The position numbers and the translations under genes were made by a program. The notes beneath the pieces were generated by a model. It was not told where the DNA came from. It saw only the letters and a program-made list of their open reading frames with translations, and ran no database searches. From Candidatus Sericytochromatia bacterium (GTDB lineage Bacteria; Cyanobacteriota; Sericytochromatia; S15B-MN24; UBA4093), in the NCBI GenBank assembly GCA_036676985.1, contig JAKFBU010000026.1, forward strand, positions 192,001 through 256,000: 64,000 nt of DNA, in the 5' to 3' direction. Shown piece after piece: positions 1 to 64,000 of the stretch; position 1 is the first letter of the stretch, and every line of letters begins with the position of its first letter.

Positions 1-1
1 C

Positions 2-1204
2 GACGAAGAGGGCAAGGCGACCTTCGAGGGTCTGCCCGAGGGCGACGGCTACACCGTGACCGCCGAGTACAACGGCGCGACCGGCAAGCAGACCGGCGTC
101 TCCATCAGCGGCGAGACCACGGCCGTCACCATCACCCTCAAGGTCGGCAACGGCCCCGGCGGCATCATCGCCGGCACCGTCAAGATCGCCAACACCGAGC
201 GCACCCTGCCCGGCGCCAAGGTCGAAGTGGTGGGCACCGCCATCTCGACCACCGCCGACGCCACCGGCCACTACCAGCTGGAGGACGTGCCCGCGGGTCA
301 GCAGCAGATCAAGGCGAGCTACTCGGGTTACTACGACGGCGTCCGCGACCTGGCGGTCAAGCCCGGCACCTCGAACTCGCTGGTCATCGAGCTGGCTCCC
401 CAGTCGGCCGGCACCCGCGCTCAGCACACGGTCATCACGACGGCGCAGAGCATCGTCGAGGTCGACCAGTGGCACAACCCGCTCACCACCGCCCGGACCT
501 CCGAGGCGTGGAGCGCGATGGTCAACCGCTCGACCGGCAACATGCTCGTGGCCGACGCCTTCAAGAACACCGCCTACGAGGCCACCGAGCGCGGCACCAC
601 GCTCAAGAGCTTCAACGGCACCTCCTGGTGGAAGCTCGGCATCGGTGGCCTGAGCCGCCCCAAGGGCGCCAACTACACCACCTCGGGCACGGTGCTCGTG
701 GCGGACACCGGCAACAGCCGCGTGGTCGAGATCGACCAGAACGATCGCAAGATCTGGGAGTTCAAGACCCGCCTCAACGCCCCCCGCTGGGCCGAGCGCC
801 TGCGCAACGGCAACACCCTCATCGCGGACACCGGCAACAACCGCCTGGTGGAGATCAACTCGAACGGCACGCCCGTCTGGGGCCTGGGTGACGGCTCGAC
901 CTCGATCGTCAACCACCCGACCCACGTGATGCGCCTGCCCAACGGCAACACGCTCGTGACGGATTCCGGCAACAGCCGCGTGATGGAGGTCAACAACGCC
1001 GGGATGCTCGTGTGGATGGTCGGCGGCAGCCGCCCCATCGGCGACGGCGACAACCTCAAGAACCCCAACTGCGCCGTCCGTCTGCCCTCGGGCAACACGC
1101 TCATCGCGGACACGGGCAACAACCGGGTCATCGAGGTGGACGCCAAGAACACCATCGTGTGGAAGAACCAGGCCCCCGCGCCGCTCTTCGCCGACCGGCT
1201 GTAG
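2..1204 (+). CDS. Carboxypeptidase-regulatory-like (Ig/PEGA-like) domain plus NHL-repeat beta-propeller protein, 5'-truncated by window edge
   Basis: Frame open from base 2; GTVK...LPGAKVEV...TDATGHYQLEDVPAG-type beta-sandwich module; repeated LxNGNTLIADTGNNRxxE NHL-like repeats. Confidence 0.8.
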   Translation, partial: DEEGKATFEGLPEGDGYTVTAEYNGATGKQTGVSISGETTAVTITLKVGNGPGGIIAGTVKIANTERTLPGAKVEVVGTAISTTADATGHYQLEDVPAGQQQIKASYSGYYDGVRDLAVKPGTSNSLVIELAPQSAGTRAQHTVITTAQSIVEVDQWHNPLTTARTSEAWSAMVNRSTGNMLVADAFKNTAYEATERGTTLKSFNGTSWWKLGIGGLSRPKGANYTTSGTVLVADTGNSRVVEIDQNDRKIWEFKTRLNAPRWAERLRNGNTLIADTGNNRLVEINSNGTPVWGLGDGSTSIVNHPTHVMRLPNGNTLVTDSGNSRVMEVNNAGMLVWMVGGSRPIGDGDNLKNPNCAVRLPSGNTLIADTGNNRVIEVDAKNTIVWKNQAPAPLFADRL

Positions 1205-1212
1205 TAGAATCG

Positions 1213-1250
1213 AAAGAGGGCCCGGGGCAAGCGCCCCGGGCCCTCTTTTC
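1213..1250 (+). terminator. Intrinsic terminator
   Basis: AAAGAGGGCCCGGGGC-loop-GCCCCGGGCCCTCTTT followed by T/C run just after the stop codon. Confidence 0.8.
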
Positions 1251-1331
1251 TCAAAGGAACCGTTCGCACTTCGACCAGGCTCAGTGTGAACGGGATTGCT
1301 TGTTGGGCCTGTAGCTTCATGGGAAGGCGAA

Positions 1332-1637
1332 GTGGACCTACCTGCAAAGCTCATCGACAAGGGAATCCGACTGGCGGTGCGCCTGCAGCCCCGCTCGAGC
1401 AAGAACGAGGTCTGTGGCCTGTACGGCGAGGGCACCGAGAGCCGCCTCAAGCTCAAGCTGACGGCACCGCCGGTCGAGGGTGCGGCGAACGCCGCATGCC
1501 AGGCTTACCTCGCCGAGCTCTTCCAGATCGCCAAGAGCGAGGTGCGCCTGGTGGGCGGGGAAAAGTCCAAGGACAAGCTCTGGGACATCGCCGGAGACGC
1601 GCCGGCCCTCCTACGTCGGCTGGGGACCCTGCTCTAG
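1332..1637 (+). CDS. DUF167 (YggU/UPF0235) family protein
   Basis: VRLQPRSSKN, LTAPPVEGAAN and GEKSKDK motifs; GTG at 1332 after GGAAGG (TTG 1296 alternative). Confidence 0.85.
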   Translation: MDLPAKLIDKGIRLAVRLQPRSSKNEVCGLYGEGTESRLKLKLTAPPVEGAANAACQAYLAELFQIAKSEVRLVGGEKSKDKLWDIAGDAPALLRRLGTLL

Positions 1638-2128
1638 AGCGGCTGCTGGCGCGCCGCCGTATCGTAGGCGTCTCGGCTCGCGAACCAGATGTAGGCCAAG
1701 GACGTCAGGAGGCCGCCGGCATAGGCTCCGATGGTCGTCGTGAAGTAGGGCCCGTTGTTGAAGGCATGCTCGAAGTTCTGGCCCACCAGCAGGCCCAGGA
1801 TGACACCGACGGTCGGAAGAGCCGCTCCGCCCAGCGTCCACATGGTGCCCCGCCAGGGATCGCCGGCATAAAAATGGCCGATGCCGCTCAGCGGAGGGCC
1901 GACCATGAGGCCGAGGGGGCCTGCTGCCAGCGCCGCGCCGCCGATGCCGAGCGGAACCAACAGGCTCAGGTTCGCCGCCAGCCGGGGATCGGGTCCCGTG
2001 CGCTGGGTGGGCGTCGCCGCGAGCGCCTCTGAGCGCAAGGCCAGGGCGTCGAGGTTTCTAGGCTCGGCCGCAAGCGCGGGCATCGAGAGGGAAAGTGCCA
2101 GGGTAGCAGCGAAAAGGGGTCGGGACAT
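1634..2128 (-). CDS. Hypothetical membrane protein with signal peptide (paralogue of 3570..4082)
   Basis: ATG 2128 after GGAGG; ALA signal peptide, hydrophobic helices, GHFYAGDPWRG motif shared with paralogue. Confidence 0.75.
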   Translation of the reverse strand: MSRPLFAATLALSLSMPALAAEPRNLDALALRSEALAATPTQRTGPDPRLAANLSLLVPLGIGGAALAAGPLGLMVGPPLSGIGHFYAGDPWRGTMWTLGGAALPTVGVILGLLVGQNFEHAFNNGPYFTTTIGAYAGGLLTSLAYIWFASRDAYDTAARQQPL

Positions 2129-2143
2129 AAGGGAATCCTCCAC

Positions 2144-2257
2144 TCAGTGGTCGTCGACGCGCTGAAACTCCTGCAGCCTTAGGTGGATGGCAGCGCTACG
2201 GCTGGGATGCCCCCGGATTATAAGCCATGCTTGCTCCGTCAGGCCAGCGTCCTGGGC
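2144..2257 (-). pseudogene. Remnant of the 3' end of the HD-domain gene at 4142..4633
   Basis: Translates AQDAGLTEQAWLIIRGH...RLQEFQRVDDH*, matching AQAAGLPEQACLIIREH...WLAEFQRIDDD*; no recognisable 5' part. Confidence 0.75.
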
Positions 2258-2392
2258 CGGTCCAGGCTGTTCGGGGTGGGTCAGCGCGTGAGTGGATGCG
2301 GTATTGCCCGGTTGGTCGCGCTCATCGAGGCAATCGGCCGACTATTTTATCGCCGCCGCGAGGGAGGGATCATCGCAGGCGCTGGAGGTGAG

Positions 2393-3568
2393 ATGGGTCG
2401 AGACGAGAGCACGCGGTTCACCCCGCACGACCTGGGCTTCGGCATCCTCTTCGACGCCCTCAACGAGGCGGTGGTCGTCGCCGACGCGGCGAGCGATCGC
2501 ATCGTCCTCTGGAACCCTGCGGCCGAGCGCCTGCTCGGCTACTCCGCCGACGAGGCCCGCGAGATGCAGGTCAACGATCTGGTGCCGGAGCCCTTCAAGG
2601 CACGTCACCGGGAGGGCATGCGCCACTATGCCGCGACGGGCCATGGGCGGCTGGTCGATGGCAAGATTCCCTTCGAGATGCCGGCCCTGGCCAAGGATGG
2701 CCGGGAAGTCCCCGTGGAGATGACGCTCTCGCCGGTGCCCGCGGCGCGGGGCTTCGGACGCCTCGTGCTCGCGATCATGCGCGACATGACCGAGCGCCTC
2801 AGGAGCCAGCAGGAAAAGGAACAGTTGCAGGCGGACCGCATCCGGGCGCTCGAGGAGTCCCAGGTGCTGAAGGATCAGTTCATCAGCATCCTCTCCCATG
2901 AGCTGCGGACCCCCATCAACGCCATCACGGGGTTCGGCAGCCTGCTCGAAGACGACGTGGCGGGAACCCTCTCCCCGACGCAGCGCGACTATCTCGGCAA
3001 GATGCTGACCGGGGCCGATCACCTCCTGGTCCTCATCAATGACCTCCTGGACATGAGCCGCATCCAGGCGGGCCGCTTCTCGCTGCGGATGGGGCCGTTC
3101 CGCATGGAGGAGCTGGTGGCGGGTGTGGTCGAGAATCTGAGACCGCTCGCCGAGCAGAAAGGGATCCGCCTCTGTTCGCGGGTATCGGACGGGCTGCCGG
3201 TGGTCGTGGGAGACGCGGGGCGCATCTCCCAGGTGCTCGTCAACCTGGTCAACAACGCCATCAAGTTCAGCTCCCCGGACGGCGCCGTCGAGATCCGAGT
3301 CTCGGACGCCGGGGACGAGCTCTGCTGCACGGTGGTGGACACCGGCATCGGCATCGCGGAGGAGGATCTGCCCAAGCTCTTCAAGCCGTTCAGCCAGGTG
3401 GACATGACCTCGACCCGCAAGGTGGGCGGCACCGGTCTTGGCCTCTCCATCAGCAAGGCCCTCGTCGAGGCCCATGGCGGACACATCGGCGTGCTGAGCG
3501 CCCCCGACCGGGGCAGCACGTTCTGGTTCACGCTGCCGAAGGCCGGTCCGCCGTCCGACCGCGCCTGA
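2393..3568 (+). CDS. PAS-domain sensor histidine kinase
   Basis: PAS (WNPAAERLLGY), HisKA SHELRTP, NLVNNAIKF, DTGIGI, GTGLGL; ATG 2393 after GGAGGT. Confidence 0.92.
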   Translation: MGRDESTRFTPHDLGFGILFDALNEAVVVADAASDRIVLWNPAAERLLGYSADEAREMQVNDLVPEPFKARHREGMRHYAATGHGRLVDGKIPFEMPALAKDGREVPVEMTLSPVPAARGFGRLVLAIMRDMTERLRSQQEKEQLQADRIRALEESQVLKDQFISILSHELRTPINAITGFGSLLEDDVAGTLSPTQRDYLGKMLTGADHLLVLINDLLDMSRIQAGRFSLRMGPFRMEELVAGVVENLRPLAEQKGIRLCSRVSDGLPVVVGDAGRISQVLVNLVNNAIKFSSPDGAVEIRVSDAGDELCCTVVDTGIGIAEEDLPKLFKPFSQVDMTSTRKVGGTGLGLSISKALVEAHGGHIGVLSAPDRGSTFWFTLPKAGPPSDRA

Positions 3569-3569
3569 A

Positions 3570-4082
3570 CTACGGCTGACGGACCAGGGACAGCGCCCGG
3601 CGCTCGGCGGTGGCGTGGGCGTCCCGCGCGGCGAAGGCCGCGTAACCCGCGAGCGCGACGGCCCCCCCGACGAGGCCATAGACCGCGACCGTGCCCAGCG
3701 TCGAGTTGGCTGGCGTGACCTGCGCCACGCCCATGCCCGCCCCGAGCCCGAGCCCCATCCCGAGGGCCGGCACCACGAGACCGCCCAGGGAGAAGAGGGC
3801 GCCCCGGACGGGGTCGCCCGCGTAGACATGGCCCACACCGGCTCCGAGCGGGGCGACGATGACGGCGGCGGGACCCGCGACGGGTAGGGTCACGAGCGCG
3901 AAGACCACGGGGGCGACGAGGCTCAGGGTCGCGGCATAGGCCGGATCCGGCGGATCCGGCTGGTCGGAGGCCGAAAGCTCCGTCCGAGTCAGTGCCAGGC
4001 GCTCCAGCTCCGCCAAGGCGGGCGCGGGGGCGAGGAGCGAGACGGACAAGGCGATGGTGAGGGCTGGTGCGAAGCGGGCCAT
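3570..4082 (-). CDS. Hypothetical membrane protein with signal peptide (paralogue of 1634..2128)
   Basis: ATG 4082 after AGAGG; GHVYAGDPVRG and RDAHATA motifs shared with paralogue. Confidence 0.75.
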   Translation of the reverse strand: MARFAPALTIALSVSLLAPAPALAELERLALTRTELSASDQPDPPDPAYAATLSLVAPVVFALVTLPVAGPAAVIVAPLGAGVGHVYAGDPVRGALFSLGGLVVPALGMGLGLGAGMGVAQVTPANSTLGTVAVYGLVGGAVALAGYAAFAARDAHATAERRALSLVRQP

Positions 4083-4141
4083 GGGATCATCCTCTGGGCA
4101 GCCGAACGGTCCTGCCCTCATGGTACCAGGCTGAGCGCTCG

Positions 4142-4633
4142 CTAATCGTCGTCGATGCGCTGGAACTCCGCGAGCCATGCGTCGCCGGCGGCCGCGGCCC
4201 GGCCATGATGCTCCCGGATGATGAGGCACGCTTGTTCGGGGAGGCCGGCCGCTTGAGCGCGCTCGGCCCCGTAGAGCCCATGCCAGCGGTAGAGCTGCTG
4301 GGCCCAGCGCCAGGGCAGAACCCGGCGCGGGGTCGGTGTGATGCCAGGATCCGGGAAGAGGACGACGAAGATGCGCCACAGGAGGCCATAGCCCCGGGGC
4401 TTGCCGCAATCGTGTACGAGCGCCCCCTTGAGGGCCTCGAGGGGCGGGTTGAGGGCGGCGAACCGGCGCGCAACGGTGGTGCAGTGGTACTTGTCGTAGC
4501 GCTGCATCCCGTCGTAGAGCGCCAGCTCCGGGCCGTCCAGGAGGGATCTGGCCCAGGCCTCGTCCTCGGGCGAGACGCGCTTGGTGAGGAGGTCCCAGAC
4601 CTGCCGGACGCGGGCGCTTGCCTTGGTGCTCAC
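4142..4633 (-). CDS. HD-domain protein
   Basis: DKYH...ALVHDCGK...WHGLYGAE...IIREHH pattern; GTG start overlaps the upstream M50 stop (GTGA). Confidence 0.8.
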   Translation of the reverse strand: MSTKASARVRQVWDLLTKRVSPEDEAWARSLLDGPELALYDGMQRYDKYHCTTVARRFAALNPPLEALKGALVHDCGKPRGYGLLWRIFVVLFPDPGITPTPRRVLPWRWAQQLYRWHGLYGAERAQAAGLPEQACLIIREHHGRAAAAGDAWLAEFQRIDDD

Positions 4634-5274
4634 GGCAGGAGGTTGAAGACCCACCGAGCGGCCGTCTGGATCAGGACGGACAGGCCGTGGTTGGCGCCCG
4701 GCCACATGACCAGGAGCACCAGGAGGATGATGCCGTAGGGCAGTGCGTTGTAGTAGAGCTGCCGCAGGCCAGCGGGCAGGATGGCCGACCAGATGTGGCC
4801 GCCGTCCAGGGGCGGGATGGGCAGGAGGTTGAAGACCGCGAGCCCGATGTTCATGAAGAAGAAGGTCATGACGACGCCCGAGGCGGCCTGGTAGTCCGTG
4901 CCGAACGAGACGTACTTGAGGACGGCCGCCGCCGCGAGGGCCAAGAGGAGGTTCATGGCGGGGCCCGCGAACGAGACGAGCACCTCACCGTTCTTCATGC
5001 GCAGGTTGTTGGGGTTGAACTGGACGGGTTTGCCCCACCCGATGGGCGCGAACAGGATCATGATCGTGCCCAGCGGATCCAGGTGCGCGAGCGGGTTGAG
5101 CGTGACGCGCCCCTGCTGCTTGGGCGTGGGATCGCCCAGGGCGTAGGCCGTGGCCGCGTGGCCGAACTCGTGCACCGACAGGGACACGAGCAGGAGCGGC
5201 ACCCAGATGAGGGCGCGGTTGAGGAGGTCGTAGGCGTCGAAGCCCGCACCCGAGAAGATTCCAAACGAGAGCAT
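4630..5274 (-). CDS. Site-2 protease (peptidase M50)
   Basis: HEFGH zinc motif, GRVTLNPLAHLD, AGPAMN, FNLLPIPPLDG. Confidence 0.93.
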   Translation of the reverse strand: MLSFGIFSGAGFDAYDLLNRALIWVPLLLVSLSVHEFGHAATAYALGDPTPKQQGRVTLNPLAHLDPLGTIMILFAPIGWGKPVQFNPNNLRMKNGEVLVSFAGPAMNLLLALAAAAVLKYVSFGTDYQAASGVVMTFFFMNIGLAVFNLLPIPPLDGGHIWSAILPAGLRQLYYNALPYGIILLVLLVMWPGANHGLSVLIQTAARWVFNLLP

Positions 5275-5297
5275 CAAGTCGTCCTTTCTACGGACAA

Positions 5298-7895
5298 TTA
5301 TACCGATTGGCCCCGTTCGTGCAGGAGACGCCGTGCCATCGCCTCCTCGTCCTCGGGCGTCGGGAGCGTCCCGGCGCGCTTCGCGTCCAGCATGGCCTCC
5401 AGGATCTCCCGGAAATGGGGGCCGGGCGCCGCCCCCTGGGCCTTGAGCCACTCCCCGTCCACCCGCTCGAGCCGGAGATCGCGGAGGACCGCGGCGTAAT
5501 GCCGAAGCCGGCGCCAGAGGCGCGGACTCGAGGAGGTGGCGGCGAGCGCCCACAGGGCCGCGTCCGGCAAGCCTTTCAGCCGGCGCGCGAGCTCGGCCTC
5601 CGTGAGCCGCTCCCACTCTTCAGACTCCCGCGCGAGCCGGGAGGTTCCCTCCCCGCATGCCTGGAGCGTCATGCGCTCGTCCCGGGTCAGGTGCAGGGGG
5701 GCGATCGCCCCCTCACGGGCCTCGGGCGTCAGGTCCTGCAGGAGGAGGGCCAGGGGAACAAGCCAGCGATCGCCCTCGGCCTCGGTCGTGCGGAAGCGGT
5801 ACCAGCGATCCAGCCGGCACAAGGTCTGGCGGAGGGCCGCCGACACCCGCAGCTCGGCGTGCAGCATGCGCCAGGCGTCGAGCCCGTCCAGGCGGGTGAC
5901 GAGCCTCGCCGCCTGCGGGAGGCCGAGCCCGAGCCGGAGCTCCAGCTTCAGACGCTCGCCGCCGAGCCCGTCGAAGCGTCCCGACTCCATGGCATAGCGG
6001 CCATAGGCCTCGGTGACGGCATCCATGCGGAAGCCGAGCTTGGTCTCGAAGCGCACGGCGCGGAAGAGCCGCACCGGGTCCTCGATGAAGCTGATGGGGT
6101 GCAGGACGCGCAGCACCCGCTCGCGCAGGTCCCGTACGCCGCCGAAGAAGTCCAAGAGCTCGCCGAAGGCCTCGGGGTTGAGGCGCATGGCGAGCGCGTT
6201 GATGGTGAAGTCGCGGCGCGAAAGGTCCTGCCGCACCGTCGAGGGAGAGACCACGGGCAGGGAGCCCGGGTAGGGGTAGTGCTCGACGCGCGCCGTCGCA
6301 AGGTCCAAGCGCTTGCCGCTCGGCAGGGTCACGTGCGCCGTGCCGAAGGGCTCGTGGACCTTGATCTTGGCGCCCAGCCGCGCGGCCAGATCCTTGGCGA
6401 GCGCAATGGCGTCCCCCTCGACCATGAGATCGATGTCGAAGCTCGGCCGCTCGAGCAGGAGGTCGCGCACGGCCCCGCCGATGAGGTAGGTGGGACGCGA
6501 GCCCGCGATGCGCCCCACCTCGTGCAGGACCTCTTGCCAGTCGGCGGGCCACATGGCCTTCAGGCGGTCTTCGAGGTCGTAGGAGGTGGGAGCGGCACCG
6601 GCTGCTTTGTCCCGGTCGTCGAGCGTGCGGATGAGGTCCGAGCGCGTCACGATGCCGACCAGTCGGCCCTCGTCCAGGACCAGCAGGCGCCCGATGTCCA
6701 GGCTCGTCATGCGCTCGCGGAGAGCCTCCAGCGGGGTGTCGGGGGCGACGGCCTCCACCCGACGAGCCACCATGCCCTTGATGGAGCGATCGCCGAAACC
6801 ATGGTGAAGGGCCCGATCCAGGTCCCGTCGGGAGATGACGCCCTGGGCCCGCCCCTCGTGCACCACGGGCATGGCCGTGTGGCCCCAGCGGCGCATGGAC
6901 TCCAGGGCCTCTGCGGCGGTGTCCTCGAAGGAGAGCGATCGCACGGGCGCGCTCATGAGGTCGCGGGCGACGGGGCCCGCGGTGGCAAGGCTGGGGAGGC
7001 GATCGCGGATCTCCTGGATCACCTCGGCGGGGTCGGGCCCCGGCGCCACGTGAGCACTCGCGGCCGTGGGGTGGCCGTGCGCCCCCCAGGGCGAGAGCAA
7101 CTCGCGCAGGTCGATGCCGGCTCGGGCGCGCGCCACGATCTGGGTGTGGCCCCCCGTCCGCACGGCCATCACGGCGAGGGTCGGGCGGAACAGGCTCATG
7201 AGCCGCTCGAGCACCACGGACTGCCCTTCGACCGCGTGGGGGTGGTCCAGGCCCACCAGGAGCACCGGCCCCTCCTTCTGGTCCTTGAGCTCCAGTTGGG
7301 GCAGCAGGTCGGTCAGGAGCTCCTGCTGGGCGGGCGTGAGCGGCGTATCCAGGTACTCGGAGACCTGGTCGAGCCGGGCGCCCTGCCGCAGGAGGTAGGC
7401 GACGGCCTCTGCGTCCTCGGGCGTGGTGCTCGGGAAGCTCAGGCGGCCCGTGTCCTCCATGACGCCGAGCAGCATGCCCGTCGCCTCCGGCGCGGTCAGG
7501 GTCTCGCCCGCCTTCTGCAGGCGGGTGGCGAGGATCGTGGTGGCGGCCCCGACGGGTCGGATCTCGTGGGGACCGGGGGGCAAGGGGCTCTCGAGGCGGG
7601 GATGGTGGTCCAGGATCTCCCAGGCGACGTCGGCGCGGTCCAATAGGGAGCGGACGTCGCCCGCGCGGGTCGCGTCCTGGGCGTCCACCAGGATCACGCG
7701 TTCGATCTCGGCCGGATCGAGGGCGGCGAAGTCCACCATGCCGAAGGCGTCGCGGTAGAGCCCGACGTAGCGCCGCACGTTCGCGTTGAGCGACGCCGGC
7801 AGCGCGATGAGCGCCCGGGGGTTCAGGTGCTTGGCCCCGATCATGGCCCCCAGGCTGTCGAAGTCGGCGTTGGTGTGCGTGAGGATGACGTCCAT
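5298..7895 (-). CDS. DHH-DHHA1-CBS-domain tRNA nucleotidyltransferase (probably A-adding type)
   Basis: N-terminal HTNADFD and DHH, CBS pair, class II NTase GGAVRD, DIDL, RRDFTINA, EDPVR. Confidence 0.9.
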   Translation of the reverse strand: MDVILTHTNADFDSLGAMIGAKHLNPRALIALPASLNANVRRYVGLYRDAFGMVDFAALDPAEIERVILVDAQDATRAGDVRSLLDRADVAWEILDHHPRLESPLPPGPHEIRPVGAATTILATRLQKAGETLTAPEATGMLLGVMEDTGRLSFPSTTPEDAEAVAYLLRQGARLDQVSEYLDTPLTPAQQELLTDLLPQLELKDQKEGPVLLVGLDHPHAVEGQSVVLERLMSLFRPTLAVMAVRTGGHTQIVARARAGIDLRELLSPWGAHGHPTAASAHVAPGPDPAEVIQEIRDRLPSLATAGPVARDLMSAPVRSLSFEDTAAEALESMRRWGHTAMPVVHEGRAQGVISRRDLDRALHHGFGDRSIKGMVARRVEAVAPDTPLEALRERMTSLDIGRLLVLDEGRLVGIVTRSDLIRTLDDRDKAAGAAPTSYDLEDRLKAMWPADWQEVLHEVGRIAGSRPTYLIGGAVRDLLLERPSFDIDLMVEGDAIALAKDLAARLGAKIKVHEPFGTAHVTLPSGKRLDLATARVEHYPYPGSLPVVSPSTVRQDLSRRDFTINALAMRLNPEAFGELLDFFGGVRDLRERVLRVLHPISFIEDPVRLFRAVRFETKLGFRMDAVTEAYGRYAMESGRFDGLGGERLKLELRLGLGLPQAARLVTRLDGLDAWRMLHAELRVSAALRQTLCRLDRWYRFRTTEAEGDRWLVPLALLLQDLTPEAREGAIAPLHLTRDERMTLQACGEGTSRLARESEEWERLTEAELARRLKGLPDAALWALAATSSSPRLWRRLRHYAAVLRDLRLERVDGEWLKAQGAAPGPHFREILEAMLDAKRAGTLPTPEDEEAMARRLLHERGQSV

Positions 7896-8022
7896 GCGGC
7901 CTCCCGGGAAGCCCGATGATACCACGCGGTTAAGGCTCGGGAAAGCTTGCCTTAAACCGCGTCACTCGGCCCCGGAAGGGGACGATAACTCCGTCAACAG
8001 CCCCTGAGAAAGGAGTCTGACG

Positions 8023-8790
8023 ATGGTAACCTTCCGCCGCGCCCTACTGTACTTCGCCTTTCTCCTCGTCATCTTCGTGCCCCTGCCGGCCTTCGCGCTG
8101 GAGACGCCGCAGGCCGTGCAGGCCCTCTCGAGCGCTGGCACCGCGGTCGGGTCGCCCCTGGTGGACGGCAACGGCAGCCCGTACCTGGATGCCCGGGGCA
8201 ACGCCATCACCGTCACGGCGAACACCACCGAGTACGGTCAGGCCACGGCCACCTCGATTGCCAACACCCTGCGCATGCCCGTGGGAGACCTCCTGGCGCA
8301 GTCGCAGGCCCTCGGCATCTCGATCCCCCTGATGATGACGGGCAAGACGACCACCGTCACCCGCAGCGACGGCGGCGTCGAGCGCATCTTCTCCTTCACG
8401 GCCGCCAACGGCGACACCTACGTCTTCCTGGCGGACCAGACGGGCCCCAACGTCTACGGCGTCCGGATCGCCAACGTCAAGCCCAGCGGCATGGGCACCA
8501 TCTTCACGGCGCACGGCCTCAACGGGAACTTCACCAACCCGCCCTGGTACCTCTCCAAGGAGGCCAAGCAGCAGTACTGGATGAACACCCTCGTGGCCCA
8601 GGTCTTCACGCCCGCACCGCCCCCCGTGGCCCCGACCATCCCGGATCCCGCCGTGCCCGTGGCTCAGGGCGGCCGGACGACCATCGGCGACCAGGCGTAC
8701 GTCTCGGACTACTCGTTCAGCAACGTTCCGGTCACCCTGAGCGGGGCCCAGAAGCGGGTCGCCCTGTCGGTGGTGCGGCGCAACAAATAG
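8023..8790 (+). CDS. Hypothetical secreted protein
   Basis: AAGGAG RBS, signal peptide ending AFA, typical codon usage. Confidence 0.75.
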   Translation: MVTFRRALLYFAFLLVIFVPLPAFALETPQAVQALSSAGTAVGSPLVDGNGSPYLDARGNAITVTANTTEYGQATATSIANTLRMPVGDLLAQSQALGISIPLMMTGKTTTVTRSDGGVERIFSFTAANGDTYVFLADQTGPNVYGVRIANVKPSGMGTIFTAHGLNGNFTNPPWYLSKEAKQQYWMNTLVAQVFTPAPPPVAPTIPDPAVPVAQGGRTTIGDQAYVSDYSFSNVPVTLSGAQKRVALSVVRRNK

Positions 8791-8804
8791 GCTCATGGAC
8801 GACG

Positions 8805-8838
8805 ACGGGGGCGCCTCTCGCCGGAGAGGCGCCCCCGT
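8805..8838 (+). terminator. Strong hairpin, probable terminator
   Basis: ACGGGGGCGCCTCTC-loop-GAGAGGCGCCCCCGT; no clear U-tract. Confidence 0.55.
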
Positions 8839-8857
8839 GCTGTCCGGCGCCGATCTC

Positions 8858-8866
8858 TGCTATAAT
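8858..8866 (+). promoter_or_regulatory. Extended -10 promoter of ssb operon
   Basis: TGcTATAAT about 50 bp upstream of the ssb start. Confidence 0.7.
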
Positions 8867-8913
8867 CGTTAAATTCTTCTTTAAACAGCAACATCCCGCG
8901 AGGAGGCCTTCAA

Positions 8914-9303
8914 ATGCTCAATTCGGTGGTCCTGGTCGGCCGCGTCGGAGCCGATCCCGAGATCAAGTACTTCGAGACCGGTCGCGTCAAGACGACCTTC
9001 AACTTGGCGGTCAACCGCCCGGTCAAGCGCACCGAGGGCGTGGACAGCACCGATTGGTTCCGGATCGAGCTCTGGGGCAAGCAGGCCGAGATCGCCAACG
9101 AGTACGTCCGCAAGGGCAGCCTGATCGGCATCCAGGGCCGGCTCGAGTTCAGCCGCTGGACCGACGCCAACGGCGCCAAGCATGAGATGCCCATCATCTC
9201 CGCCAACAACCTGCGCCTCCTGGGCAGCCGCTCGGACAATCAGATGGCCGGAGCCGGCAGCCGCGGCGGCTACGACGAGGGCGGGTTCGACCCCGGCTTC
9301 TAA
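8914..9303 (+). CDS. ssb: Single-stranded DNA-binding protein (short, cyanobacterial-like)
   Basis: NSVVLVGRVGADPE, TDWFRIELWGKQAE, YVRKGSLIGIQGRL. Confidence 0.93.
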   Translation: MLNSVVLVGRVGADPEIKYFETGRVKTTFNLAVNRPVKRTEGVDSTDWFRIELWGKQAEIANEYVRKGSLIGIQGRLEFSRWTDANGAKHEMPIISANNLRLLGSRSDNQMAGAGSRGGYDEGGFDPGF

Positions 9304-9315
9304 GCCGCACGCGCC

Positions 9316-10647
9316 ATGGCCACCCGCATCGGCATCCTGGCCGACGACCTCACCGGAGCGAGCGATACCGGCCTGCAATTCCGGCAGGCCGGTCTGCGCA
9401 CGTGGGTGGTCACGCGCGTGCCGCAGGCCCCCGAGGTCCTGCCGCGCGAGATCGAGGTCCTCTCGGTCAACACGGCCTCGCGTCACCTGCCGGGTCGCCA
9501 GGCGAGCGAGCGGGCCCGTGACGCCCTGGGTTGGCTCCTGAGCCAGGGCTGCCGCTCGTTCTACAAGAAGCTGGACTCCACCCTGCGCGGCCCCATGGGC
9601 GCGGAGATCGCGGCGCTGCGGCGGGACTTAGGTTCGGCGCTCGCGGTGGTGGCCCCGGCCTTCCCCCAGGCGGGCCGCACGACCCTCGGCGGCTACCAGC
9701 TGGTCGACGGGGTGCCCGTCAGCCTCACCTCCTATGGCTCGGATCCCCTGCATCCGGTCAAGGAGGCGCACCTGCCCACGCTCCTCGCCGAGGGCGGAGA
9801 GCGGGTGGGCCTCATCGAGTGGAAGACCGTCTCCGAGGGACCGGACGCCATCGCCCGCGAGCTCTTCCGCATGCTGGCCAGCGAGGTGCGGACGGTCGTG
9901 GTGGACGCCGTGCGCCCCGAAGACCTGCGATCGCTCGCCACCGCCATCCACCACGCCCCCTACATGATCCTGCCCGCGGGCTCGGCGGGCCTCGCCGCGG
10001 CCCTGGTCGAGACCCAGGGCGCCCTGCCCCGGCTGTCGGGCGCCGAGGCCCCCAAGGGGCGCCTCTTGGGCAAGCTGCCTCCGGTCTTCATCGTCAACGG
10101 CAGCGCCAACCCCGTCAGCCTGCAGCAGCTCGGAGCCCTGGAGGCGGACGTGCGCCGCATCGTCGTGGACGTGCGCCAGCTCCTCTTGACGGACGACGAG
10201 GCGGTCGAGCGCCTGGCGCGGGAGGTCCTGCAGGGCCTGCTCGCCGGCCGGGACGTCCTCCTGACCACGGCCACCAGCGCCGCCGAGGTGCGGCGCGACC
10301 AGGAGCTCGGAGCCGACCTGGGCCTCAGCCCCTTCCAGGTGGGACAGCACCTGACGGAGGTCATGGGGCGCCTGGTGCGCCGCGTGGTCTCGCAGGGCGA
10401 GGTGACCCACCTGGTGCTGGTGGGCGGCGAGACGGCGGCCTCGGTGCTTTCTCAGCTGCCGGGCGATCGCCTCGAGATCCTCTCGGAGGTCCTGCCCGCC
10501 ATTCCGGTGAGCCGACTCATCGGCACCCCCCTGCGCATCGTCACCAAGTCCGGCGGCTTCGGCGCCCCGGAGGCCCTGCGCGACATCGTCTCCCGCGTGC
10601 GTCAACTGGATCTCGAAGATGAGAGCCTGCGTCCTCGGCTCGGGTAG
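9316..10647 (+). CDS. Four-carbon acid sugar kinase family protein (DUF1537)
   Basis: ADDLTGASD, YKKLDSTLRG, PAFPQAGRTT, GGETA, TKSGGFG. Confidence 0.9.
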   Translation: MATRIGILADDLTGASDTGLQFRQAGLRTWVVTRVPQAPEVLPREIEVLSVNTASRHLPGRQASERARDALGWLLSQGCRSFYKKLDSTLRGPMGAEIAALRRDLGSALAVVAPAFPQAGRTTLGGYQLVDGVPVSLTSYGSDPLHPVKEAHLPTLLAEGGERVGLIEWKTVSEGPDAIARELFRMLASEVRTVVVDAVRPEDLRSLATAIHHAPYMILPAGSAGLAAALVETQGALPRLSGAEAPKGRLLGKLPPVFIVNGSANPVSLQQLGALEADVRRIVVDVRQLLLTDDEAVERLAREVLQGLLAGRDVLLTTATSAAEVRRDQELGADLGLSPFQVGQHLTEVMGRLVRRVVSQGEVTHLVLVGGETAASVLSQLPGDRLEILSEVLPAIPVSRLIGTPLRIVTKSGGFGAPEALRDIVSRVRQLDLEDESLRPRLG

Positions 10648-11593
10648 CTGGGGGACGGCGCTCGCCGCCCTCCTGGTCCATGCGGGCGTGCCCGCATGGC
10701 TGTGGGCGCGTGACCTCGAGACGGTGCGATCGCTCGCCGCCACCCGCTCCAACCCGCGCTACCTGCCGGGCCTCGTGCTGCCCGAGGACCTGTGGCCCAC
10801 CGATGACCTGACGGTCGCCATGGAGGCCGACCTCGTCGTCCTCGCCGTACCCTCCCAGGCCCTGCGCTCGGTGGCCCGACAGCTCTGCGTCCGGCGGGGC
10901 ACGCCCGTGGTGAGCGCCACCAAGGGCTTCGAGCTCGGCACGACCAAGCGCATGACCGAGATCATCTCCGAGGAGGTCCCCGAGGCCATCCCGCTCGCCC
11001 TGTCGGGCCCGAACCTCGCGGGCGAGATCGCCATGGGGCGCCCCGCCTCGACGGTCATCGGCGGCGAGCCCGAGGCCGCGCGCCTCGTCCAGCAGGCCTT
11101 CAACTCCGAGCGCTTCCGGGTCTACACCAACGAGGACGTGGTGGGCGTGGAGCTGGGCGGTGCGCTCAAGAATATCACGGCGCTGGCCGCGGGCATCCTC
11201 GACGGCCTGGAGCTTGGCGACAACGCCAAGGCGGCCCTCATGACCCGGGGGTTGGCCGAGAACGCCCGACTGGGGGTGGCCATGGGCGCCGAGGCCGCGA
11301 CCTTCGCGGGCCTCGCCGGCATGGGCGACCTGATCGCCACCTGCGCGAGCCCCCTTTCGCGCAACCACCGGGTGGGGGTGGAGCTCGCCCGGGGCTTCAG
11401 CTGGCAGCAGATCCAGGACCGCCTCCAGCTTACGGCCGAGGGTGTCCACACGACCGTCTCCGCCCTGGAGCTCGCGCGCCGTCACCACATCGAGCTGCCC
11501 ATCGCGAGCCAGATCCACGCCGTCCTCTACGAAGGGCTACCGGCCGAGCGGGCCGTCAGCGCCCTGATGGGAAGACCGCCCCGCTCCGAGTGA
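10619..11593 (+). CDS. gpsA: NAD(P)H-dependent glycerol-3-phosphate dehydrogenase
   Basis: GSGSWGTA, LSGPNLA, GVELGGALKN, GLAGMGDL, SRN. Confidence 0.95.
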   Translation: MRACVLGSGSWGTALAALLVHAGVPAWLWARDLETVRSLAATRSNPRYLPGLVLPEDLWPTDDLTVAMEADLVVLAVPSQALRSVARQLCVRRGTPVVSATKGFELGTTKRMTEIISEEVPEAIPLALSGPNLAGEIAMGRPASTVIGGEPEAARLVQQAFNSERFRVYTNEDVVGVELGGALKNITALAAGILDGLELGDNAKAALMTRGLAENARLGVAMGAEAATFAGLAGMGDLIATCASPLSRNHRVGVELARGFSWQQIQDRLQLTAEGVHTTVSALELARRHHIELPIASQIHAVLYEGLPAERAVSALMGRPPRSE

Positions 11594-11639
11594 TATAGTA
11601 TGAAACCGACCCATCGCCACCACCACATGAAAGGGAACA

Positions 11640-12845
11640 GTGCCATCAATGCGCATCTGCATGCTTAGCTGGGAATATCCCCCTCGCATCGTCGGCGGCA
11701 TCGCCCGTCACGTCGAGGAGATCTCCGAGGCCATGGCGGCCCAGGGCCACGAGGTCCACGTGATCACGGCCGATCACCCCGACACCGAGGCCTATGAGCA
11801 CCGCAAGGGCGTCCACATCCACCGGATCAAGGACATGCCCCCCGAGACGACGGATTTCGTCAGCTGGGTCCTGCACCTCAACTTCGGGATGGCCGACCAG
11901 GCGATTCGCATGCACATGCACCAGCCCTTCGACCTGGTTCATGCCCACGACTGGCTCGTGAGCCAGGCCGCCATCCTGCTCAAGAAGTCCTTCGATCTGC
12001 CCATGGTGGCGACCATCCACGCCACCGAGGCCGGCCGCATGCATGGCATCCACAACACCATTCAGTCCTACATCAACCAGCAGGAGTGGCGCCTGTCGTA
12101 TGAGGCCTACCGGGTCATCGTCTGCTCGGAGTACATGCGCCGCGAGGTCAAGAGCCAGTTCGGCGTGCCCGACGATAAGATCGACGTCATCCCCAACGGC
12201 ATCGACTACTCGAAGTTCGACTTCGAGTTCGACAAGGCGCACTTCCGCCGCCGCTTCGCCCTCGACCACGAGAAGATCGTCCTCTTCGTCGGTCGCATGG
12301 TCCCCGAGAAGGGCGCCCAGGTGCTCGTCGAGGCCATGCCCCGCGTGCTCGCCCAGTCCCCCGAGGCCAAGTTCGTGGTGGTCGGCAAGGGCGGCTTCCT
12401 GAACGAGCTCAAGGCCCGCGCCGCGGCCCTCAACCTCGGCAACAAGGCCCTCTTCACGGGCTACGTGGACGACGACACCCTGCTTCGCCTCTACAAGGTG
12501 GCGGACGTCTCGGTGGTCCCCTCGCTGTACGAGCCCTTCGGCATCGTGGCCCTCGAGGGCATGGGCGCCAAGAAGCCCACGGTCGTCGCCGAGACCGGCG
12601 GCCTGGGCGAGATCGTCGACCACACCCGCTCGGGCATCACGACCTTCGCCGGGGACGCGGGCTCGCTCGCCTGGGGCCTCCTGGAGGTGCTCAAGAACCC
12701 CGAGTACGCGCAGATGCTGGGCGAGAACGGCTTCCGCAAGGTCGAAGAGGTCTTCAACTGGCCCTCGATCGCCCGTACGACCGTCGGCGTCTACGACCGG
12801 ACGCTCGAGGCAGCCGGCAAGGCTCCCGCCCAGTCGGCGGTCTAA
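11640..12845 (+). CDS. Glycosyltransferase family 4 (possible alpha-glucan/glycogen synthase)
   Basis: WEYPPRIVGG, HAHDW, VGRMVPEKG, PSLYEPFGIVALE; start GTG 11640 or ATG 11649. Confidence 0.88.
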   Translation: MPSMRICMLSWEYPPRIVGGIARHVEEISEAMAAQGHEVHVITADHPDTEAYEHRKGVHIHRIKDMPPETTDFVSWVLHLNFGMADQAIRMHMHQPFDLVHAHDWLVSQAAILLKKSFDLPMVATIHATEAGRMHGIHNTIQSYINQQEWRLSYEAYRVIVCSEYMRREVKSQFGVPDDKIDVIPNGIDYSKFDFEFDKAHFRRRFALDHEKIVLFVGRMVPEKGAQVLVEAMPRVLAQSPEAKFVVVGKGGFLNELKARAAALNLGNKALFTGYVDDDTLLRLYKVADVSVVPSLYEPFGIVALEGMGAKKPTVVAETGGLGEIVDHTRSGITTFAGDAGSLAWGLLEVLKNPEYAQMLGENGFRKVEEVFNWPSIARTTVGVYDRTLEAAGKAPAQSAV

Positions 12846-12866
12846 CCGCTCTCACGGTTTCCAGGC

Positions 12867-12896
12867 ACGAAGGCTCCCCGCTCGGGGAGCCTTCGT
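12867..12896 (+). terminator. Hairpin, probable terminator
   Basis: ACGAAGGCTCCCC-GCTC-GGGGAGCCTTCGT. Confidence 0.55.
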
Positions 12897-13081
12897 CGTG
12901 CATGGGGGGCGACGAGTCGCCCCTCTTGCCTCGCCGAAAAGAGGGATCGAGAGGCTCGCTTGTCCCCTTCCGTCAAAACGTTTCTGTATGTTAAGATCGG
13001 AGGGAATGCGTAACGAATAGTGCCGTTGCGGCGATCGTTCCCGCATCCAAGCGCCCTACAACGGAGTAAGGAGTTTACCCC

Positions 13082-15595
13082 ATGAAGGCTGTCCTGATGG
13101 CTGGCGGGTCCGGGACCCGTCTGAGGCCCCTCACCTGCGACATTCCCAAGCCCATGGTGCCCATGCTCAACAAGCCGATGGCTGAGCATATCATCAACCT
13201 CTTGAAGCGCCATGGGATCACCGACATCATCGTCACGCTCTACTACCTGCCGCAGGTCATCCAGAACTACTTCGGAGACGGGCGCGACTTCGGCGTGAAC
13301 ATCACCTACTCCGTCGAGGAGAAGATGCCGCTCGGCACCGCCGGCTCGGTCAAGGCCATCGAGCAGTACCTGGACGAGACCTTCCTCGTCATCTCGGGCG
13401 ACAGCCTCACGGACATCGACCTCACGACCGCCATCGAGTACCACAAGCGCCAGCAGTCGCTGGCGACGCTCTTGCTGCACCGGGTGGAGAACCCGCTCGA
13501 GTTCGGCGTGGTCATCACCGACGAGAACGGCCGCGTGCGCCGCTTCCTCGAGAAGCCCTCGTCGAGCGAGGTCTTCTCGGACACCATCAACACCGGCACC
13601 TACATCCTCGAGCCCGAGGTGCTCCGCCTATTCGAGCCCGAGAAGGAAGTGGACTGGTCCAAGGACGTCTTCCCCGCCCTCCTGCGCCGCAACGACCCCA
13701 TGTTCGGCTACATCGCGGGCGGCTACTGGGAGGACGTCGGCAATCTGCAGGCCTACCGCGAGGCCCACTACGACATCCTCGAGGCCAAGGTCAAGGTCGA
13801 GATCCCCTACCCCGAGCGCGAGCCCGGCATCTACATCGGTGAGGGCACGTTCGTGCACCCCTCGGCCCGCATCAGCGGTCCGGTCGTCATCGGCAACAAC
13901 TGCCAGATCGGCGAGGGCGTGATCGTGAGCCCGGGGACCGTCATCGGCGACAACGTCATCGTCAAGGGCGGCGCCTCCTTGAAGCGTCCGGTCGTCTGGA
14001 ACAACGCCTACCTCGGCGAGAACATCGAGCTGCGCGGCTGCGTGCTCGGCAAGAACACGGCCGTCAAGCGCTCGGCGGAGGTGCTCGAGGGCGCCATCGT
14101 CAGCAACGACTGCATCGTCGGCGAGGGCGCCATCGTCAAGCCCAACGTCAAGGTGTGGCCCAACAAGACCATCGAGACGGGTGCCACCGTGTCGTCGAGC
14201 CTCATCTGGGGCTCGAGCGCCCAGCGCACGCTGTTCGGCGCCTCGGGCGTCTCGGGGCTCGTCAACATCGAGATCATCCCCGAGTTCGCCGTCAAGCTCG
14301 GTGCGGCCTACGGCGCCACCCTGCCCGCGGGCTCGAGCGTGACCGTCAGCCGTGACGGCAGCCAGGCGGCCCGCATGATCAACCGCGGCATGATCTCGGG
14401 CCTCATGAGCGTCGGCATCAACGTCAGCAACCTGGAAACGACGGCGATGCCCATCGCCCGCTACCAGGCCCCCACCCTCAACGTCCAGGGCGGCGTGCAC
14501 ATCCGCATCTCCCCGGAGAAGCCGGACGTGTGCCAGATCGAGTTCTTCGATCGCGAGGGCATGAACATCTCCAAGGCCACCGAGAAGAAGATCGAGTCCA
14601 ACTTCTTCAAGGAGGACTTCCGCCGCGTGCAGCTCTCGGACATCGGGGACATCTCGTTCCCGGCGCGCGTCGTCGAGTACTACAAGCAGGGCTTCCGGCG
14701 CGAGATCCCCTCGACCAAGGCCCTGCAGGACCGCCGCCTCAAGGTGGTCCTCGATTACGCCTTCTCGATCGGTAACCCGGTCCTGCCGGGCATCCTCGGC
14801 GAGATGGAGATCGAGACGGTGGTCCTCAACGCCCACCTGCGCTCCAAGCTGCCCTCGGCCGAGGAGAAGGACGTGCTCGCCGAGCAGCTCGCAGAGGTCG
14901 TGCTCGCCCTGCGCGCCGACTTCGGCGTCCAGCTCGATGCCAACGGCGAGCGCATCACGCTGGTCGACAACAAGGGCCGGATCCTGAAGGACGAGATGCT
15001 CACGGCCACCATGACGCAGCTCTTCCTCGCGGCGCATTCGGGCGCCACCATTGCCCTGCCCGTGACGGCCTCGAACGTCAACGAGCGGATCGCCGAGCGC
15101 TCCGGCTCCAAGATCCTGCGCACCAAGGCCAATCCCCGCGCCATGATGGAGGCGGCCAAGCAGGACGGCGTCCTGTTGGCCGGCACCAACGGCAACTTCA
15201 TCTTCCCGAGCATGCACCCGGGCTTCGACGGCATGCTCGCCGTGGCGAAGATCGCCGAGGCGCTCGCGGAGCTGGGCAAGAGCCTCTCGCAGGTCGAGAG
15301 CGAGATGCCCGACTTCTACCACCGCCACGACGAGGTCCCCTGCCCCTGGGAGCACAAGGGAACGGTCATGCGCGTGCTCGTCGAGCAGGGCCGCGACAAG
15401 CAGATGGAGCTCATCGACGGGGTCAAGCTCTACACCGGCAACGGCTGGGTGCTTGTCTTGCCCGATCCGGTCGAGCCCACGATTCACCTTTACGCTGACG
15501 GACGTTCCGCCATCGAGGCCGAGCGCCTGATCGAGGAGTACGCCACGGTCATCCGCTCGATGGCCGCCGGCAAGGAGGAGGCCACTCTTGTCTAA
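13082..15595 (+). CDS. Mannose-1-phosphate guanylyltransferase fused to hexapeptide and phosphohexomutase-like domains
   Basis: [12 protein letters not shown]...PKPM NTP-transferase motif, LbH repeats, [12 protein letters not shown]-like region. Confidence 0.9.
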
Positions 15596-17018
15596 CATCG
15601 TCTTCGGAACCGACGGCTGGCGCGACCTCATCGCCGAGGGCTTCACCTTCGGCAACGTGCGGATCGTGGCGGCGGCGATCGCCGACTACGTCAAGTCCGC
15701 CTACCCCCAGGACCGTCCGGTCCTGGTGGGCTACGACACCCGGTTCCTCGCCCGCGAGTTCGCCGAGACGGTGGTGGCCGTGCTGCAGAGCCGCGGCCTC
15801 AAGACCCTCCTGGCCAAGCGCGACGTGGCCACCCCGGTCATCGCGTTCGCGGCCCGCGAGCTGAACACGGCGGGGGCCATCATGCTGACGGCGAGCCACA
15901 ACCCGCCCCAGTACTGCGGCATCAAGTACATCCCCGACTACGCGGGTCCCGCCACCAAGGACATCACCGACACCATCGTCGCCAACGTCAAGCGGATCCA
16001 GGGCGAGGCCTCGGATCTGCCGACCGGCCGAGTGGCGGGCGAGGAGTTCGATCCCCAGGCGAGCTACTTTGCCTGGATCCGGCAGCTGGTGCCCGGCACC
16101 GAGCTCAAGCAGGCCAAGCTCAAGGTCGTCTACGACGCCCTCTACAGCACGGGGCGCGGCTACCTGGACACGCTCTTGAGCGAGTACGGGTGCGAGGTCA
16201 AGACCCTGCACGGCGATCGCGACCCGCTCTTCGGCGGCGGGATGCCCGAGCCCGCGGTCGCGCAGCTCGGTGAGCTCATCGAGACGGTCAAGCGCGAGAA
16301 GGCGGACCTGGGTCTTGCCACCGACGGCGACTCGGACCGCTTCGGGGTGGTCGACACCACTGGCCTCTTCTACACGCCGAACCAGGTGATCGCCCTCCTG
16401 CTGCGCCACCTGGTCAAGAACCGCGGCGCCAAGGGCGTGGTGGTCCGCACCGTGGCCACCACCCACCTGATCGACCGCCTGGCGGCCCGTTACGGCGTCG
16501 AGGTCCGCGAGACGCCGGTGGGCTTCAAGTGGGTCGGCGAGAAGATGCGCCAGGAGCCCGTCATCATCGGCGGCGAGGAGTCGGGCGGTCTGTCCATCAT
16601 CGGTCACATCCCCGAGAAGGACGGGATCCTCGCGAACCTCTTGGTGGCCGACATGGTCGCCACCGAGGGCAAGCCGATCGCCGCGATCTGGCAGGACCTG
16701 GTCGCCGAGGTGGGCTGGAACCCGGCCAACCGCCGGCTGGACCTGCACCTCAGCGAGCAGGCCAAGGCCGAGGTCCTGCGCCTCTTCCTCGATCGCACGC
16801 CGACCGAGGTCGCGGGGCTCAAGGTCACGGACGTCTCGCGCAAGGACGGCGTGAAGCTCACGCTCTCGGACGGCAGCTGGATCCTGGCCCGTCCGTCGGG
16901 CACCGAGCCCATCATCCGCGTCTACCTCGAGGCGGCGGATCAGGCGGCCCTGGACACGCTCGCGACGGCGGTCAACCGCATCGTCGAGGAGGCCGCGGGC
17001 CCCGTGCCCGTGCATTAA
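15588..17018 (+). CDS. Phosphoglucomutase/phosphomannomutase
   Basis: FGTDGWR, TASHNP, DGDSDR, GGEESGG, RPSGTEP; TTG start after GGAGG. Confidence 0.93.
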
Positions 17019-17038
17019 CCCTCGATCGTCAAGCCCCC

Positions 17039-17074
17039 GCCGCCCCGCACGACCTCGTGCGGGGCGGCGCTTTA
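17039..17074 (+). terminator. Intrinsic terminator
   Basis: GCCGCCCCGCACGA-CC-TCGTGCGGGGCGGC then GCTTT. Confidence 0.6.
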
Positions 17075-17138
17075 AAAGCCGTCGAGCGTGGGGTATAGGA
17101 GGGGAGCGACCCTAAGCCATGACCCATGGATTCATCGC

Positions 17139-18269
17139 GTGAGCGTCCAGAAGCGCAAGCAGGCCAAGGCCTTCCAGAATCTCGCCACCAAGCTCCCTCT
17201 GGCGAACACCGCCGGGGCGCTCTTGGTGCTCTATGGCGCGTCACAGGCCTTCGGGCTCGGCGAGGGCCAGGGCTTCGTCCAGTGGGTCTACGGCCTGGTG
17301 GGCGGTGTGGTCGGTTTCCTCATCTTCGGGGTCATCCAGAAGCCCATCCGGGCCTACGAGCACAAGGTCAAGATCAAGGCCCGTGAGCTCGCCCAGAAGA
17401 TGGAGGCCAAGATCGACGAGGAGCAGGGCGGCCTCAACAAGCTCCTGGACTCCTATGAACTGCACTACCTGGGTGGCCATCCCGGTTGGCCCCTCAAGGA
17501 CAAGGTGGAGTTCGGCCTCCTCGACCTGCACGAGAAGTCCCTCTTCTTCAAGAACAAGGCGAACCGCATCAAGTTCCAGCTGGCGCGCGTGAAGCGCATC
17601 TCGGTCGAGCCGGAGAAGGTGATCCGCCTCAAGAAGCTGTCGACGGTCGTGTTGCCCAAGCCCAAGACGTACAAGAATGCGATCGTGGGTCGGGTGATGG
17701 CGGAGCTCGTGAAGCGCCAGCGCTACGTGGTCATCGATTATCTGGACGATCTGGGCGAGAAGCACCTGGTGGTCTTCCAGGCGGTGGGTGGCAACCCGTT
17801 CGTGGCCAAGGCGGTCAAGGCGGCGGTGGACGAGGTCCACAAGAAGATTCCCAAGGACAAGAAGGGGGCGGTCGAGAAGGCGCCGGGGCTGCAGCAGGCC
17901 TCGGACGAGGCGCTTGCTGCCGCGGAGGCGGCTTCACGCCAATCGCAAGGGTATCGTTCGGCTCATGCGGCGCCCGCGACAGGCGCCTTGGCGTCGTCGA
18001 CCGGTACGTTGCCCGCCGCGGGCGAGGTGCGTTACCAGGTGGTGCTGGACTACGCGGGCGCCACGCCGGAGGAGCAGTCGCATGTGGCGACGCAGATGGC
18101 GAGCCTGTTCAACATCCCGGCGGACAAGGCCATGGCCGCGGTGCAGCGCGTGCCCTTTGTTGCGAAGCGCAACCTGAACCCGGATCAGGCCCAGCGCCTG
18201 GTCTCCGCTCTCACCGCCACCGGCGCCTCGGCCCGTGCGGAGGCCATGAACCAGGCTCCGGTTTCCTAG
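17139..18269 (+). CDS. Hypothetical membrane protein with C-terminal ribosomal L7/L12-CTD-like domain
   Basis: Two N-terminal TM helices, Lys-rich cytoplasmic domain, C-terminal YQVVLDYAG...AMAAVQRVPFVAKRNLNPDQAQRLVSALTATGA; start uncertain (17088 or 17139). Confidence 0.7.
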   Translation: MSVQKRKQAKAFQNLATKLPLANTAGALLVLYGASQAFGLGEGQGFVQWVYGLVGGVVGFLIFGVIQKPIRAYEHKVKIKARELAQKMEAKIDEEQGGLNKLLDSYELHYLGGHPGWPLKDKVEFGLLDLHEKSLFFKNKANRIKFQLARVKRISVEPEKVIRLKKLSTVVLPKPKTYKNAIVGRVMAELVKRQRYVVIDYLDDLGEKHLVVFQAVGGNPFVAKAVKAAVDEVHKKIPKDKKGAVEKAPGLQQASDEALAAAEAASRQSQGYRSAHAAPATGALASSTGTLPAAGEVRYQVVLDYAGATPEEQSHVATQMASLFNIPADKAMAAVQRVPFVAKRNLNPDQAQRLVSALTATGASARAEAMNQAPVS

Positions 18270-18306
18270 AGCTTACCGGGGCTTTCTTCCTTTAGGCGTT
18301 CGTCGG

Positions 18307-18346
18307 CACTCCCGTCACCCTCGCGTAAGCGGGGGTCCATCGTAGC
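18307..18346 (+). repeat. CGTC-tagged REP palindrome, left flank of GIY-YIG gene
   Basis: CACTCCCGTCACCCTCGCGTAAGCGGGGGTCCATCGTAGC; inverted match to 18667..18706 with 3 mismatches in 40 bp. Confidence 0.9.
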
Positions 18347-18348
18347 GT

Positions 18349-18648
18349 CTACGGTGTTCCGATAATTTCCGGATAGAGGTCACGCCACATTGGATTCGAC
18401 TGCTCGATAAGCTGTATCTTCCAATCGCGTAGCCACTTCTTGAGCGCCTTCTCGCGTTGGATGGCGCTAACCATCGTCTCGTGGCGTTCGTACCAGACCA
18501 ATTGATGGATCCCATAACTACGGGTGAACCTTCCGCCTGCGTCATTCTTGTGCTGCCAGACACGCTTCATGAGGTCTGAGGTCACTCCGATGTACAGGGT
18601 TCCATGGCGGCGGTTTGCGAGGATATAGGTACAAGGCTCTCGATGCAA
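18349..18648 (-). CDS. Stand-alone GIY-YIG nuclease family protein
   Basis: TYILAN...TLYIGVTSDLMKRVWQHK, AIQREKALKKW..WKIQLIE..NP.WRDLY; TTG start after AGGAG; visibly lower GC than neighbours. Confidence 0.92.
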   Translation of the reverse strand: MHREPCTYILANRRHGTLYIGVTSDLMKRVWQHKNDAGGRFTRSYGIHQLVWYERHETMVSAIQREKALKKWLRDWKIQLIEQSNPMWRDLYPEIIGTP

Positions 18649-18666
18649 AGCATTCTCCTGGGTGTG

Positions 18667-18706
18667 GTTACGCTGGACCCCCGCTTGCGCGAGGGTGACG
18701 GGAGTG
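18667..18706 (-). repeat. CGTC-tagged REP palindrome, right flank of GIY-YIG gene
   Basis: Reverse complement CACTCCCGTCACCCTCGCGCAAGCGGGGGTCCAGCGTAAC. Confidence 0.9.
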
Positions 18707-18849
18707 GTGACGGCAGGTTCAAATTTTCTGCTTATCGACGATTTTACGTTATTATGTCGAATGTGTGCGACTGCTTTGAAAATCCTGGCAGAGGGGCGTT
18801 CGGGGACCTGAAACGATCCGTATCTGGCGCCATGAGCCCAAATAAGGCC

Positions 18850-18878
18850 TTGTCACGCCCCTCACTACGTGGTACGAT
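18850..18878 (+). promoter_or_regulatory. Sigma70-type promoter of rpsF-ssb-rpsR
   Basis: TTGTCA-17 bp-TACGAT with TG extension. Confidence 0.65.
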
Positions 18879-18931
18879 CTCCTACTCTGTCGGTTAAGAC
18901 AGAGATAAGGTCGCTTTAATCGTGCGACCAG

Positions 18932-18992
18932 TCTTCCCTGCTCCTCGGCAAGGACCGGGGGGCCGTTTAGTCCGGAGGGAGGTGAACCCCGA
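18932..18992 (+). ncRNA. S6:S18 (bS6) ribosomal protein leader, cis-regulatory RNA
   Basis: CTTCCCTGCTCC...GGGGCCGTTTAGTCCGGAGGGAGGTG directly before rpsF; CCG in loop and 5' pyrimidines able to pair with the SD, resembling the Firmicutes leader. Confidence 0.7.
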
Positions 18993-19283
18993 ATGCAACG
19001 CGCCTACGAAACCATGTACATCCTGCGCCCCACTCTCGAAGAGGAGGCGGTGGACGCCGTGGTCACCAAGATCAACGACCACATCACCAAGAACGGTGGC
19101 AACGTCGAGAAGACCGAGAAGCGTGGCCGCAAGCGCCTGGCCTATGAGGTCAAGGATTTCCGCGACGGTTTCTACGTTTTGAGCAACTTCACGGCCGACC
19201 CCGCGTCGATCACCGAGTTGGAGCGCGCTTTCAAGCTCAACGAGGATGTGATCCGTCACATCGTCGTCCGGCCTGAGGCGTAA
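18993..19283 (+). CDS. rpsF: 30S ribosomal protein S6
   Basis: YETMYILRP, GRKRLAYEV, EDVIRH. Confidence 0.97.
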   Translation: MQRAYETMYILRPTLEEEAVDAVVTKINDHITKNGGNVEKTEKRGRKRLAYEVKDFRDGFYVLSNFTADPASITELERAFKLNEDVIRHIVVRPEA

Positions 19284-19304
19284 ACACCTTTAGGAGTAGC
19301 ACCG

Positions 19305-19715
19305 ATGGGAATCAACCACATCACCCTCGTCGGCAGCATGGTGCGCAACCCCGAGATGCGCATGACCCAGAACGGCATCCCGACCACCCAGTTCACGCTG
19401 GCGGTCACCCGGCCCCCTCGCCAAGAGGGTCAGCAACACGAGGTGACCGACTACGTCAAGGTGGTCACTTGGCGCAAGCTGGCGGAAACCGCCAACGAGC
19501 AGCTCAAGAAGGGGGATCTGGTCTCGGTCGAGGGCCGTCTCTTGACGCGCACCTACGAGCAGGACGGCCAACGCAAGAAGGTCGTCGAGGTCGAGGCTCA
19601 AAGCGTCGAAGCGATCCGCGCAGGCGGAGCGCGCGCCGAGGCCGAGGCCCCGAGCGAGCCGATGATGGACGAGGACGTGCCGGCCTTCGCCGACGCGGAC
19701 GAGATTCCCTTCTAA
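19305..19715 (+). CDS. ssb: Single-stranded DNA-binding protein
   Basis: OB-fold motifs, acidic DEIPF tail, rpsF-ssb-rpsR context. Confidence 0.95.
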
Positions 19716-19728
19716 GCAGGAGGTACTT

Positions 19729-19968
19729 ATGGCTGTTGCCAAGCGTGGCGCAGGCCGCGTCAAGCGCCGCAAGGTTTGCGGTTTCTGCGTTGATAAGGCC
19801 ACGAGCGTCGATTACAAGGACGTGATGCGCCTGCGCAAGTTCCTCACCGAGCGTGGCAAGATCCTGCCCCGCCGCGTGACCGGGAACTGCGCCAAGCACC
19901 AGCGGATGCTGACCGACTCCATCAAGGTGTCGCGTGAGATCGCGCTGCTGCCGTTCTCGATCGACTAA
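19729..19968 (+). CDS. rpsR: 30S ribosomal protein S18 (Zn-binding form)
   Basis: [27 protein letters not shown]. Confidence 0.97.
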
Positions 19969-20001
19969 GCGACTCACGTCGCCTGTCATTCGTGACGCTT
20001 T

Positions 20002-20038
20002 GAAAGGTCCGGTCGGCGCTAGCCGCCGGACCTTTCTT
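20002..20038 (+). terminator. Intrinsic terminator
   Basis: GAAAGGTCCGG...CCGGACCTTTCTT. Confidence 0.7.
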
Positions 20039-20063
20039 CCTACCCCCTCGACGAGGATGACCG

Positions 20064-21140
20064 ATGAACCTCACCTCTCTTGAACAGATCCGCCAGGATG
20101 CCCTCGCCGCGCTGCAGGACGCCACCGACCTGCAAGCCCTCGAGGCCTGGTACCAGCGCTACTTCAACCGCGAGCGCGGCGAACTCAACCTCTTGATGCG
20201 CGAGATCCCCAAGGTCGAGCCCTCCGAGCGCAAGGCGTTCGGCCAGGGCGTCAACCAGATCAAGCAGGCGCTCGAGGGCGAGTACCAGACCCGCCTCGCC
20301 GCCGCCCAGTCGGCCGAGCTCAACAAGCGCCTCCAGGAGGAGCGGGTCGACGTGACCCTGCCCGGCCGGGGCCTGCCCATGGGCACGCGCCACCCCATCA
20401 CCCAGGTCCTCGACGAGATCTCGGACATCTTCGTGCGCCTCGGCTTCGAGCTGGCCGAAGGCCCCGAGGTGGAGGACGACTGGCACAACTTCACGGCCCT
20501 CAACACCCCGGCCGACCACCCGGCCCGCGAGATGCAGGACACCTTCTACCTGCACCCGGTCGACGAGGCCGGTCGCGCGCCGCACGACCCGCTCACGGTC
20601 GCGGGCCAGGCGGGGATGCTCTTGCGCACGCACACCTCGAGCGTGCAGATCCGCGTGATGGAGGACCAGGCGCCGCCCCTGCGCTACCTGATGCCGGGCC
20701 GCGTCTACCGCCGGGATGCCGTGACCAACCGCCACTACCCGATCTTCCACCAAATCGAGGGCCTGGTGGTCGACGAGCGCACGACGTTCGCGGACCTCAA
20801 GGGAACGCTGACGGCGGCCATGCAGGAGATCTTCGGGGAGGATCGCCAGGTGCGCTTCCGCCCGAGCTTCTTCCCGTTCACGGAGCCCTCGGCCGAGTAC
20901 GACGTGCAGTGCCTCTGCAAGGGCGAGGGCTGCCGGATCTGCTCGTACACGGGCTGGCTCGAGATCGGCGGCTGCGGCATGGTGGATCCGAACGTGCTGA
21001 CGGCGGTCAGCATCGACCCCGAGCGCTACACGGGCTTCGCCTTCGGCCTGGGCGCCGAGCGCATCGCCATGCTCAAGTACGATATCCCCGACATCCGCCT
21101 GTACTGGGAGAACCACCTGCGGTTCCTGGAGCAGTTCTAG
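20064..21140 (+). CDS. pheS: Phenylalanine-tRNA ligase alpha subunit
   Basis: HPAREMQDTFY, LRTHTS, FHQIEG, FPFTEPS, GFAFGLG. Confidence 0.97.
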   Translation: MNLTSLEQIRQDALAALQDATDLQALEAWYQRYFNRERGELNLLMREIPKVEPSERKAFGQGVNQIKQALEGEYQTRLAAAQSAELNKRLQEERVDVTLPGRGLPMGTRHPITQVLDEISDIFVRLGFELAEGPEVEDDWHNFTALNTPADHPAREMQDTFYLHPVDEAGRAPHDPLTVAGQAGMLLRTHTSSVQIRVMEDQAPPLRYLMPGRVYRRDAVTNRHYPIFHQIEGLVVDERTTFADLKGTLTAAMQEIFGEDRQVRFRPSFFPFTEPSAEYDVQCLCKGEGCRICSYTGWLEIGGCGMVDPNVLTAVSIDPERYTGFAFGLGAERIAMLKYDIPDIRLYWENHLRFLEQF

Positions 21141-21144
21141 AGGC

Positions 21145-21212
21145 GATCCGCAGATTTCGCAGATGACGCAGATTGCTCGAAAAATCTGCGAAATCTGCGT
21201 CATCTGCGGATC
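21145..21212. repeat. Palindromic element built from 3+3 CGCAGAT units at 9-bp period
   Basis: GATCCGCAGATTTCGCAGATGACGCAGATT-8 bp-AATCTGCGAAATCTGCGTCATCTGCGGATC. Confidence 0.85.
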
Positions 21213-21236
21213 CGTCACCTTTCTGGAGATACATCC

Positions 21237-23645
21237 ATGCGTATTCCGTTGAACTGGCTGAACGACTACTTCGCAGCCCCCCTCACCGACGTCGACGCCA
21301 TCAAGTCGGCGCTCACCAACGCGGGCCTCGAGGTGGATGGCGTCGAGCGCGTCGCCCCCGGCTTCGAGAAGGTGGTCACGGGCAAGATCGTCGAGGCCGT
21401 CCAGCACCCGAACGCCGACCGCCTGCGCGTCTGCCAGACCGACGTCGGCACCGGCGAGCTGCTGCAGATCGTCACGGGCGCCGCCAACGTCCAGGTCGGA
21501 GACATCATCCCCGTCTCCCTGGTCGGCGCCCACCTGCCCAACGGCCTCGAGATCAAGGCCTCCAAGCTGCGCGGCGTCGACAGCTTCGGCATGTACTGCT
21601 CGCGCAAGGAGCTCGGCATGGAGGGCGGCGTCGACGGCGTCGAGGTCCTACCCCCCGACACCCCCATCGGCATCCCCGCCGCCCAGGCCATGGGCGTCGG
21701 CGGCGTCGTCATCGAGGTGGCCGTCCTCGCCAACCGCCCGGATGCCCTATCGGTGCTCGGCGTGGCCCGCGAGCTCGCGGCCGCCGGCCTCGGGACCCTC
21801 AAGTCGCCCCAGCCCAAGCCCCTGTCGCTCGACGGCGCGCCCCTCGCGGCCGTGACCCTCGAAGCGTCGGATCTCTGCCCGCGCTACGCCGGCCAGGTCG
21901 TCTCGGGCCTCAAGGTCGGCCCCTCGCCCGACTGGATGAAGGAGCGCCTGGAGCTCGCCGGCGTGCGCGCCATCTCGAACGTGGTCGACGTGACGAACTA
22001 CGTCCTGCTCGAGATGGGGCAGCCCCTGCACGCCTTCGACCTCGCGAAGATCTCGCCCCTGACCATCCGCCCCCGCCGCGCCAAGGCCGGCGAGACCATG
22101 ACCACCCTCGACGGCGCCGAGCGCCAACTCGACCCCGAGATGCTCGTCATCGCGGACGAGCACGGGGCCCAGGCGATCGCGGGCGTCATGGGCGGCGCCC
22201 ACTCCCAGGTCACCGAGGAGACGTCGAGCGTCCTTTTGGAGTCCGCCTACTTCGACCCGTCGAGCGTCCGCAAGACGGGCAAGAAGCTTGGCCTGAGCTC
22301 GGAGAGCTCGTACCGCTTCGAGCGGGGCGTGGACCCCGAGCACACGGTGCTTGCCCTCGCGCGCGCTGCCGAGCTCCTCGCCGAGGTGGCGGGCGCCTCC
22401 GTGCAAGGCCCCGTGGTGGATCAGAAGACGTCGCCGGACTTCCCGCAGCCCCTCGAGATCACGCTGCGTCCCGCGCGCGTCGAGCGCGTGCTCGGCACCC
22501 TGCCCGACCTGGAGGCCGCCCGCACCAAGCTCTCGGCCATCGGCTTCGAGATCCGCTCCGGCGAGCCCTGGCAGGTGCGCGTGCCCGGCTGGCGCCGCCA
22601 CGACGTCACCCGCGAGATCGACCTCATCGAAGAGATCGCGCGCCTCATCGGCTACGACCAGGTCCCCGCGACCCTCATGCCCCTCTCGGGCGTGGCGTCC
22701 CTCGGCCGCCGCGAGCTCACCACCCGCCGGGTGCGCGAGGTCCTGGAGGGCGCCGGCCTGCACGAGGTCATCACGCCGTCCCTGACGAGCGAGGCGGCCC
22801 TCAAGCTCGCCAAGGCTCCGGTCGACGAGGCCGTCGTGCTCGCCAACCCGCTCGCCGAGATGGCGCTGCTGCGCACGTCCATGCTGCCCGGCCTCCTGGA
22901 GGTCGCGCGCTTCAACCACTACCAGGGCCTGTCGAACCTCTCCCTCTATGAGGTCGGCAAGACCTACCGCAAGCGCCCCGACGGCACCGTCGAGGAGCCG
23001 CGCTGGGTGGCCTTCCTGGTCATGGGTGAGCAGGCGTCGGGCGTCTGGAAGCGGGCTCCGGAGGTCCTCACGGCCGACTTCTTCTGGGGCAAGGGGATCG
23101 CCGAGCGTGTGTTCGAGGCCCTCGGCACCGCCCAGATGCAGGCCTTCCCCTATCCCGAGGAGCCCGCGCTGCACCCGGGCCGGGCGGCTCGCCTGGAGGT
23201 CGGGGGAACGCTCGTGGGCTATCTCGGCGAGGTGCACCCCGAGGTGTACGCCGCCTACGATCTGCCCGTGGGCGGTCGGGCAGCGGTGGCCTGGCTCAGC
23301 CTGGATGCCATGGAGGCCGTCGCTCCCACCAGCGACCGCGCCTTCGGCGCCTTCGGCCGCATCCCGGCCGTGCTGCGCGATCTGGCCCTGGTGGTCCCCG
23401 AGACGACCATGGCCTCGTCGGTGGTCTCCACCGTCCGCGAGATGGGCGGGGAGCTGCTCGAGGCGGTCGAGGTCTTCGATCGCTACCAGGGGCCCCAGGT
23501 CCCCGAGGGCAAGGTCAGCCTCGGCCTGCGCCTGCGGTATCGCGACCCGCAAAAGACCCTGAGCGACGAGGAGGTCGAGCCCGTGCACCGGCGTATCGTC
23601 GAACGCGCCCAGGAGACCTACGGAGCGGCGGTACGCGACCGCTAA
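21237..23645 (+). CDS. pheT: Phenylalanine-tRNA ligase beta subunit
   Basis: HPNADRL, NRPDALS, GQPLHAFD, RFERGVD, DLIEEIAR, FDX-ACB C-terminus. Confidence 0.97.
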   Translation: MRIPLNWLNDYFAAPLTDVDAIKSALTNAGLEVDGVERVAPGFEKVVTGKIVEAVQHPNADRLRVCQTDVGTGELLQIVTGAANVQVGDIIPVSLVGAHLPNGLEIKASKLRGVDSFGMYCSRKELGMEGGVDGVEVLPPDTPIGIPAAQAMGVGGVVIEVAVLANRPDALSVLGVARELAAAGLGTLKSPQPKPLSLDGAPLAAVTLEASDLCPRYAGQVVSGLKVGPSPDWMKERLELAGVRAISNVVDVTNYVLLEMGQPLHAFDLAKISPLTIRPRRAKAGETMTTLDGAERQLDPEMLVIADEHGAQAIAGVMGGAHSQVTEETSSVLLESAYFDPSSVRKTGKKLGLSSESSYRFERGVDPEHTVLALARAAELLAEVAGASVQGPVVDQKTSPDFPQPLEITLRPARVERVLGTLPDLEAARTKLSAIGFEIRSGEPWQVRVPGWRRHDVTREIDLIEEIARLIGYDQVPATLMPLSGVASLGRRELTTRRVREVLEGAGLHEVITPSLTSEAALKLAKAPVDEAVVLANPLAEMALLRTSMLPGLLEVARFNHYQGLSNLSLYEVGKTYRKRPDGTVEEPRWVAFLVMGEQASGVWKRAPEVLTADFFWGKGIAERVFEALGTAQMQAFPYPEEPALHPGRAARLEVGGTLVGYLGEVHPEVYAAYDLPVGGRAAVAWLSLDAMEAVAPTSDRAFGAFGRIPAVLRDLALVVPETTMASSVVSTVREMGGELLEAVEVFDRYQGPQVPEGKVSLGLRLRYRDPQKTLSDEEVEPVHRRIVERAQETYGAAVRDR

Positions 23646-23651
23646 CACCAG

Positions 23652-23678
23652 GCGGCGGCCCTCGGGCCGCCGCTCTTT
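23652..23678 (+). terminator. Intrinsic terminator
   Basis: GCGGCGGCC-CTCG-GGCCGCCGC-TCTTT. Confidence 0.65.
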
Positions 23679-23760
23679 AATGATTTTTTTCGCATGTTCG
23701 GGGTATCATAGGGAAGGCTGTTAAGCGTTTTGACGCACTGGTTGGCCTTTTAGGAGAGCG

Positions 23761-24876
23761 TTGTCATCAATGGGAGCTCGCAAACCCCCGAAGAAGCCGG
23801 AAAAGAAGAGCCTTTTCGCTAGCCTGTTCGCCGGATTCGGCGGCGGCAAGAAGAAAGAGGATCCCAAGAAGCGTCCGGCCTCCGGCAGCGGCAAGAAGAC
23901 CGCTGCGGGTGCTCCCAAGAAGGGCGCCTCCCTGGCCAAGAAGCCCAAGGTGCAGGCTCCGCCCCCCGATGAGGACTTCCTGACCAACGACGATCCCCTC
24001 GCCGGGATCGAGAACGACCTCCTGGGCGCCATCGACGGGGACATGTTCTCCGGGGTGGACTTCGCCGCACCCGAGCCCCCGCAGCCCATGCACGTCGAGC
24101 ACCGGGTGCCCCCGGCCCAGCCCCCGATGCAGCCGGCGCCCCAGCCTCAGCAGGCGGCGGCTCCCGCTCAGGGCAGCTCGCTGTTCGGCCCCGACGGCGT
24201 GGACAACGCCCTCGACTCCCTCTTCGACAGCTTCGAGGTGGGTGGCGGCGCCCCCGCGGCTCCGCCCGCGCCGCCGCAGCCGGCCCCCCAGCCGATGATG
24301 CAGCAGGCGCCAGCACCCCAGCCCATGATGCAGCAGGCTCCGGCGCCGCAGCCCCAGGCTCCGCGTCCCCAGCCCGCGCCTCCCGCCGCCCAGCAGCCTC
24401 CGCAGCAGGACGGCCTGGTCTCCATCGGTAAGCTCCTGGTCGACCAGAACACCCTCAAGCGCATCATCGACAACGCCGAGAAGCGCGGTACCGGCCTCTA
24501 CACCACCACCCGCATCATCTCGAACGCCAAGGGCGCCGACCTCGACGCCATCCTCGGCCAGATCGACCAGTGCGGCGGCGTTGCCGGCAGCCTCATCGTC
24601 GGCCGCGACGGCCTGGTCATCGCGAGCACCCTGCCCACCAACTTCGACAAGGAGCTGGTCGGGGCGATCGCGAGCTCCATGCAGACCAACCTGGACGTCC
24701 AGTGCAAGAAGATGAAGCTGGGCACCGCGCGCCAGGTCATCCTCGACACCGAGGGCGGCGTGGTCCTGCTCATCGCCCTCGAGGTGGGCGTGCTGGTGGT
24801 GATGAGCCAGTCGCTGATGTCCCTGGATCTGACCGGCGTGCTGTCGGTGATCGCAGGCATCGCCGAGAAAGTCTAA
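23761..24876 (+). CDS. Roadblock/LC7 (MglB-like) domain protein with long disordered N-terminus
   Basis: C-terminal GVAGSLIVGRDGLVIAS...LGTARQVILDTEGG; Lys-rich, acidic and Pro/Gln-rich N-terminal segments; AGGAG RBS before TTG. Confidence 0.82.
   Translation: MSSMGARKPPKKPEKKSLFASLFAGFGGGKKKEDPKKRPASGSGKKTAAGAPKKGASLAKKPKVQAPPPDEDFLTNDDPLAGIENDLLGAIDGDMFSGVDFAAPEPPQPMHVEHRVPPAQPPMQPAPQPQQAAAPAQGSSLFGPDGVDNALDSLFDSFEVGGGAPAAPPAPPQPAPQPMMQQAPAPQPMMQQAPAPQPQAPRPQPAPPAAQQPPQQDGLVSIGKLLVDQNTLKRIIDNAEKRGTGLYTTTRIISNAKGADLDAILGQIDQCGGVAGSLIVGRDGLVIASTLPTNFDKELVGAIASSMQTNLDVQCKKMKLGTARQVILDTEGGVVLLIALEVGVLVVMSQSLMSLDLTGVLSVIAGIAEKV
24286..24345 (+). repeat. Coding tandem repeat 2 x 30 bp (PQPMMQQAPA)
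   Basis: Two near-identical 30-bp units in the Pro/Gln linker. Confidence 0.7.
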
Positions 24877-24957
24877 CGATCGCGGGTACAATTAACCGGG
24901 CAGGCGCTCGGGCCGATGCGGCTCGAGCGTAGGACTACGCCCTAGGAGGAGCGCTCC

Positions 24958-26862
24958 GTGGCCATCGTCAAGATGAAGCTGGGCGAGATTCTGCTCAACG
25001 CGAATCTCATCACCGAGAACCAGCTCAAGACAGCCGTCGAGATCCAGAAGCAGACCAAAGAGAGCCTCGGGCTCATCCTGATCAAGCAGGGCTACATCAC
25101 CGAGGCCTCCATCAAGGACGCCCTCGAGCTGCAGTACGGCCTCCGGTACATCAACCTCCGCAAGACCAAGGTTCCGCCCGAGGTCCTCAAGCTCATCCCC
25201 GAGAACCTCCAGCGCCAGCACCAGATCATCCCCGTCTCCCTGGCCAACAACCGCCTGACGCTGGCCATGGTGGACCCCACCAACCTGATCGCCATCGACG
25301 ACGTGCGCTTCACGCTCAAGGGCGTGACGGTGCAGCCGGTGGTCATCACCGAGGACGAGTTCTTCTGGTTCATGGACAACCAGACCGCGACCGCGGCCCC
25401 CGAGGTCGAGTCCGGTCCGGTCATGGACATCTCGTCGGTCCTGGGCGAGATCGCCTCGGACGACGAGCTCGAGGTCGTCGAGCAGAAGGAAGACAACACC
25501 AAGACCATCGAGCTGGAGCGGCAGGCCGAAGAGTCGCCGATCATCAAGCTCGCCAACTCGATCCTGACCAACGCCATCGGCGGTGGCAAGAAGGTCTCGG
25601 ACATCCACATCGAGCCCTGGGAGAACGAGGTCATCGTCCGGTACCGCATCGACGGCATCCTGCACCGGCAATCGACCATCCCCCGCAAGTTCCTGGCCGC
25701 CATCGTCAGCCGCTTCAAGATCATGGCCAACCTGGACATCTCCGAGAAGCGCCTCCCGCAGGACGGCCGCATCCGCGTGCGCTTCAAGGGCCGCGACTGG
25801 GACTTCCGATTCTCGAGCCTGCCTTCCAAGTTCGGCGAGAAGATCTGCATGCGCGTGCTCGACAAGTCGAGCACGACGCTCGGCCTCGAAAAGCTGTTCA
25901 TCTTCCCCGAGGACCTGGCGGTGGTCAACGAGATGGCCAACCGTCCCTTCGGCATCATCTTCGTCACGGGCCCCACGGGCTCCGGCAAGTCGACGACCCT
26001 GTACTCGATCCTCAACATGCGCAACACGCCGGACGTCAACATCGTCACGGCCGAGGACCCCATCGAGTACGACGCGCCCGGCATCAACCAGTGCCAGGTG
26101 CGCCCGGAGATCGGCTACACCTTCGCCCGCGTCCTCAAGGCGTTCCTGCGCCAGGACCCGGACATCATGCTCATCGGTGAGACGCGCGACCTGGAGGTGG
26201 CCAAGATCGCCATCGAGTCCGCGCTCACGGGCCACCTGGTCTTCACGTCGCTGCACACCAACGACGCGCCCGGCGCCATCACCCGTCTGCACGAGATGGG
26301 CGTCGAGGGCTTCATGGTGTCGGCGGCGACCATCGGCATCATCGCCCAGCGTCTGGTGCGGCGCCTCTGCCCCAAGTGCAAGCAGCCCCACACTCCGACG
26401 CCTCAAGAGCTCGACTACGTGGGCTACCGGTACGATCCGGACAACCTGCCGACCTTCTACAAGGCGGTGGGCTGCAACGAGTGCTCGAAGGGCTACTCGG
26501 GCCGCATGGGCGTCTACGAGATCATGAAGCTGAACGACGAGCTGCGCGATCTGATCGCCCGCGGCGCGTCCACGGCCCTCATCCGCTTCGCGGCCAAGCA
26601 GTCCGGCATGACCACCCTCAAGGACTACTCGCTCAAGCTGGTGCGCGACGGCCACACGTCCCTGGACGAGGTCATCCGCGTGACGTTCTCGGGTGAGGGC
26701 GAGGAAAAGCTTTGCCCCGGCTGCCGGAACCCCATCGGCGACGAGTTCATGAAGTGTCCCTTCTGCCAGATCGACCTCAAGAAGGTTTGCCCCAAGTGCC
26801 ATCAGCGGGTAGAAGATGGATGGAAGGGTTGCCCGGCGTGCGGGACGTTGCTCGCGGTATAG
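24958..26862 (+). CDS. pilB: Type IV pilus assembly ATPase with MshEN-like N-terminus and C-terminal double zinc ribbon
   Basis: KLGEILL..., SDIHIEP, GPTGSGKS, LRQDPD, terminal CxxC x4. Confidence 0.93.
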   Translation: MAIVKMKLGEILLNANLITENQLKTAVEIQKQTKESLGLILIKQGYITEASIKDALELQYGLRYINLRKTKVPPEVLKLIPENLQRQHQIIPVSLANNRLTLAMVDPTNLIAIDDVRFTLKGVTVQPVVITEDEFFWFMDNQTATAAPEVESGPVMDISSVLGEIASDDELEVVEQKEDNTKTIELERQAEESPIIKLANSILTNAIGGGKKVSDIHIEPWENEVIVRYRIDGILHRQSTIPRKFLAAIVSRFKIMANLDISEKRLPQDGRIRVRFKGRDWDFRFSSLPSKFGEKICMRVLDKSSTTLGLEKLFIFPEDLAVVNEMANRPFGIIFVTGPTGSGKSTTLYSILNMRNTPDVNIVTAEDPIEYDAPGINQCQVRPEIGYTFARVLKAFLRQDPDIMLIGETRDLEVAKIAIESALTGHLVFTSLHTNDAPGAITRLHEMGVEGFMVSAATIGIIAQRLVRRLCPKCKQPHTPTPQELDYVGYRYDPDNLPTFYKAVGCNECSKGYSGRMGVYEIMKLNDELRDLIARGASTALIRFAAKQSGMTTLKDYSLKLVRDGHTSLDEVIRVTFSGEGEEKLCPGCRNPIGDEFMKCPFCQIDLKKVCPKCHQRVEDGWKGCPACGTLLAV

Positions 26863-26869
26863 CGGAGGA

Positions 26870-26899
26870 CCCCCCCTGGCCCCCCCTCTAGAGGGGGGG
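26870..26899. repeat. C7-TGG-C7-TCTAGA-G7 hairpin element
   Basis: Seen directly between pilB and pilT. Confidence 0.6.
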
Positions 26900-26966
26900 A
26901 AGGCCGCCCAAAGTGAGGGCGTAAGGGAATATCGAGAGGGTTAGTCTCGGAAAGGAGCCTGCCAAT

Positions 26967-28070
26967 ATGTACATGGAGGAGCTGCTGCAGCTCGTGTTCG
27001 ACCGCGACGGGTCGGACCTGCACATCTCGGCGGGCGTCCCGCCCATCATCCGCATCAACGGCAAGCTGGTGCGCACGGACTACGATCCGCTGACGCCCGA
27101 GGACACCCAACGCCTCATCTTCTCGATCCTCTCCAACGACCAGCGCAAGAACCTGGAACAGACCATGGAGCTCGACTGCTCGTACGGCGTGGTCGGCCTG
27201 GGCCGCTTCCGCGTCAACGCGTTCAAGTCCAAGGGCGCCTACGCGGCCGTCTTGCGTACCATCTCGACCAAGATTCCCCGCTTCGAGGACCTGGGCCTAC
27301 CTCCGCTGGTTCGCGAGCTGACGCACAAGCCCCGCGGCCTCATCCTCGTCACCGGCCCCACCGGTTCGGGCAAGTCGACCACCCTGGCGGCGATGATCGA
27401 CAACATCAACGCCACCCGCGCCGAGCACATCCTCACCATCGAGGACCCCGTCGAGTACGTCCACATCCCCAAGATGAGCCTGGTCAACCAGCGCGAGCTC
27501 GGGGCGGACACCAAGAGCTTCGACAACGCCCTCAAGGCGGCCCTGCGCGAAGACCCCGACGTCATCCTGGTGGGTGAGTTGCGCGACCTGGAAACGATCC
27601 GCCTCGCCATGACCGCCGCCGAGACCGGTCACTTGGTCTTCGGCACGCTTCACACCTCGAGCGCCATGCAGACGGTGGACCGCGTCGTCGACGTCTTCCC
27701 GCCGCACCAGCAGCAGCAGATCCGCGTCCAGATCTCGAACTCCCTGGTCGCCGTCCTCTCGCAGACCCTGGTCCCCAAGGTCACGGCCGACGGCAAGGGC
27801 AAGGGCCGCGTGATGGCCCTCGAGATCCTGGTCAACACCCCGGCCATCGCGAACCTGATCCGCGAGGGCAAGACGGCCCAGATCTACTCGGCCATCCAGA
27901 CCGGCCAGAAGTTCGGCATGCAGACCCTCGAGAGCTGCCTGAAGGACCTCTACTTCAACCGCCTCATCTCGTACGAGGACGCGATCGCCAAGACCTCGCG
28001 CCCCGAGGACCTGATCCGCATGATCGGTGCGGCCCCCTCGGGATCGATGGCCCAGGCGATGGCTCGCTAA
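26967..28070 (+). CDS. pilT: Type IV pilus retraction ATPase
   Basis: SDLHISAG, GPTGSGKSTT, ALREDPD, AIANLIREGK, GMQT. Confidence 0.95.
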   Translation: MYMEELLQLVFDRDGSDLHISAGVPPIIRINGKLVRTDYDPLTPEDTQRLIFSILSNDQRKNLEQTMELDCSYGVVGLGRFRVNAFKSKGAYAAVLRTISTKIPRFEDLGLPPLVRELTHKPRGLILVTGPTGSGKSTTLAAMIDNINATRAEHILTIEDPVEYVHIPKMSLVNQRELGADTKSFDNALKAALREDPDVILVGELRDLETIRLAMTAAETGHLVFGTLHTSSAMQTVDRVVDVFPPHQQQQIRVQISNSLVAVLSQTLVPKVTADGKGKGRVMALEILVNTPAIANLIREGKTAQIYSAIQTGQKFGMQTLESCLKDLYFNRLISYEDAIAKTSRPEDLIRMIGAAPSGSMAQAMAR

Positions 28071-28090
28071 GCGTCCCCTTCTCTCGTTCG

Positions 28091-28119
28091 AGCCCCCCGC
28101 CGGCTACCGGCGGGGGGCT
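28091..28119 (+). terminator. Hairpin between pilT and pilC (terminator or stabilising stem)
   Basis: AGCCCCCCGCCGG-CTA-CCGGCGGGGGGCT. Confidence 0.45.
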
Positions 28120-28212
28120 TAGGTTTGGGGCGGTCGGGGGTAAAAGGTATGTGGAAGGTCCCGTTCTGCGGGGCCTGGTAGTGCAACACGGTACATCCAG
28201 GGAGTCCGGTCC

Positions 28213-29472
28213 ATGCCGACCTATCAGTGCAAGGTTCGCGATCACCGCGGCGAGGCGTTCATGAAGACCATGACCGGCGAGAACGCGGTCGAGGTGCGCA
28301 ATCGCCTGCGTGAGATGGGCTACATGGTCGTCACGCCCGTCACCGAGAAGCGCGACAACGCCCTGACGTCCATGAACGTCGGCCAGAACCTCAAGTTCCT
28401 GGACCAGCTCAACGACTACATGGCCAACGCCGGCAAGGTCAAGCTCTCGGACCTGACCATCTTCAGCCGGCAGTTCGCGACCATGATCAACGCGGGCGTG
28501 GCCATGGTGCGCGCCCTCCACATCCTCTCGGAGCAGACGAAGAACCCCAAGCTGCGCAAGGTCATCCTCGACCTCAAGACCCGCGTCGAGTCCGGCAACT
28601 CGCTCTCGGACTCCATGTCCAAGCACTCGACGGTCTTCGACAAGCTGTTCGTCGGTATGGTCCGCGCGGGCGAGGCGGGCGGCGTCCTGGACGAGGTCCT
28701 GTTGCGCGTGGCGGCCTTCCAGGAGGCCTCCAACAAGCTGCAGGGCCAGGTCAAGTCGGCCATGACCTACCCCATCGTCGTCTCGGTGATGGCGGTCGGC
28801 ATCTTCGTGGCGATGCTGGTGTTCATCCTGCCCGTCTTCGCGAACATGTTCGCCCAGATGAACGCCAAGCTGCCCGAGTACACGCAGTTCCTCATCGACA
28901 TGTCGAACATGGTCCGCGGCCCCATCGGTGTCGGCATGTTCTTCGGCATCGTGGGCTTCACCATGCTCTTCCGCCGCTGGGCCAAGACCGACCACGGCAA
29001 GCACTTCCTGGACAAGCACATCCTGAACCTGCCGGTCTTGGGCCCCCTGGTCCAGAAGGTCTCCGTGGCGCGCTTCACGCGCACGCTGGGCACCCTCTTG
29101 CGCTCGGGCGTCCCCCTCCTGAGCGCGCTCGAGATCGTCCGCGACTCGGCGGGCAACACCCAGGTCTCGGGCGCGGTGGAAGACGTCCGCCAGGCGGTCC
29201 GCGAGGGCGAGGGCATCACGCGGCCCCTGGAGAAGGCGGCCATCTTCCCGCCCATGGTCACGCAGATGATCTCCATCGGCGAGGAGACGGGCGCCATCGA
29301 CTCCATGCTGGAGAAGGTCGCGGACTTCTACGACGAAGAGGTGGAGGCCGCGGTCAAGAGCCTCACGTCCCTCCTGGAGCCCCTGATGATGGTCGGCATC
29401 GGTCTGCTGGTCGGCTCGATCGTCGTGGGCATGTACCTGCCCATCTTCAGCATCATCAACAACGTCAAGTAA
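28213..29472 (+). CDS. pilC: Type IV pilus inner-membrane platform protein (GspF family)
   Basis: FSRQFATMINAG, AGEAGGVL, SAMTYP, GEETG, LEP, YLPIF. Confidence 0.95.
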   Translation: MPTYQCKVRDHRGEAFMKTMTGENAVEVRNRLREMGYMVVTPVTEKRDNALTSMNVGQNLKFLDQLNDYMANAGKVKLSDLTIFSRQFATMINAGVAMVRALHILSEQTKNPKLRKVILDLKTRVESGNSLSDSMSKHSTVFDKLFVGMVRAGEAGGVLDEVLLRVAAFQEASNKLQGQVKSAMTYPIVVSVMAVGIFVAMLVFILPVFANMFAQMNAKLPEYTQFLIDMSNMVRGPIGVGMFFGIVGFTMLFRRWAKTDHGKHFLDKHILNLPVLGPLVQKVSVARFTRTLGTLLRSGVPLLSALEIVRDSAGNTQVSGAVEDVRQAVREGEGITRPLEKAAIFPPMVTQMISIGEETGAIDSMLEKVADFYDEEVEAAVKSLTSLLEPLMMVGIGLLVGSIVVGMYLPIFSIINNVK

Positions 29473-29557
29473 GAAAACGCTAATGAACGGGGTGACGGCG
29501 GGCCCGATGGCTGATATTCTTTAGACAGTCACCCCTAGCTAGGAGAGATGCCCATTC

Positions 29558-29668
29558 ATGGACGGTAACTGGACGTATTTCTGGTTCATGCTCACGGTGT
29601 TCTTCGGGGTCTGCGGTTGGGTCGGCTTCTCGGCCGTCAAGATCGCTCAGAACCCTTCCGAGCACTAA
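29558..29668 (+). CDS. Small (36 aa) single-pass membrane protein, not in the ORF track
   Basis: MDGNWTYFWFMLTVFFGVCGWVGFSAVKIAQNPSEH; AGGAG upstream, TGnTATTCT -10-like box, mostly G/C third positions, own terminator. Confidence 0.65.
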   Translation: MDGNWTYFWFMLTVFFGVCGWVGFSAVKIAQNPSEH

Positions 29669-29677
29669 GAAACTCCT

Positions 29678-29712
29678 CGGGCGATCGCGTCGACGCGATC
29701 GCCCGTTTTTTT
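29678..29712 (+). terminator. Intrinsic terminator
   Basis: CGGGCGATCGCGT-CG-ACGCGATCGCCCG-TTTTTTT. Confidence 0.85.
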
Positions 29713-29848
29713 GCCCGTCCTTCGTTAAGCCTGTTAACCCTCCATCAAATTCGACCCGTTGTTGGGTCAAATGATCATCCGACCGTTTATCAATGCTTGC
29801 TTGCGGGAAGGTCCACTATGGGATCGCGTCCGCAAGGAGATCGACGGC

Positions 29849-30604
29849 ATGAATGGGACCACGCTGCTCGATAGCAACGAACTGATTGCGCGCTTCCAGT
29901 CGGAGCGCGAGCCGCGCGTGCGCGACGAGATCGTGCGCCGCCACCTGAAGCTGGTGAAGCAGATCGCGCGCACCTACGGAGCCCGTTCGGCGGACAGCGT
30001 GGACGACCTGATCCAGGTGGGCTCCATCGGCCTCCTGAACGCCATCGAGCGCTTCGATCCGTCGCTCGGCAAGAACTTCGAGGCGTACGCGGGCACGCTC
30101 GTCGCGGGCGAAATCAAGCACTACCTGCGCGACAGCATCCACCTGGTCCGGCCGCCCCGCGAGCTCGTCGAGCTGCGCTCGACGGTGCGCGCCGCCACCA
30201 GCAAGCTCTCTCAGACGGTGGAGCGGGCGCCTACGCTGGACGAGCTCGCCACCGAGACCGGGCTGCCCGCCAAGAAGGTCGAGGAGGTGCTGGCGCTCGA
30301 CCAGGCGCACGTGGTCTCCCTGGACGACGAGGGCGAGGACGACGAGTCGCCTCGGGTCCGCTACCACCTGGTGGACAACAAGTACCGATCCTTCCAGCTG
30401 GCCGCCGAGGACCGCATCATGCTGGGCCAGGCCATGGGCAAGCTCAAGCACGTCTCGCGCGAGGTGCTCGAGTTCGCCTTCTACCAGGACCTCACGCAGA
30501 CGGAGATCGCGCAGCAGCTCGGCATCTCGCAGATGCAGGTCTCGCGGCGCCTCAAGGCCGCGACCCAGGAGCTCTGGAAGGTCCTCAACTCCCGGCTCTG
30601 GTAG
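29849..30604 (+). CDS. sigF: SigB/SigF/SigG-family RNA polymerase sigma factor (cyanobacterial SigF-like)
   Basis: DLIQVGSIGLLNAIERFDP, GEIKHYLRD, YRSFQLAAEDRI, DLTQTEIAQQLGISQMQVSR; ATG after AAGGAG. Confidence 0.85.
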   Translation: MNGTTLLDSNELIARFQSEREPRVRDEIVRRHLKLVKQIARTYGARSADSVDDLIQVGSIGLLNAIERFDPSLGKNFEAYAGTLVAGEIKHYLRDSIHLVRPPRELVELRSTVRAATSKLSQTVERAPTLDELATETGLPAKKVEEVLALDQAHVVSLDDEGEDDESPRVRYHLVDNKYRSFQLAAEDRIMLGQAMGKLKHVSREVLEFAFYQDLTQTEIAQQLGISQMQVSRRLKAATQELWKVLNSRLW

Positions 30605-30606
30605 GT

Positions 30607-32436
30607 CTAGTGGTACGTGAGGTGCCCGTAGACCTTCTTGGTGGCGCCGACCGTCTCCTCGTAGAGGACCAGCCCGCGTCGAGACGTCGGATCGACGGCG
30701 ACCTCGCCCTTGGTCTGGATATTCGTTTGCGAGGCGACGGGGAACTCGGACCCCCACTGCGCCCCGTCCAGCCCCACGTGCACCGCGTAGAGGTCCGTGT
30801 CGGTGCTCCGGTTGTCGCCCCACGTGACGAGGAAGGTGCCCCGTGCGGGTTCGTAGGCCACGTGTGGCGCCTCCTTGAGGCTGTTGACCGAGTTGATCGT
30901 CACGGCGCCGCCCACCAGGCTGCCTGCCTTGGAGACGCGTTGGCCCATGATGTGGTCGCGAAAGCCTGTGACGGCCCCGTCCCACACGACGAAGAAGTCC
31001 CCCGACACGGCGTCGACCGCTACCGCGGGATCCGTCTGGTTATTGGCGCCGCTCCCGATGGTGAGGACCGACCCTCCCGCCGTACCGTCGGGATTGATGA
31101 GCCGACCCGCGACTTGCATGGGGCTCGATTGGCTCGTGCTGGCCACGAGGAACTTGTTGGCGATCGCCGAGTAGGCGACCGTGGCCCGGGACTGCGCGAC
31201 CGACGCCACGCTCACGAGTGAGACGTTTCCTCCGATCAGGCTCCCGTCGCTTGCCAGGCGCTGGCCATAGATGACATTGGTGCCCGCGCGCGAGTCCTCC
31301 CAGACCACGAGGTACTGCAGGTTGGTCGGGTCGTAAGCCACCTTGGCATTGCCGCGCGTGCCGGTCGTCGAGCCGAGGGTGATCGTCCCGCCGAGCAAGG
31401 TGCCGTCCGACTTGACGATCTGCCCCAGGATGGCGTTGTTGCTCTCGAAGGCCACCAGGTAGCGGTTGTTGGTGCTGTCGTAGGCGATGGCCGGCTTGGA
31501 GCTCTGAGCGGCCAGGTTGGCGATGACGATCTCGGAGCCCGTCACGCTCCCCGTCGTGCTCATGCGAACGCCGTAGATGCCCGCGCCCGACGTTGCTCGG
31601 CTGTCCGTCCAGGCGGAGAGGTACTGGTTGTTGCCGTAGGCGACCGCGGGATCCTGCTGCTGGCCACCGCCGCTGGTGGAGGCGTAACGATTGCCCACCA
31701 TGCCGACGACCGTGAAGCCGGTCCGGAAGGCGACGGACGTCCCGACCTGGACCTGCCAGGTTTTGCCGCCGGGCGACATATCGCTCGGGACGGTGGTCGA
31801 GAGCGTGGTGCTCGTGAGCGTGCTCGGGGTGATGGCCTGCATGGCGCCGGCGGTGCCGAACGTGGCCTGGGTGATGCTCGGCAAGACGCTGAAGCCCTGC
31901 CCATTGAGGGTCACGGAGGTGCCGGGGCTACCGGTCGCCGGGCTGAAGCTCGTGAACGCAAAGGCCGGATACACGATCATCGGAACGGTGACGGCGTTCG
32001 GCCCCGCTACGAGGTTGACGGTCACTTGCTTTTCACCGACGAGCGAGCTGAAGGCCCCGCCGTTCCAGAGGTCCACGGTCAACGTGTAGCCGCTTTGCGG
32101 GCGCAGGCCCCCGCCCAAGGCTGCGGTCGCCACGTAGGTGCTGCCGCTCGCCACGATCTGCGCTCCCTTGATCAGGGTCTTCTGTCGGGGATCGGTCAGG
32201 ACGCTTGCATGCTCGAGCCGCAGGGTGGCCGTGTCCCAGGTGCCGGGTAGCGCCTGGGTCGAGCGCGCCGGGAGCTGGAGGTCGACCGAAAGGGTTGCCG
32301 GGAGCTCGTCGTGATCGCTGGCAGGCTGAGCGTTCAGGCGGATGCCTGCGGGGACGACCATGGCCTCCGGTGGGACCGAGGCTGAGCATCCGACCAGGAG
32401 CAAGGTCTGGAGTAGGAAGAAGCTGCGTCGAGTCAT
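30607..32436 (-). CDS. Lipoprotein with IPT/TIG-like domain and C-terminal repeat (beta-propeller-like) region
   Basis: Lipobox LVGC; FSPATGSPGTSVTLNGQGF; repeated P(A)VAY...YLVVW.D.R....IYGQR units. Confidence 0.78.
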   Translation of the reverse strand: MTRRSFFLLQTLLLVGCSASVPPEAMVVPAGIRLNAQPASDHDELPATLSVDLQLPARSTQALPGTWDTATLRLEHASVLTDPRQKTLIKGAQIVASGSTYVATAALGGGLRPQSGYTLTVDLWNGGAFSSLVGEKQVTVNLVAGPNAVTVPMIVYPAFAFTSFSPATGSPGTSVTLNGQGFSVLPSITQATFGTAGAMQAITPSTLTSTTLSTTVPSDMSPGGKTWQVQVGTSVAFRTGFTVVGMVGNRYASTSGGGQQQDPAVAYGNNQYLSAWTDSRATSGAGIYGVRMSTTGSVTGSEIVIANLAAQSSKPAIAYDSTNNRYLVAFESNNAILGQIVKSDGTLLGGTITLGSTTGTRGNAKVAYDPTNLQYLVVWEDSRAGTNVIYGQRLASDGSLIGGNVSLVSVASVAQSRATVAYSAIANKFLVASTSQSSPMQVAGRLINPDGTAGGSVLTIGSGANNQTDPAVAVDAVSGDFFVVWDGAVTGFRDHIMGQRVSKAGSLVGGAVTINSVNSLKEAPHVAYEPARGTFLVTWGDNRSTDTDLYAVHVGLDGAQWGSEFPVASQTNIQTKGEVAVDPTSRRGLVLYEETVGATKKVYGHLTYH

Positions 32437-32553
32437 GGTCCTGCCCTCTGGTACATGGCGAGTGGGCAAGGATTATTTAATCAAACTACTTGAAGTTTTG
32501 TAAATGATAGGTGCGTGGAGCTTCCTCGAAGGGGTGGAGTGCGGCGGGTTGGC

Positions 32554-32922
32554 CTAGACGGTGGCCTGCTTCTTCTGGATGGCCAGCGCCTCTTGCACCT
32601 GCGCGGCCGTGCAGTAGCCCAAGTCGACGAGGATCTCGCCCATGAGGCCGCCTGCGTCGGTCTGGCGCCGCAGGGCATTCTCGAGCTGGGGCTTGGTGAT
32701 GATGCCTTCCATGATGAGCAATTGACCGAGCTTGCACTGCGCGCGGTAGGCGCGCAGGCTCTCGAGCAGGTCCGTGAAGCCGATGGCCTGCATGCTCACC
32801 AGGATCTCGCCGATGCGCATGAAGGGCATCTGCGTCTGGAAGGTGCGTGCCTTCTGGAGCAGGGGCTCGGGAACGCTTCCTATGGCGACCAGGTAGGCTC
32901 CGAACTTGCCGTCGATGTCCAT
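32554..32922 (-). CDS. Stand-alone protein of four MshEN-like (PilB/GspE N-terminal) motifs, candidate c-di-GMP receptor
   Basis: 122 aa; RIGEILV, KLGQLLIMEGIITKPQLENALRRQ, LMGEILVDLGY...QVQEALAIQ; ATG overlaps upstream stop (TGATG). Confidence 0.8.
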   Translation of the reverse strand: MDIDGKFGAYLVAIGSVPEPLLQKARTFQTQMPFMRIGEILVSMQAIGFTDLLESLRAYRAQCKLGQLLIMEGIITKPQLENALRRQTDAGGLMGEILVDLGYCTAAQVQEALAIQKKQATV

Positions 32923-35900
32923 CAATCCTCCACCCATTGCACCTGGTTGCGTCCCTTGACCTTGGCCATGTACAGGCCGCGATCGGCCCGCTCGATGAGC
33001 TCCGCGATGCGCTCGTCCTCGAGCCGCAGGCTGCTCACGCCCAGCGAGACCGTGATCTGCCGGAGGGCGTTGTCGTCCGAGTCCATGAGCTCGATCTCCG
33101 ACACCGAGCGGCGGATGCGATCGGCCACGATGAGGGCGCCCTCGAAGTCCGTGTCCGGCAGCGAGACGATGAACTCCTCGCCCCCGTAGCGCGCGACCAC
33201 GTCCGCCAGGCGGACCGCCTGGCCGAGCACCACCGAGACCGACTGCAGCACCTGATCCCCCAGGGCATGGCCGAAGGTGTCGTTGAAGCTCTTGAAGTGG
33301 TCGATGTCCAGCATGATGACGCTCAGGTGGCGGCGGTGCCGGCGGGCCTGCGCGAAGTCGCGGTTCAGCTGGTCCTGGAAGAAGCGCCGGTTGTGCAGGC
33401 CCGTGAGCGCGTCGGTCGAGGCCCGGAGGTTCGCCTCTTCGTAGAGCATGACCAGGTTCTCGAGCTCGTTGGCACGCCGGGCCAGCTGCGTGTAGAGGTG
33501 CGCGTTCTCGATGGCCACCGAGGCGTGGTTCGCGATCGCCTCCAGCAGCTCCAGGTCCCGCTCGGTGAAGTGGTTCACGATGGCCTGGCTGTCGACGTAC
33601 AAGAGGCCGAGCACCGTCTGCTTGGCGATGAGGGGCACGCACATGACCGTGCGCAGGTTGAGGGCCATGATGCTCGCCTGAACCTGCAGGTGCTCGTCGG
33701 CGCTCGCGTCCTCGACGCACAGGCTCTCGCCCGAGTCGAGCACCCGCTGGCAGATGGACTGGCTGATGGCCTGGGCCTCGGGATCGAGCCGCTCGCCGCC
33801 CCTCTTGAAGGCCGCCCGGCAGCTGAGGCGGTCCTGCTCCCAGAGCAGCAGGAAGCCACGCTCGGCGGTCGTGACCTCCAGGGTGAGCTGCACGACGAGA
33901 TCCAGCACCTCCTCCATCACGAGCGTGGTCGAGATGGTGCGCGAGAGGCTGTTGAGCATCTCGAGCTTGCGGCTCTTGTCGTCCCACTCGTGATGCAGGT
34001 TGGCGTTCTCGATGGCCGTGGCCGTCAGGGCCGCAAGGCTCATGACCACGTCCAGGTCGCCCTCCGAGAAGCCGTTGCCGATGGACTGGCGATCGACGTA
34101 GAGCGAGCCCACCACCACGTTGCGGATCTTGAGGGGCACGCACAAGACGGTGCGGACGTTGAGCTCCTGCACCGACTGCGAGTGCGAGAAGCGATCGTCC
34201 GAAAGGGCGTCCTGCAGGCAGATGGGCTGCTCGGTGCGGAGCACCTCCTCGGCCACCGAGCGGCTGATGAGCCAGTCGGCCTCCTCCTCGCCGCGGATGT
34301 TGCGCAGCTGGCTGACCTGGATCTCACCCTCCTTGTAGAGCAGGAGGAAGCCGCGCTCGGCCTCGGCGATGCCGATGATGAGGTCCATGGCCATCTCCAG
34401 CACCAGCTGGAGGTCGTGCACCTGGTTGATCTTGAGGGCGAAGTCGATGAGCTGCTCGAGGCGTTCCTGCGACTTCTGAGACCCCTGGCGCTGGGCGGAT
34501 TCGCCGCGCAGCTGGGCGAGGATGTCGGCGAGCTCGCCGCCGACCTTGCCGAGCCGCGCCTCGACGGACAACCCGGAGCTTGCGATGCCCTGGGCGCGGG
34601 GCACCCACGGAGCGAACCAGCCCGACTCGAAGGCCGGGCGATCGCCCTCCGCGAGGCCGGCGAAGAGGCGATCCGCCTCGTTGTTCGCGATCTTCTGCAG
34701 CGAGTCGCCGCGCAGGGGATCGGCCTCTGCCAACAGGCGCAGGATGCGGCCGTGCAGGAGCGGGCTACCGATGCCCTCGGCAAGGTTCAGGGCCTTTCTC
34801 AGGTGCTCGACGGCAAGCGACCGGTGATCCTGGACGAGCTTCAGCTCGCCGAGCAGCGCATGCGCCTGGGCCGAGAGGTAGCGCGCGCCGATCTCGTCGG
34901 CGTCCTGCAGGGCGTCATGGGCGAGCTGCTGAGCCGTGGCGTAGTCCTTGGAGTGGCTCGCGACCAGGGCCAGCGCCCACATGGCCTTGGCGCTGATGCC
35001 CCTGGCGTTGGAGGCGTCCGCCGCCTTGCGCGCGGTGGTCAAGGTGAGGCGCGCAGCCTCGCGCTCGCCCGTGAGGAGCTGGGCGAGGCCGAGCATCACC
35101 TGCTGCTGCGGGATGATCTCGCGCACGCCTGTCTCCTCGGTCATGGCGAGGGCCGCCTTGGCGTACTCGGCGGCCTCGGCGAGCCGGCCGAGCTGCAGCA
35201 AGGCATCCGAGCGGTAGACGGCGATGGTGACTTCCAGGTAGCGGTTGTTCATCTCGCGGGCGAGCGCTAGGCCGCGATCCACCTCGGCCATGCCCGTGCC
35301 CAGCTGACCCAGGTAAAGGCGAGCGATGCCCGAGAGCGTGACGGCCATGCCCTCGGCATAGCGGCTGTTGGTGGCGATCGCCCCCTCTGCCGCGAGCTCC
35401 GCGAGCCGCAGGGCCTCCTGCACGTCGCCCATCTCGAAGGCCACGATGGCGAGGTTCAGGTGGCCGAAGATGAGCTCGTCGGTCTGCCCGATCTCGGCAT
35501 TGATCTGCTGGCACTGCAGGAAGCACTCGTTGGCCTCGGAGTAGCGGCCGAGGGCGAGGTAGGCGTTGCCGAGCAGCATGGTCGTGTCGTTGAGGCCGAT
35601 CTTGTCGCCCAGGCCCTGCTTGATGACGAGGCTCTCCTGCAGGTAGGCGAGCCCCTCTTCCTGGCGCTCGGGATCCGAGGCGAACAGGTAGCCCAGAAAG
35701 GCCAGGCTCTCGGCCAGGTACACCGGGACGTTGGCCTCGCGCGCCACCGCGAGCGCCCGCGAGAAGACCTCGATGGTGGCGGGCACGTCGCCGCCGAAGT
35801 AGGTGATCCGGCCGAGCGTCGTGAGCGCCCGCCCGAGATCCCGCGTGGCACCCGCCTCCTCGGCGACCTCGGCGGCGCGCCGGAGCGCCTCCTTGGCCTG

Positions 35901-38153
35901 GTCGTACTGGCCTGCGGTCTGGTGGATCTTGCCCTGGCTCGAGAGGATGCGCGAGACGAGTACCTTGTCGCCCAAACGCTCGGCAAGGACCAGGGCCTCG
36001 TCGAGGGCCGCCGAGGCCTCCTTCTGGTCGCCCTGGCGGCGGGCGACATCCCCCAGGCCCACCAGGTAGCGGAGCTTGAGGCCCGGATCGGTGTCGTCCT
36101 GATGCCGGAGGCCCGCCTCGAAGTACTTGCGGGCCTGGGCGTTGGCGAAGAGGTCCAGGTTGCGCTCGCCGGCCCGCAGCGCGAAGGGAACCGCCCGCTG
36201 GGGCTCCTCGCCTTCGAGCAGGTGGGTGGCGACCGCGTTCAACAGCGCCACGTCGGCGGGCTTTTCCGCGAGCTCGGGCAAGAGGGCCTCGGCCACGTGA
36301 CCATGGAGCGCCTTGCGCTCGGACTCGCCCAGGGAGCCGTAGACGAGGCTGGCGATCTGGTGGTGCGAGAACTCGTAGCCGGTGGGACCGAGCTCCAGCA
36401 CGCCCTCGGCTTCCAGTTCGCCGATGGCCTGGAAGAGGGACTCGTCCTGGGGCAGGTCCGGCAGCGCGCTCAAGAGGGCGAGGCGCGTGCCGCCACCAGC
36501 CACGGACACGGCGCGCGCGACGGCGATCGCCTCGGGGCCGAGCGCGTCGATCTTCTGGCCCATGAGGCCGTGCAGATCGCTGGGCAGGGCCGCGAGGTTG
36601 AAGCCGCCCTCGGTCTGCCAGGCGCCGTTCTGCTTGACGAGCATGCCCGACTCGACCAGGTAGTGCAGCAGGTCGTTGAGGTAGCGCGGGTTGCCGGCGC
36701 TCACCTCGAGCACGGGCTCGAGGAACTCGGGCGCGAGCTTCTCGGTGCCGAGCATGGAGGCGATCATCCGGGTGGCCTCCTCGGCCGAGAGGTTCTCGGC
36801 CGAAAAGCGCTGGACGGGCTCAGTGGCGGGCGAGCCGCCCACGAGCACCAGGAAGAGCGGCGCCTGCTGGCTGTTGCGCAAGAGGTGGTCGCAGAGCTCG
36901 CGCGAGGGCTCGTCGAGCCACTGGGCGTCGTCGATGAGCAGCACCAGGCCCTTGGAGCGGGCGATCGCCCCCAGGACGTCGCTCACCGCCCCCTGCAGGC
37001 GCATCTTCTCCTGCTGGGGCTCCAGGGCCTCGGGGGCCTCTCCGGTGCCGAGCTCGGGCAGGAGGCGCGAGAGGACCGGGGCATGGGTGTCGAGCAGCGC
37101 CGGGCAGAGCGTGCGGGCGAGCGGCAGGAGGGCGCGGAGGGCCTCCACGATGGGCGCGTAGGGAGCGGCCTGCTCGGGGGCGCGCACGGCGGCCGTCGCC
37201 TGCTCGGCGAGCTGGGCCACCAGGTGGAACTCCTGACCGAGGCGCGTCTTGCCGCTGCCGGCCCCGCCCTCGACGAGCACCAGGCCGCCTTCGGCGCCCA
37301 GCATGCCCTCGAAGCGACCGAGGGCCTCCGCGCGGCCGATGAAGGACGGCTCCAGGAGGGTCGTGCCGACCTCTTCGGCGTCGTAGCCGAGGGCCTCCAG
37401 GACCTCGCCGGCCGACTGGTAGCGCTTGAGGGGATCCTTGGCCATCAGGCGCATGACGAGCGCCTCGAGGGCCGGATCGATGCCCGCGGCCTTGTCCGTC
37501 AGCGTGGGGACGGGGGCGTCCAGGTGGCTCTTGATGAGGTCGATGGTGCTCGCGGCCTGGTAGGGCGGGAAGCCCGTCAAGAGGTGAAAGGCGACGGCTC
37601 CGAGCGCGTAGAGGTCCGCGCGCTGGTCGACGCGGCCGCCGCGCGCCACCTCGGGCGCCAGGTACAGGAGGGTTCCGCGGATGGGGCCGCCCGCGCGGCC
37701 CGCCCGCTCCATGAGCCCGAAGTCCATGAGCTTGACCTGGCCGCCCGTCGTGAGGCGCACGTTCTCGGGCTTCAGGTCCCCGTGCACGTAGCCCTGCGCG
37801 TGGATGAAGGAGAGCGCCCGGCACAGCCCCGCGAGCACCTCGCGCACGGCCGAGGCCGACATGGGCAGGGCCTCGTCCAGCCCCTGGCCCGCCACGATCT
37901 CCATGGTGAAGTAGGGCGTGCCGTCCTCCAGGGCGCCGTAGTCGTAGACCTCCACCGTGTGCGGGTGGCGCAGGCGGGTCATGGTCCAGAATTCGTGCTT
38001 GAGTTGCTGGAGGGCGGCGGCTCCGGTGCCGTGGACGAGCTTGAGGGCGACGTCGCGGTCGGTGACGGTGTCGCGGACCGACAGCACCTTGCCCATCCCC
38101 CCCTCCCCGAGGGAGGCGAGGATCTCGTAGCGATTGGCGATGGCGTTGGACAT
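32922..38153 (-). CDS. Ser/Thr kinase-STAND/AAA ATPase-TPR-GAF-GAF-GGDEF multidomain diguanylate cyclase
   Basis: GEGGMG, HGDLKPEN, DFG, APE; GGAGSGKT and LLIDDAQW; TPR-like helices; two GAF domains; DALTGLHNRR, DIDHFK, RLAD...GGEEF. Confidence 0.92.
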   Translation of the reverse strand: MSNAIANRYEILASLGEGGMGKVLSVRDTVTDRDVALKLVHGTGAAALQQLKHEFWTMTRLRHPHTVEVYDYGALEDGTPYFTMEIVAGQGLDEALPMSASAVREVLAGLCRALSFIHAQGYVHGDLKPENVRLTTGGQVKLMDFGLMERAGRAGGPIRGTLLYLAPEVARGGRVDQRADLYALGAVAFHLLTGFPPYQAASTIDLIKSHLDAPVPTLTDKAAGIDPALEALVMRLMAKDPLKRYQSAGEVLEALGYDAEEVGTTLLEPSFIGRAEALGRFEGMLGAEGGLVLVEGGAGSGKTRLGQEFHLVAQLAEQATAAVRAPEQAAPYAPIVEALRALLPLARTLCPALLDTHAPVLSRLLPELGTGEAPEALEPQQEKMRLQGAVSDVLGAIARSKGLVLLIDDAQWLDEPSRELCDHLLRNSQQAPLFLVLVGGSPATEPVQRFSAENLSAEEATRMIASMLGTEKLAPEFLEPVLEVSAGNPRYLNDLLHYLVESGMLVKQNGAWQTEGGFNLAALPSDLHGLMGQKIDALGPEAIAVARAVSVAGGGTRLALLSALPDLPQDESLFQAIGELEAEGVLELGPTGYEFSHHQIASLVYGSLGESERKALHGHVAEALLPELAEKPADVALLNAVATHLLEGEEPQRAVPFALRAGERNLDLFANAQARKYFEAGLRHQDDTDPGLKLRYLVGLGDVARRQGDQKEASAALDEALVLAERLGDKVLVSRILSSQGKIHQTAGQYDQAKEALRRAAEVAEEAGATRDLGRALTTLGRITYFGGDVPATIEVFSRALAVAREANVPVYLAESLAFLGYLFASDPERQEEGLAYLQESLVIKQGLGDKIGLNDTTMLLGNAYLALGRYSEANECFLQCQQINAEIGQTDELIFGHLNLAIVAFEMGDVQEALRLAELAAEGAIATNSRYAEGMAVTLSGIARLYLGQLGTGMAEVDRGLALAREMNNRYLEVTIAVYRSDALLQLGRLAEAAEYAKAALAMTEETGVREIIPQQQVMLGLAQLLTGEREAARLTLTTARKAADASNARGISAKAMWALALVASHSKDYATAQQLAHDALQDADEIGARYLSAQAHALLGELKLVQDHRSLAVEHLRKALNLAEGIGSPLLHGRILRLLAEADPLRGDSLQKIANNEADRLFAGLAEGDRPAFESGWFAPWVPRAQGIASSGLSVEARLGKVGGELADILAQLRGESAQRQGSQKSQERLEQLIDFALKINQVHDLQLVLEMAMDLIIGIAEAERGFLLLYKEGEIQVSQLRNIRGEEEADWLISRSVAEEVLRTEQPICLQDALSDDRFSHSQSVQELNVRTVLCVPLKIRNVVVGSLYVDRQSIGNGFSEGDLDVVMSLAALTATAIENANLHHEWDDKSRKLEMLNSLSRTISTTLVMEEVLDLVVQLTLEVTTAERGFLLLWEQDRLSCRAAFKRGGERLDPEAQAISQSICQRVLDSGESLCVEDASADEHLQVQASIMALNLRTVMCVPLIAKQTVLGLLYVDSQAIVNHFTERDLELLEAIANHASVAIENAHLYTQLARRANELENLVMLYEEANLRASTDALTGLHNRRFFQDQLNRDFAQARRHRRHLSVIMLDIDHFKSFNDTFGHALGDQVLQSVSVVLGQAVRLADVVARYGGEEFIVSLPDTDFEGALIVADRIRRSVSEIELMDSDDNALRQITVSLGVSSLRLEDERIAELIERADRGLYMAKVKGRNQVQWVED

Positions 38154-38187
38154 GATGGGCTCCGTGCAGCGGGGCAGACTCCTGTCA

Positions 38188-38215
38188 ATTAAACCCCGGC
38201 GGACGGGGGTTTAAT
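38188..38215. terminator. Hairpin at end of mlaD
   Basis: ATTAAACCCC-8 nt-GGGGTTTAAT. Confidence 0.4.
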
Positions 38216-39536
38216 CCAGTGGTCGCCACTGTCCGCCGATGAAGTACTGGGTGTCGTTGGTGCTCATGGTGCGGATCCATGCGGCGGTGATGCCGTACTT
38301 CTGGTTCCACCAGTCGGGATAGTAGGAGGCAGCGAGGCGCACCGAAAGGGCAGCAGGGTCATAGACCTCGCCCTTGACCTCCAGGGCGCTGTTCGGCAGC
38401 CAGTCGACGCCGATGCCGATCTTGCTGCGCACCATGCCCAGGTGGAAGCCGAGGCCATCCGACAGGAAGTTGGGCTTGCCCCAGGTGACGTTCCAGACGT
38501 TGTCGTCGCCGATGCCCTCGACGCCGACCTGGAAGGCGTCGGCCGGAAGGCGGAGGGCCATGTTGAAGCTGCCGTAGCCGTAGGAGCCGTTGAACGTGGC
38601 GCTGTTCTGCTGGACGCCCATCAGGTCGAAGCGCGGCGAGAGCTTGGGCGGGTTGAGCGTCAGGTTCCCCACCTGGGTGACGACCCGGCGCGAGTTGGCC
38701 ACCAGGTCCTTCACGTCGGCCGTGACCTGGGGGTCCTTGGACACCAGCTCGACCTGGGCGGCGATGCCCTCCAGGCGGGCCGTGAGGTTCTTGAGGTTGG
38801 TGAGCGTTTCCTGGGCCTCGGAGAGCTGGTCGCCCTGGCCCGCGAGGGCCTGGTAGCTCTTGCGCAGGCCGCCCGAGAGGTAGCGCAGGTCACTGACGAT
38901 GGTCCGAAGATCATCGGGCGAGAGCGAGCCCGCCAGCGTGTCGGCGTTGGAGACGAAGCCCTGGGCGGCCACGGCCACCTCGTCGGTGTGCTTGATGAGC
39001 TCCTGCAGGTCGGCAAAGGCGCTCTCGAAGTTCTTGATGCCGTCCTGGAGGGCGAGCTTGGTCTCCGGGGACTCTGCAAGCTCGCGGAAGGCGACGACGG
39101 CCTTGTTGGCCTGCTCGATGGCGTTCTCGAGGCGCGGCAGGCTGATGCCGTAGACCGTGGCGTCGGCGGCGAGGAACTTGGCCTCCTTGCTCGAGTCCTC
39201 GGGCGGGAAGATCTCGAGGTTCTTCTCGCCGATGATGCCCTTGTTGAGGATCTTGAACTGGGAGCCTTCGAGGATGCGGGTCTGGCGGTCGGAGATCTCG
39301 AAATCGACCACCACCGTGCGGTCCTGGGGGTAAAGGGCCGTGACGCGTCCCACCTTGACGCCCATGAGCAGCACGTTGGCGCCCGGCATCAGGCCGTTGA
39401 CGTCCGCGAAGACGGCGCGCAGCTTGTAGCCCTGGGGACGGAAGGAGACCTGCGTGAGCCAGCTGAGGCTCACGACCATCAGCAGCAGGGCCACGACCGT
39501 GACCATTCCGACTTTTGCGGCGGCGGATAGCTTCAA
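38211..39536 (-). CDS. mlaD: MlaD/MCE family protein
   Basis: TM helix, DVNGLMPGANVLLMGVKVGRV, GIIGEKNLEIFP, coiled coil; TTG after AGGAGG. Confidence 0.88.
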   Translation of the reverse strand: MKLSAAAKVGMVTVVALLLMVVSLSWLTQVSFRPQGYKLRAVFADVNGLMPGANVLLMGVKVGRVTALYPQDRTVVVDFEISDRQTRILEGSQFKILNKGIIGEKNLEIFPPEDSSKEAKFLAADATVYGISLPRLENAIEQANKAVVAFRELAESPETKLALQDGIKNFESAFADLQELIKHTDEVAVAAQGFVSNADTLAGSLSPDDLRTIVSDLRYLSGGLRKSYQALAGQGDQLSEAQETLTNLKNLTARLEGIAAQVELVSKDPQVTADVKDLVANSRRVVTQVGNLTLNPPKLSPRFDLMGVQQNSATFNGSYGYGSFNMALRLPADAFQVGVEGIGDDNVWNVTWGKPNFLSDGLGFHLGMVRSKIGIGVDWLPNSALEVKGEVYDPAALSVRLAASYYPDWWNQKYGITAAWIRTMSTNDTQYFIGGQWRPLD

Positions 39537-39555
39537 GGCGTCCCTCCTGTCCGGG

Positions 39556-40314
39556 TCATTGTATCGCGCCCGGTCCCGGGTCGCCACGCAAAAAGGACGA
39601 AATGATGGGCTCGGTGCTGTTCTGCATCTCAGCGGGTGTTCCCGCACCCACCACCTTGCCCTGGTGCAGCATCACGATCCGCTCGCCGGTGCGGAAGATC
39701 GTGGAGAGCTGGTGGGTGACGACGATGGAGGTGGCGCGGGTCTGCTGGGCGATGCGGACGATCAGGTCCTCGATGATGGTCGAGGTGATGGGATCGAGGC
39801 CCGTCGTGGGCTCGTCGTAGAGGATGAGGGCCGGGTTGCGGGCGATGGCGCGGGCGATGGAGACGCGCTTCTGCATGCCGCCCGAGAGCTCCGATGGAAA
39901 CAGGTGGCTCGTGCCCGTGAGGCCCACCACCGCGAGCTTCTCCTCGACGGTCGCCCGGATCTCCTCGTCGGTCAAGACCGTGTGCTCGCGCAGGGCGAAG
40001 CCCACGTTCTCGCCGACGGTCATGCTGTCGAAGAGGGCCGCCGACTGGAAGACCATGCCGACCTGGTGCCGGAACGTGACCCAGTCCTCCGGCGACAGCC
40101 GGGTCAGGTCCTCGCCATTGCAGAAGATGGCCCCCGTGTCCGGCTTCATGAGGCCCATGATCATGCGCAGGATGGTGCTCTTGCCGCAGCCCGAGGGGCC
40201 GATGACGACCGTGGAGCGGCCCGCCTCGAACTCGCAGGTGACGCCGCGGAGCACCGGCTTGGGGCCGAAGCTCTTCTCGAGGCCGTCGAGGGTGAGGTGC
40301 AGCGCCTCGCTCAT
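39556..40314 (-). CDS. mlaF: MlaF/Mkl-type ABC transporter ATP-binding protein
   Basis: GPSGCGKS, FQSAALFDS, LSGGMQKR, YDEPTTGLDP. Confidence 0.9.
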   Translation of the reverse strand: MSEALHLTLDGLEKSFGPKPVLRGVTCEFEAGRSTVVIGPSGCGKSTILRMIMGLMKPDTGAIFCNGEDLTRLSPEDWVTFRHQVGMVFQSAALFDSMTVGENVGFALREHTVLTDEEIRATVEEKLAVVGLTGTSHLFPSELSGGMQKRVSIARAIARNPALILYDEPTTGLDPITSTIIEDLIVRIAQQTRATSIVVTHQLSTIFRTGERIVMLHQGKVVGAGTPAEMQNSTEPIISSFLRGDPGPGAIQ

Positions 40315-41105
40315 CGGGCCGAGGCTCCGGGGAAGAGGAGGGCCGAGAGGAAGTAGTTGAGGACGAAGATGGTGATCAGGCTGAAGACCACCGAGTCGGT
40401 GGTGGCCTTGCCGACGCCGCGCGCGCCGGAGGTGGTGGTGAGGCCCTGCTGGCAGCCGATGAGGCCGACCACCACGCCGAAGATGCCCGCCTTGAAGAGG
40501 CCGCGCAGGACGTCGCCCGCGACCACCAGGTCCTGCAGGCTGTTGGTGAAGAGCTGGGGCGTGATGCCCTTGACGCCCACGGCCACCGCGTAGCCTCCCG
40601 ACACGCCGACGACGTCCGCGAGGAAGGCCAGGACGGGCAGCATCAGGGTGCAGGCGAGCACCCGGGGCACGACCAGGTAGTAGATGGGATCGGTCGCCAG
40701 CGACGTGAGGGCGTCGATCTGCTCGGTGACCTTCATGGTGCCGAGCTCGGCCGCGATGGCGGCCCCCACCCGTCCGGCGATGACGACGCCCGTGAGGGTG
40801 GGCACCAGCTCGCGCACCAGGGCGATGGTCGAGACGCCGCCGATGACGGAGGTGGCCCCGTAGCGGATGAACTCGTTGGAGATTTGGAGCGTGAAGACCA
40901 TGCCCACGGACACGGCCGTGATGAGGGCGATGGGCAGGCTCTCCACCCCGATGAAGGCCATCTGCTGGAAGGTATTGCGCCAGTGGATCCGGCCCGAGAG
41001 GGCGAGCTTGAGGAAGGAGCCGAACAGCACGACGAAGCCCCCCAGTCGCTCGAGCGAACCAAGGGCTTGATTTCCCACCCGTTCCAAGACCGATTCGACC
41101 CGCAT
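40311..41105 (-). CDS. mlaE: MlaE family ABC permease
   Basis: RELVP, AGRVGAAIAAELGTMKVTEQIDAL, VVPR, GARGVGKATT. Confidence 0.92.
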   Translation of the reverse strand: MRVESVLERVGNQALGSLERLGGFVVLFGSFLKLALSGRIHWRNTFQQMAFIGVESLPIALITAVSVGMVFTLQISNEFIRYGATSVIGGVSTIALVRELVPTLTGVVIAGRVGAAIAAELGTMKVTEQIDALTSLATDPIYYLVVPRVLACTLMLPVLAFLADVVGVSGGYAVAVGVKGITPQLFTNSLQDLVVAGDVLRGLFKAGIFGVVVGLIGCQQGLTTTSGARGVGKATTDSVVFSLITIFVLNYFLSALLFPGASAR

Positions 41106-41258
41106 GGCCCCTCCGAGGCGCACCGTGGGGCTGTTTGCGCCCCAATGCCCGAATCTTACCACACAAGGGTGAGCAGTTCCTACGGATGACGTGCCAGCGA
41201 TATGAACCTAGGATGAAGGATCCTAACGCCTTCTTGCTTAGAGCCCCCGGAGCTGCCT

Positions 41259-42791
41259 ATGACGCCGGCGCTTGCCACCATGATCGACTCCTTGACCCGC
41301 CTCGAGGCCGCGGCCGAGGAGCTTTACCGTGGCCAAGCAGCGCTCGGCCTCGAGTCCGCGGTGCGCGAGGCCCTCGTGGTCCGCGACCTCTCCGGCCGGA
41401 TCCTGCTCTGGAGCAAGGCGGCCGAGAGGCTGTTCGGCTTCGAGGCGTCCGAAGCCCTGGGGGCCCAGGAAGAAGCGTTGCTCGGTGCGGTCTGGCCCGA
41501 CCACGCTCGGGCCGAACTCATGACGGTCGGTGTCTGGCACGGGGACCTGAGTCAAGTAGACGCCGAGCGCCGTCCGCTCGTCGTGCGGGCCCAATGGGTC
41601 TTGCACCGGGACGAGGCGGGCCGACCGGCGGCCGTCATCGCGCAGTACGCGGACATGACGTCGGCTTTGCGGGACGCCAATCGGCTCGTACGGGCGATCT
41701 TCGATCAGACGTTCAACTACATCGGTCTCTTGGACCCGCAAGGTATCCTGCTCGAGGTCAACGAAACCGCCGTGCGAGCCGCCGGCGTCACGTCCGAACA
41801 GGTCATCAACCGGCCGTTCTGGGAGGCCCCCTGGTGGAGCCACTCGCCCGAGCTGCAGGAGCGTCTGCGGGAGGCCATCCGGGAGGCTGCGGGCGGGCGG
41901 TTCATGCGCTTCGAGGCCTTGCACCCGGATCCGGCCGGCGGGTTGCTCTGGGTGGATTTCACGCTCAAGCCCGTCTTCGACGAGCAGGGCCGCGTCGAGT
42001 GGCTCATTCCCGAGGGGCGTGACATCACGGAACGCAAGCGCCTCGAGGAGGCCTTGCAGCAGCAGTTCGAGCGTCGCCAGGAGCTCGACCGCCTGAAGGA
42101 TTCGTTCCTGAGCGCGGTGTCTCACGAGCTGCGGACCCCCTTGGGGTCCATCAAGGGCTATGCGGAGTTCCTGGCGGACGAGATCGCGGGACCCTTGAAC
42201 CCGCAGCAGATGGAGTTCGTGCGGCAGCTCGACCGTGGTGTCCACCGCCTCGAGTACCTCGTGGACGACCTCTTGGATTTGGCCCGTCTCGAGGCCGGGA
42301 CGTTCCGCCTCTCGCTCGCCGAGGGCGATCTGGCCGAGCAAGTGCGCGAGGACGTCGATGCCCTCTACCCGCAGGCATGCGAGTCGCGCCTGCGCCTGGA
42401 GGTCCAGCTGCCGATGGAGCCCGTGCGACTCCGGATGGACGGTCAGCGGATCGGCCAGGTGCTCACCAACCTGCTCCAGAATGCCATCAAGTTCACGCCC
42501 GCCAAGGGCATCATCCAGGTCCACGTGGACCGGGAGCCGGGCGGTGTCCGCTGCTCGGTGCGGGACTCGGGCATCGGGATCCCGCCGGAGGATCTGCCGA
42601 TCCTCTTCCAGCGATTCACCCAGCTCGAGAGCGGTCGCAAGAAGGGGTGCGGGACGGGCCTGGGCCTTTCCATCTGCAAGGCCATCGTCGAGGCGCACGG
42701 CGGCGAGATCGGGGTCGAGAGCACGCTCGGCAAGGGCTCGACGTTCTGGTTCACGCTGCCAGACCGGCCGCCGGCCGGCCTGGCCCCTTAA
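41259..42791 (+). CDS. PAS-PAS sensor histidine kinase
   Basis: Two PAS domains (PFWEAPWW type), SHELRTP, NAIKF, GTGLGL. Confidence 0.92.
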   Translation: MTPALATMIDSLTRLEAAAEELYRGQAALGLESAVREALVVRDLSGRILLWSKAAERLFGFEASEALGAQEEALLGAVWPDHARAELMTVGVWHGDLSQVDAERRPLVVRAQWVLHRDEAGRPAAVIAQYADMTSALRDANRLVRAIFDQTFNYIGLLDPQGILLEVNETAVRAAGVTSEQVINRPFWEAPWWSHSPELQERLREAIREAAGGRFMRFEALHPDPAGGLLWVDFTLKPVFDEQGRVEWLIPEGRDITERKRLEEALQQQFERRQELDRLKDSFLSAVSHELRTPLGSIKGYAEFLADEIAGPLNPQQMEFVRQLDRGVHRLEYLVDDLLDLARLEAGTFRLSLAEGDLAEQVREDVDALYPQACESRLRLEVQLPMEPVRLRMDGQRIGQVLTNLLQNAIKFTPAKGIIQVHVDREPGGVRCSVRDSGIGIPPEDLPILFQRFTQLESGRKKGCGTGLGLSICKAIVEAHGGEIGVESTLGKGSTFWFTLPDRPPAGLAP

Positions 42792-42881
42792 TTAACATCT
42801 GATTGCCAAACTTTATCCTGGGCCTAACCGACCAGCCGTGCGAAAGCCCGATAAGTCCTCCCAGTACGAGGAGGCACAGGT

Positions 42882-44171
42882 ATGACCACGATTGGCTCGA
42901 TTCTCTCCGCGCAGCGCCCCCAGGCGGGTGCATCGCGCGTCCTGTCGGGCGCCGCGACGGCCCCAGCCGGACGCATGGCGGGCGACAAGGTCCAGATCTC
43001 CGAGGGATCCGTTCCGTGGCGCGCGAGCGCCGGCAACCGCTTCGAGCCCCTGGTGGACCGCGAGCAGGTGATCCGCTCGGTCATGGACACCATCAAGGGC
43101 GCCCAGCACACGCTCCAGCTACAGAGCTACCTCTTCGGCGGCAAGGTCTCCCAGGAGATCGCCGCGGCGCTGGTGGAGCGTCAGAAGGCCGGCGTGGCCG
43201 TGCAGGTGCTCCTGGATCCCAAGCTGTCCATGGTCGGCGAGGATGACGACGGCAAGGCGATCGCCTACCTCAAGGCCAACGGCGTCGACGTGCGGACCTA
43301 CCCGGTCAAGAAGCTGAACGAGGGCGAGCCCCGCTGGCAGCAGGGCAACGCCATCGACCACGCCAAGATGCTGGTGGCGGACGGCCGGGTGGCCATCGTG
43401 GGCGGTATGAACCTTTCGGATGCGGGCGTCGAGGCCCATGACTTCATGGTCCGCATAGAGGGCCAGGGCGCGGGCCAGTTGGCCGACGCCTTCGACGAGG
43501 ACTGGTCGCTGTCGGGCGGTCGCGTCGCCGAGCGGCCCAAGACCGCGGCGCAGGCCCCGACCACCGAGGGCCGCATGCTCATCGCGGAGAACAGCGCGTC
43601 CCGGCACAACCTCGCCCAGCTCGTGATCTCCGAGATCAAGCAGGCCAAGAAGTCGGTGGCCGTCGAGGCGCTCTTCCTGGATCACCCGGACTATATCCAG
43701 GCGCTCGTGGACGCCCATCGGCGGGGCGTGACGGTCCAGGTGTTGCTGGATCAGAGCGCCGTCAAGAAGTTCATGGACCTGGTGCCCGGCGGGAAGTACG
43801 CGCGGGGGCTACCGGTGGAGACGTTGCCGAACCTGCCGGCGATCGCCAAGCTGCGTGAGGCGGGCGTGCCGGTGCACCTCTACGAGCCGCACGGGGACCT
43901 GACGTACCTGCACGGGAAGCTGGCGCTCATCGACGACCGGGTGACGCTCTTGGGCTCGGCGAACTTCACGCGTCAGGCGGCGCAGAACAACCGCGAGCTC
44001 ATGATGGCCATGGACGATCCGGAGGCGACGAAGCGCTTCAAGGCGGTGTTCGACGACGACTGGCAGCACCACAGCACCGAGGTCAGGGAGCTGCCGAAGT
44101 GGCAGACCAAGCTCGCGCCCTGGATCGGCAAGGCGCAAGAGACGATCTTCGGGGCTCCGGCAGAATATTAA
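42882..44171 (+). CDS. Phospholipase D family protein (two HKD motifs)
   Basis: HAKMLVAD...GGMN and HGKLALID...GSAN. Confidence 0.9.
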   Translation: MTTIGSILSAQRPQAGASRVLSGAATAPAGRMAGDKVQISEGSVPWRASAGNRFEPLVDREQVIRSVMDTIKGAQHTLQLQSYLFGGKVSQEIAAALVERQKAGVAVQVLLDPKLSMVGEDDDGKAIAYLKANGVDVRTYPVKKLNEGEPRWQQGNAIDHAKMLVADGRVAIVGGMNLSDAGVEAHDFMVRIEGQGAGQLADAFDEDWSLSGGRVAERPKTAAQAPTTEGRMLIAENSASRHNLAQLVISEIKQAKKSVAVEALFLDHPDYIQALVDAHRRGVTVQVLLDQSAVKKFMDLVPGGKYARGLPVETLPNLPAIAKLREAGVPVHLYEPHGDLTYLHGKLALIDDRVTLLGSANFTRQAAQNNRELMMAMDDPEATKRFKAVFDDDWQHHSTEVRELPKWQTKLAPWIGKAQETIFGAPAEY

Positions 44172-44197
44172 TCAATTCCTGGCTGAAGAGAGCGCTA

Positions 44198-44289
44198 CGT
44201 CATTCCCGCGAAAGCGGGAATCCAGCGGGACCGACCGCGGCGACTTCTGTACGGCGCTGCGCTGGCCCCCCGCTTTCGCGAGGGTGACG
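44198..44289. repeat. Inward-facing REP doublet (REPIN-like)
   Basis: CGTCATTCCCGCGAAAGCGGGAATCCAGCG (44198-44227) and reverse CGTCACCCTCGCGAAAGCGGGGGGCCAGCG (44260-44289). Confidence 0.85.
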
Positions 44290-44337
44290 GCGAGCGCAAG
44301 CTCACGTCGAACGTTGCGCTGCTGGGGCGAGTAGGCC

Positions 44338-45483
44338 CTAGCTAGTTATCGCTGCCGCCAGCCCCAAAAGCGGCCAGAATTCCTGTGGCACGTGGTGCTT
44401 GTGGCTTTCGGGGAACGTGCCGGCCAGGATCGAGGCCCTTACCGACTCCATCAGCCGCACCAGGTAGCGGATGTTGTGGATGCTGAGCAGCGTATGCGCC
44501 AACAGCTCCTCGGACCGCACCAGGTGGTTCAGGTACCGCCGCTCGAAGCCCGTCACGCAGGTGTAGCAGTCGCAGCCCTCCTGCAGGATGGCCGAGTCCT
44601 CGCGGTACCGCGCATTCTTGATGTTCAGCCGGCCCTCGGGATGGAAGACGCTGCCGTGCCGCGCCAGGCGCGTCGGCAGCACGCAGTCGAACATGTCCAC
44701 GCCCAGGGCCGCGCCCACCACCAGGTCCTCGGGCATGCCCACACCCATCAGGTAACGCGGCTTGTGCTCGGGCAAGAGGCCCGTGCTGTGCGCCAGCGTG
44801 GGATACATCTTGTCCTTGGGCTCGCCCACCGACAAACCCCCGATGGCGTAGCCCGGGAAGTCCATGGGGACGAGCGCCTCGGCGCTGCGGGTGCGCAGCT
44901 CTGGGTAGATGTTGCCCTGGATGATGCCGAAGAGGGCCTGGTCCTCGGGACGCTTGTGCGCCGCGAGGCAGCGCTCCGCCCAGCGGGTCGTGCGGTCCAC
45001 GCCCTCGAGCGCCGTCTCGAACGAGCTCATGCCGGGCACGCACTCGTCGAAGGCCATCATGATGTCCGCGCCCAGGCTGTTCTGGATCTCCATCGAGACC
45101 TCGGGCGAGACGAAGTGGGTCGAGCCGTCGATGGGGCTCTTGAACTTGACGCCTTCCTCGGTCAGCTTGCGTAGCTCGGTCAGCGAGAAGACCTGGAAGC
45201 CGCCCGAATCCGTGAGCATGCTCTTCGGCCACTTCTCGAACTTGTGCAGGCCGCCCGCGCTCTCGACCAGCTTGTGACCCGGCCGCAGGAAGAGGTGGTA
45301 GGCGTTGGCGAGGATGATGGTCGCCCCGGTGTCCTCCACCTGATGAGGCGTGAGCGCCTTGACGGTCGCCAGCGTCCCCACCGGCATGAACACCGGGGTC
45401 GGCACCTCGCCGTGAGGGGTCGTGAGCACGCCGGCCCGCGCACGGCCACACTTGGCCTCGAGTTGGAAGCGGATCGCGCCCAC
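44338..45483 (-). CDS. tgt: Queuine tRNA-ribosyltransferase
   Basis: TPVFMPVGT, TDSGGFQVFSL, GGLSVGE, DMFDCVLPTR, CDCYTC, HN. Confidence 0.97.
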   Translation of the reverse strand: MGAIRFQLEAKCGRARAGVLTTPHGEVPTPVFMPVGTLATVKALTPHQVEDTGATIILANAYHLFLRPGHKLVESAGGLHKFEKWPKSMLTDSGGFQVFSLTELRKLTEEGVKFKSPIDGSTHFVSPEVSMEIQNSLGADIMMAFDECVPGMSSFETALEGVDRTTRWAERCLAAHKRPEDQALFGIIQGNIYPELRTRSAEALVPMDFPGYAIGGLSVGEPKDKMYPTLAHSTGLLPEHKPRYLMGVGMPEDLVVGAALGVDMFDCVLPTRLARHGSVFHPEGRLNIKNARYREDSAILQEGCDCYTCVTGFERRYLNHLVRSEELLAHTLLSIHNIRYLVRLMESVRASILAGTFPESHKHHVPQEFWPLLGLAAAITS

Positions 45484-45495
45484 CTTGATACTCCC

Positions 45496-45972
45496 TTACT
45501 TCTTGGGTTTGAAGTCGGCTCCCGTCCAGCCGAACGTCTGCGTCTTACCGTCGGCCTCCACCGAGAGGGAGCCGGGTTTGAGGCCGAGCGTGACGGGCAC
45601 GACCTTGTGGGTCCCCTTCACGCCCCACACCTCGAGCGTGACCTCGGTCTTCGGGTCGCCGAAGGCCTTGGCGCCCACGTTGGTCGCACCCAGCTTGCTG
45701 AGCGAACCCTTGGTGGTGTAGAGGACCTGCGTCTTGCCCGACTTGGTGGACTTGGCCGTGACCGACACCTGGCCCGAGGGCGTCATGGCGAAGCCGATGA
45801 CCTCGGGCTGCTGGTCGCCGTCGTAGTCGAAGGCGGGCGGAGCGGTCATGGACTGGAGAATGTCCAGCGGCAGCTTCGAGGTGTCCGCGTGCGGCTTGGA
45901 CTCGGGTAGGGGCGGGGGCGACTCGGCAGGAGCCTGCGCCAGCATCGTCGCGAGAGTCAGGGCAGCTAGCAT
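45496..45972 (-). CDS. Hypothetical secreted protein
   Basis: AAGGAGG RBS, short hydrophobic N-terminus, typical codon usage. Confidence 0.7.
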   Translation of the reverse strand: MLAALTLATMLAQAPAESPPPLPESKPHADTSKLPLDILQSMTAPPAFDYDGDQQPEVIGFAMTPSGQVSVTAKSTKSGKTQVLYTTKGSLSKLGATNVGAKAFGDPKTEVTLEVWGVKGTHKVVPVTLGLKPGSLSVEADGKTQTFGWTGADFKPKK

Positions 45973-46065
45973 CGTGGTTTGACCTCCTTGGAGCGTCGCC
46001 TCCCGACCGGGCGGCCGGGCGCACGGGGACCGACAGTTTGTACCCCGAAGGGGCCGAGACCATTC

Positions 46066-48648
46066 CTAGATCCAGGAGCTGAACCAGATGTGCATCCGGT
46101 AGAAGGCCTCGGGAATGGGCAAGCCGGACACGAGGGGGTAGAAGAAGGCGAACAGACCGGCCACCAGGAGCACGTAGGTCGAAGCCACGGGCTCCCAGTC
46201 CTCGTCGTGCCAGAGGCGATCGAGGAAGTAGGCCACCGACAGCACCGCGAAGGGGATGGTCTCGAACATGTAGTGCATGAAGACCAGGGGACGCGGCTGA
46301 ATGGCCCACATGAGGTACATGCCGAGCCCCATGACGACCGCGAAGACGCCCGGCCAGAGCTTCTTGCGCCAGGCAACGACGGTCATGGCCAAGAGCGCCG
46401 GGATGCTCGTCCACCAGATGGCCGGGTTGCCGATGGCGACGATGCCCGAGATGAGCCCGTTCTTCCAGTCGTGGTAGTAGTACCAGGTCGGCCGGATCAT
46501 GAGCGGCCACTGCCACCACGGCGAGGAGTAGCTGTGGCTGGCGTTGAGATTGGCATGGTACCCCCACATGTTCTTCTGCATCTGGAAGACCTCGCCCAGG
46601 TTGTGGCCCTGAGCCATGTAGGGGATGTAGCTCAACAGGTAGACCGCGAAGGGGAAGAGCACGAAGTAGCCGACCGCTCGCAGGGCGAGGAAGCCGATCT
46701 CCTTCGGCGTGCGGCGCGGCTGCTCCCAGAAGATCACGTAGAGGGCGACCAGCAGGCCCAGGAGGCCCCACGCGTACAGGCTCGTCCACCGGGTGGCCAG
46801 CGCTCCGCCCAGGGCGGTCGCCGCGAGCATGAGCATGGTCTCCTTGCGGGTCTTGAAGAACTCCCAGACGAACAGGCAGCTCAACAGCAGGAAGAAGACC
46901 ACGTAGATGTTGGTCATGGCCACGCGGCTCTGGACGAAGAACACGCCGTCGCACGCGAGCATGAGCGTGGCGAGCCACGCGACCCGCCGCCGCTCGAACA
47001 TGCGGCGCACCAGGAGGTAGAAGACGACGAGCGTCAACGCCCCGAACACGAGGCTCATGAAGCGCCAGCCGAAGCCGTTCATGCCGAAGAGGGCGACGCC
47101 CACCGCGATGATCAGCTTGGCCAGGGGCGGGTGCGTCCACTCGTAGGGGTTGATGCCTCTGAGGTACTCCTCGGCCGTGCGGGCGTGGTAGACCTCGTCG
47201 AAGATCTGCTCGGCGGGCAAGCCCAGCCGGTACATGCCGACCGCGAGGAAGGCGCCCGCGATGCCGATCATCCACCGCCAGTCGCGCTGGTCCCACGGAT
47301 CGGTCGTGGGCTCGGTCTGGAGCTTTTCACCCAGCAGCGCCTGGCGGAGGCTCATGTTGGGCCGCTTCATGGTCTCGGAGCGGCGCCCGAAGGTGTAGCC
47401 GATGAGGTCCCCGAAGAACCACATGTTGGCGAGCACGCAGCCCATGATGAGCGCCCAGCGCAGCTGCGAGGGGATCGCGTAGAAGAGGGCCTGGTTCGTG
47501 TAGTAGAGGTAGACGTACAGGACGTTGAGGGTCGCCGTCGTCGTGAAGCCCCACAGGTTGCTCGACAGGTAGCGGTTGGTGCTGCCCGCGAGCGTCAAGA
47601 AGGCGATCGCCGGGAAGATGTACCGCTCGTGCATGCGCGTCGGGAAGAGGAAGAAGCCGAGCAAGAGGATCGCGGCCGCGAGGAACAGGGGACCGACGCC
47701 CCCGTTGCGCTTGCGGTACATGAACACGCCCATCCATGCCGAGAGGATGGCCACGAAGGCGAGCCCCAGCGTGTGGTGCGGGATGCCGAAGATGCGCCGG
47801 GCGTCGGTGTACTGGTCGCCCCACATGAGGACGCCGTTGTCGAGGCTGGTGGGCGCCCAGATGTTGAAGGCGTTGATGGTGCTCGAGGTGTAGGTGCCCG
47901 CGGTGGCCGACATCTTCTGGTACAGGAACACGAAGGGATCGACGAGGCCGGGATGGAAGGGCACGGTGACGAGCCAGACCACGAGCACGCCCAGGGCCGT
48001 GGCGGCGGGCCACATCCACCAGGGCCGGCGGAACCACTGGGACAGGACGAAGAACGGGGCGAGGAAGATGCCCTGCGGCTTGAGCATGACGCCGCCGACG
48101 GCCATGGCCGCCGCGGTCAGGAAGCGATTCTGCAGGAGCAGGAAGGTGACGCCGAGCATCACGAGCGTGAGCAGGCTGTCGATCTGGCCCCAGATGCCGC
48201 TCACGAAGAGCACGAGCGGGTTGAAGGCGTAGGCGAGCGCTCCGTGGTACGCGCTGCGGATGGTCACGCGCCCCCGCAGCATCACGAAGATGAGGTAGCT
48301 CGAGGCGATGTCCGCGAGGATGCCCGGCAGCTTCAGGACGTTCCCGAGCCCGAAGCCGTGGCCGTAGTGCGCCCACGTCGGGTCGAAGAGGTGGTACAGC
48401 CACCCCAGCATCCCCAGGAGATAGAGGTAGCCGGGTGGGTAGTCGCAGAAGTAGTCGGGGGCGTAGAAGGCTCCCGGCCCGACCTCGACCATCCGGCGGC
48501 TCCAGGCCATGAAGGTGTCCATGTCCACCCAGAAGGCCACCGGGAAGGCGATGATGACCAGCCGCAGCACGAGGGCGGCGGCGAGTCCTGCCATGAGGCG
48601 CTGATGGTACTTCGTCAGGAGCGGCGAGCGCTGGAGTTCAGCAGACAT
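46066..48648 (-). CDS. Fused GT-C glycosyltransferase: GT87/ALG6-like N-half plus protein O-mannosyltransferase (GT39) C-half
   Basis: DYPPGY, WGQIDS, KPQ, RMHERY; then IFDEVYH, EWTHPPLAK, HSYSSPWWQWP, GNP, FMHY. Confidence 0.85.
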   Translation of the reverse strand: MSAELQRSPLLTKYHQRLMAGLAAALVLRLVIIAFPVAFWVDMDTFMAWSRRMVEVGPGAFYAPDYFCDYPPGYLYLLGMLGWLYHLFDPTWAHYGHGFGLGNVLKLPGILADIASSYLIFVMLRGRVTIRSAYHGALAYAFNPLVLFVSGIWGQIDSLLTLVMLGVTFLLLQNRFLTAAAMAVGGVMLKPQGIFLAPFFVLSQWFRRPWWMWPAATALGVLVVWLVTVPFHPGLVDPFVFLYQKMSATAGTYTSSTINAFNIWAPTSLDNGVLMWGDQYTDARRIFGIPHHTLGLAFVAILSAWMGVFMYRKRNGGVGPLFLAAAILLLGFFLFPTRMHERYIFPAIAFLTLAGSTNRYLSSNLWGFTTTATLNVLYVYLYYTNQALFYAIPSQLRWALIMGCVLANMWFFGDLIGYTFGRRSETMKRPNMSLRQALLGEKLQTEPTTDPWDQRDWRWMIGIAGAFLAVGMYRLGLPAEQIFDEVYHARTAEEYLRGINPYEWTHPPLAKLIIAVGVALFGMNGFGWRFMSLVFGALTLVVFYLLVRRMFERRRVAWLATLMLACDGVFFVQSRVAMTNIYVVFFLLLSCLFVWEFFKTRKETMLMLAATALGGALATRWTSLYAWGLLGLLVALYVIFWEQPRRTPKEIGFLALRAVGYFVLFPFAVYLLSYIPYMAQGHNLGEVFQMQKNMWGYHANLNASHSYSSPWWQWPLMIRPTWYYYHDWKNGLISGIVAIGNPAIWWTSIPALLAMTVVAWRKKLWPGVFAVVMGLGMYLMWAIQPRPLVFMHYMFETIPFAVLSVAYFLDRLWHDEDWEPVASTYVLLVAGLFAFFYPLVSGLPIPEAFYRMHIWFSSWI

Positions 48649-48691
48649 GCGCGTCAGTGTAGTCCATGTCGCGCCGGGTTTCAAGGAAGGC

Positions 48692-48772
48692 GAGAGCGTC
48701 TAACGAAACTGTTCCTTCAAGCCGCCGGATGGCGGCCACCCCTTCCCATGCCTGGTTTTGTTAGATGCTCTC
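48692..48772. mobile_element. 81-bp MITE-like element with 18-bp terminal inverted repeats
   Basis: GAGAGCGTCTAACGAAAC ... GTTTTGTTAGATGCTCTC (2 mismatches); no clear target duplication. Confidence 0.45.
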
Positions 48773-49139
48773 ACTGCGGGCTGGAGAGGTCCGGCCGGAG
48801 GCGAACGGCCTCGCGCAGGTAGACGTGGCGGATCTCGGCGGCGGCGCGCCGGGTGTAGGTGTGGACCATGACCCGGATGCACTGGGGCAGCGCGCCCGGC
48901 ACGCCGATCTCGCTCATGCAGAGGAGCGGCACGTGGTTCCAGCCCATCTCGCGGGCGGCCTCGGCTGGAAAGCATGCGTCCAGGTCCGGGGTCATGGTGA
49001 AGTTGGCGCTGATCAGGTCGTCCGGCTCGAGGCCGTTGCCCGCGATCAGGTGCTCCAGGAGCTCGCGGGTCGCCGCGAGGATCGCGTCCCGCGCGTTCTC
49101 GGTGACGGTGATGGCCCCGCGAATCGCCCGGACGCGCAT
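48771..49139 (-). CDS. aroH: Chorismate mutase, AroH class
   Basis: [37 protein letters not shown]. Confidence 0.95.
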
Positions 49140-49140
49140 G

Positions 49141-49872
49141 CTACACCCCGATCGGTTGCTTGACCGCCGACTCCTGGGCGGCGATGAGGGAGCGAATGCC
49201 CTGGTCGGCCAGATCCAAGAGGCGATTGAGCATCTGGCGGTCGTAGGGCTCGCCTTCGGCGGTGCCCTGGACCTCGACGTACTTGCCCGAGCCGGTGGCG
49301 ACCACGTTCATGTCGGTCTCGGCCTGGGAGTCCTCGTCGTAGTTGAGGTCGAGGCGCGCCTCGCCGTCGATGACGCCCACCGAGATGGCGGCCAGGTGAT
49401 CGAGGCGCGGCATGCGCGGCAGGAGGCCTCGCGCGACGATGGCCTGCAGGGCGTCGTGCAGGGCGATCCAGGCGCCCGTGATGGCCGCGGTGCGGGTGCC
49501 GCCGTCGGCCTGGATCACGTCGCAGTCGATGGTGATCTGGCGTTCGCCAAGAGCCCCCAGGTCCACCACGCCGCGCAGGGATCGGCCGATGAGGCGCTGG
49601 ATCTCGTGGGTCCGGCCGCCCACCTTGCCCAGGCTCGACTCGCGGGCCGAGCGGGTGTGGGTCGAGCGGGGCAGCATGGCGTATTCGGCCGTGACCCAGC
49701 CGCGGCCCGAGCCCTTGAGAAAGGGGGGCACGCGCTCCTCCACGCTCGCGTTGCAGAGGACCTTGGTGTCGCCGAAGGAGATGAGCACCGAGCCCTCGGC
49801 ATGCTTGGTGAAGCCGCGCTGGATGGAGAGGGGGCGCATTTGGTCGGCGTTTCGACCGTCAGGGCGGGGCAT
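49141..49872 (-). CDS. rph: Ribonuclease PH
   Basis: [47 protein letters not shown]. Confidence 0.97.
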
Positions 49873-50060
49873 GGGTTTCTCCTTAGGACGAGGGAACCTT
49901 CGCATGTTAGCAGCCGGAGCCCACTGGAGGCAAAGGCCCGGGGCATCCCTCGCCCGAGGCCCGCCGAAAGGGAGGAAACTGTTGGGTGAGTCGGGTCTTC
50001 GATGGGGGGCGGGGCAAACGTTATCGTGTCGGTGATTCCCACCCGCTTCGAGGAGTTGCT

Positions 50061-51113
50061 ATGCACATCGGCATGTTGGCCCCGATCTGGGAAACCATCC
50101 CCCCGCAAGGCTACGGGGGGATCGAGCGAGTAGTCGACTTGCTGACGCGCCAGCTGCTGGCCCGTGGCCACCAGGTGACCCTGTTCACCACCGGAGACTC
50201 CCGGAGCGAGGCCGAGTGCCTCTGGACCGAGCCTCAGGCCCTTCGAGTGCTGGGCTTCGACACCTGGAGCTGCCAGATGGCCGAGGCGCTCCACGTGAGC
50301 CATGCCATGCAGCAGCGCCACCGGTTCGACCTCATGCACAACCACATGGGCCCGCTCGGCGTGACCTTCGCCGCCGCCTGCGCGGCCCCGATGGTGACGA
50401 CGCTGCATGGGCCCATCGAGCCGTCGATCGAGCGCTACTTGCTGGACTACCCCGGCCATGCCTACGTCAGCATCAGCCACGCGCAGCAACAAGCAGCGCC
50501 CTGGCTGTCCTACGCCGCCAACATCTACAACGGCATCGAACCCGACGCGTTCGCCCTCGGCCAAAAGGCAGGCTACCTGCTCTTTCTCGGCCGCATCTCC
50601 CCCGAGAAGGGGACGCATCTCGCCATCGAGGCGGCGCTCGCCGCGGACCTGCCCCTCATCATCGCCGCCAAGGTCGATCCCTACGACCGGCCCTATTTCG
50701 AGGAGCGGATCCGCCCTAGCCTCGACGGAGAGCGGATCCGCTTTGTCGGAGAGGTGGACGGAAAAGACAAGGCGGACCTCCTGAGCGGGGCGATCGCCCT
50801 CCTGCACCTGGTCCAGTGGCCGGAGCCCTTCGGGCTCGCCATGGTCGAGGCCATGGCTTCCGGGACGCCGGTGATCGCCATGCCGCACGGTTCCATCCCC
50901 GAGGTCGTCGAGCCGGGCCTGACGGGCGTCATCGTCTCGACGGTGGCGGAGGCCGTGACGGCCATCGATCAGGTGAGTGACCTCGATCCCGCGAGCTGCC
51001 GGCGCCGGGCCATCGAGCGTTTCGGCGCAGCCGGCATGGCCGCGGCCTACGAGCGCGTCTACGAGGAGCTGCTCGCCGGGCAGCCCGGCCAGCTCCGGGA
51101 GCTCGAGGCATGA
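50061..51113 (+). CDS. Glycosyltransferase family 4
   Basis: PPQGYGGIE, LGRISPEKG, WPEPFGLAMVEAMASGTPV. Confidence 0.9.
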   Translation: MHIGMLAPIWETIPPQGYGGIERVVDLLTRQLLARGHQVTLFTTGDSRSEAECLWTEPQALRVLGFDTWSCQMAEALHVSHAMQQRHRFDLMHNHMGPLGVTFAAACAAPMVTTLHGPIEPSIERYLLDYPGHAYVSISHAQQQAAPWLSYAANIYNGIEPDAFALGQKAGYLLFLGRISPEKGTHLAIEAALAADLPLIIAAKVDPYDRPYFEERIRPSLDGERIRFVGEVDGKDKADLLSGAIALLHLVQWPEPFGLAMVEAMASGTPVIAMPHGSIPEVVEPGLTGVIVSTVAEAVTAIDQVSDLDPASCRRRAIERFGAAGMAAAYERVYEELLAGQPGQLRELEA

Positions 51114-53368
51114 ACGAGGAACCCGAGTTCCGCTCGTCCGAGGTCTACGAGGTCGAAGGGGAGATCCTCGAGATCGACCACGAGCTCACCGAGCTCATCC
51201 GCTCCGGACTGCCGGCCGTGGTCACGGGCTGCCGCCACGAGCCGCAGGTGCTCAAGCAGGGCCGCCACTTCATGGTCGCGGACCGGGACGGCGGCATCTA
51301 CGGGGGCTGCAAGTGCGGCATGGGCCTCTATCGAGAGGACACGCGCTTTCTGAGCGGCCTCGACTTTCGCCTCGAGGGCGAGTCGCCCACCCTGCTGTCG
51401 GGCTCGACCGAGCGCATCAACACGGGCCACATCGAGTACATGAACCCCTCTTTGGAGCTCGCGAACGGCACGCGCATCCGCCAGGAGACCGTCCAGATCT
51501 CGGTGGTCCGGGCGATCGCCGACACCTTTCGCGAGCAGATCCGGATCATCAACTTCAACGCCGAGGCCGTCACGCTGCGCTTGAGCCTCGCCTTCTACTC
51601 CGACTTCGCGGACATCTTCGAGGTCCGCGGCCTCCACCGGCAGGGCCACGGCATCTACTTCTACCCCAAGCTCACGGACGACAGCCTGACGTTGCGGTAT
51701 CAGGGCGGGGACGGCCTCTTGCGGCAGACCCGCGTGACCTTCGACCAGCGCCCCGTCGACATCGCCGCGACGCCCTACGAGCATGCCTCGGTCGGGGCCG
51801 TCGCCCACTGGGAGATCGCCGTGCCGCCCAACGGGGGGCAGGCCCTGCTTGAGTACCAGATCGAGACCATCGAGGGCAAGGCCGAGCCCAAGGGGGGCGG
51901 GCCCTTTTCCGTGTACCTCCAAGACGTCGGGCGGCTCATCGACCCGAGCGTCGACTTTCCGACCCGCATCCAGACGGACAACGCCGTCTTCAACCTCGTC
52001 TGGAACCGGAGCGTCCGGGACCTCGTGGCCCTCACGAGCCACTACCCGACGGGCCCGTTCGTCGCGGCCGGCATTCCCTGGTTCACGTGTCCCTTCGGCC
52101 GGGACGCCCTCACCACGGCGCTCCAGACCTTGATGCTCGGCCCCAAGATGGCCAAGGGTGTGCTGCGCTTCCTGGCGGCTCACCAGGGCAAGCAGGAGGA
52201 TCCCTTTCGGGACGAGCAGCCCGGCAAGATCCTGCACGAGCTGCGCTTCGGGGAGCTGGCGCGGCTCAAGGTCATCCCGCACACGCCTTACTACGGCACG
52301 GTCGACGCGACGCCCCTGTGGCTGATCCTTTTGAGTGAGACCTATCGCTGGACCGGAGACGCCGAGCTCGTCCACGAGCTGTGGGACAACGTCGAGGCGG
52401 CCCTCTTGTGGCTCGAGACCTACGGGGACATGGACGGCGACGGCTTCGTGGAGTACCACTGCCAGAGCCCCAAGGGCATCCGCAACCAGGGCTGGAAGGA
52501 CGCCTTCAACTCCGTGATCTTTCCGGACGGGACGCTCGGCGAGTCGCCCATCGCCCTCTCGGAGGTCCAGGGCTACGTCTACGACGCCAAGCTCCGGGCC
52601 GCCGAGCTGTGCCGGGTCGTCGGCCAGGAGCTCCTTGCCCGACGCCTCATCCGGGAGGCCGACGAGCTCAAGGAGGCCTACAACGAGACCTTCTGGTCGG
52701 AGGAGCTGGGCTTTTACGCCATGGCCCTCGACAAGCGGAAGCTGCCCGTCTGGACGCCGACCTCCAACCCCGGCTACGGCCTCTGGAGCGGCATCATCGA
52801 GCGGGAGCGCCAGGCGAGCGTCGTCGCCTGCATGATGAGCCCCGGGATGTTCAGCGGCTGGGGGATCCGGACGCTGTCGGCGGACAGTCCCGTCTACAAC
52901 CCCATCGGCTATCACAACGGGACCGTCTGGCCGCATGACAATTCCATCATCGCCAAGGGGATGGCCGACCGGGGCTTCAAGGACGAGGCCGTGCGGATCT
53001 TCGACGCCATGTTCGACGCCGCCGTGCGCTTTCCGTATTACCGCCTGCCGGAGCTGTTCTGCGGCTTCGGGCGCCAGGGAGAGCTGGACTCTCCGATTCC
53101 CTATCCGGTGGCCTGCTCGCCGCAGGCCTGGGCGGCGGCTACCCCCATCTGGCTGTTGCAGGCGGTCCTGGGGTTGCAGGCCGATGCCCCCCACCGGACG
53201 CTCAAGGTGGCCGTGCCGCGGCTGCCCGCGTGGCTCGGCAAGGTGACGATCACGGGGCTGCGCGTGGGGGACGCCACCATCGACCTGGAGTTCATGCAGA
53301 TCGACGGGACGACCACCACCCGGATCCGCAACAAGGTGGGGGATCTGACGGTCCTGATCGAGGGGTAA
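51110..53368 (+). CDS. Amylo-alpha-1,6-glucosidase (glycogen debranching enzyme family)
   Basis: AGIPWF..PFGRD, EQPGKILHELR, YYGTVDAT, NQGWKD, YHNGTVWPHDN, ACSPQAWA. Confidence 0.92.
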   Translation: MNEEPEFRSSEVYEVEGEILEIDHELTELIRSGLPAVVTGCRHEPQVLKQGRHFMVADRDGGIYGGCKCGMGLYREDTRFLSGLDFRLEGESPTLLSGSTERINTGHIEYMNPSLELANGTRIRQETVQISVVRAIADTFREQIRIINFNAEAVTLRLSLAFYSDFADIFEVRGLHRQGHGIYFYPKLTDDSLTLRYQGGDGLLRQTRVTFDQRPVDIAATPYEHASVGAVAHWEIAVPPNGGQALLEYQIETIEGKAEPKGGGPFSVYLQDVGRLIDPSVDFPTRIQTDNAVFNLVWNRSVRDLVALTSHYPTGPFVAAGIPWFTCPFGRDALTTALQTLMLGPKMAKGVLRFLAAHQGKQEDPFRDEQPGKILHELRFGELARLKVIPHTPYYGTVDATPLWLILLSETYRWTGDAELVHELWDNVEAALLWLETYGDMDGDGFVEYHCQSPKGIRNQGWKDAFNSVIFPDGTLGESPIALSEVQGYVYDAKLRAAELCRVVGQELLARRLIREADELKEAYNETFWSEELGFYAMALDKRKLPVWTPTSNPGYGLWSGIIERERQASVVACMMSPGMFSGWGIRTLSADSPVYNPIGYHNGTVWPHDNSIIAKGMADRGFKDEAVRIFDAMFDAAVRFPYYRLPELFCGFGRQGELDSPIPYPVACSPQAWAAATPIWLLQAVLGLQADAPHRTLKVAVPRLPAWLGKVTITGLRVGDATIDLEFMQIDGTTTTRIRNKVGDLTVLIEG

Positions 53369-53416
53369 TACGGCACGTCCCATGGGCGCCGTCCAAGGCG
53401 GTTGCCGGCCATGCCG

Positions 53417-53446
53417 TGGACCCCCGCTTTCGCGAGGGTGACGGGA
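53417..53446 (-). repeat. CGTC-tagged REP copy
   Basis: Reverse complement TCCCGTCACCCTCGCGAAAGCGGGGGTCCA. Confidence 0.85.
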
Positions 53447-53527
53447 GGGCCGACTTTGCGCTGACAGGTGCTTGAACTCAGGCCTGAATTGGTGCTTAAG
53501 GGGGCGTGGACTCGATGCCTGGATAGG

Positions 53528-53567
53528 CGCTCCCGTCATTCCCGCGAAAGCGGGAATCCAGCGTAGC
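53528..53567 (+). repeat. CGTC-tagged REP copy
   Basis: CGCTCCCGTCATTCCCGCGAAAGCGGGAATCCAGCGTAGC; flanks also match the GIY-YIG-flanking copy. Confidence 0.88.
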
Positions 53568-53604
53568 GACGTCAGCGGTTGCTGGCCGCAGGAAGGAACA
53601 AGTC

Positions 53605-54555
53605 CTAGATGATGAGCAGCTCGTAATCCCGCGAGCCCAGCTTGTGGCGCTCGCAGGTCTTGAGCAGGTGCTGCCAGTCCACCTCCGGGTGCAGGGAGCG
53701 GATCTTGTCCGGGGTCGAGAGGTCCGACAGGCGCGTGCCCGGGATCCCCGTCTGCATGTTGAGGAAGTCCGCCGTGGCCTGGTCGATGCCCACGGGATCC
53801 TTGGAGACGAGGAGCCCCACGTCGGGCAGGACCGCCGCGTCGCTCCAGCCTGCTCCGTCCGGGTCCGGCGTGATGTCCAGGAGCACGTTGCAGTACAGGA
53901 TCCGGCCCGGCTTGGCCGCATGCAGGGCCGTGAGGGCCTCGGCGATGGGCAGGGCGAGCTCTACGGGCTCGCTGGAAAGCTCGCCGGCGCCGACGCCCGC
54001 TGGGACGCGATCGCCGCTTTCGACCATGGCGAGCCGGGCCGCCCGGGTCATGGCCCCGAACCCCAGCTGGTACAGAGCGCCCGCGAAGCCCACGACCGGG
54101 TGCATGGTGACGTGGCTGACGACGATGAGCGTCCGGGCATGCGCCAACGCACTCGCGATGGGGGTGGCGAGGCCGCCGAGGGCCGTGCCGTCCTCGCCCG
54201 TCAGGCCGTCGGCGATGAGCACCGGCGCGCCCAGGGTCTCCGCGGTGAAGCCATGCTCGGCGGCGAGCGCCAGGTGCCCGAGTGCCTCGGTGCGCGACTC
54301 GGAGCGGCGGGCGTTGGTGTCCGTCACGAAGGGCCGGCCGCCCTGCGTTTTGACCTTGCGGACGACCCGGCGCACGATCTCCGGCCGGACATGGGTGGTG
54401 TTGCCCCGCTCGCCGAAGTGCGTCTTGATGGCCACCGGATCCCCCGGCTCCATCAGCTGGGCGAAGCCCGCCGCGTCGAGGAGCTGCTCGATCTTCTCCA
54501 TGAGGCCACCCCCACCGGTGGCGCGACGCTGGGCAAAGTAAACTTCGGCGGGCAT
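53605..54555 (-). CDS. DUF362 domain-containing protein
   Basis: VAIKTHFGERGN, PFVTDTN, IADGLTG, SKDPVGIDQA. Confidence 0.82.
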   Translation of the reverse strand: MPAEVYFAQRRATGGGGLMEKIEQLLDAAGFAQLMEPGDPVAIKTHFGERGNTTHVRPEIVRRVVRKVKTQGGRPFVTDTNARRSESRTEALGHLALAAEHGFTAETLGAPVLIADGLTGEDGTALGGLATPIASALAHARTLIVVSHVTMHPVVGFAGALYQLGFGAMTRAARLAMVESGDRVPAGVGAGELSSEPVELALPIAEALTALHAAKPGRILYCNVLLDITPDPDGAGWSDAAVLPDVGLLVSKDPVGIDQATADFLNMQTGIPGTRLSDLSTPDKIRSLHPEVDWQHLLKTCERHKLGSRDYELLII

Positions 54556-54637
54556 TTCGACCTCACGGCGGCAGGCGGAGCGTTACGGGGGCTTCATCAT
54601 GAAATCTTAACACAGGCAATCGAGCTTTGCCGACCAT

Positions 54638-54655
54638 TTGTGTATCGATACGCAA
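54638..54655. promoter_or_regulatory. Palindromic operator (LacI-like, central CG)
   Basis: TTGTGTATCGATACGCAA, one mismatch, 2 bp upstream of the -35 box. Confidence 0.5.
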
Positions 54656-54657
54656 TG

Positions 54658-54685
54658 TTGACAGGCGAAAAGCCCTTTCTATAAT
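54658..54685 (+). promoter_or_regulatory. Consensus sigma70 promoter of the TetR/beta-oxidation operon
   Basis: TTGACA-16 bp-TATAAT. Confidence 0.85.
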
Positions 54686-54686
54686 G

Positions 54687-54706
54687 GTTAGTGATCACTC
54701 ACTAGC
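54687..54706. promoter_or_regulatory. Probable TetR operator over the transcription start
   Basis: GTTAGTGA-TCAC-TCACTAGC palindrome immediately after -10. Confidence 0.7.
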
Positions 54707-54781
54707 GAACAAGGATCGTTCGCCCGTCGTGGTCGGACGAGTCCAGCTACTCATCGCGAAGAAGCGAGAGGAGGAGCCCAC

Positions 54782-55453
54782 ATGGCTGGGGACGCCCGGG
54801 AGCGTTTGACCGCCGAGGAGCGCAGGGCTCAGATCCTGCGTTGCGCGACCACGGTCTTCGCCCGTTCCAACTACCGGGTGGCCGGCATGGCGGAGATCGC
54901 CAAGGAGGCCGGCATCTCGGAGCCGACCGTCTACAAGCACTTCGTCAGCAAGAAGCAGCTCTTCCTCACCATCCTCGATCGGGTCGGCGACAGCACCCTG
55001 CGGCACTGGCAGGGCCTCGCCGAGGAGAGCCCGGATCCCTGGACGCTGCTGCGGCGGATCGGCCTCTCCCAGTACGAGATCGTGCTGGCGCGCCCCGACA
55101 CCCTCAAGCTCCAGTTCCAGGCCCTCTCGGAGGTCGAGGATCCCGAGATCAAGGAGACGCTGCGCCGCCACTTCGCGGCCTATGCGGACTTCCTGGCGGC
55201 CATCATCAAGCAGGGCAAGGCCAACGGCCAGTTCGCCGCAGACCTGGACGTCATGGCGGCCGCCTGGCAGCTCATTTCCATCGGCTTCACCCTCAACCTC
55301 ACGTCCCTCTTGGGCTTCGATCAGGAGCTCGGCCGGGAGACGCTCGAGGTCATGGGGGACAACCTCGTCGTCACCTTTGGGACGCCGCAGCGGGCGTCGT
55401 CCGAGGGCACCGGAGCGCGTCCGGGTGCCGCACCGAAAGAAAGGGTTCCGTAG
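54782..55453 (+). CDS. TetR/AcrR family transcriptional regulator
   Basis: EIAKEAGISEPTVYKHFVSKKQLF helix-turn-helix. Confidence 0.92.
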   Translation: MAGDARERLTAEERRAQILRCATTVFARSNYRVAGMAEIAKEAGISEPTVYKHFVSKKQLFLTILDRVGDSTLRHWQGLAEESPDPWTLLRRIGLSQYEIVLARPDTLKLQFQALSEVEDPEIKETLRRHFAAYADFLAAIIKQGKANGQFAADLDVMAAAWQLISIGFTLNLTSLLGFDQELGRETLEVMGDNLVVTFGTPQRASSEGTGARPGAAPKERVP

Positions 55454-55456
55454 ACC

Positions 55457-56650
55457 ATGAAAGAAGTCGTCCTGGTAGATGGCATTCGCACTCCCTTTGG
55501 CAACTTCGGGGGCGTCCTCAAGGACCTCAACGCACCGGAGCTCGGCCGCATCGTCGTCGCGGAGCTCCTCAAGCGCAACCCCAACGCCAAGGACGCGATC
55601 GATCAGGTGATCATGGGCAACGTGGGCCAGGGATCCGAGGCCCCGAACGTGGCGCGCGTCGTCAGCTTGCGCGCGGGCATCCCCCTCGACAAGACCGCCT
55701 ACACGGTTCAGCGCAACTGCGGCTCGGGCCTCCAGGCCATGATCAACTCGTACCAGGAGATCATGCTGGGCGACGCCGACGTGGTCCTCACGGGCGGCAT
55801 GGAGTCCATGAGCAGCTACCCCTTCCTCAGCCGCGACATGCGCTTCGGCAAGCGCATGCGCAACTCGGAGCTCATCGACTCCATGTGGGAGGGCCTCACG
55901 GACCCCGTCTGCGGCCAGCTGATGGGCCAGACGGCCGAGAACCTGGCCGAGGAGTTCGGCATCTCCCGCGAGGAGCAGGACCAGTACGCCGTCAACTCCC
56001 ACAAGAAGGCCTTCCGGGCCGCCCGCTCGGGGGTGTTCGCCGACGAGATCATGACCGTCGAGGTCCCCAAGAAGGCCGCGGGCAAGGACGTCCCGCCCGA
56101 GCCCATCTCGGCCGACGAGGGCCCCAACCCCGCCCTCAGTCTTCAAATGCTCGGCATGTACCCGACCATCTTCAAGAAGGGCGGCAGCGTCACGCCGGGT
56201 AACGCCTGCGGCACCAACGACGGCGCGGTGGCCCTGCTCATGATGAGCGGCGACAAGGCCAGCGAGCTCGGCTACAAGCCCTTGGCCATCGTGCGCGGCT
56301 ACGTCAACGTGGGCCTCGAGCCCGAGCGCATGGGCTACGGCCCGGCCATGGCCATCCCCGCGGTCCTCAAGAAGGCCGGCCTCACGCTCGACCAGATGGA
56401 CGTCATCGAGATCAACGAGGCCTTCGCGGCCCAGGTCCTCTCGTGCGCCAAGTCGCTCGAGCTGGACACGGACAAGCTCAACCCCAACGGCGGCGCGATC
56501 GCCCTCGGCCACCCGGTCGGCGCCTCGGGCGCCCGTCTCGCCCTGACCTTGGCCAAGGAGCTGCAGCGCCGCGGCGGCAAGTACGGCGTGGCCTCGCTGT
56601 GCATCGGCGGCGGCCAGGGCATCGCCATGGTCCTCGAGAATCCCAACTAG
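55457..56650 (+). CDS. Acetyl-CoA C-acyltransferase (thiolase)
   Basis: NCGSG, NEAFAAQ, GGAIALGHPVGASG, CIGGGQG. Confidence 0.95.
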   Translation: MKEVVLVDGIRTPFGNFGGVLKDLNAPELGRIVVAELLKRNPNAKDAIDQVIMGNVGQGSEAPNVARVVSLRAGIPLDKTAYTVQRNCGSGLQAMINSYQEIMLGDADVVLTGGMESMSSYPFLSRDMRFGKRMRNSELIDSMWEGLTDPVCGQLMGQTAENLAEEFGISREEQDQYAVNSHKKAFRAARSGVFADEIMTVEVPKKAAGKDVPPEPISADEGPNPALSLQMLGMYPTIFKKGGSVTPGNACGTNDGAVALLMMSGDKASELGYKPLAIVRGYVNVGLEPERMGYGPAMAIPAVLKKAGLTLDQMDVIEINEAFAAQVLSCAKSLELDTDKLNPNGGAIALGHPVGASGARLALTLAKELQRRGGKYGVASLCIGGGQGIAMVLENPN

Positions 56651-56745
56651 AGGCCCCCCAACACCAGGCATTAGAGCCGTTCATTAATGGAACAGTGTTG
56701 GGGGACCTCTGTAGTCCCCCCGGACGATAAGGAGAGAGTCGTCAA

Positions 56746-58797
56746 ATGGCAGTCGAAACCCATAACAAGCCAGGCCTCAACGCGAAGCCCCTGCCGATCT
56801 TCAAGGTCGGCGTCGTCGGCGGCGGGGCCATGGGCGGCGGCATCGCCCAGGTCGTCTCCAACGCGGGCCTGCCCGTGATCATCAAGGACATCAACCAGGA
56901 TGCCGTGGACAAGGGCCTCAAGGCGGCCCGCAAGGTCTACGAGGGCCGCGTCAAGAAGGGCAAGATGTCCGCCTCCGAGATGGAGCAGAAGATGGCCCTC
57001 ATCTCGGGGACCACGACCTGGGAAGGCTTCGACGACGTGGACCTGGTCATCGAGGCGGTGACCGAGCGCATGGACGTCAAGAAGGCCGTCTTCAAGGAGC
57101 TGGACCAGGTCACGCCCAAGCATGCGATCCTGGCCTCCAACACCTCGGCCCTCTCCCTGACGGAGCTGGGCAGCGTGACCTCGCGCCCCGACAAGGTCGG
57201 CGGCCTGCACTTCTTCAACCCGGCGCCCGTCATGAAGCTCGTGGAAGTCATCGAGGCCGACACCTCGTCGCCCGAGACCATGGCGACCCTGATGGCCTTC
57301 TGCAAGGACATCCGCAAGCACCCGGTGCTGGTCAAGGACAAGGCGGGCTTCCTGGTCAACCGCCTGTTGCTCGCGAGCTTCAACGAGGCCGTGACCTCGC
57401 TGCAGGAGGGGGCTGCGAGCGCCGAGCAGATCGACATGGTCGTCCCCAGCCAGGGCTTCCCCATGGGGCCCTTCGTGCTGGCGGACATGCTGGGCGTCGA
57501 GGTCTGCAACGAGGTCGTGCACACGCTGAATGCGGCGTTCGGCGATCGCTTCAAGCCCACCGAGCTGCTCGACTGGATGACCGCCGAGGGCCGCTGGGGC
57601 CAGAAGAAGGGTGCCGGCTTCTACTCGTACAACGACGAGGCCGAGAACCCCGTCCCCAAGAAGATCGAGGAGATCATCGCCAAGAACGGCAAGGCCAAGA
57701 TCCCCTTCGATCCCGAGCGCTTCGTGCTGCCGATGATCAACGAGGCGGCCTACATCCTGCAGGAAGGCGTGGCCTCGGCCGAGGACATCGACCCCTCCAT
57801 GCAGATGGGCACCGGCATGGGCCGTGGTCCTTTGCTGATCGCGGACACCATGGGCCTCGACGTGGTCGTCGAGCGCCTCGAGTTCTACGCCAAGGAAGTG
57901 GGCGAGCGCTTCACGCCCGCACCCTTCCTCAAGGAGCTGGTCGCCCAGGGCAAGCTCGGCGTCAAGACCGGAGAGGGCTTCTTGACCCGCGAGAAGGTCG
58001 AGGAGGGCACCAAGGTCCGGCAGTTCGTGAAGCTCGCCGTGGACGAGGCGGTCGCGGTCGTCACCATCGACAACCCGCCCGCCAACTCGCTGAACTCGAA
58101 CGTCATGGCCGAGCTGGCCGACGTGATGGACGAGTTGGCGGCCGACAACGCCGTCAAGGCCATCGTGCTCACGGGTGCGCCCAACAACAACTGCTTCGTG
58201 GCGGGCGCGGACATCAAGGAGATCGCCGAGATCCAGGGCGGCGCCGAGGCGACCAAGCTGGTCGGCGGCGGCCAGGCCGTCTTCGACAAGATCGAGGCCA
58301 TGAAGAAGCCCGTCATCGTCGCCATCAACGGCTTCTGCCTGGGCGGCGGCTGCGAGCTGGCCATGTCGGCGCACATCCGCATCGCCTCGGACAAGGCCAA
58401 GTTCGGCCAGCCGGAGATCAACCTGGGCATCATCCCGGGCTTCGGCGGCACGCAGCGCCTGCCGCGCATCATCGGCTACGCCAATGCCACCGAGTGGATC
58501 CTGACGGGCGACCTCTACACCGCCCAGCAGGCCCTGCGCGTGGGCCTGGTCCAGAAGGTCGTGCCCGCGGGCGACGAGCTCAACCAGGCCGTGGCGCTCG
58601 CCAAGAAGATCGCCTCGAAGGGCCGGCTCGCCATCCAGTACTCGATGGAGGCCATGTACGAGGGCCGCGACAAGAGCCTCAAGGAGGCCCTCAAGGTCGA
58701 GGCCGCCAAGTTCGGCAAGGTCTGCGAGACCGAGGACAAGCAGATCGGCGTCAAGGCCTTCATCACCAAGACTCAGCCCAAGTTCGTGGATCGTTAG
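56746..58797 (+). CDS. 3-hydroxyacyl-CoA dehydrogenase / enoyl-CoA hydratase fusion (dehydrogenase first)
   Basis: GGGAMGGG, SNTS, HFFNP, two 3HCDH C-domains, then AGADI, GGGCEL, PEINLGIIPGFGGTQRL. Confidence 0.92.
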   Translation: MAVETHNKPGLNAKPLPIFKVGVVGGGAMGGGIAQVVSNAGLPVIIKDINQDAVDKGLKAARKVYEGRVKKGKMSASEMEQKMALISGTTTWEGFDDVDLVIEAVTERMDVKKAVFKELDQVTPKHAILASNTSALSLTELGSVTSRPDKVGGLHFFNPAPVMKLVEVIEADTSSPETMATLMAFCKDIRKHPVLVKDKAGFLVNRLLLASFNEAVTSLQEGAASAEQIDMVVPSQGFPMGPFVLADMLGVEVCNEVVHTLNAAFGDRFKPTELLDWMTAEGRWGQKKGAGFYSYNDEAENPVPKKIEEIIAKNGKAKIPFDPERFVLPMINEAAYILQEGVASAEDIDPSMQMGTGMGRGPLLIADTMGLDVVVERLEFYAKEVGERFTPAPFLKELVAQGKLGVKTGEGFLTREKVEEGTKVRQFVKLAVDEAVAVVTIDNPPANSLNSNVMAELADVMDELAADNAVKAIVLTGAPNNNCFVAGADIKEIAEIQGGAEATKLVGGGQAVFDKIEAMKKPVIVAINGFCLGGGCELAMSAHIRIASDKAKFGQPEINLGIIPGFGGTQRLPRIIGYANATEWILTGDLYTAQQALRVGLVQKVVPAGDELNQAVALAKKIASKGRLAIQYSMEAMYEGRDKSLKEALKVEAAKFGKVCETEDKQIGVKAFITKTQPKFVDR

Positions 58798-58831
58798 GGT
58801 CGCACTTCGCGATTAGTGAGGAGAATCAACC

Positions 58832-60001
58832 ATGGATTTCAACTTCTCTGAAGAGCACCAGATGCTCCGGCAGATGGCCAAGGACTTCGTCGATCGCGAA
58901 ATCCGCCCCCTGGCGGACAAGCACGACAAGGAAGAGCACATCGACAAGGAGATCATCCTCAAGATGGCGGAGCAGGGCTTCCTCGGCTCCAACATCCCCG
59001 AGGAGTACGGCGGCTCGGGCATCGGCGACATCGGCAACGCCATCCTGGCCGAGGAGATCGGCCGCGCGGACTCGAGCCTGGGCGTCACCATGGGCGCGCA
59101 CGGCGGCATCGGCACCTACGGCATCGTCATCGACGGCACCGAGGAGCAGAAGCGCAAGTACCTGCCCAAGCTCGCCGCCGGCGAGCTGATCGCGGCCTTC
59201 GCCCTTACCGAGCCGGGCGCCGGTTCGGACGCGGCGGCCATCAAGACCCGCGCCGAGCGTGACGGGGACGACTGGGTCCTCAACGGCAACAAGATGTGGA
59301 TCACCAACGGCGGCACGGCGGACCTGTTCACGGTGTTCGCCGTGACGGATCCCGCCCTCGGCGCCCGCGGCGGCGTGACGGCGTTCCTCGTCGAGCGCGC
59401 CTTCGGCGGCGTGGAGAGCGGCCCCAAGGAAAAGAAGATGGGCATCAAGGGGTCGGACACCCGCGAGGTCTTCTTCAAGAACGTCCGCATCCCCAAGGAG
59501 AACGTGCTCGGCCAGGTGGGCCTCGGCTTCGTGACCGCCATGAAGATCCTGGACAAGGGCCGCCTGAGCCTGGGCGCGGCCGCCCTGGGTGCCGCCAAGG
59601 AAGCGATGGACCTGGCCGTCAAGCACGCCACGACCCGCATCCAGTTCGGCAAGCCCATCGCCGAGCAGCAGGCCATCCAGTTCTACCTCGCCGAGATGGC
59701 CACCCGCATCTTCGCGATGGAGCAGATGGTGTACTACACCGCCTGGCAGGCCGAGTCGGGCCAGAAGATCACCGAGACCGGCTCGATGGTCAAGCTGTTC
59801 TGCACCGAGAACTCGAGCTGGGTCGTCAACAAGGCCCTGCAGATCCACGGCGGCATCGGCTACTCGGGCGAGTACCCGATCGAGCGCATGTTCCGCGACG
59901 CCCGCATCTACGAGATCTTCGAGGGCACCAACGAGATCCAGAAGCTGGTCATCGCGCGCAACGTGCTCAAGCAGTACGCCAAGGAGATGGCCCGCGTCTA
60001 G
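58832..60001 (+). CDS. Acyl-CoA dehydrogenase
   Basis: FALTEPGAGSD, NGNKMWITNG, KMGIKGS, QIHGGIG, IFEGTNEIQ. Confidence 0.95.
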   Translation: MDFNFSEEHQMLRQMAKDFVDREIRPLADKHDKEEHIDKEIILKMAEQGFLGSNIPEEYGGSGIGDIGNAILAEEIGRADSSLGVTMGAHGGIGTYGIVIDGTEEQKRKYLPKLAAGELIAAFALTEPGAGSDAAAIKTRAERDGDDWVLNGNKMWITNGGTADLFTVFAVTDPALGARGGVTAFLVERAFGGVESGPKEKKMGIKGSDTREVFFKNVRIPKENVLGQVGLGFVTAMKILDKGRLSLGAAALGAAKEAMDLAVKHATTRIQFGKPIAEQQAIQFYLAEMATRIFAMEQMVYYTAWQAESGQKITETGSMVKLFCTENSSWVVNKALQIHGGIGYSGEYPIERMFRDARIYEIFEGTNEIQKLVIARNVLKQYAKEMARV

Positions 60002-60015
60002 CACTGGGTGAGTCG

Positions 60016-60045
60016 GAGAGCGGGGCCTGGCCCCGCTCTCTTTTT
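60016..60045 (+). terminator. Intra-operon intrinsic terminator
   Basis: GAGAGCGGGGC-loop-GCCCCGCTCTC-TTTTT. Confidence 0.7.
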
Positions 60046-60056
60046 ACGAGGTGACC

Positions 60057-60839
60057 ATGAACATCGTCGTGACCATCAAGCAGGTCCCCGATACCACCGA
60101 CGTCCGACTGGATCAGGCGACGGGCGTTTTGCAGCGGGACCGCGCCAAGGGGATGACCAATCCCGAGGACAAGTACGCCCTGGAGCTGGCCATCGGCCTC
60201 AAGGAGAAGCTGGGAGGCAAGGTGACCGTCCTCTCCCTGGGCCCCGAGACGGCCAAGGACTCCCTCAAGGAAGCCCTCGCCATGGGAGCCGACGAGGCCT
60301 ATCTCGTCAGCGACCCCGCGGCCAAGGGCTCGGATGCCGTCACGACCGCCCGGGTCCTGGCGGCCGCCATCGATAAGATCGGCCCGGCGGACCTCGTGCT
60401 CTCGGGCCGCCGCTCCATCGACGGCTGGACGGGGGCCATCGCCCCCATGCTCGCCGAGGCCCTCAAGCTGCCCCTGGTCTCGGGCGTGCGCAAGCTGGAA
60501 GTGAACGCGAGCCAGCTGGTCGCCGAGCAGGACTGGGAGGACAGCGTCCGGGTCGTCGAGAGCTCCCTGCCCGCGGTGGCCAGCGTGACCCGCGAGGCCA
60601 AGAGCCCGCGCATCGCGACCGCCATGGGCATCATGAAGGCCGCCAAGAAGCCCCTCACCGCCTGGACGCTTGCGGACCTCGGCCTCTCGCCCGAGAGCGT
60701 GGGCTTGGCTGGCTCGAGCACCAAGGTGGTGCGCGTCAGCACGGCCGAGCGCAAGAAGCGCGCCCAGGTCTTCGAGGGCGCGGGCGCCGGCACCATCTCC
60801 GAGCTGAACCAGAAGCTGGCCGGCCGGGGCCTCGTGTAG
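60057..60839 (+). CDS. etfB: Electron transfer flavoprotein beta subunit
   Basis: IKQVPD, NPED..ALE, AMGAD, SIDG.TG. Confidence 0.92.
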   Translation: MNIVVTIKQVPDTTDVRLDQATGVLQRDRAKGMTNPEDKYALELAIGLKEKLGGKVTVLSLGPETAKDSLKEALAMGADEAYLVSDPAAKGSDAVTTARVLAAAIDKIGPADLVLSGRRSIDGWTGAIAPMLAEALKLPLVSGVRKLEVNASQLVAEQDWEDSVRVVESSLPAVASVTREAKSPRIATAMGIMKAAKKPLTAWTLADLGLSPESVGLAGSSTKVVRVSTAERKKRAQVFEGAGAGTISELNQKLAGRGLV

Positions 60840-60848
60840 GAGGGAAGG

Positions 60849-61955
60849 ATGAGCAACGAACTAGACAACCCCTGGCTGGACTGGGCCTCGACCCAGGAGG
60901 CGGCGCTTTCGGCGTCCACGGGCGGCACCCTCAACACGGGCAACGAGTACCGCAACATCTGGGTCTTCAGCGAGGTCAAGGACGGCTTCGTCTCGCCCGA
61001 GACCAAGCAGGTCTTCTACAAGGCCCGCGAGCTGGGCGACCTCCTGGGCGCGCGCGTCCAGGCCGTGATCCTGGGCGAGGGCGTCGAGAAGCTCGCCAAG
61101 GACCTGATCGGCTACGGCGCCGACACCGTGATGGTGGCCGAGCACCCGCTCTTGTCTGACTTGCAACTGGAGGCCGCGACCAAGGCCCTCGGCCAGCTGG
61201 TCGAGACGTACAAGCCCGAGATCTTCCTCTTCGCGGGCACGCGGCTCGCCGAGGACCTGGCGCCCCGGCTCGCGCTCAGGGTGGGCACCGGCTACATCGC
61301 CGACGCCATCGACCTGGAGCTGGACGACGCCGAGCGCCTCCTGCGGGTGACCCGCTCGGGCTTCGGCGGCAAGCTGCAGACCGTCAGCGTCATCGGCGAG
61401 CGCAAGCCACAGATTGCGACCGTGCGCCTGGGCGTGTACCGCGAGGCCGACTTCGACCGCTTCCGCGGCGGCGAGGTCGCTCCGGTAGCGGTGGACCTCA
61501 CGGACGCCGACCGCATGACGCGGGTGGTCGAGACCCGGCCCACCGAGGGCCCGAGCCTCGAGAACGCCCGGATCATCGTGGCGGGCGGCAAGGGCGTGGG
61601 CGACGCCGAGACCTGGAAGCTGGTCGAGCAGCTCGCCGAGGCCCTGGGTGGGGTGGTCGGGGCCACCAAGAGTGCCGTGGCCGCCGGCTGGGCGACCCCC
61701 GATCGCCAGATCGGACAGGCCGGCAAGAAGGTCAAGCCCGACCTGTACGTGGCCGTGGGCATCTCGGGCTCCCTGGATCACCAGGGCGGCATGGCCCAGG
61801 CCCGCTCCATCGTGGCCGTCAACACGGACCGCGAGGCGCCCATCGCGGCCCTGGCGGACTACGTGCTGGCCGGGGACCTCAAGGAGGTCCTGCCGGCCTG
61901 GATCAAGGCCCTGCACGAGCGGCAAGGCAAGAAACTGCCGGCCGGCGTCAACTAG
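60849..61955 (+). CDS. etfA: Electron transfer flavoprotein alpha subunit
   Basis: IIVAGGKG, QIGQAG, PDLYVAVGISG..H..GM, VNTD..API. Confidence 0.92.
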   Translation: MSNELDNPWLDWASTQEAALSASTGGTLNTGNEYRNIWVFSEVKDGFVSPETKQVFYKARELGDLLGARVQAVILGEGVEKLAKDLIGYGADTVMVAEHPLLSDLQLEAATKALGQLVETYKPEIFLFAGTRLAEDLAPRLALRVGTGYIADAIDLELDDAERLLRVTRSGFGGKLQTVSVIGERKPQIATVRLGVYREADFDRFRGGEVAPVAVDLTDADRMTRVVETRPTEGPSLENARIIVAGGKGVGDAETWKLVEQLAEALGGVVGATKSAVAAGWATPDRQIGQAGKKVKPDLYVAVGISGSLDHQGGMAQARSIVAVNTDREAPIAALADYVLAGDLKEVLPAWIKALHERQGKKLPAGVN

Positions 61956-61969
61956 AAGCGTCATTGGAC

Positions 61970-61996
61970 GAGGGGCCCACCGGGCCCCTCTTTTTT
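61970..61996 (+). terminator. Intrinsic terminator
   Basis: GAGGGGCCC-ACC-GGGCCCCTC-TTTTTT. Confidence 0.85.
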
Positions 61997-62038
61997 GTGC
62001 TAAACTGATCCCGTTAGTATTTAGGTCACAGGCGGTCC

Positions 62039-62947
62039 GTGCAAACGCTCTTCATCTGCTTGATACTGCTCAGCCTCGGTGGCGCGTGCCTCGCGGGCTA
62101 CATGTTCGCCCACTGGACGCGGACCCGGCGCGTCGAGGCTGATCGCCTCGAGGTCATCCGCCTCCTGGAGGAGCGCACCCAGGAGCTCGAGCGCACCAAC
62201 GGCCAGCTCGAGCACACGCTCGAGGAGCTGCGTCGCCTGGCCTCCATCAAGGACGAGTTCCTCTCGGTGGTGAGCCACGAGCTGCGCACCCCCCTCTCCT
62301 CCATCCTCGGCTACGGCGAGTTCCTGGAGGACGAGCTGCCCGGCGACCTGACGGGCGACCAGCCGGAGTACGTGGCGCGGATCATGCAGGCGGCCCGTCA
62401 GATGGGCATGCTCGTCGACGACCTCCTGGACCTCACGCGCATCGCCTCGGGCACCCTGCGCCTCGACATGCGCGAGGTTGCCGTGCCGGACCTCATGGTC
62501 CAGGCCTCCGCCATTGCGGCCCCCCTCCTCGAGCCCAAGCGCCAGATGCTGCACCTGGAGGTCTCGGGCGTCTCGATGGTGACGGCGGATCCGGGCCGGC
62601 TCCTGCAGGTCCTCCTCAACCTCCTCTCCAACGCCGCCAAGTTCTCGCCCGAGGGCAGTCCCATCGTCCTCAAGGCCGAGGGTACTCCAGAGGGAGTGGC
62701 CATCAGCGTGGTGGACCAGGGCGTGGGCATCGAGGCCTCCGAGCACGAGGCCATCTTCGAGCGCTTCTACCAGAGCGATCGCTCCTTGACTCGTCAGGCG
62801 GGCGGGGTGGGCCTCGGCCTCTCCATCGTGAAGCACCTGGTCGAGCTGCATCACGGCAAGGTGCAGGTCCTGAGCGAGCCCGGCACCGGAGCGACCTTCC
62901 GCGTGATGCTCCCCGTGGCCGTTCCGGCCGCCCCGGCGCGTGTTTGA
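62039..62947 (+). CDS. Membrane-anchored histidine kinase without an obvious sensor domain
   Basis: One TM helix, coiled coil, SHELRTP, NAAKF, GVGLGL. Confidence 0.9.
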   Translation: MQTLFICLILLSLGGACLAGYMFAHWTRTRRVEADRLEVIRLLEERTQELERTNGQLEHTLEELRRLASIKDEFLSVVSHELRTPLSSILGYGEFLEDELPGDLTGDQPEYVARIMQAARQMGMLVDDLLDLTRIASGTLRLDMREVAVPDLMVQASAIAAPLLEPKRQMLHLEVSGVSMVTADPGRLLQVLLNLLSNAAKFSPEGSPIVLKAEGTPEGVAISVVDQGVGIEASEHEAIFERFYQSDRSLTRQAGGVGLGLSIVKHLVELHHGKVQVLSEPGTGATFRVMLPVAVPAAPARV

Positions 62948-63055
62948 CAAGCGGGTTAATTTTACTTTAAGGTTGGGTCAAGAACGTCAGTAGCCAATCC
63001 GGTGGGCGATAACTGTCATAGCCCGATTGGCACGCATTCGAGACGAGGAGGACCC

Positions 63056-63769
63056 ATGTTCCGGAACGGTCAGCGTCACGTCACGGCCCTTGCGCTGGTC
63101 CTGCTGTTGGCAGGCTGCGGCACGGCGGCCCCTCAGGCGCGCGTCGCCTCGTCGACCAAGGTGGCGGCCAACCAGGTGGTCCCGTCGGACGCCGAGCTCA
63201 AGCGCCTCGAGTCGCGCTCGCCCGACTACCTCGTCGAGGACGCCGCGCTGGAGCCCGGCATGCAGGCCGAGGGCCTGTGGCCCAAGCCGCCCGCCGAGGA
63301 CCTCGGCAACTTCGGCAAGGTGGACGAGACCCTGTGGCGCGGCGCTCGCCCGACCGAGAAGGGGCTCGCCCAGCTGAAGTCGATGGGCGTCAAGACCATC
63401 GTGAACTTCGAGAACGACAAGAAGGCCGTCGAGAGCGAGGCCGCGTGGTGCAAGGCCAACGGCGTGACGTTCGTCTCGATTCCCCTGAGCGTCATCACCC
63501 CGCCCAAGGTCTCCAAGGTCAACGAGTTCCTGGCGCTGGCGAACGATCAGGCGTCGCGTCCCCTGTACTTCCACTGCATGCAGGGTCGCGATCGCACCGG
63601 CACGGCGGCCTTCGCGTACCGCGTGAGCCACGACGGCTGGGACTACGACCGGGCCTACGAGGAGATGAAGTCCTACAAGTTCCACACCTACCTGGTGGGG
63701 CTGCGCGGCTTCCTGATCTGGTACGCCAAGACCCAGAAGCCCGGGTCGAGCGTGGCCGTTCAGTACTAA
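63056..63769 (+). CDS. Lipoprotein protein-tyrosine/dual-specificity phosphatase family protein
   Basis: Lipobox LAGC; NFGKVDETLWRGARP; HCMQGRDRTG (CX5R). Confidence 0.88.
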   Translation: MFRNGQRHVTALALVLLLAGCGTAAPQARVASSTKVAANQVVPSDAELKRLESRSPDYLVEDAALEPGMQAEGLWPKPPAEDLGNFGKVDETLWRGARPTEKGLAQLKSMGVKTIVNFENDKKAVESEAAWCKANGVTFVSIPLSVITPPKVSKVNEFLALANDQASRPLYFHCMQGRDRTGTAAFAYRVSHDGWDYDRAYEEMKSYKFHTYLVGLRGFLIWYAKTQKPGSSVAVQY

Positions 63770-63781
63770 GCTTCAACGTTG

Positions 63782-63824
63782 CGCTGAGCGGGTCGTCCAT
63801 CGGACGACCCGCTCAGCGGCTTTT
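63782..63824 (+). terminator. Intrinsic terminator
   Basis: 17-bp perfect stem CGCTGAGCGGGTCGTCC-ATC-GGACGACCCGCTCAGCG then GCTTTT. Confidence 0.7.
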
Positions 63825-63849
63825 GGGGCATGCTTGCCGGGGCCTTGCC

Positions 63850-64000
63850 CTGGATTCCCGCTTTCGCGGGAATGACGGGAGTGCTCATTCTCGTGACAAT
63901 CGGAAGGCTCGCTTTCGCGGGAATGACGGGAGCGGTTACTCTCGTGCCAATCGAAAGACCCGATTTCACCGGTACGCCGGCGCTCCCGTCACCCCCGCGA
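63850..64000. repeat. REP cluster with 51-bp tandem duplication
   Basis: Reverse REP 63851-63880, partial reverse REP 63910-63931 within 51-bp tandem units, forward REP from 63981 cut by window end. Confidence 0.85.

Follow-up and report, generated by a model that had tools for sequence, protein, structure and literature searches.

In the window analysed here, a stretch of 64,000 nt, a short module separates the stop codon of the gene at 17088-18269 (393 aa) from the rpsF-ssb-rpsR operon, which begins at 18993. Its 99-aa ORF lies on the minus strand and is bracketed by a 44-nt repeat and an inverted copy of that repeat. The two arms (18301-18344 on the plus strand and 18669-18712 on the minus strand) are 91% complementary and have 324 nt between them. 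Each arm reads CGTC, ACCCTCGC, GTAA or GCAA, GCGGGGGT, and CCA, and the CGTC tags of both arms point outward. The published search sequence for a repeat known as SRM matches the left arm at 18313-18340 (plus strand; CGTC, 8-bp stem, 4-nt loop, CCA) and the right arm at 18673-18700 (minus strand), and we refer to the arms as the left and right SRM. As single-stranded DNA (ssDNA) they are predicted to fold at -9.4 and -7.4 kcal/mol, respectively, with modest z-scores of -2.4 and -1.6.

Apart from the gene at 18349..18648 (minus strand, TTG start), here called ssn, no sizeable ORF within the inverted repeat matches a family. The ssn product has a single GIY-YIG nuclease domain (PF01541; E = 7.9e-15, residues 5 to 78) and no other domain. 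No model in NCBIfam or PADLOC matched the protein, and PHROG gave a weak match to "homing endonuclease" (E = 0.0056). A putative ribosome-binding site (AGGAG, 18655..18659, minus strand) can be read 6 nt upstream of the TTG. Outside the right SRM, a consensus scan found a weak candidate for a sigma-70-like promoter (18751..18780, minus strand; 9/12 positions), and any transcription of ssn from this match would run through the right SRM.

The gene is present once in the genome (tblastn), and its base composition is unusual. The GC content of the ORF is 53.3%, compared to 67.3% for the genome, which places it in the lowest 1.1% of 15,553 300-bp windows, and its GC3 is 66%, compared to 96% for pheS. 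The first-pass annotation had described the locus as a unit of ~400 bp whose sole gene encodes a 99-aa GIY-YIG protein of lower GC than the host, flanked by a 40-bp inverted repeat with 3 mismatches, each copy with a CGTC tag and an internal hairpin with a GTAA/GCAA loop. These observations hold, the 40-bp repeat being the core of the 44-nt arms. With the shorter 40-bp arm, the stop codon begins 2 nt from the left repeat, as had been stated; measured from the 44-nt arm, the distance is 4 nt. The reported absence of a visible target duplication is likewise borne out, with no direct repeat seen by eye in the 20 nt outside each arm.

There are three other GIY-YIG matches in the genome. Two are internal to long open frames, one of 442 aa and one of 651 aa, and the larger of these is presumably UvrC. 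The third is a small UPF0213-like ORF (G000:C23:325277-325486, where G000 is the genome studied here) that is 30% identical to ssn and is cut by the contig end, and no tagged hairpin lies beside it on the side visible before that end.

Hairpin repeats in the window and the genome

The arms of the module belong to a repeat type, designated type A, with a conserved 8-bp stem (ACCCTCGC/GCGGGGGT) that includes one T-G pair. A sister subtype, type B, has the stem ATTCCCGC/GCGGGAAT, and its core is identical to the canonical core of the Neisseria repeat NTS. With up to 3 mismatches allowed, the 4.7-Mb genome contains 73 copies of type A and 29 copies of type B, for a total of 102. GTC stands ahead of the palindrome in every copy (73/73 type A and 29/29 type B), and the stem is followed by TCCA or GCCA in 65/73 and 28/29 copies, respectively. 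A GCGCTCC stretch immediately 5' of CGTC is also conserved and is common to both types.

These genome counts were taken from explicit patterns for the two types. The published SRM regular expression has 147 matches in the genome versus 57 to 75 in five first-order Markov simulated genomes, an enrichment of only ~2.2-fold, which reflects the looseness of the pattern at a GC content of 67%. A still looser scan (CGTC followed by any stem) was discarded, as its matches were mostly false at this GC content. A stricter tagged-hairpin motif has 188 matches in the genome versus 105 in the reversed genome and was therefore used for local enrichment only.

The 102 copies fall into 59 clusters, comprising 43 doublets and 16 single copies. 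The doublets are inverted without exception (43/43), with no direct pair among them. Fourteen have their tags outward, like the flanks of ssn, with a spacer of 37 to 38 nt in 11 of these 14 versus 334 nt in the module. The other 29 have their tags inward, with spacers of 55 to 210 nt. Types A and B are mixed in 25 of the 43 doublets, a BIME-like alternation of subtypes that is not described in the available part of the paper on the SRM system (PMC11893778).

Within the window, the core hairpin occurs four times (up to 3 mismatches) versus 0.02 expected, and none of 100 shuffles reached four. The claim that the repeat recurs without the gene at three other loci is correct if types A and B are counted together. 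One of these loci is a convergent doublet (44198..44289; B on the plus strand and then A on the minus strand, 38-nt spacer), which has the orientation of the ssn flanks and folds as one long hairpin (-36.8 kcal/mol, z = -4.5). Another is a divergent doublet (53416..53561; A on the minus strand and then B on the plus strand, 92-nt spacer), for which a long hairpin is also predicted as ssDNA (-38.8 kcal/mol, z = -3.9). The last (63850..64000) has B on the minus strand at 63850-63877 and A on the plus strand from ~63988 and is cut by the end of the window.

The doublet at 53416-53561 forms the edge of a larger indel. A segment of ~3.7 kb (~49873-53607), which carries a 3.3-kb gene with paralogues in the genome and ends at this A/B doublet, is replaced by ~85 nt between conserved flanks in one relative (G004).

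Homologues of ssn and their flanks

Searches with the 99-aa protein yielded 3426 homologues in the searched length range, and the best 120 of these (94 to 161 aa, 64 to 84% identity) span Pseudomonadota, Bacteroidota, Chloroflexota, Nitrospinota, and others. An alignment of 24 sequences has 35 invariant columns, among them the GIY-YIG signature residues, and includes Y8, Y19, R29, H33, E66, and N85 in this set; we take these six residues to have catalytic roles.

At least 600 relatives exist, and the flanks of homologues were surveyed at 80 loci, with each species represented by one genome. A tagged hairpin was counted where GTC was followed by a stem of 7 to 10, a loop of 3 to 7, and a CCA-like tail. 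Such a hairpin lies within 200 bp upstream in 57/80 loci and within 250 bp downstream in 66/80. Hairpins are found on both sides in 49/80 loci, with tags outward in 43/80. Beyond 500 bp from the gene, the same loci show a background of 39 matches in 351 kb (0.11 per kb). Enrichment of hairpins at the flanks of homologues, which the first-pass annotation had named as a check of its proposal, is therefore clear. In the commonest layout, one hairpin lies ~40 nt before the start and another lies 5 nt past the matched end. The stems vary by genome (CCCGC, CCGGC, CCAGC, CTGGC, and others) but are alike on both sides of any one gene, and the homologue flanks preserve the GTCA...TCCA frame despite this variation.

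An independent metagenome set gave a similar result for close homologues: at 58% identity or more, a hairpin is nearby in 11 of 16 loci with full flanks. Below 58% identity, a hairpin of this type was found in 1/43 loci, and other long flanking inverted repeats (score of at least 20) were found in 10/43, compared with a maximum score of 12 in 40 displaced controls. The best match in this metagenome scan was 69% identical, and the relatives with 84% and 79% identity were not returned by it. Homologues at six metagenome loci (L151, L152, L169, L129, L148, and L160), which are 51 to 56% identical, have different inverted flanking hairpins, with examples that have a GCTCAT tag in place of CGTCAT or much longer loops. 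These are possibly repeat types that lie outside the published search sequence. In one Chloroflexota chromosome, two ssn homologues occur in tandem (L001:2607-2888 and L001:3001-3285), with hairpins beside each.

Five other genomes were searched with each other's flank variants, and none of the variants was present in a foreign genome; type A was likewise absent from all five. Copies of a genome's own variant numbered 63, 46, 4, 2, and 2, and in the last of these genomes a related variant is abundant instead (38 copies). The flank variant is thus an abundant dispersed repeat in three of six genomes, including the present one with its 73 copies. It is confined to the gene or its vicinity in two (2 and 4 copies; L029 in G034 and L003 in G035) and is outnumbered by a sister variant in one. 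The idea that the flanks carry the dominant repeat of each genome accordingly applies to half of these genomes and fails in the other half. Since the variant is found only at the gene in two genomes, the module can exist without dispersed copies of its own variant.

Close relatives and insertion sites

Judged on PheS, the closest lineages to the host are Sericytochromatia and other cyanobacterial metagenome-assembled genomes, a tentative placement given that the best named matches have 57 to 61% identity. Matches to ssn were found in 4 of 30 relatives: G008 (61% identity), G018 (59%), G030 (two, 43% and 38%), and G021 (weak). Tagged hairpins lie near ssn in G008, G018, and G030, each of which has its own stem variant, and none was seen near the weak match in G021. 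From the foreign base composition of the gene and its patchy presence in relatives, we infer that the module was probably acquired horizontally.

The repeats themselves are unevenly distributed. With up to 1 mismatch, type A has 58 copies here, 1 in G001 (same genus), 3 each in G005 and G008, and 0 in the other 27 genomes. Type B has 25 copies here, 75 in G005, 32 in G008, 9 in G010, 2 in G001, and 0 in 26 genomes. In G005, which is 85% complete, ssn was not detectable with the present protein as the query, so that the 75 type B copies of this genome count against a strict coupling of gene and repeat. The gene may have been lost there, may be unassembled, or may be too diverged to be found.

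Six doublet loci on two contigs of the present genome were compared with G001, G004, and G007 for evidence of insertion. In 4/4 informative comparisons, the relative has a syntenic intergenic site without the doublet, the interval being 193 nt here versus 41 nt in G001, 165 versus 18 nt (G001), 325 versus 94 nt (G001), and 187 versus 7 nt (G007). No SRM occurs in these four syntenic intervals of the relatives. In the remaining comparisons, the G001 contig ends or there is no usable match. The absence of a doublet could reflect either gain here or loss in the relative. The intergenic DNA of G001 is too diverged for the ends of the doublets to be read to the base, and when ten convergent doublets were aligned with each other, their similarity faded ~10 to 25 nt outside each CGTC without a sharp end.

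The proposed search of relatives for empty sites was thus productive for four gene-less doublets and not for the module itself, for which no empty site was found in G001 or G007. G001 has no match to the genes next to the module. G007 has kept both neighbours, with an interval of ~0.9 kb that contains unrelated ORFs of up to 249 aa. In two further relatives, the start of a contig falls immediately 5' of rpsF, where the module is located in this genome (G002:C32 and G008:C102; L085 and L083), and these assembly breaks could be due to repeats at the same site.

Neither of two types of transposase was found in the genome, which is 100% complete by marker genes: there was no match to the Y1/RAYT transposase family (PF01797), for which a control search matched 6 of 14 well-known genomes, and none to the IS110 type (PF01548).

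Assignment to the Ssn family and predicted activity

Ssn proteins are small GIY-YIG nucleases whose genes typically have the arrangement repeat-gene-repeat, and the system of Ssn and its repeat, SRM, was described by Chenal et al. (Nat Commun 2025, PMC11893778). The available part of that paper gives the following picture. In Neisseria, the repeat is NTS (CGTCATTCCCGCGMAVGCGGGAATCYRG), which includes dRS3. SsnA, a 94-aa single-domain GIY-YIG protein, binds NTS solely as ssDNA and cuts upstream of it, leaving the reverse strand, double-stranded DNA (dsDNA), and RNA uncut. The tested members, from three Neisseria species and Wolbachia, show these same specificities for their cognate repeats and cut a few nucleotides 5' of the CGTC tag, with the GTC before the palindrome governing cutting and the C after it governing binding. 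Membership of the family is defined by a blastp match to N. meningitidis SsnA (E < 1e-10, 75% coverage) or a top CDD hit to cd10448, and a further mark of the system is at least one SRM within 500 bp both 5' and 3' of the gene; an SRM is nearby in 71% of Ssn homologues and on both sides in 42% (PMC11893778). Our literature searches found no further publication on Ssn and, judged on titles and the openings of abstracts, nothing relevant that joins GIY-YIG with repetitive extragenic palindromic sequences or RAYT.

The module very probably encodes a member of the Ssn family, judging from the features of the gene and its surroundings. The product is 99 aa long with PF01541 as its only domain, in keeping with the ~90 to 150 aa and single domain of Ssn, and the published SRM sequence matches on both sides of the gene. 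The repeats of the genome have the same orientation signals (GTC before and C after the palindrome) and are dispersed in 102 copies. The protein is 63% identical to that of a Dyella mobilis locus and 62% identical to that of an Undibacterium curvum locus, which indirectly supports the placement because Supplementary Data 4 of PMC11893778 lists both species as "ssnA homolog present."

The module is therefore a new example of the published system and not a new kind of element. The first-pass annotation had proposed that the GIY-YIG nuclease and the CGTC hairpin are a cognate pair that mirrors RAYT and REP. The homologue flanks and the published Ssn/SRM system both agree with this. The pairing was also thought to be little described; the pairing itself stands, and it had already been published as Ssn/SRM (PMC11893778). 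The further proposal, that the nuclease takes a RAYT-like part in mobilising the repeats, is a hypothesis here as it is in that paper.

By analogy with the tested members, the hairpin would fold where the DNA is single stranded, as during replication or repair or in incoming DNA, and the protein would read the GTC ahead of the stem and the C after it. The nick would then fall ~3 nt 5' of CGTC, within the conserved GCGCTCC, a position obtained by arithmetic from the published oligonucleotide lengths. On this basis, we expect that the 99-aa protein cuts ssDNA at type A. On the opposite strand, the T-G pair of a type A stem is replaced by an A-C mismatch, and the better hairpin is therefore that of the tagged strand, which fits strand-specific recognition. 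The inverted arrangement of the flanks would leave either strand of the module with one cleavable site, at its 5' end. With one site per strand, the same-strand excision scheme of IS200/IS605 cannot be transferred unchanged. We think it somewhat less probable than not that such nicks also cause repeat doublets to be copied into new sites.

Host function or spread of the repeats

Several explanations of the association between ssn and its repeats were weighed. With 59 clusters in 4.7 Mb, repeats are common here, and an ordinary small GIY-YIG gene might have come to lie by chance between two copies of an unrelated genomic REP. However, this reading is contradicted by the homologues: 49/80 loci in many phyla are bracketed alike, far above the 0.11 hairpins per kb of the background, and the flank variants differ among genomes while matching on the two sides of each gene. 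We therefore regard chance adjacency as extremely improbable. Alternatively, the gene may have a host function only, the repeats having spread by other means (such as replication slippage or recombination) and the copies on either side doing no more than regulate or mark the gene. The sole function demonstrated for Ssn is of this kind, i.e., the limitation in Neisseria of the integration of repeat-bearing transforming DNA, as seen in N. meningitidis transformation assays (PMC11893778), and the imperfect coupling of gene and repeat in G005 agrees with it. This explanation leaves unaccounted for the consistent tags-outward bracketing of the gene across phyla and the horizontal travel of the module with its own repeat variant, and we put its probability somewhat short of even.

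A further possibility is that SRM-ssn-SRM behaves, or behaved until recently, as an autonomous element of the transposon kind, with the GIY-YIG protein as its ssDNA nickase and with the gene-less doublets as non-autonomous derivatives, similar to MITEs or REPINs, that the single ssn copy has spread. This would extend the assignment to the Ssn family rather than replace it. The discussion in PMC11893778 likens NTS-ssnA-NTS to insertion sequences and to the relationship between IS200/IS605, REPs, and BIMEs, proposes domestication, and raises mobilisation by Ssn as a hypothesis. In the present genome, such a role would be consistent with one gene facing 102 repeats and with the 14 doublets that share the orientation of the module, 11 of them with a spacer of 37 to 38 nt in place of its 334 nt. 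It would also agree with the abundance of type A solely here among 31 genomes (58 copies versus 0 to 3) and with the missing doublets at 4/4 informative syntenic sites, and the genome has no Y1/RAYT or IS110-type transposase as an alternative agent. The two other genomes in which the variant is found only at the gene look as would be expected of a freshly arrived unit. Against it, transposition has been shown for no Ssn, and GIY-YIG nucleases are not known to have strand-transfer activity. The module has one copy, no visible target duplication, and no empty site found in G001 or G007, unlike an insertion sequence or autonomous transposon, and the differences in presence and absence concern gene-less doublets only, which may have been lost in the relatives rather than gained here. 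The inverted repeats, which leave one cleavable site per strand, do not suit the IS200/IS605 excision scheme as it stands, and G005 has 75 repeats and no detectable ssn. Overall, we consider it unlikely that the module is such an element. The corresponding mechanism, in which one 5' cut per strand would trigger the copying of the unit and its doublets and in which the genome would have been caught soon after a burst, would belong to a mechanistic class that is undemonstrated, and it appears equally doubtful.

Significance

As a member of the Ssn family, the present gene is a routine identification that adds a new stem variant from a poorly studied, cyanobacteria-related lineage. Its interest lies in a question left by PMC11893778, namely, whether Ssn nucleases spread their own repeats. 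The genome is a clean natural case for this question, with a single ssn, two repeat subtypes, and strictly inverted doublets, and further assets are the lineage-specific expansion of the repeats, the repeat-free syntenic sites, and the lack of a RAYT or IS110 confounder. New pairs of Ssn and repeat are also candidate reagents for cutting ssDNA at chosen sites.

Comparison with known systems

By sequence, the nearest solved structures belong to small GIY-YIG proteins of the UPF0213 type (PDB 1zg2, BH0048, E = 1.3e-5; PDB 1ywl, EF2693, E = 0.0018), a group that presumably includes proteins of the E. coli YhbQ type. These resemble the ssn product in size and in their single domain but form a distinct, distantly related family. 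GIY-YIG homing endonucleases of the I-TevI type share the catalytic domain. However, the ssn product has no DNA-binding domain, and its gene has no intron, intein, or phage context, which rules out a plain homing endonuclease; the tested Ssn relatives, moreover, act on ssDNA and not on dsDNA.

The resemblance to RAYT/REP/REPIN systems is closer. In both, a single-copy nuclease gene lies between inverted hairpins with a 5' tetranucleotide tag, many dispersed copies form mostly inverted doublets, and the substrate is a single-stranded hairpin. The first-pass annotation had accordingly viewed the module as REPtron-like. That identity does not hold, since the enzyme is of the GIY-YIG and not the HUH/Y1 type (PF01797 was unmatched in the genome) and the tag is CGTC and not GTAG. 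The module thus shares the arrangement of a REPtron without being a member of that group. RAYT/REP and Ssn are also alike in that neither has a proven copying mechanism.

The closest counterpart is Ssn itself, as represented by SsnA of Neisseria meningitidis. Both are single-domain GIY-YIG proteins of ~95 aa encoded between inverted CGTC-tagged hairpins, the GTC before and the C after the palindrome are conserved in both, the repeats are dispersed in both, and the type B repeat has the NTS core. In contrast to the Neisseria system, the flanks here have the stem variant ACCCTCGC/GCGGGGGT, which among the genomes searched is abundant solely in this one, and two subtypes alternate in inverted doublets. 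The host, too, sets the module apart, as it is probably Sericytochromatia-like, a lineage not represented among the 29 genomes from which the motif was defined (PMC11893778).

Follow-up and report, generated by a model that had tools for sequence, protein, structure and literature searches.

A small gene overlapping the end of a diguanylate cyclase gene

The window analysed here is the whole 64,000-nt stretch (Candidatus Sericytochromatia bacterium, GCA_036676985.1 JAKFBU010000026.1:192001-256000). It carries, on the minus strand, a gene of 122 codons which begins with an ATG at 32922 and ends with a stop at 32554-32556, and which overlaps by one base the end of a long gene for a GGDEF-domain protein; a set of pilus genes lies on the plus strand. 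The features needed below are as follows.

32554..32922 (stop included), minus strand: small gene, encoding a stand-alone (MshEN_N)2 protein of 122 aa (from the ORF, homologues, dN/dS, NF053729 and AlphaFold)
32575..32733, minus strand: C-terminal module, residues 64-116, an intact MshEN_N (NF053729 on this half alone, 64.9 bits, positions 1-53 of 53)
32746..32907, minus strand: N-terminal module, residues 6-59, a degenerate MshEN_N with R26, Q45, Y59 and a 6-residue spacer (NF053729 on this half alone, 19.0 bits)
32920..32931, minus strand: junction, with GGAGGA at 32926-32931, the cyclase stop TGA at 32922-32924 and the ATG at 32920-32922 (direct reading)
32922..38153 (stop included), minus strand: cyclase gene, Ser/Thr kinase - AAA_16 - TPR - two GAF - GGDEF, 1743 aa (Pfam)
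32943..33422, minus strand: GGDEF domain, cyclase residues 1578-1737, GGEEF with RLAD upstream (PF00990, E 2.3e-47)
24958..26862, plus strand: PilB-type ATPase with MshEN, T2SSE and zinc ribbon, context (Pfam; PF05157, E 1.6e-18)
26967-28070, plus strand: PilT-like ORF, named from its translation, context
28213-29472, plus strand: PilC-like ORF, named from its translation, context

In a mechanical ORF list the small gene appears only as the tail of a 529-aa ORF with a GTG start (32554..34143), as an earlier note on this DNA had pointed out, and this longer ORF is spurious since it overlaps the cyclase gene in another frame. The small gene itself is real and conserved. Its product has 10 homologues of 122-126 aa with 48-88% identity (named "hypothetical protein" throughout in their sources), 42 columns are invariant across the whole protein in this family of 11 members, and comparison with the sister species (genome G001) gave a dS of 0.64 and a dN/dS of 0.16, which corresponds to purifying selection; a spurious ORF is ruled out by the homologues and the dN/dS. 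Orthologues that are not linked to a cyclase gene also begin at MD or VD, which fixes the start at MD and rules out an alternative ATG 15 nt upstream (MGGGL-MD...). At the 3' end of the gene, one contig of run X7 joins position 32504 to 32627, with 122 bases skipped or replaced (including the last 24 codons), which may be strain variation.

The cyclase is apparently active, judging from its GGEEF and from RL[AS]D, an RxxD site located five residues upstream of GGEEF, both of which are invariant in 10 orthologues. All 10 family genomes contain an orthologue (65-93% identical over the last 500 residues), and in eight of them the open frame around the match runs to ~1750-1770 codons. Its place beside pilC and a sigma-factor gene is stable across several genera (both lie downstream of it in G003, G006 and G009; the window's genome, G000, and G001 likewise have them next to it), and the positional tie to pilus genes belongs to the cyclase, not to the small protein.

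Some further observations concern the surroundings of the two genes. Between the small gene and the sigma-factor gene, G000 carries a 620-aa protein with a Pfam TIG/IPT domain and an N-terminus that looks signal-peptide-like by eye (30607-32469, minus strand); it is absent there in G001, where the sigma gene comes directly (loci L014 and L045 compared). Directly upstream of pilB lies a 371-aa protein with a C-terminal Roadblock/LC7 domain (23761-24876, plus strand), and PilB itself ends in a double zinc ribbon (residues 586-629). Elsewhere in G000, further genes end in GGDEF (C4:63263-64678 and C28:38008-39321, within open frames of ~1650-1735 codons), with C-terminal regions 33-45% identical to the last 500 residues of the cyclase.

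Two MshEN_N modules and no other domain

Only two or three receptor domains for c-di-GMP are widespread. MshEN is one of them and, to our knowledge, almost everything known about it comes from forms fused to an ATPase or a glycosyltransferase. Against the NCBIfam model NF053729 ("cyclic di-GMP-binding domain, MshE-related", i.e., MshEN_N; 53 positions, curated cut-off 38 bits), the whole small protein scored 80.8 bits in two stretches. Four repeats can be delineated (residues 6-29, 36-59, 64-87 and 93-116), the number given in the earlier note, and the two halves align to each other with 30% identity over 57 residues (E 6e-5). The family profile matched the MshE N-domain (5htl, E 1.1e-9) by aligning residues 64-116 of the small protein to chain positions 9-61, which is exactly the ligand-binding tandem motif, and matched PilF (6f8l, E 1.9e-21) in three stretches. 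The nearby PilB was said to have a similar N-terminus, and indeed its residues 7-59, which pass as a c-di-GMP motif in their own right (NF053729, 62.0 bits), match the small protein's residues 64-116 with 38% identity (E 2e-8). The first motif positions in this PilB segment are Lys and Ser, not Arg.

The AlphaFold model of the small protein (35-sequence alignment, pLDDT 88.5) consists of eight helices in a 4+4 pattern with no strand. Its best nine Foldseek hits are c-di-GMP-bound MshE and PilF GSPII-B (prob 1.00, rmsd 0.8-1.4 A, 38-44% identity), with E-values of only 0.05-0.6 because the match is short (57 residues). [quoted passage not shown]

The two modules fill residues 6-116 of 122, and all other Pfam and NCBIfam models stay below their cut-offs. 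The alpha/beta MshEN_C subdomain that follows in other proteins is absent, as the small protein ends at residue 122 and its model contains helices only, and with no room for this subdomain the protein qualifies as a free-standing (MshEN_N)2, i.e., two tandem MshEN_N modules and nothing else. Sequence and model together therefore describe a stand-alone, cytoplasmic, all-helical protein made of MshEN-type c-di-GMP-binding motifs, as first proposed. The Pfam model PF05157 (MshEN/T2SSE_N) gave no match to the small protein or to any of the 11 family members, up to E 10, and the domain came to light through NF053729 and the family profile. A match to DUF4388/PatA_N (PF14332) over 29 residues stayed at 17.6 bits (E 0.004; gathering score 25 bits) and was weak in all 11 members (best E 1.9e-4), which probably reflects a shared helical motif; the other Pfam matches in the family were to UBA and sub-threshold.

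An intact C-terminal and a degenerate N-terminal ligand motif

Both modules were compared with the motif (R/K/L)LGxx[LVI][LVI]xxG[LVI][LVI]xxxxLxxxLxxQ, taken as two 24-residue copies with a 5-residue spacer. The C-module follows it, with copies at residues 64-87 and 93-116, a 5-residue spacer (88-92), and the residues K-L-G...G...L...L..Q and L-M-G...G...V...L..Q; its sole departures are M94 (position 2), Y103/C104 (positions 11-12) and V109 (position 17), of which the Met and Val of motif 4 are conservative changes from the consensus Leu. Gly 3, Gly 10, the hydrophobic residues at positions 2, 17 and 21, and Gln 24 are kept in the focal subfamily. Changes at G3, G10, L17/L21 and Q24 abolished binding in XpsE or PilB_3 (PMC5013675), and the C-half keeps every one of these positions. 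Its modelled structure superposes on c-di-GMP-bound PilF GSPII-B and MshE with VIA Z 8.1-8.2 and an rmsd of 1.1-1.8 A. Two cysteines, neither belonging to the published c-di-GMP motif, are also conserved: at the position of C104 (32611-32613; position 12 of motif 4), 29 of the 35 aligned sequences of the family, from different subfamilies, have Cys, and C63 (32734-32736) is invariant in the focal subfamily.

The N-module deviates from the motif in its 6-residue spacer and at R26 (position 21), Q45 (position 10) and Y59 (position 24). Arg26 occupies the place of MshE Leu29, Gln45 stands at the turn glycine and Tyr59 at the ligand-contacting Gln; at these deviating positions, the aligned members of other subfamilies have the canonical residues. 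In MshE, Leu29 stacks on a guanine, and L29R is among the changes listed for the non-binding XpsE (PMC5013675). On NF053729 the N-half stays at 19.0 bits, below the cut-off of 38, as compared with 56.2 and 58.3 bits for the N- and C-halves of the paralogue L006. Its fold is nonetheless predicted to persist, with 57 residues superposing at an rmsd of 2.0 A (VIA Z 8.7-8.9). As read from the deviating residues, the N-module probably does not bind the ligand in the canonical way, and since it is well conserved although degenerate, it is suggested to have another role.

The earlier note had also remarked that only one repeat keeps the canonical Arg. This is correct as an observation, in that R36 of repeat 2 is the only Arg at a first motif position, the others being K6, K64 and L93, none of which varies among the 11 family members; it does not hold as a weakness. 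PilF's GSPII-B domain has K167 and L196 at its first positions and binds c-di-GMP with a KD of 6 nM, the K167R and L196R changes weakened binding, and the authors extended the consensus to (R/K/L)LG... with a hydrophobic first residue as a predictor of very high affinity (PMC11731258); R1M/R30K was likewise tolerated (Wang et al. 2016, PMC5013675). Because Lys64 and Leu93 stand where this 6 nM binder has Lys and Leu, the missing Arg is no argument against binding. By sequence, the weak part of the small protein is its N-module, for reasons other than Arg.

The small protein likely has one canonical c-di-GMP site, in its C-module. An isolated MshEN_N(1-62) was fully competent without the C-subdomain (0.35 uM for c-di-GMP; PMC5013675), and the very high affinity of PilF also uses an Asp of the C-terminal subdomain (PMC11731258), a subdomain that the small protein does not have. 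Sequence and fold together make it most likely that a single c-di-GMP is bound by the C-module, with an affinity below the micromolar and possibly in the nanomolar range.

The junction suggests a shared message

Overlapping stop/start pairs usually mark co-expressed genes. At this junction the cyclase gene ends in ...GAG GAT TGA, the final A of which is the A of the small-gene ATG (TGATG, one shared base), and GGAGGA lies ~3-4 nt upstream of this ATG, a short spacing. The overlap corresponds to that described in the earlier note, and the layout of TGATG and GGAGGA is identical in the sister species, kept across a dS of 0.64. Position 32922 is bridged by DNA contigs of three other studies. A scan of 32350-33350 returned no promoter-like and no terminator-like site (0 of each), and the 3' flank of the small gene folds no better than shuffled sequences (z -0.01).

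From the overlap and the absence of an internal promoter- or terminator-like site, we infer co-translation of the cyclase and the small protein, and the one-base stop/start overlap makes it most likely that, in this genus, receptor and cyclase are made from one mRNA. The layout proposed for coupled translation with an apparently active cyclase is in place (TGATG overlap, with GGEEF and RxxD conserved).

The pairing is confined to one genus and the receptor family is multi-copy

The earlier note had made conservation of the gene pair a check on its reading, and the outcome went largely against it: the cyclase occurs in 10 of 10 family genomes, but only in two of these, G000 and G001, which belong to one genus, does the small-protein profile find a match within the 1.5 kb downstream of it. 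The count covers the 10 family genomes, and homologues P0002-P0008 (77-88% identity) lie outside it and may include further pairs. With 2/10 family genomes, a conserved cyclase-effector pairing of the DgcJ-NfrB type was not found.

A profile match at E<=1e-10 was obtained in 41 of 61 related genomes, among which close orthologues are restricted to G001 (83%, same genus) and G004 (62%). In G004 the small gene and the cyclase orthologue are on different contigs, and the small gene is flanked by genes for an unknown and a TolC-like protein. Similarly, a scan of metagenomes returned 68 stretches matching the pattern, of which one was a confirmed relative (L043, 53% identity); its neighbours, as named from translations, are a tRNA-thiolase-like (MnmA-like) and a LysM-like protein, and no GGDEF gene adjoins it (a REC-GGDEF-like ORF is ~3.6 kb away).

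Within the window's own genome, the family profile gave 34 matches, including six full-length four-repeat proteins, namely the small protein and five paralogues.

C39:202199-202552, C26:285685-286029, C76:64138-64476, C39:145269-145604 and C4:78566-78901: five further (MshEN_N)2 paralogues in G000 (loci L002-L006, L009-L013)

These five belong to several subfamilies, and in most of them both modules still have the canonical residues. Next to the five lie genes for an NAD-binding protein and endonuclease I; an aminopeptidase and a GH3 hydrolase; an M14 peptidase and a YbaK-type deacylase; an Mla-like operon with C92 amidase and S8 protease; and an amidohydrolase. These neighbours are mutually unrelated, and no GGDEF gene stands beside any of the five. 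Six-frame clustering of the neighbourhoods of 36 loci, which was dominated by antisense shadow ORFs of GC-rich DNA, revealed no recurrent partner and only synteny among close relatives. Two of the six G000 family members have Mla-like lipid-transport genes upstream of them on the same strand, which may be coincidence: the window reads ABC, MlaD, cyclase, small gene (38211-41166, minus strand), and L012 reads MlaE, ABC, MlaD, C92 amidase, paralogue (1674-7345, plus strand).

As the pairing occurs in 2/10 genomes and orthologues and paralogues lie elsewhere, one member of a multi-copy family appears to have been placed behind the cyclase in one genus. The comparison of these sequences suggests that the pairing is probably a recent genus-level recruitment rather than an ancient two-gene system. 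The proposed link of a putative dedicated receptor, buffer or decoy to the pilus motor found no backing beyond the domain ancestry shared with PilB and the position of the cyclase near pilBTC.

Relation to previously described proteins

The (MshEN_N)2 architecture is not new, having already been catalogued by Wang et al. (2016), whose Supplementary Table 4 lists "(MshEN_N)2" under the heading "MshEN_N only, no T2SSE_N1 domain" with Cyanothece sp. ATCC 51142 cce_1044 as example and Cyanobacteria as range, and whose Supplementary Fig. 3c aligns the two halves of cce_1044 (PMC5013675). As described there, cce_1044 resembles the small protein in having two MshEN_N modules (four 24-residue motifs), neither MshEN_C nor another domain, a length of ~120-145 aa and an origin in Cyanobacteria; the comparison is one of architecture, not of sequence, and the small protein differs by its asymmetric module pair and its place behind a cyclase. 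The family is also widespread. In an exhaustive profile search, 10,073 proteins passed E<=0.001, of which 1,078 also passed E<=1e-10, and the best 150 of these matches include 22 proteins of 117-175 aa matched in a single stretch of full length. The look-alikes in the Atlas form clusters named "hypothetical protein", with Cyanobacteriota and Bdellovibrionota as the most frequent sources, and our full-text literature searches returned no functional study or c-di-GMP binding measurement of a stand-alone (MshEN_N)2 protein.

The nearest characterized relatives are domains of larger proteins. The GSPII-B domain of Thermus thermophilus PilF (PDB 8pdk) resembles the small protein in its Lys/Leu first positions, its Gly/Leu/Gln positions and its fold of four helices (PilF 166-219 pairs with residues 63-117, with 38-44% identity in the structural hits), but it sits in a pilus ATPase, as one of its three N-terminal domains, and has a C-terminal alpha/beta subdomain, whereas the small protein is free-standing (PMC11731258). 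The N-domain of Vibrio cholerae MshE (PDB 5htl) has the same 53-residue tandem motif (Foldseek rmsd 0.8 A over 57 columns, 38% identity), and differs in having Arg at both first positions, an MshEN_C subdomain and a fused T2SSE ATPase (PMC5013675). For the association with a cyclase, the closest precedent is the local module formed by Escherichia coli DgcJ and NfrB, in which one given diguanylate cyclase supplies an effector of the MshEN type, and in some Pseudomonas a cyclase gene lies directly downstream of nfr operons (PMC8669469). In that system the MshEN of NfrB is fused to a glycosyltransferase and contact with the cyclase is documented by pull-down (PMC8669469), whereas the small protein has no fused output domain and its contact with the cyclase is hypothetical. 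As to its size and free-standing state, the small protein may be compared with the stand-alone PilZ adaptors described in the next paragraph.

Stand-alone PilZ adaptors are small c-di-GMP receptors with a single function, which they exert by attaching to other proteins; their fold and binding mode are unrelated to those of the small protein.

A candidate receptor for locally made c-di-GMP

We consider it fairly probable that the small protein is a c-di-GMP receptor or adaptor (or buffer), with an intact C-module and a degenerate N-module, that was recently recruited to the cyclase. In such a scheme, the small protein and the cyclase would, in this genus, be made from one mRNA via the stop/start overlap, and the arginine-free, Lys/Leu-type site formed by the intact 53 residues of the C-module would capture one c-di-GMP. 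The N-module, which appears to have kept its fold and lost three key ligand or turn positions, may form a surface for contact with a target, and the protein as a whole would act as receptor or adaptor (or buffer) for c-di-GMP made beside it. A role tied to locally made c-di-GMP is suggested by analogy with the DgcJ-NfrB precedent. A complex prediction for the GGDEF domain, the small protein and two c-di-GMP (score 0.00, mark 0.32) weighs neither way on binding.

It is rather unlikely, though likelier than the other alternatives, that the small protein is a general receptor reading the global c-di-GMP pool, with a target unrelated to the cyclase. The adjacency may indeed be incidental, because the pairing is seen in only 2/10 family genomes, the 62% and 53% identical orthologues (the one in G004 on another contig than the cyclase, the one at L043 without an adjoining GGDEF gene) are unlinked to such a gene, and the five paralogues of the same genome have unrelated neighbours; against such a reading, overlap and GGAGGA are kept between G000 and G001 across a dS of 0.64, and overlapping stop/start pairs generally point to co-expression. 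A different role for the same site, which we hold to be quite improbable, would be that of a high-affinity sink or buffer with no downstream target, setting a threshold or relieving product inhibition at the RxxD site. The Lys/Leu-type motif predicts high affinity, coupled translation would give a roughly fixed stoichiometry with the cyclase, and the RxxD site of the latter is conserved; a mere sink, however, would have no need of a degenerate N-module as strongly conserved as this one (42 invariant columns over the whole protein), and with one site per protein little would be buffered unless the protein were abundant.

The ligand itself may also be doubted, if the MshEN_N fold served as a protein-protein scaffold that does not bind c-di-GMP, like the N-domain of Xanthomonas citri PilB binding PilZ. 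Consistent with this, the N-half fails the curated cut-off (19 bits), no Pfam MshEN match was obtained, both halves superpose on the chain of the PilB(N)-PilZ complex (7lkn/7lko, Z 5.9-7.2), and many MshEN domains are described as having lost binding (PMC5013675). Against it, the C-half retains G3, G10, L17/L21 and Q24 and scores 64.9 bits on the model of the binding motif, and we regard a non-binding scaffold as distinctly unlikely. Returning to a receptor recruited to the cyclase, it is tempting to speculate further on a "catch and dock" arrangement, in which the C-module would capture, with nanomolar affinity, c-di-GMP leaving the co-translated cyclase, and the conserved, ligand-dead N-module would dock on a target, for example the pilus motor or a partner resembling PilZ; (MshEN_N)2 proteins, at about six per genome, would then be the main diffusible c-di-GMP effectors of this non-photosynthetic cyanobacterial class. 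Such an extended proposal is unlikely to be right in full.

MshEN_N modules have expanded across the class

The phylum of the window's organism appears to be Cyanobacteriota, as deduced from the NCBI names of the source MAGs of two homologues. Its genome (100% complete) contains 19 GGDEF and 12 PilZ matches, and the absence of any Photo_RC match in this complete genome indicates a non-photosynthetic lineage. NF053729 matches were counted in genomes G000-G060. Each of the 47 that belong to the window's class has 13-50 of them (G000 has 48), as against 0-4 in each of the 14 from other classes of the same phylum. MshEN_N modules have thus expanded more than ten-fold across the class, which contrasts with the scarcity of MshEN reported for model cyanobacteria (PMC12448109, PMC10124867). 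Photosynthetic cyanobacteria, in which receptors for c-di-GMP are notoriously few, have about a tenth as many of these modules.

Free-standing tandem MshEN_N proteins are a catalogued architecture, one of which is found here in a genus-specific coupling to a cyclase. The locus offers a compact test case that combines an intact site of the Lys/Leu type, a degenerate module and a cyclase on a presumed shared message. For the field as a whole, this single gene pair may be of less importance than the expansion of MshEN_N across the class.
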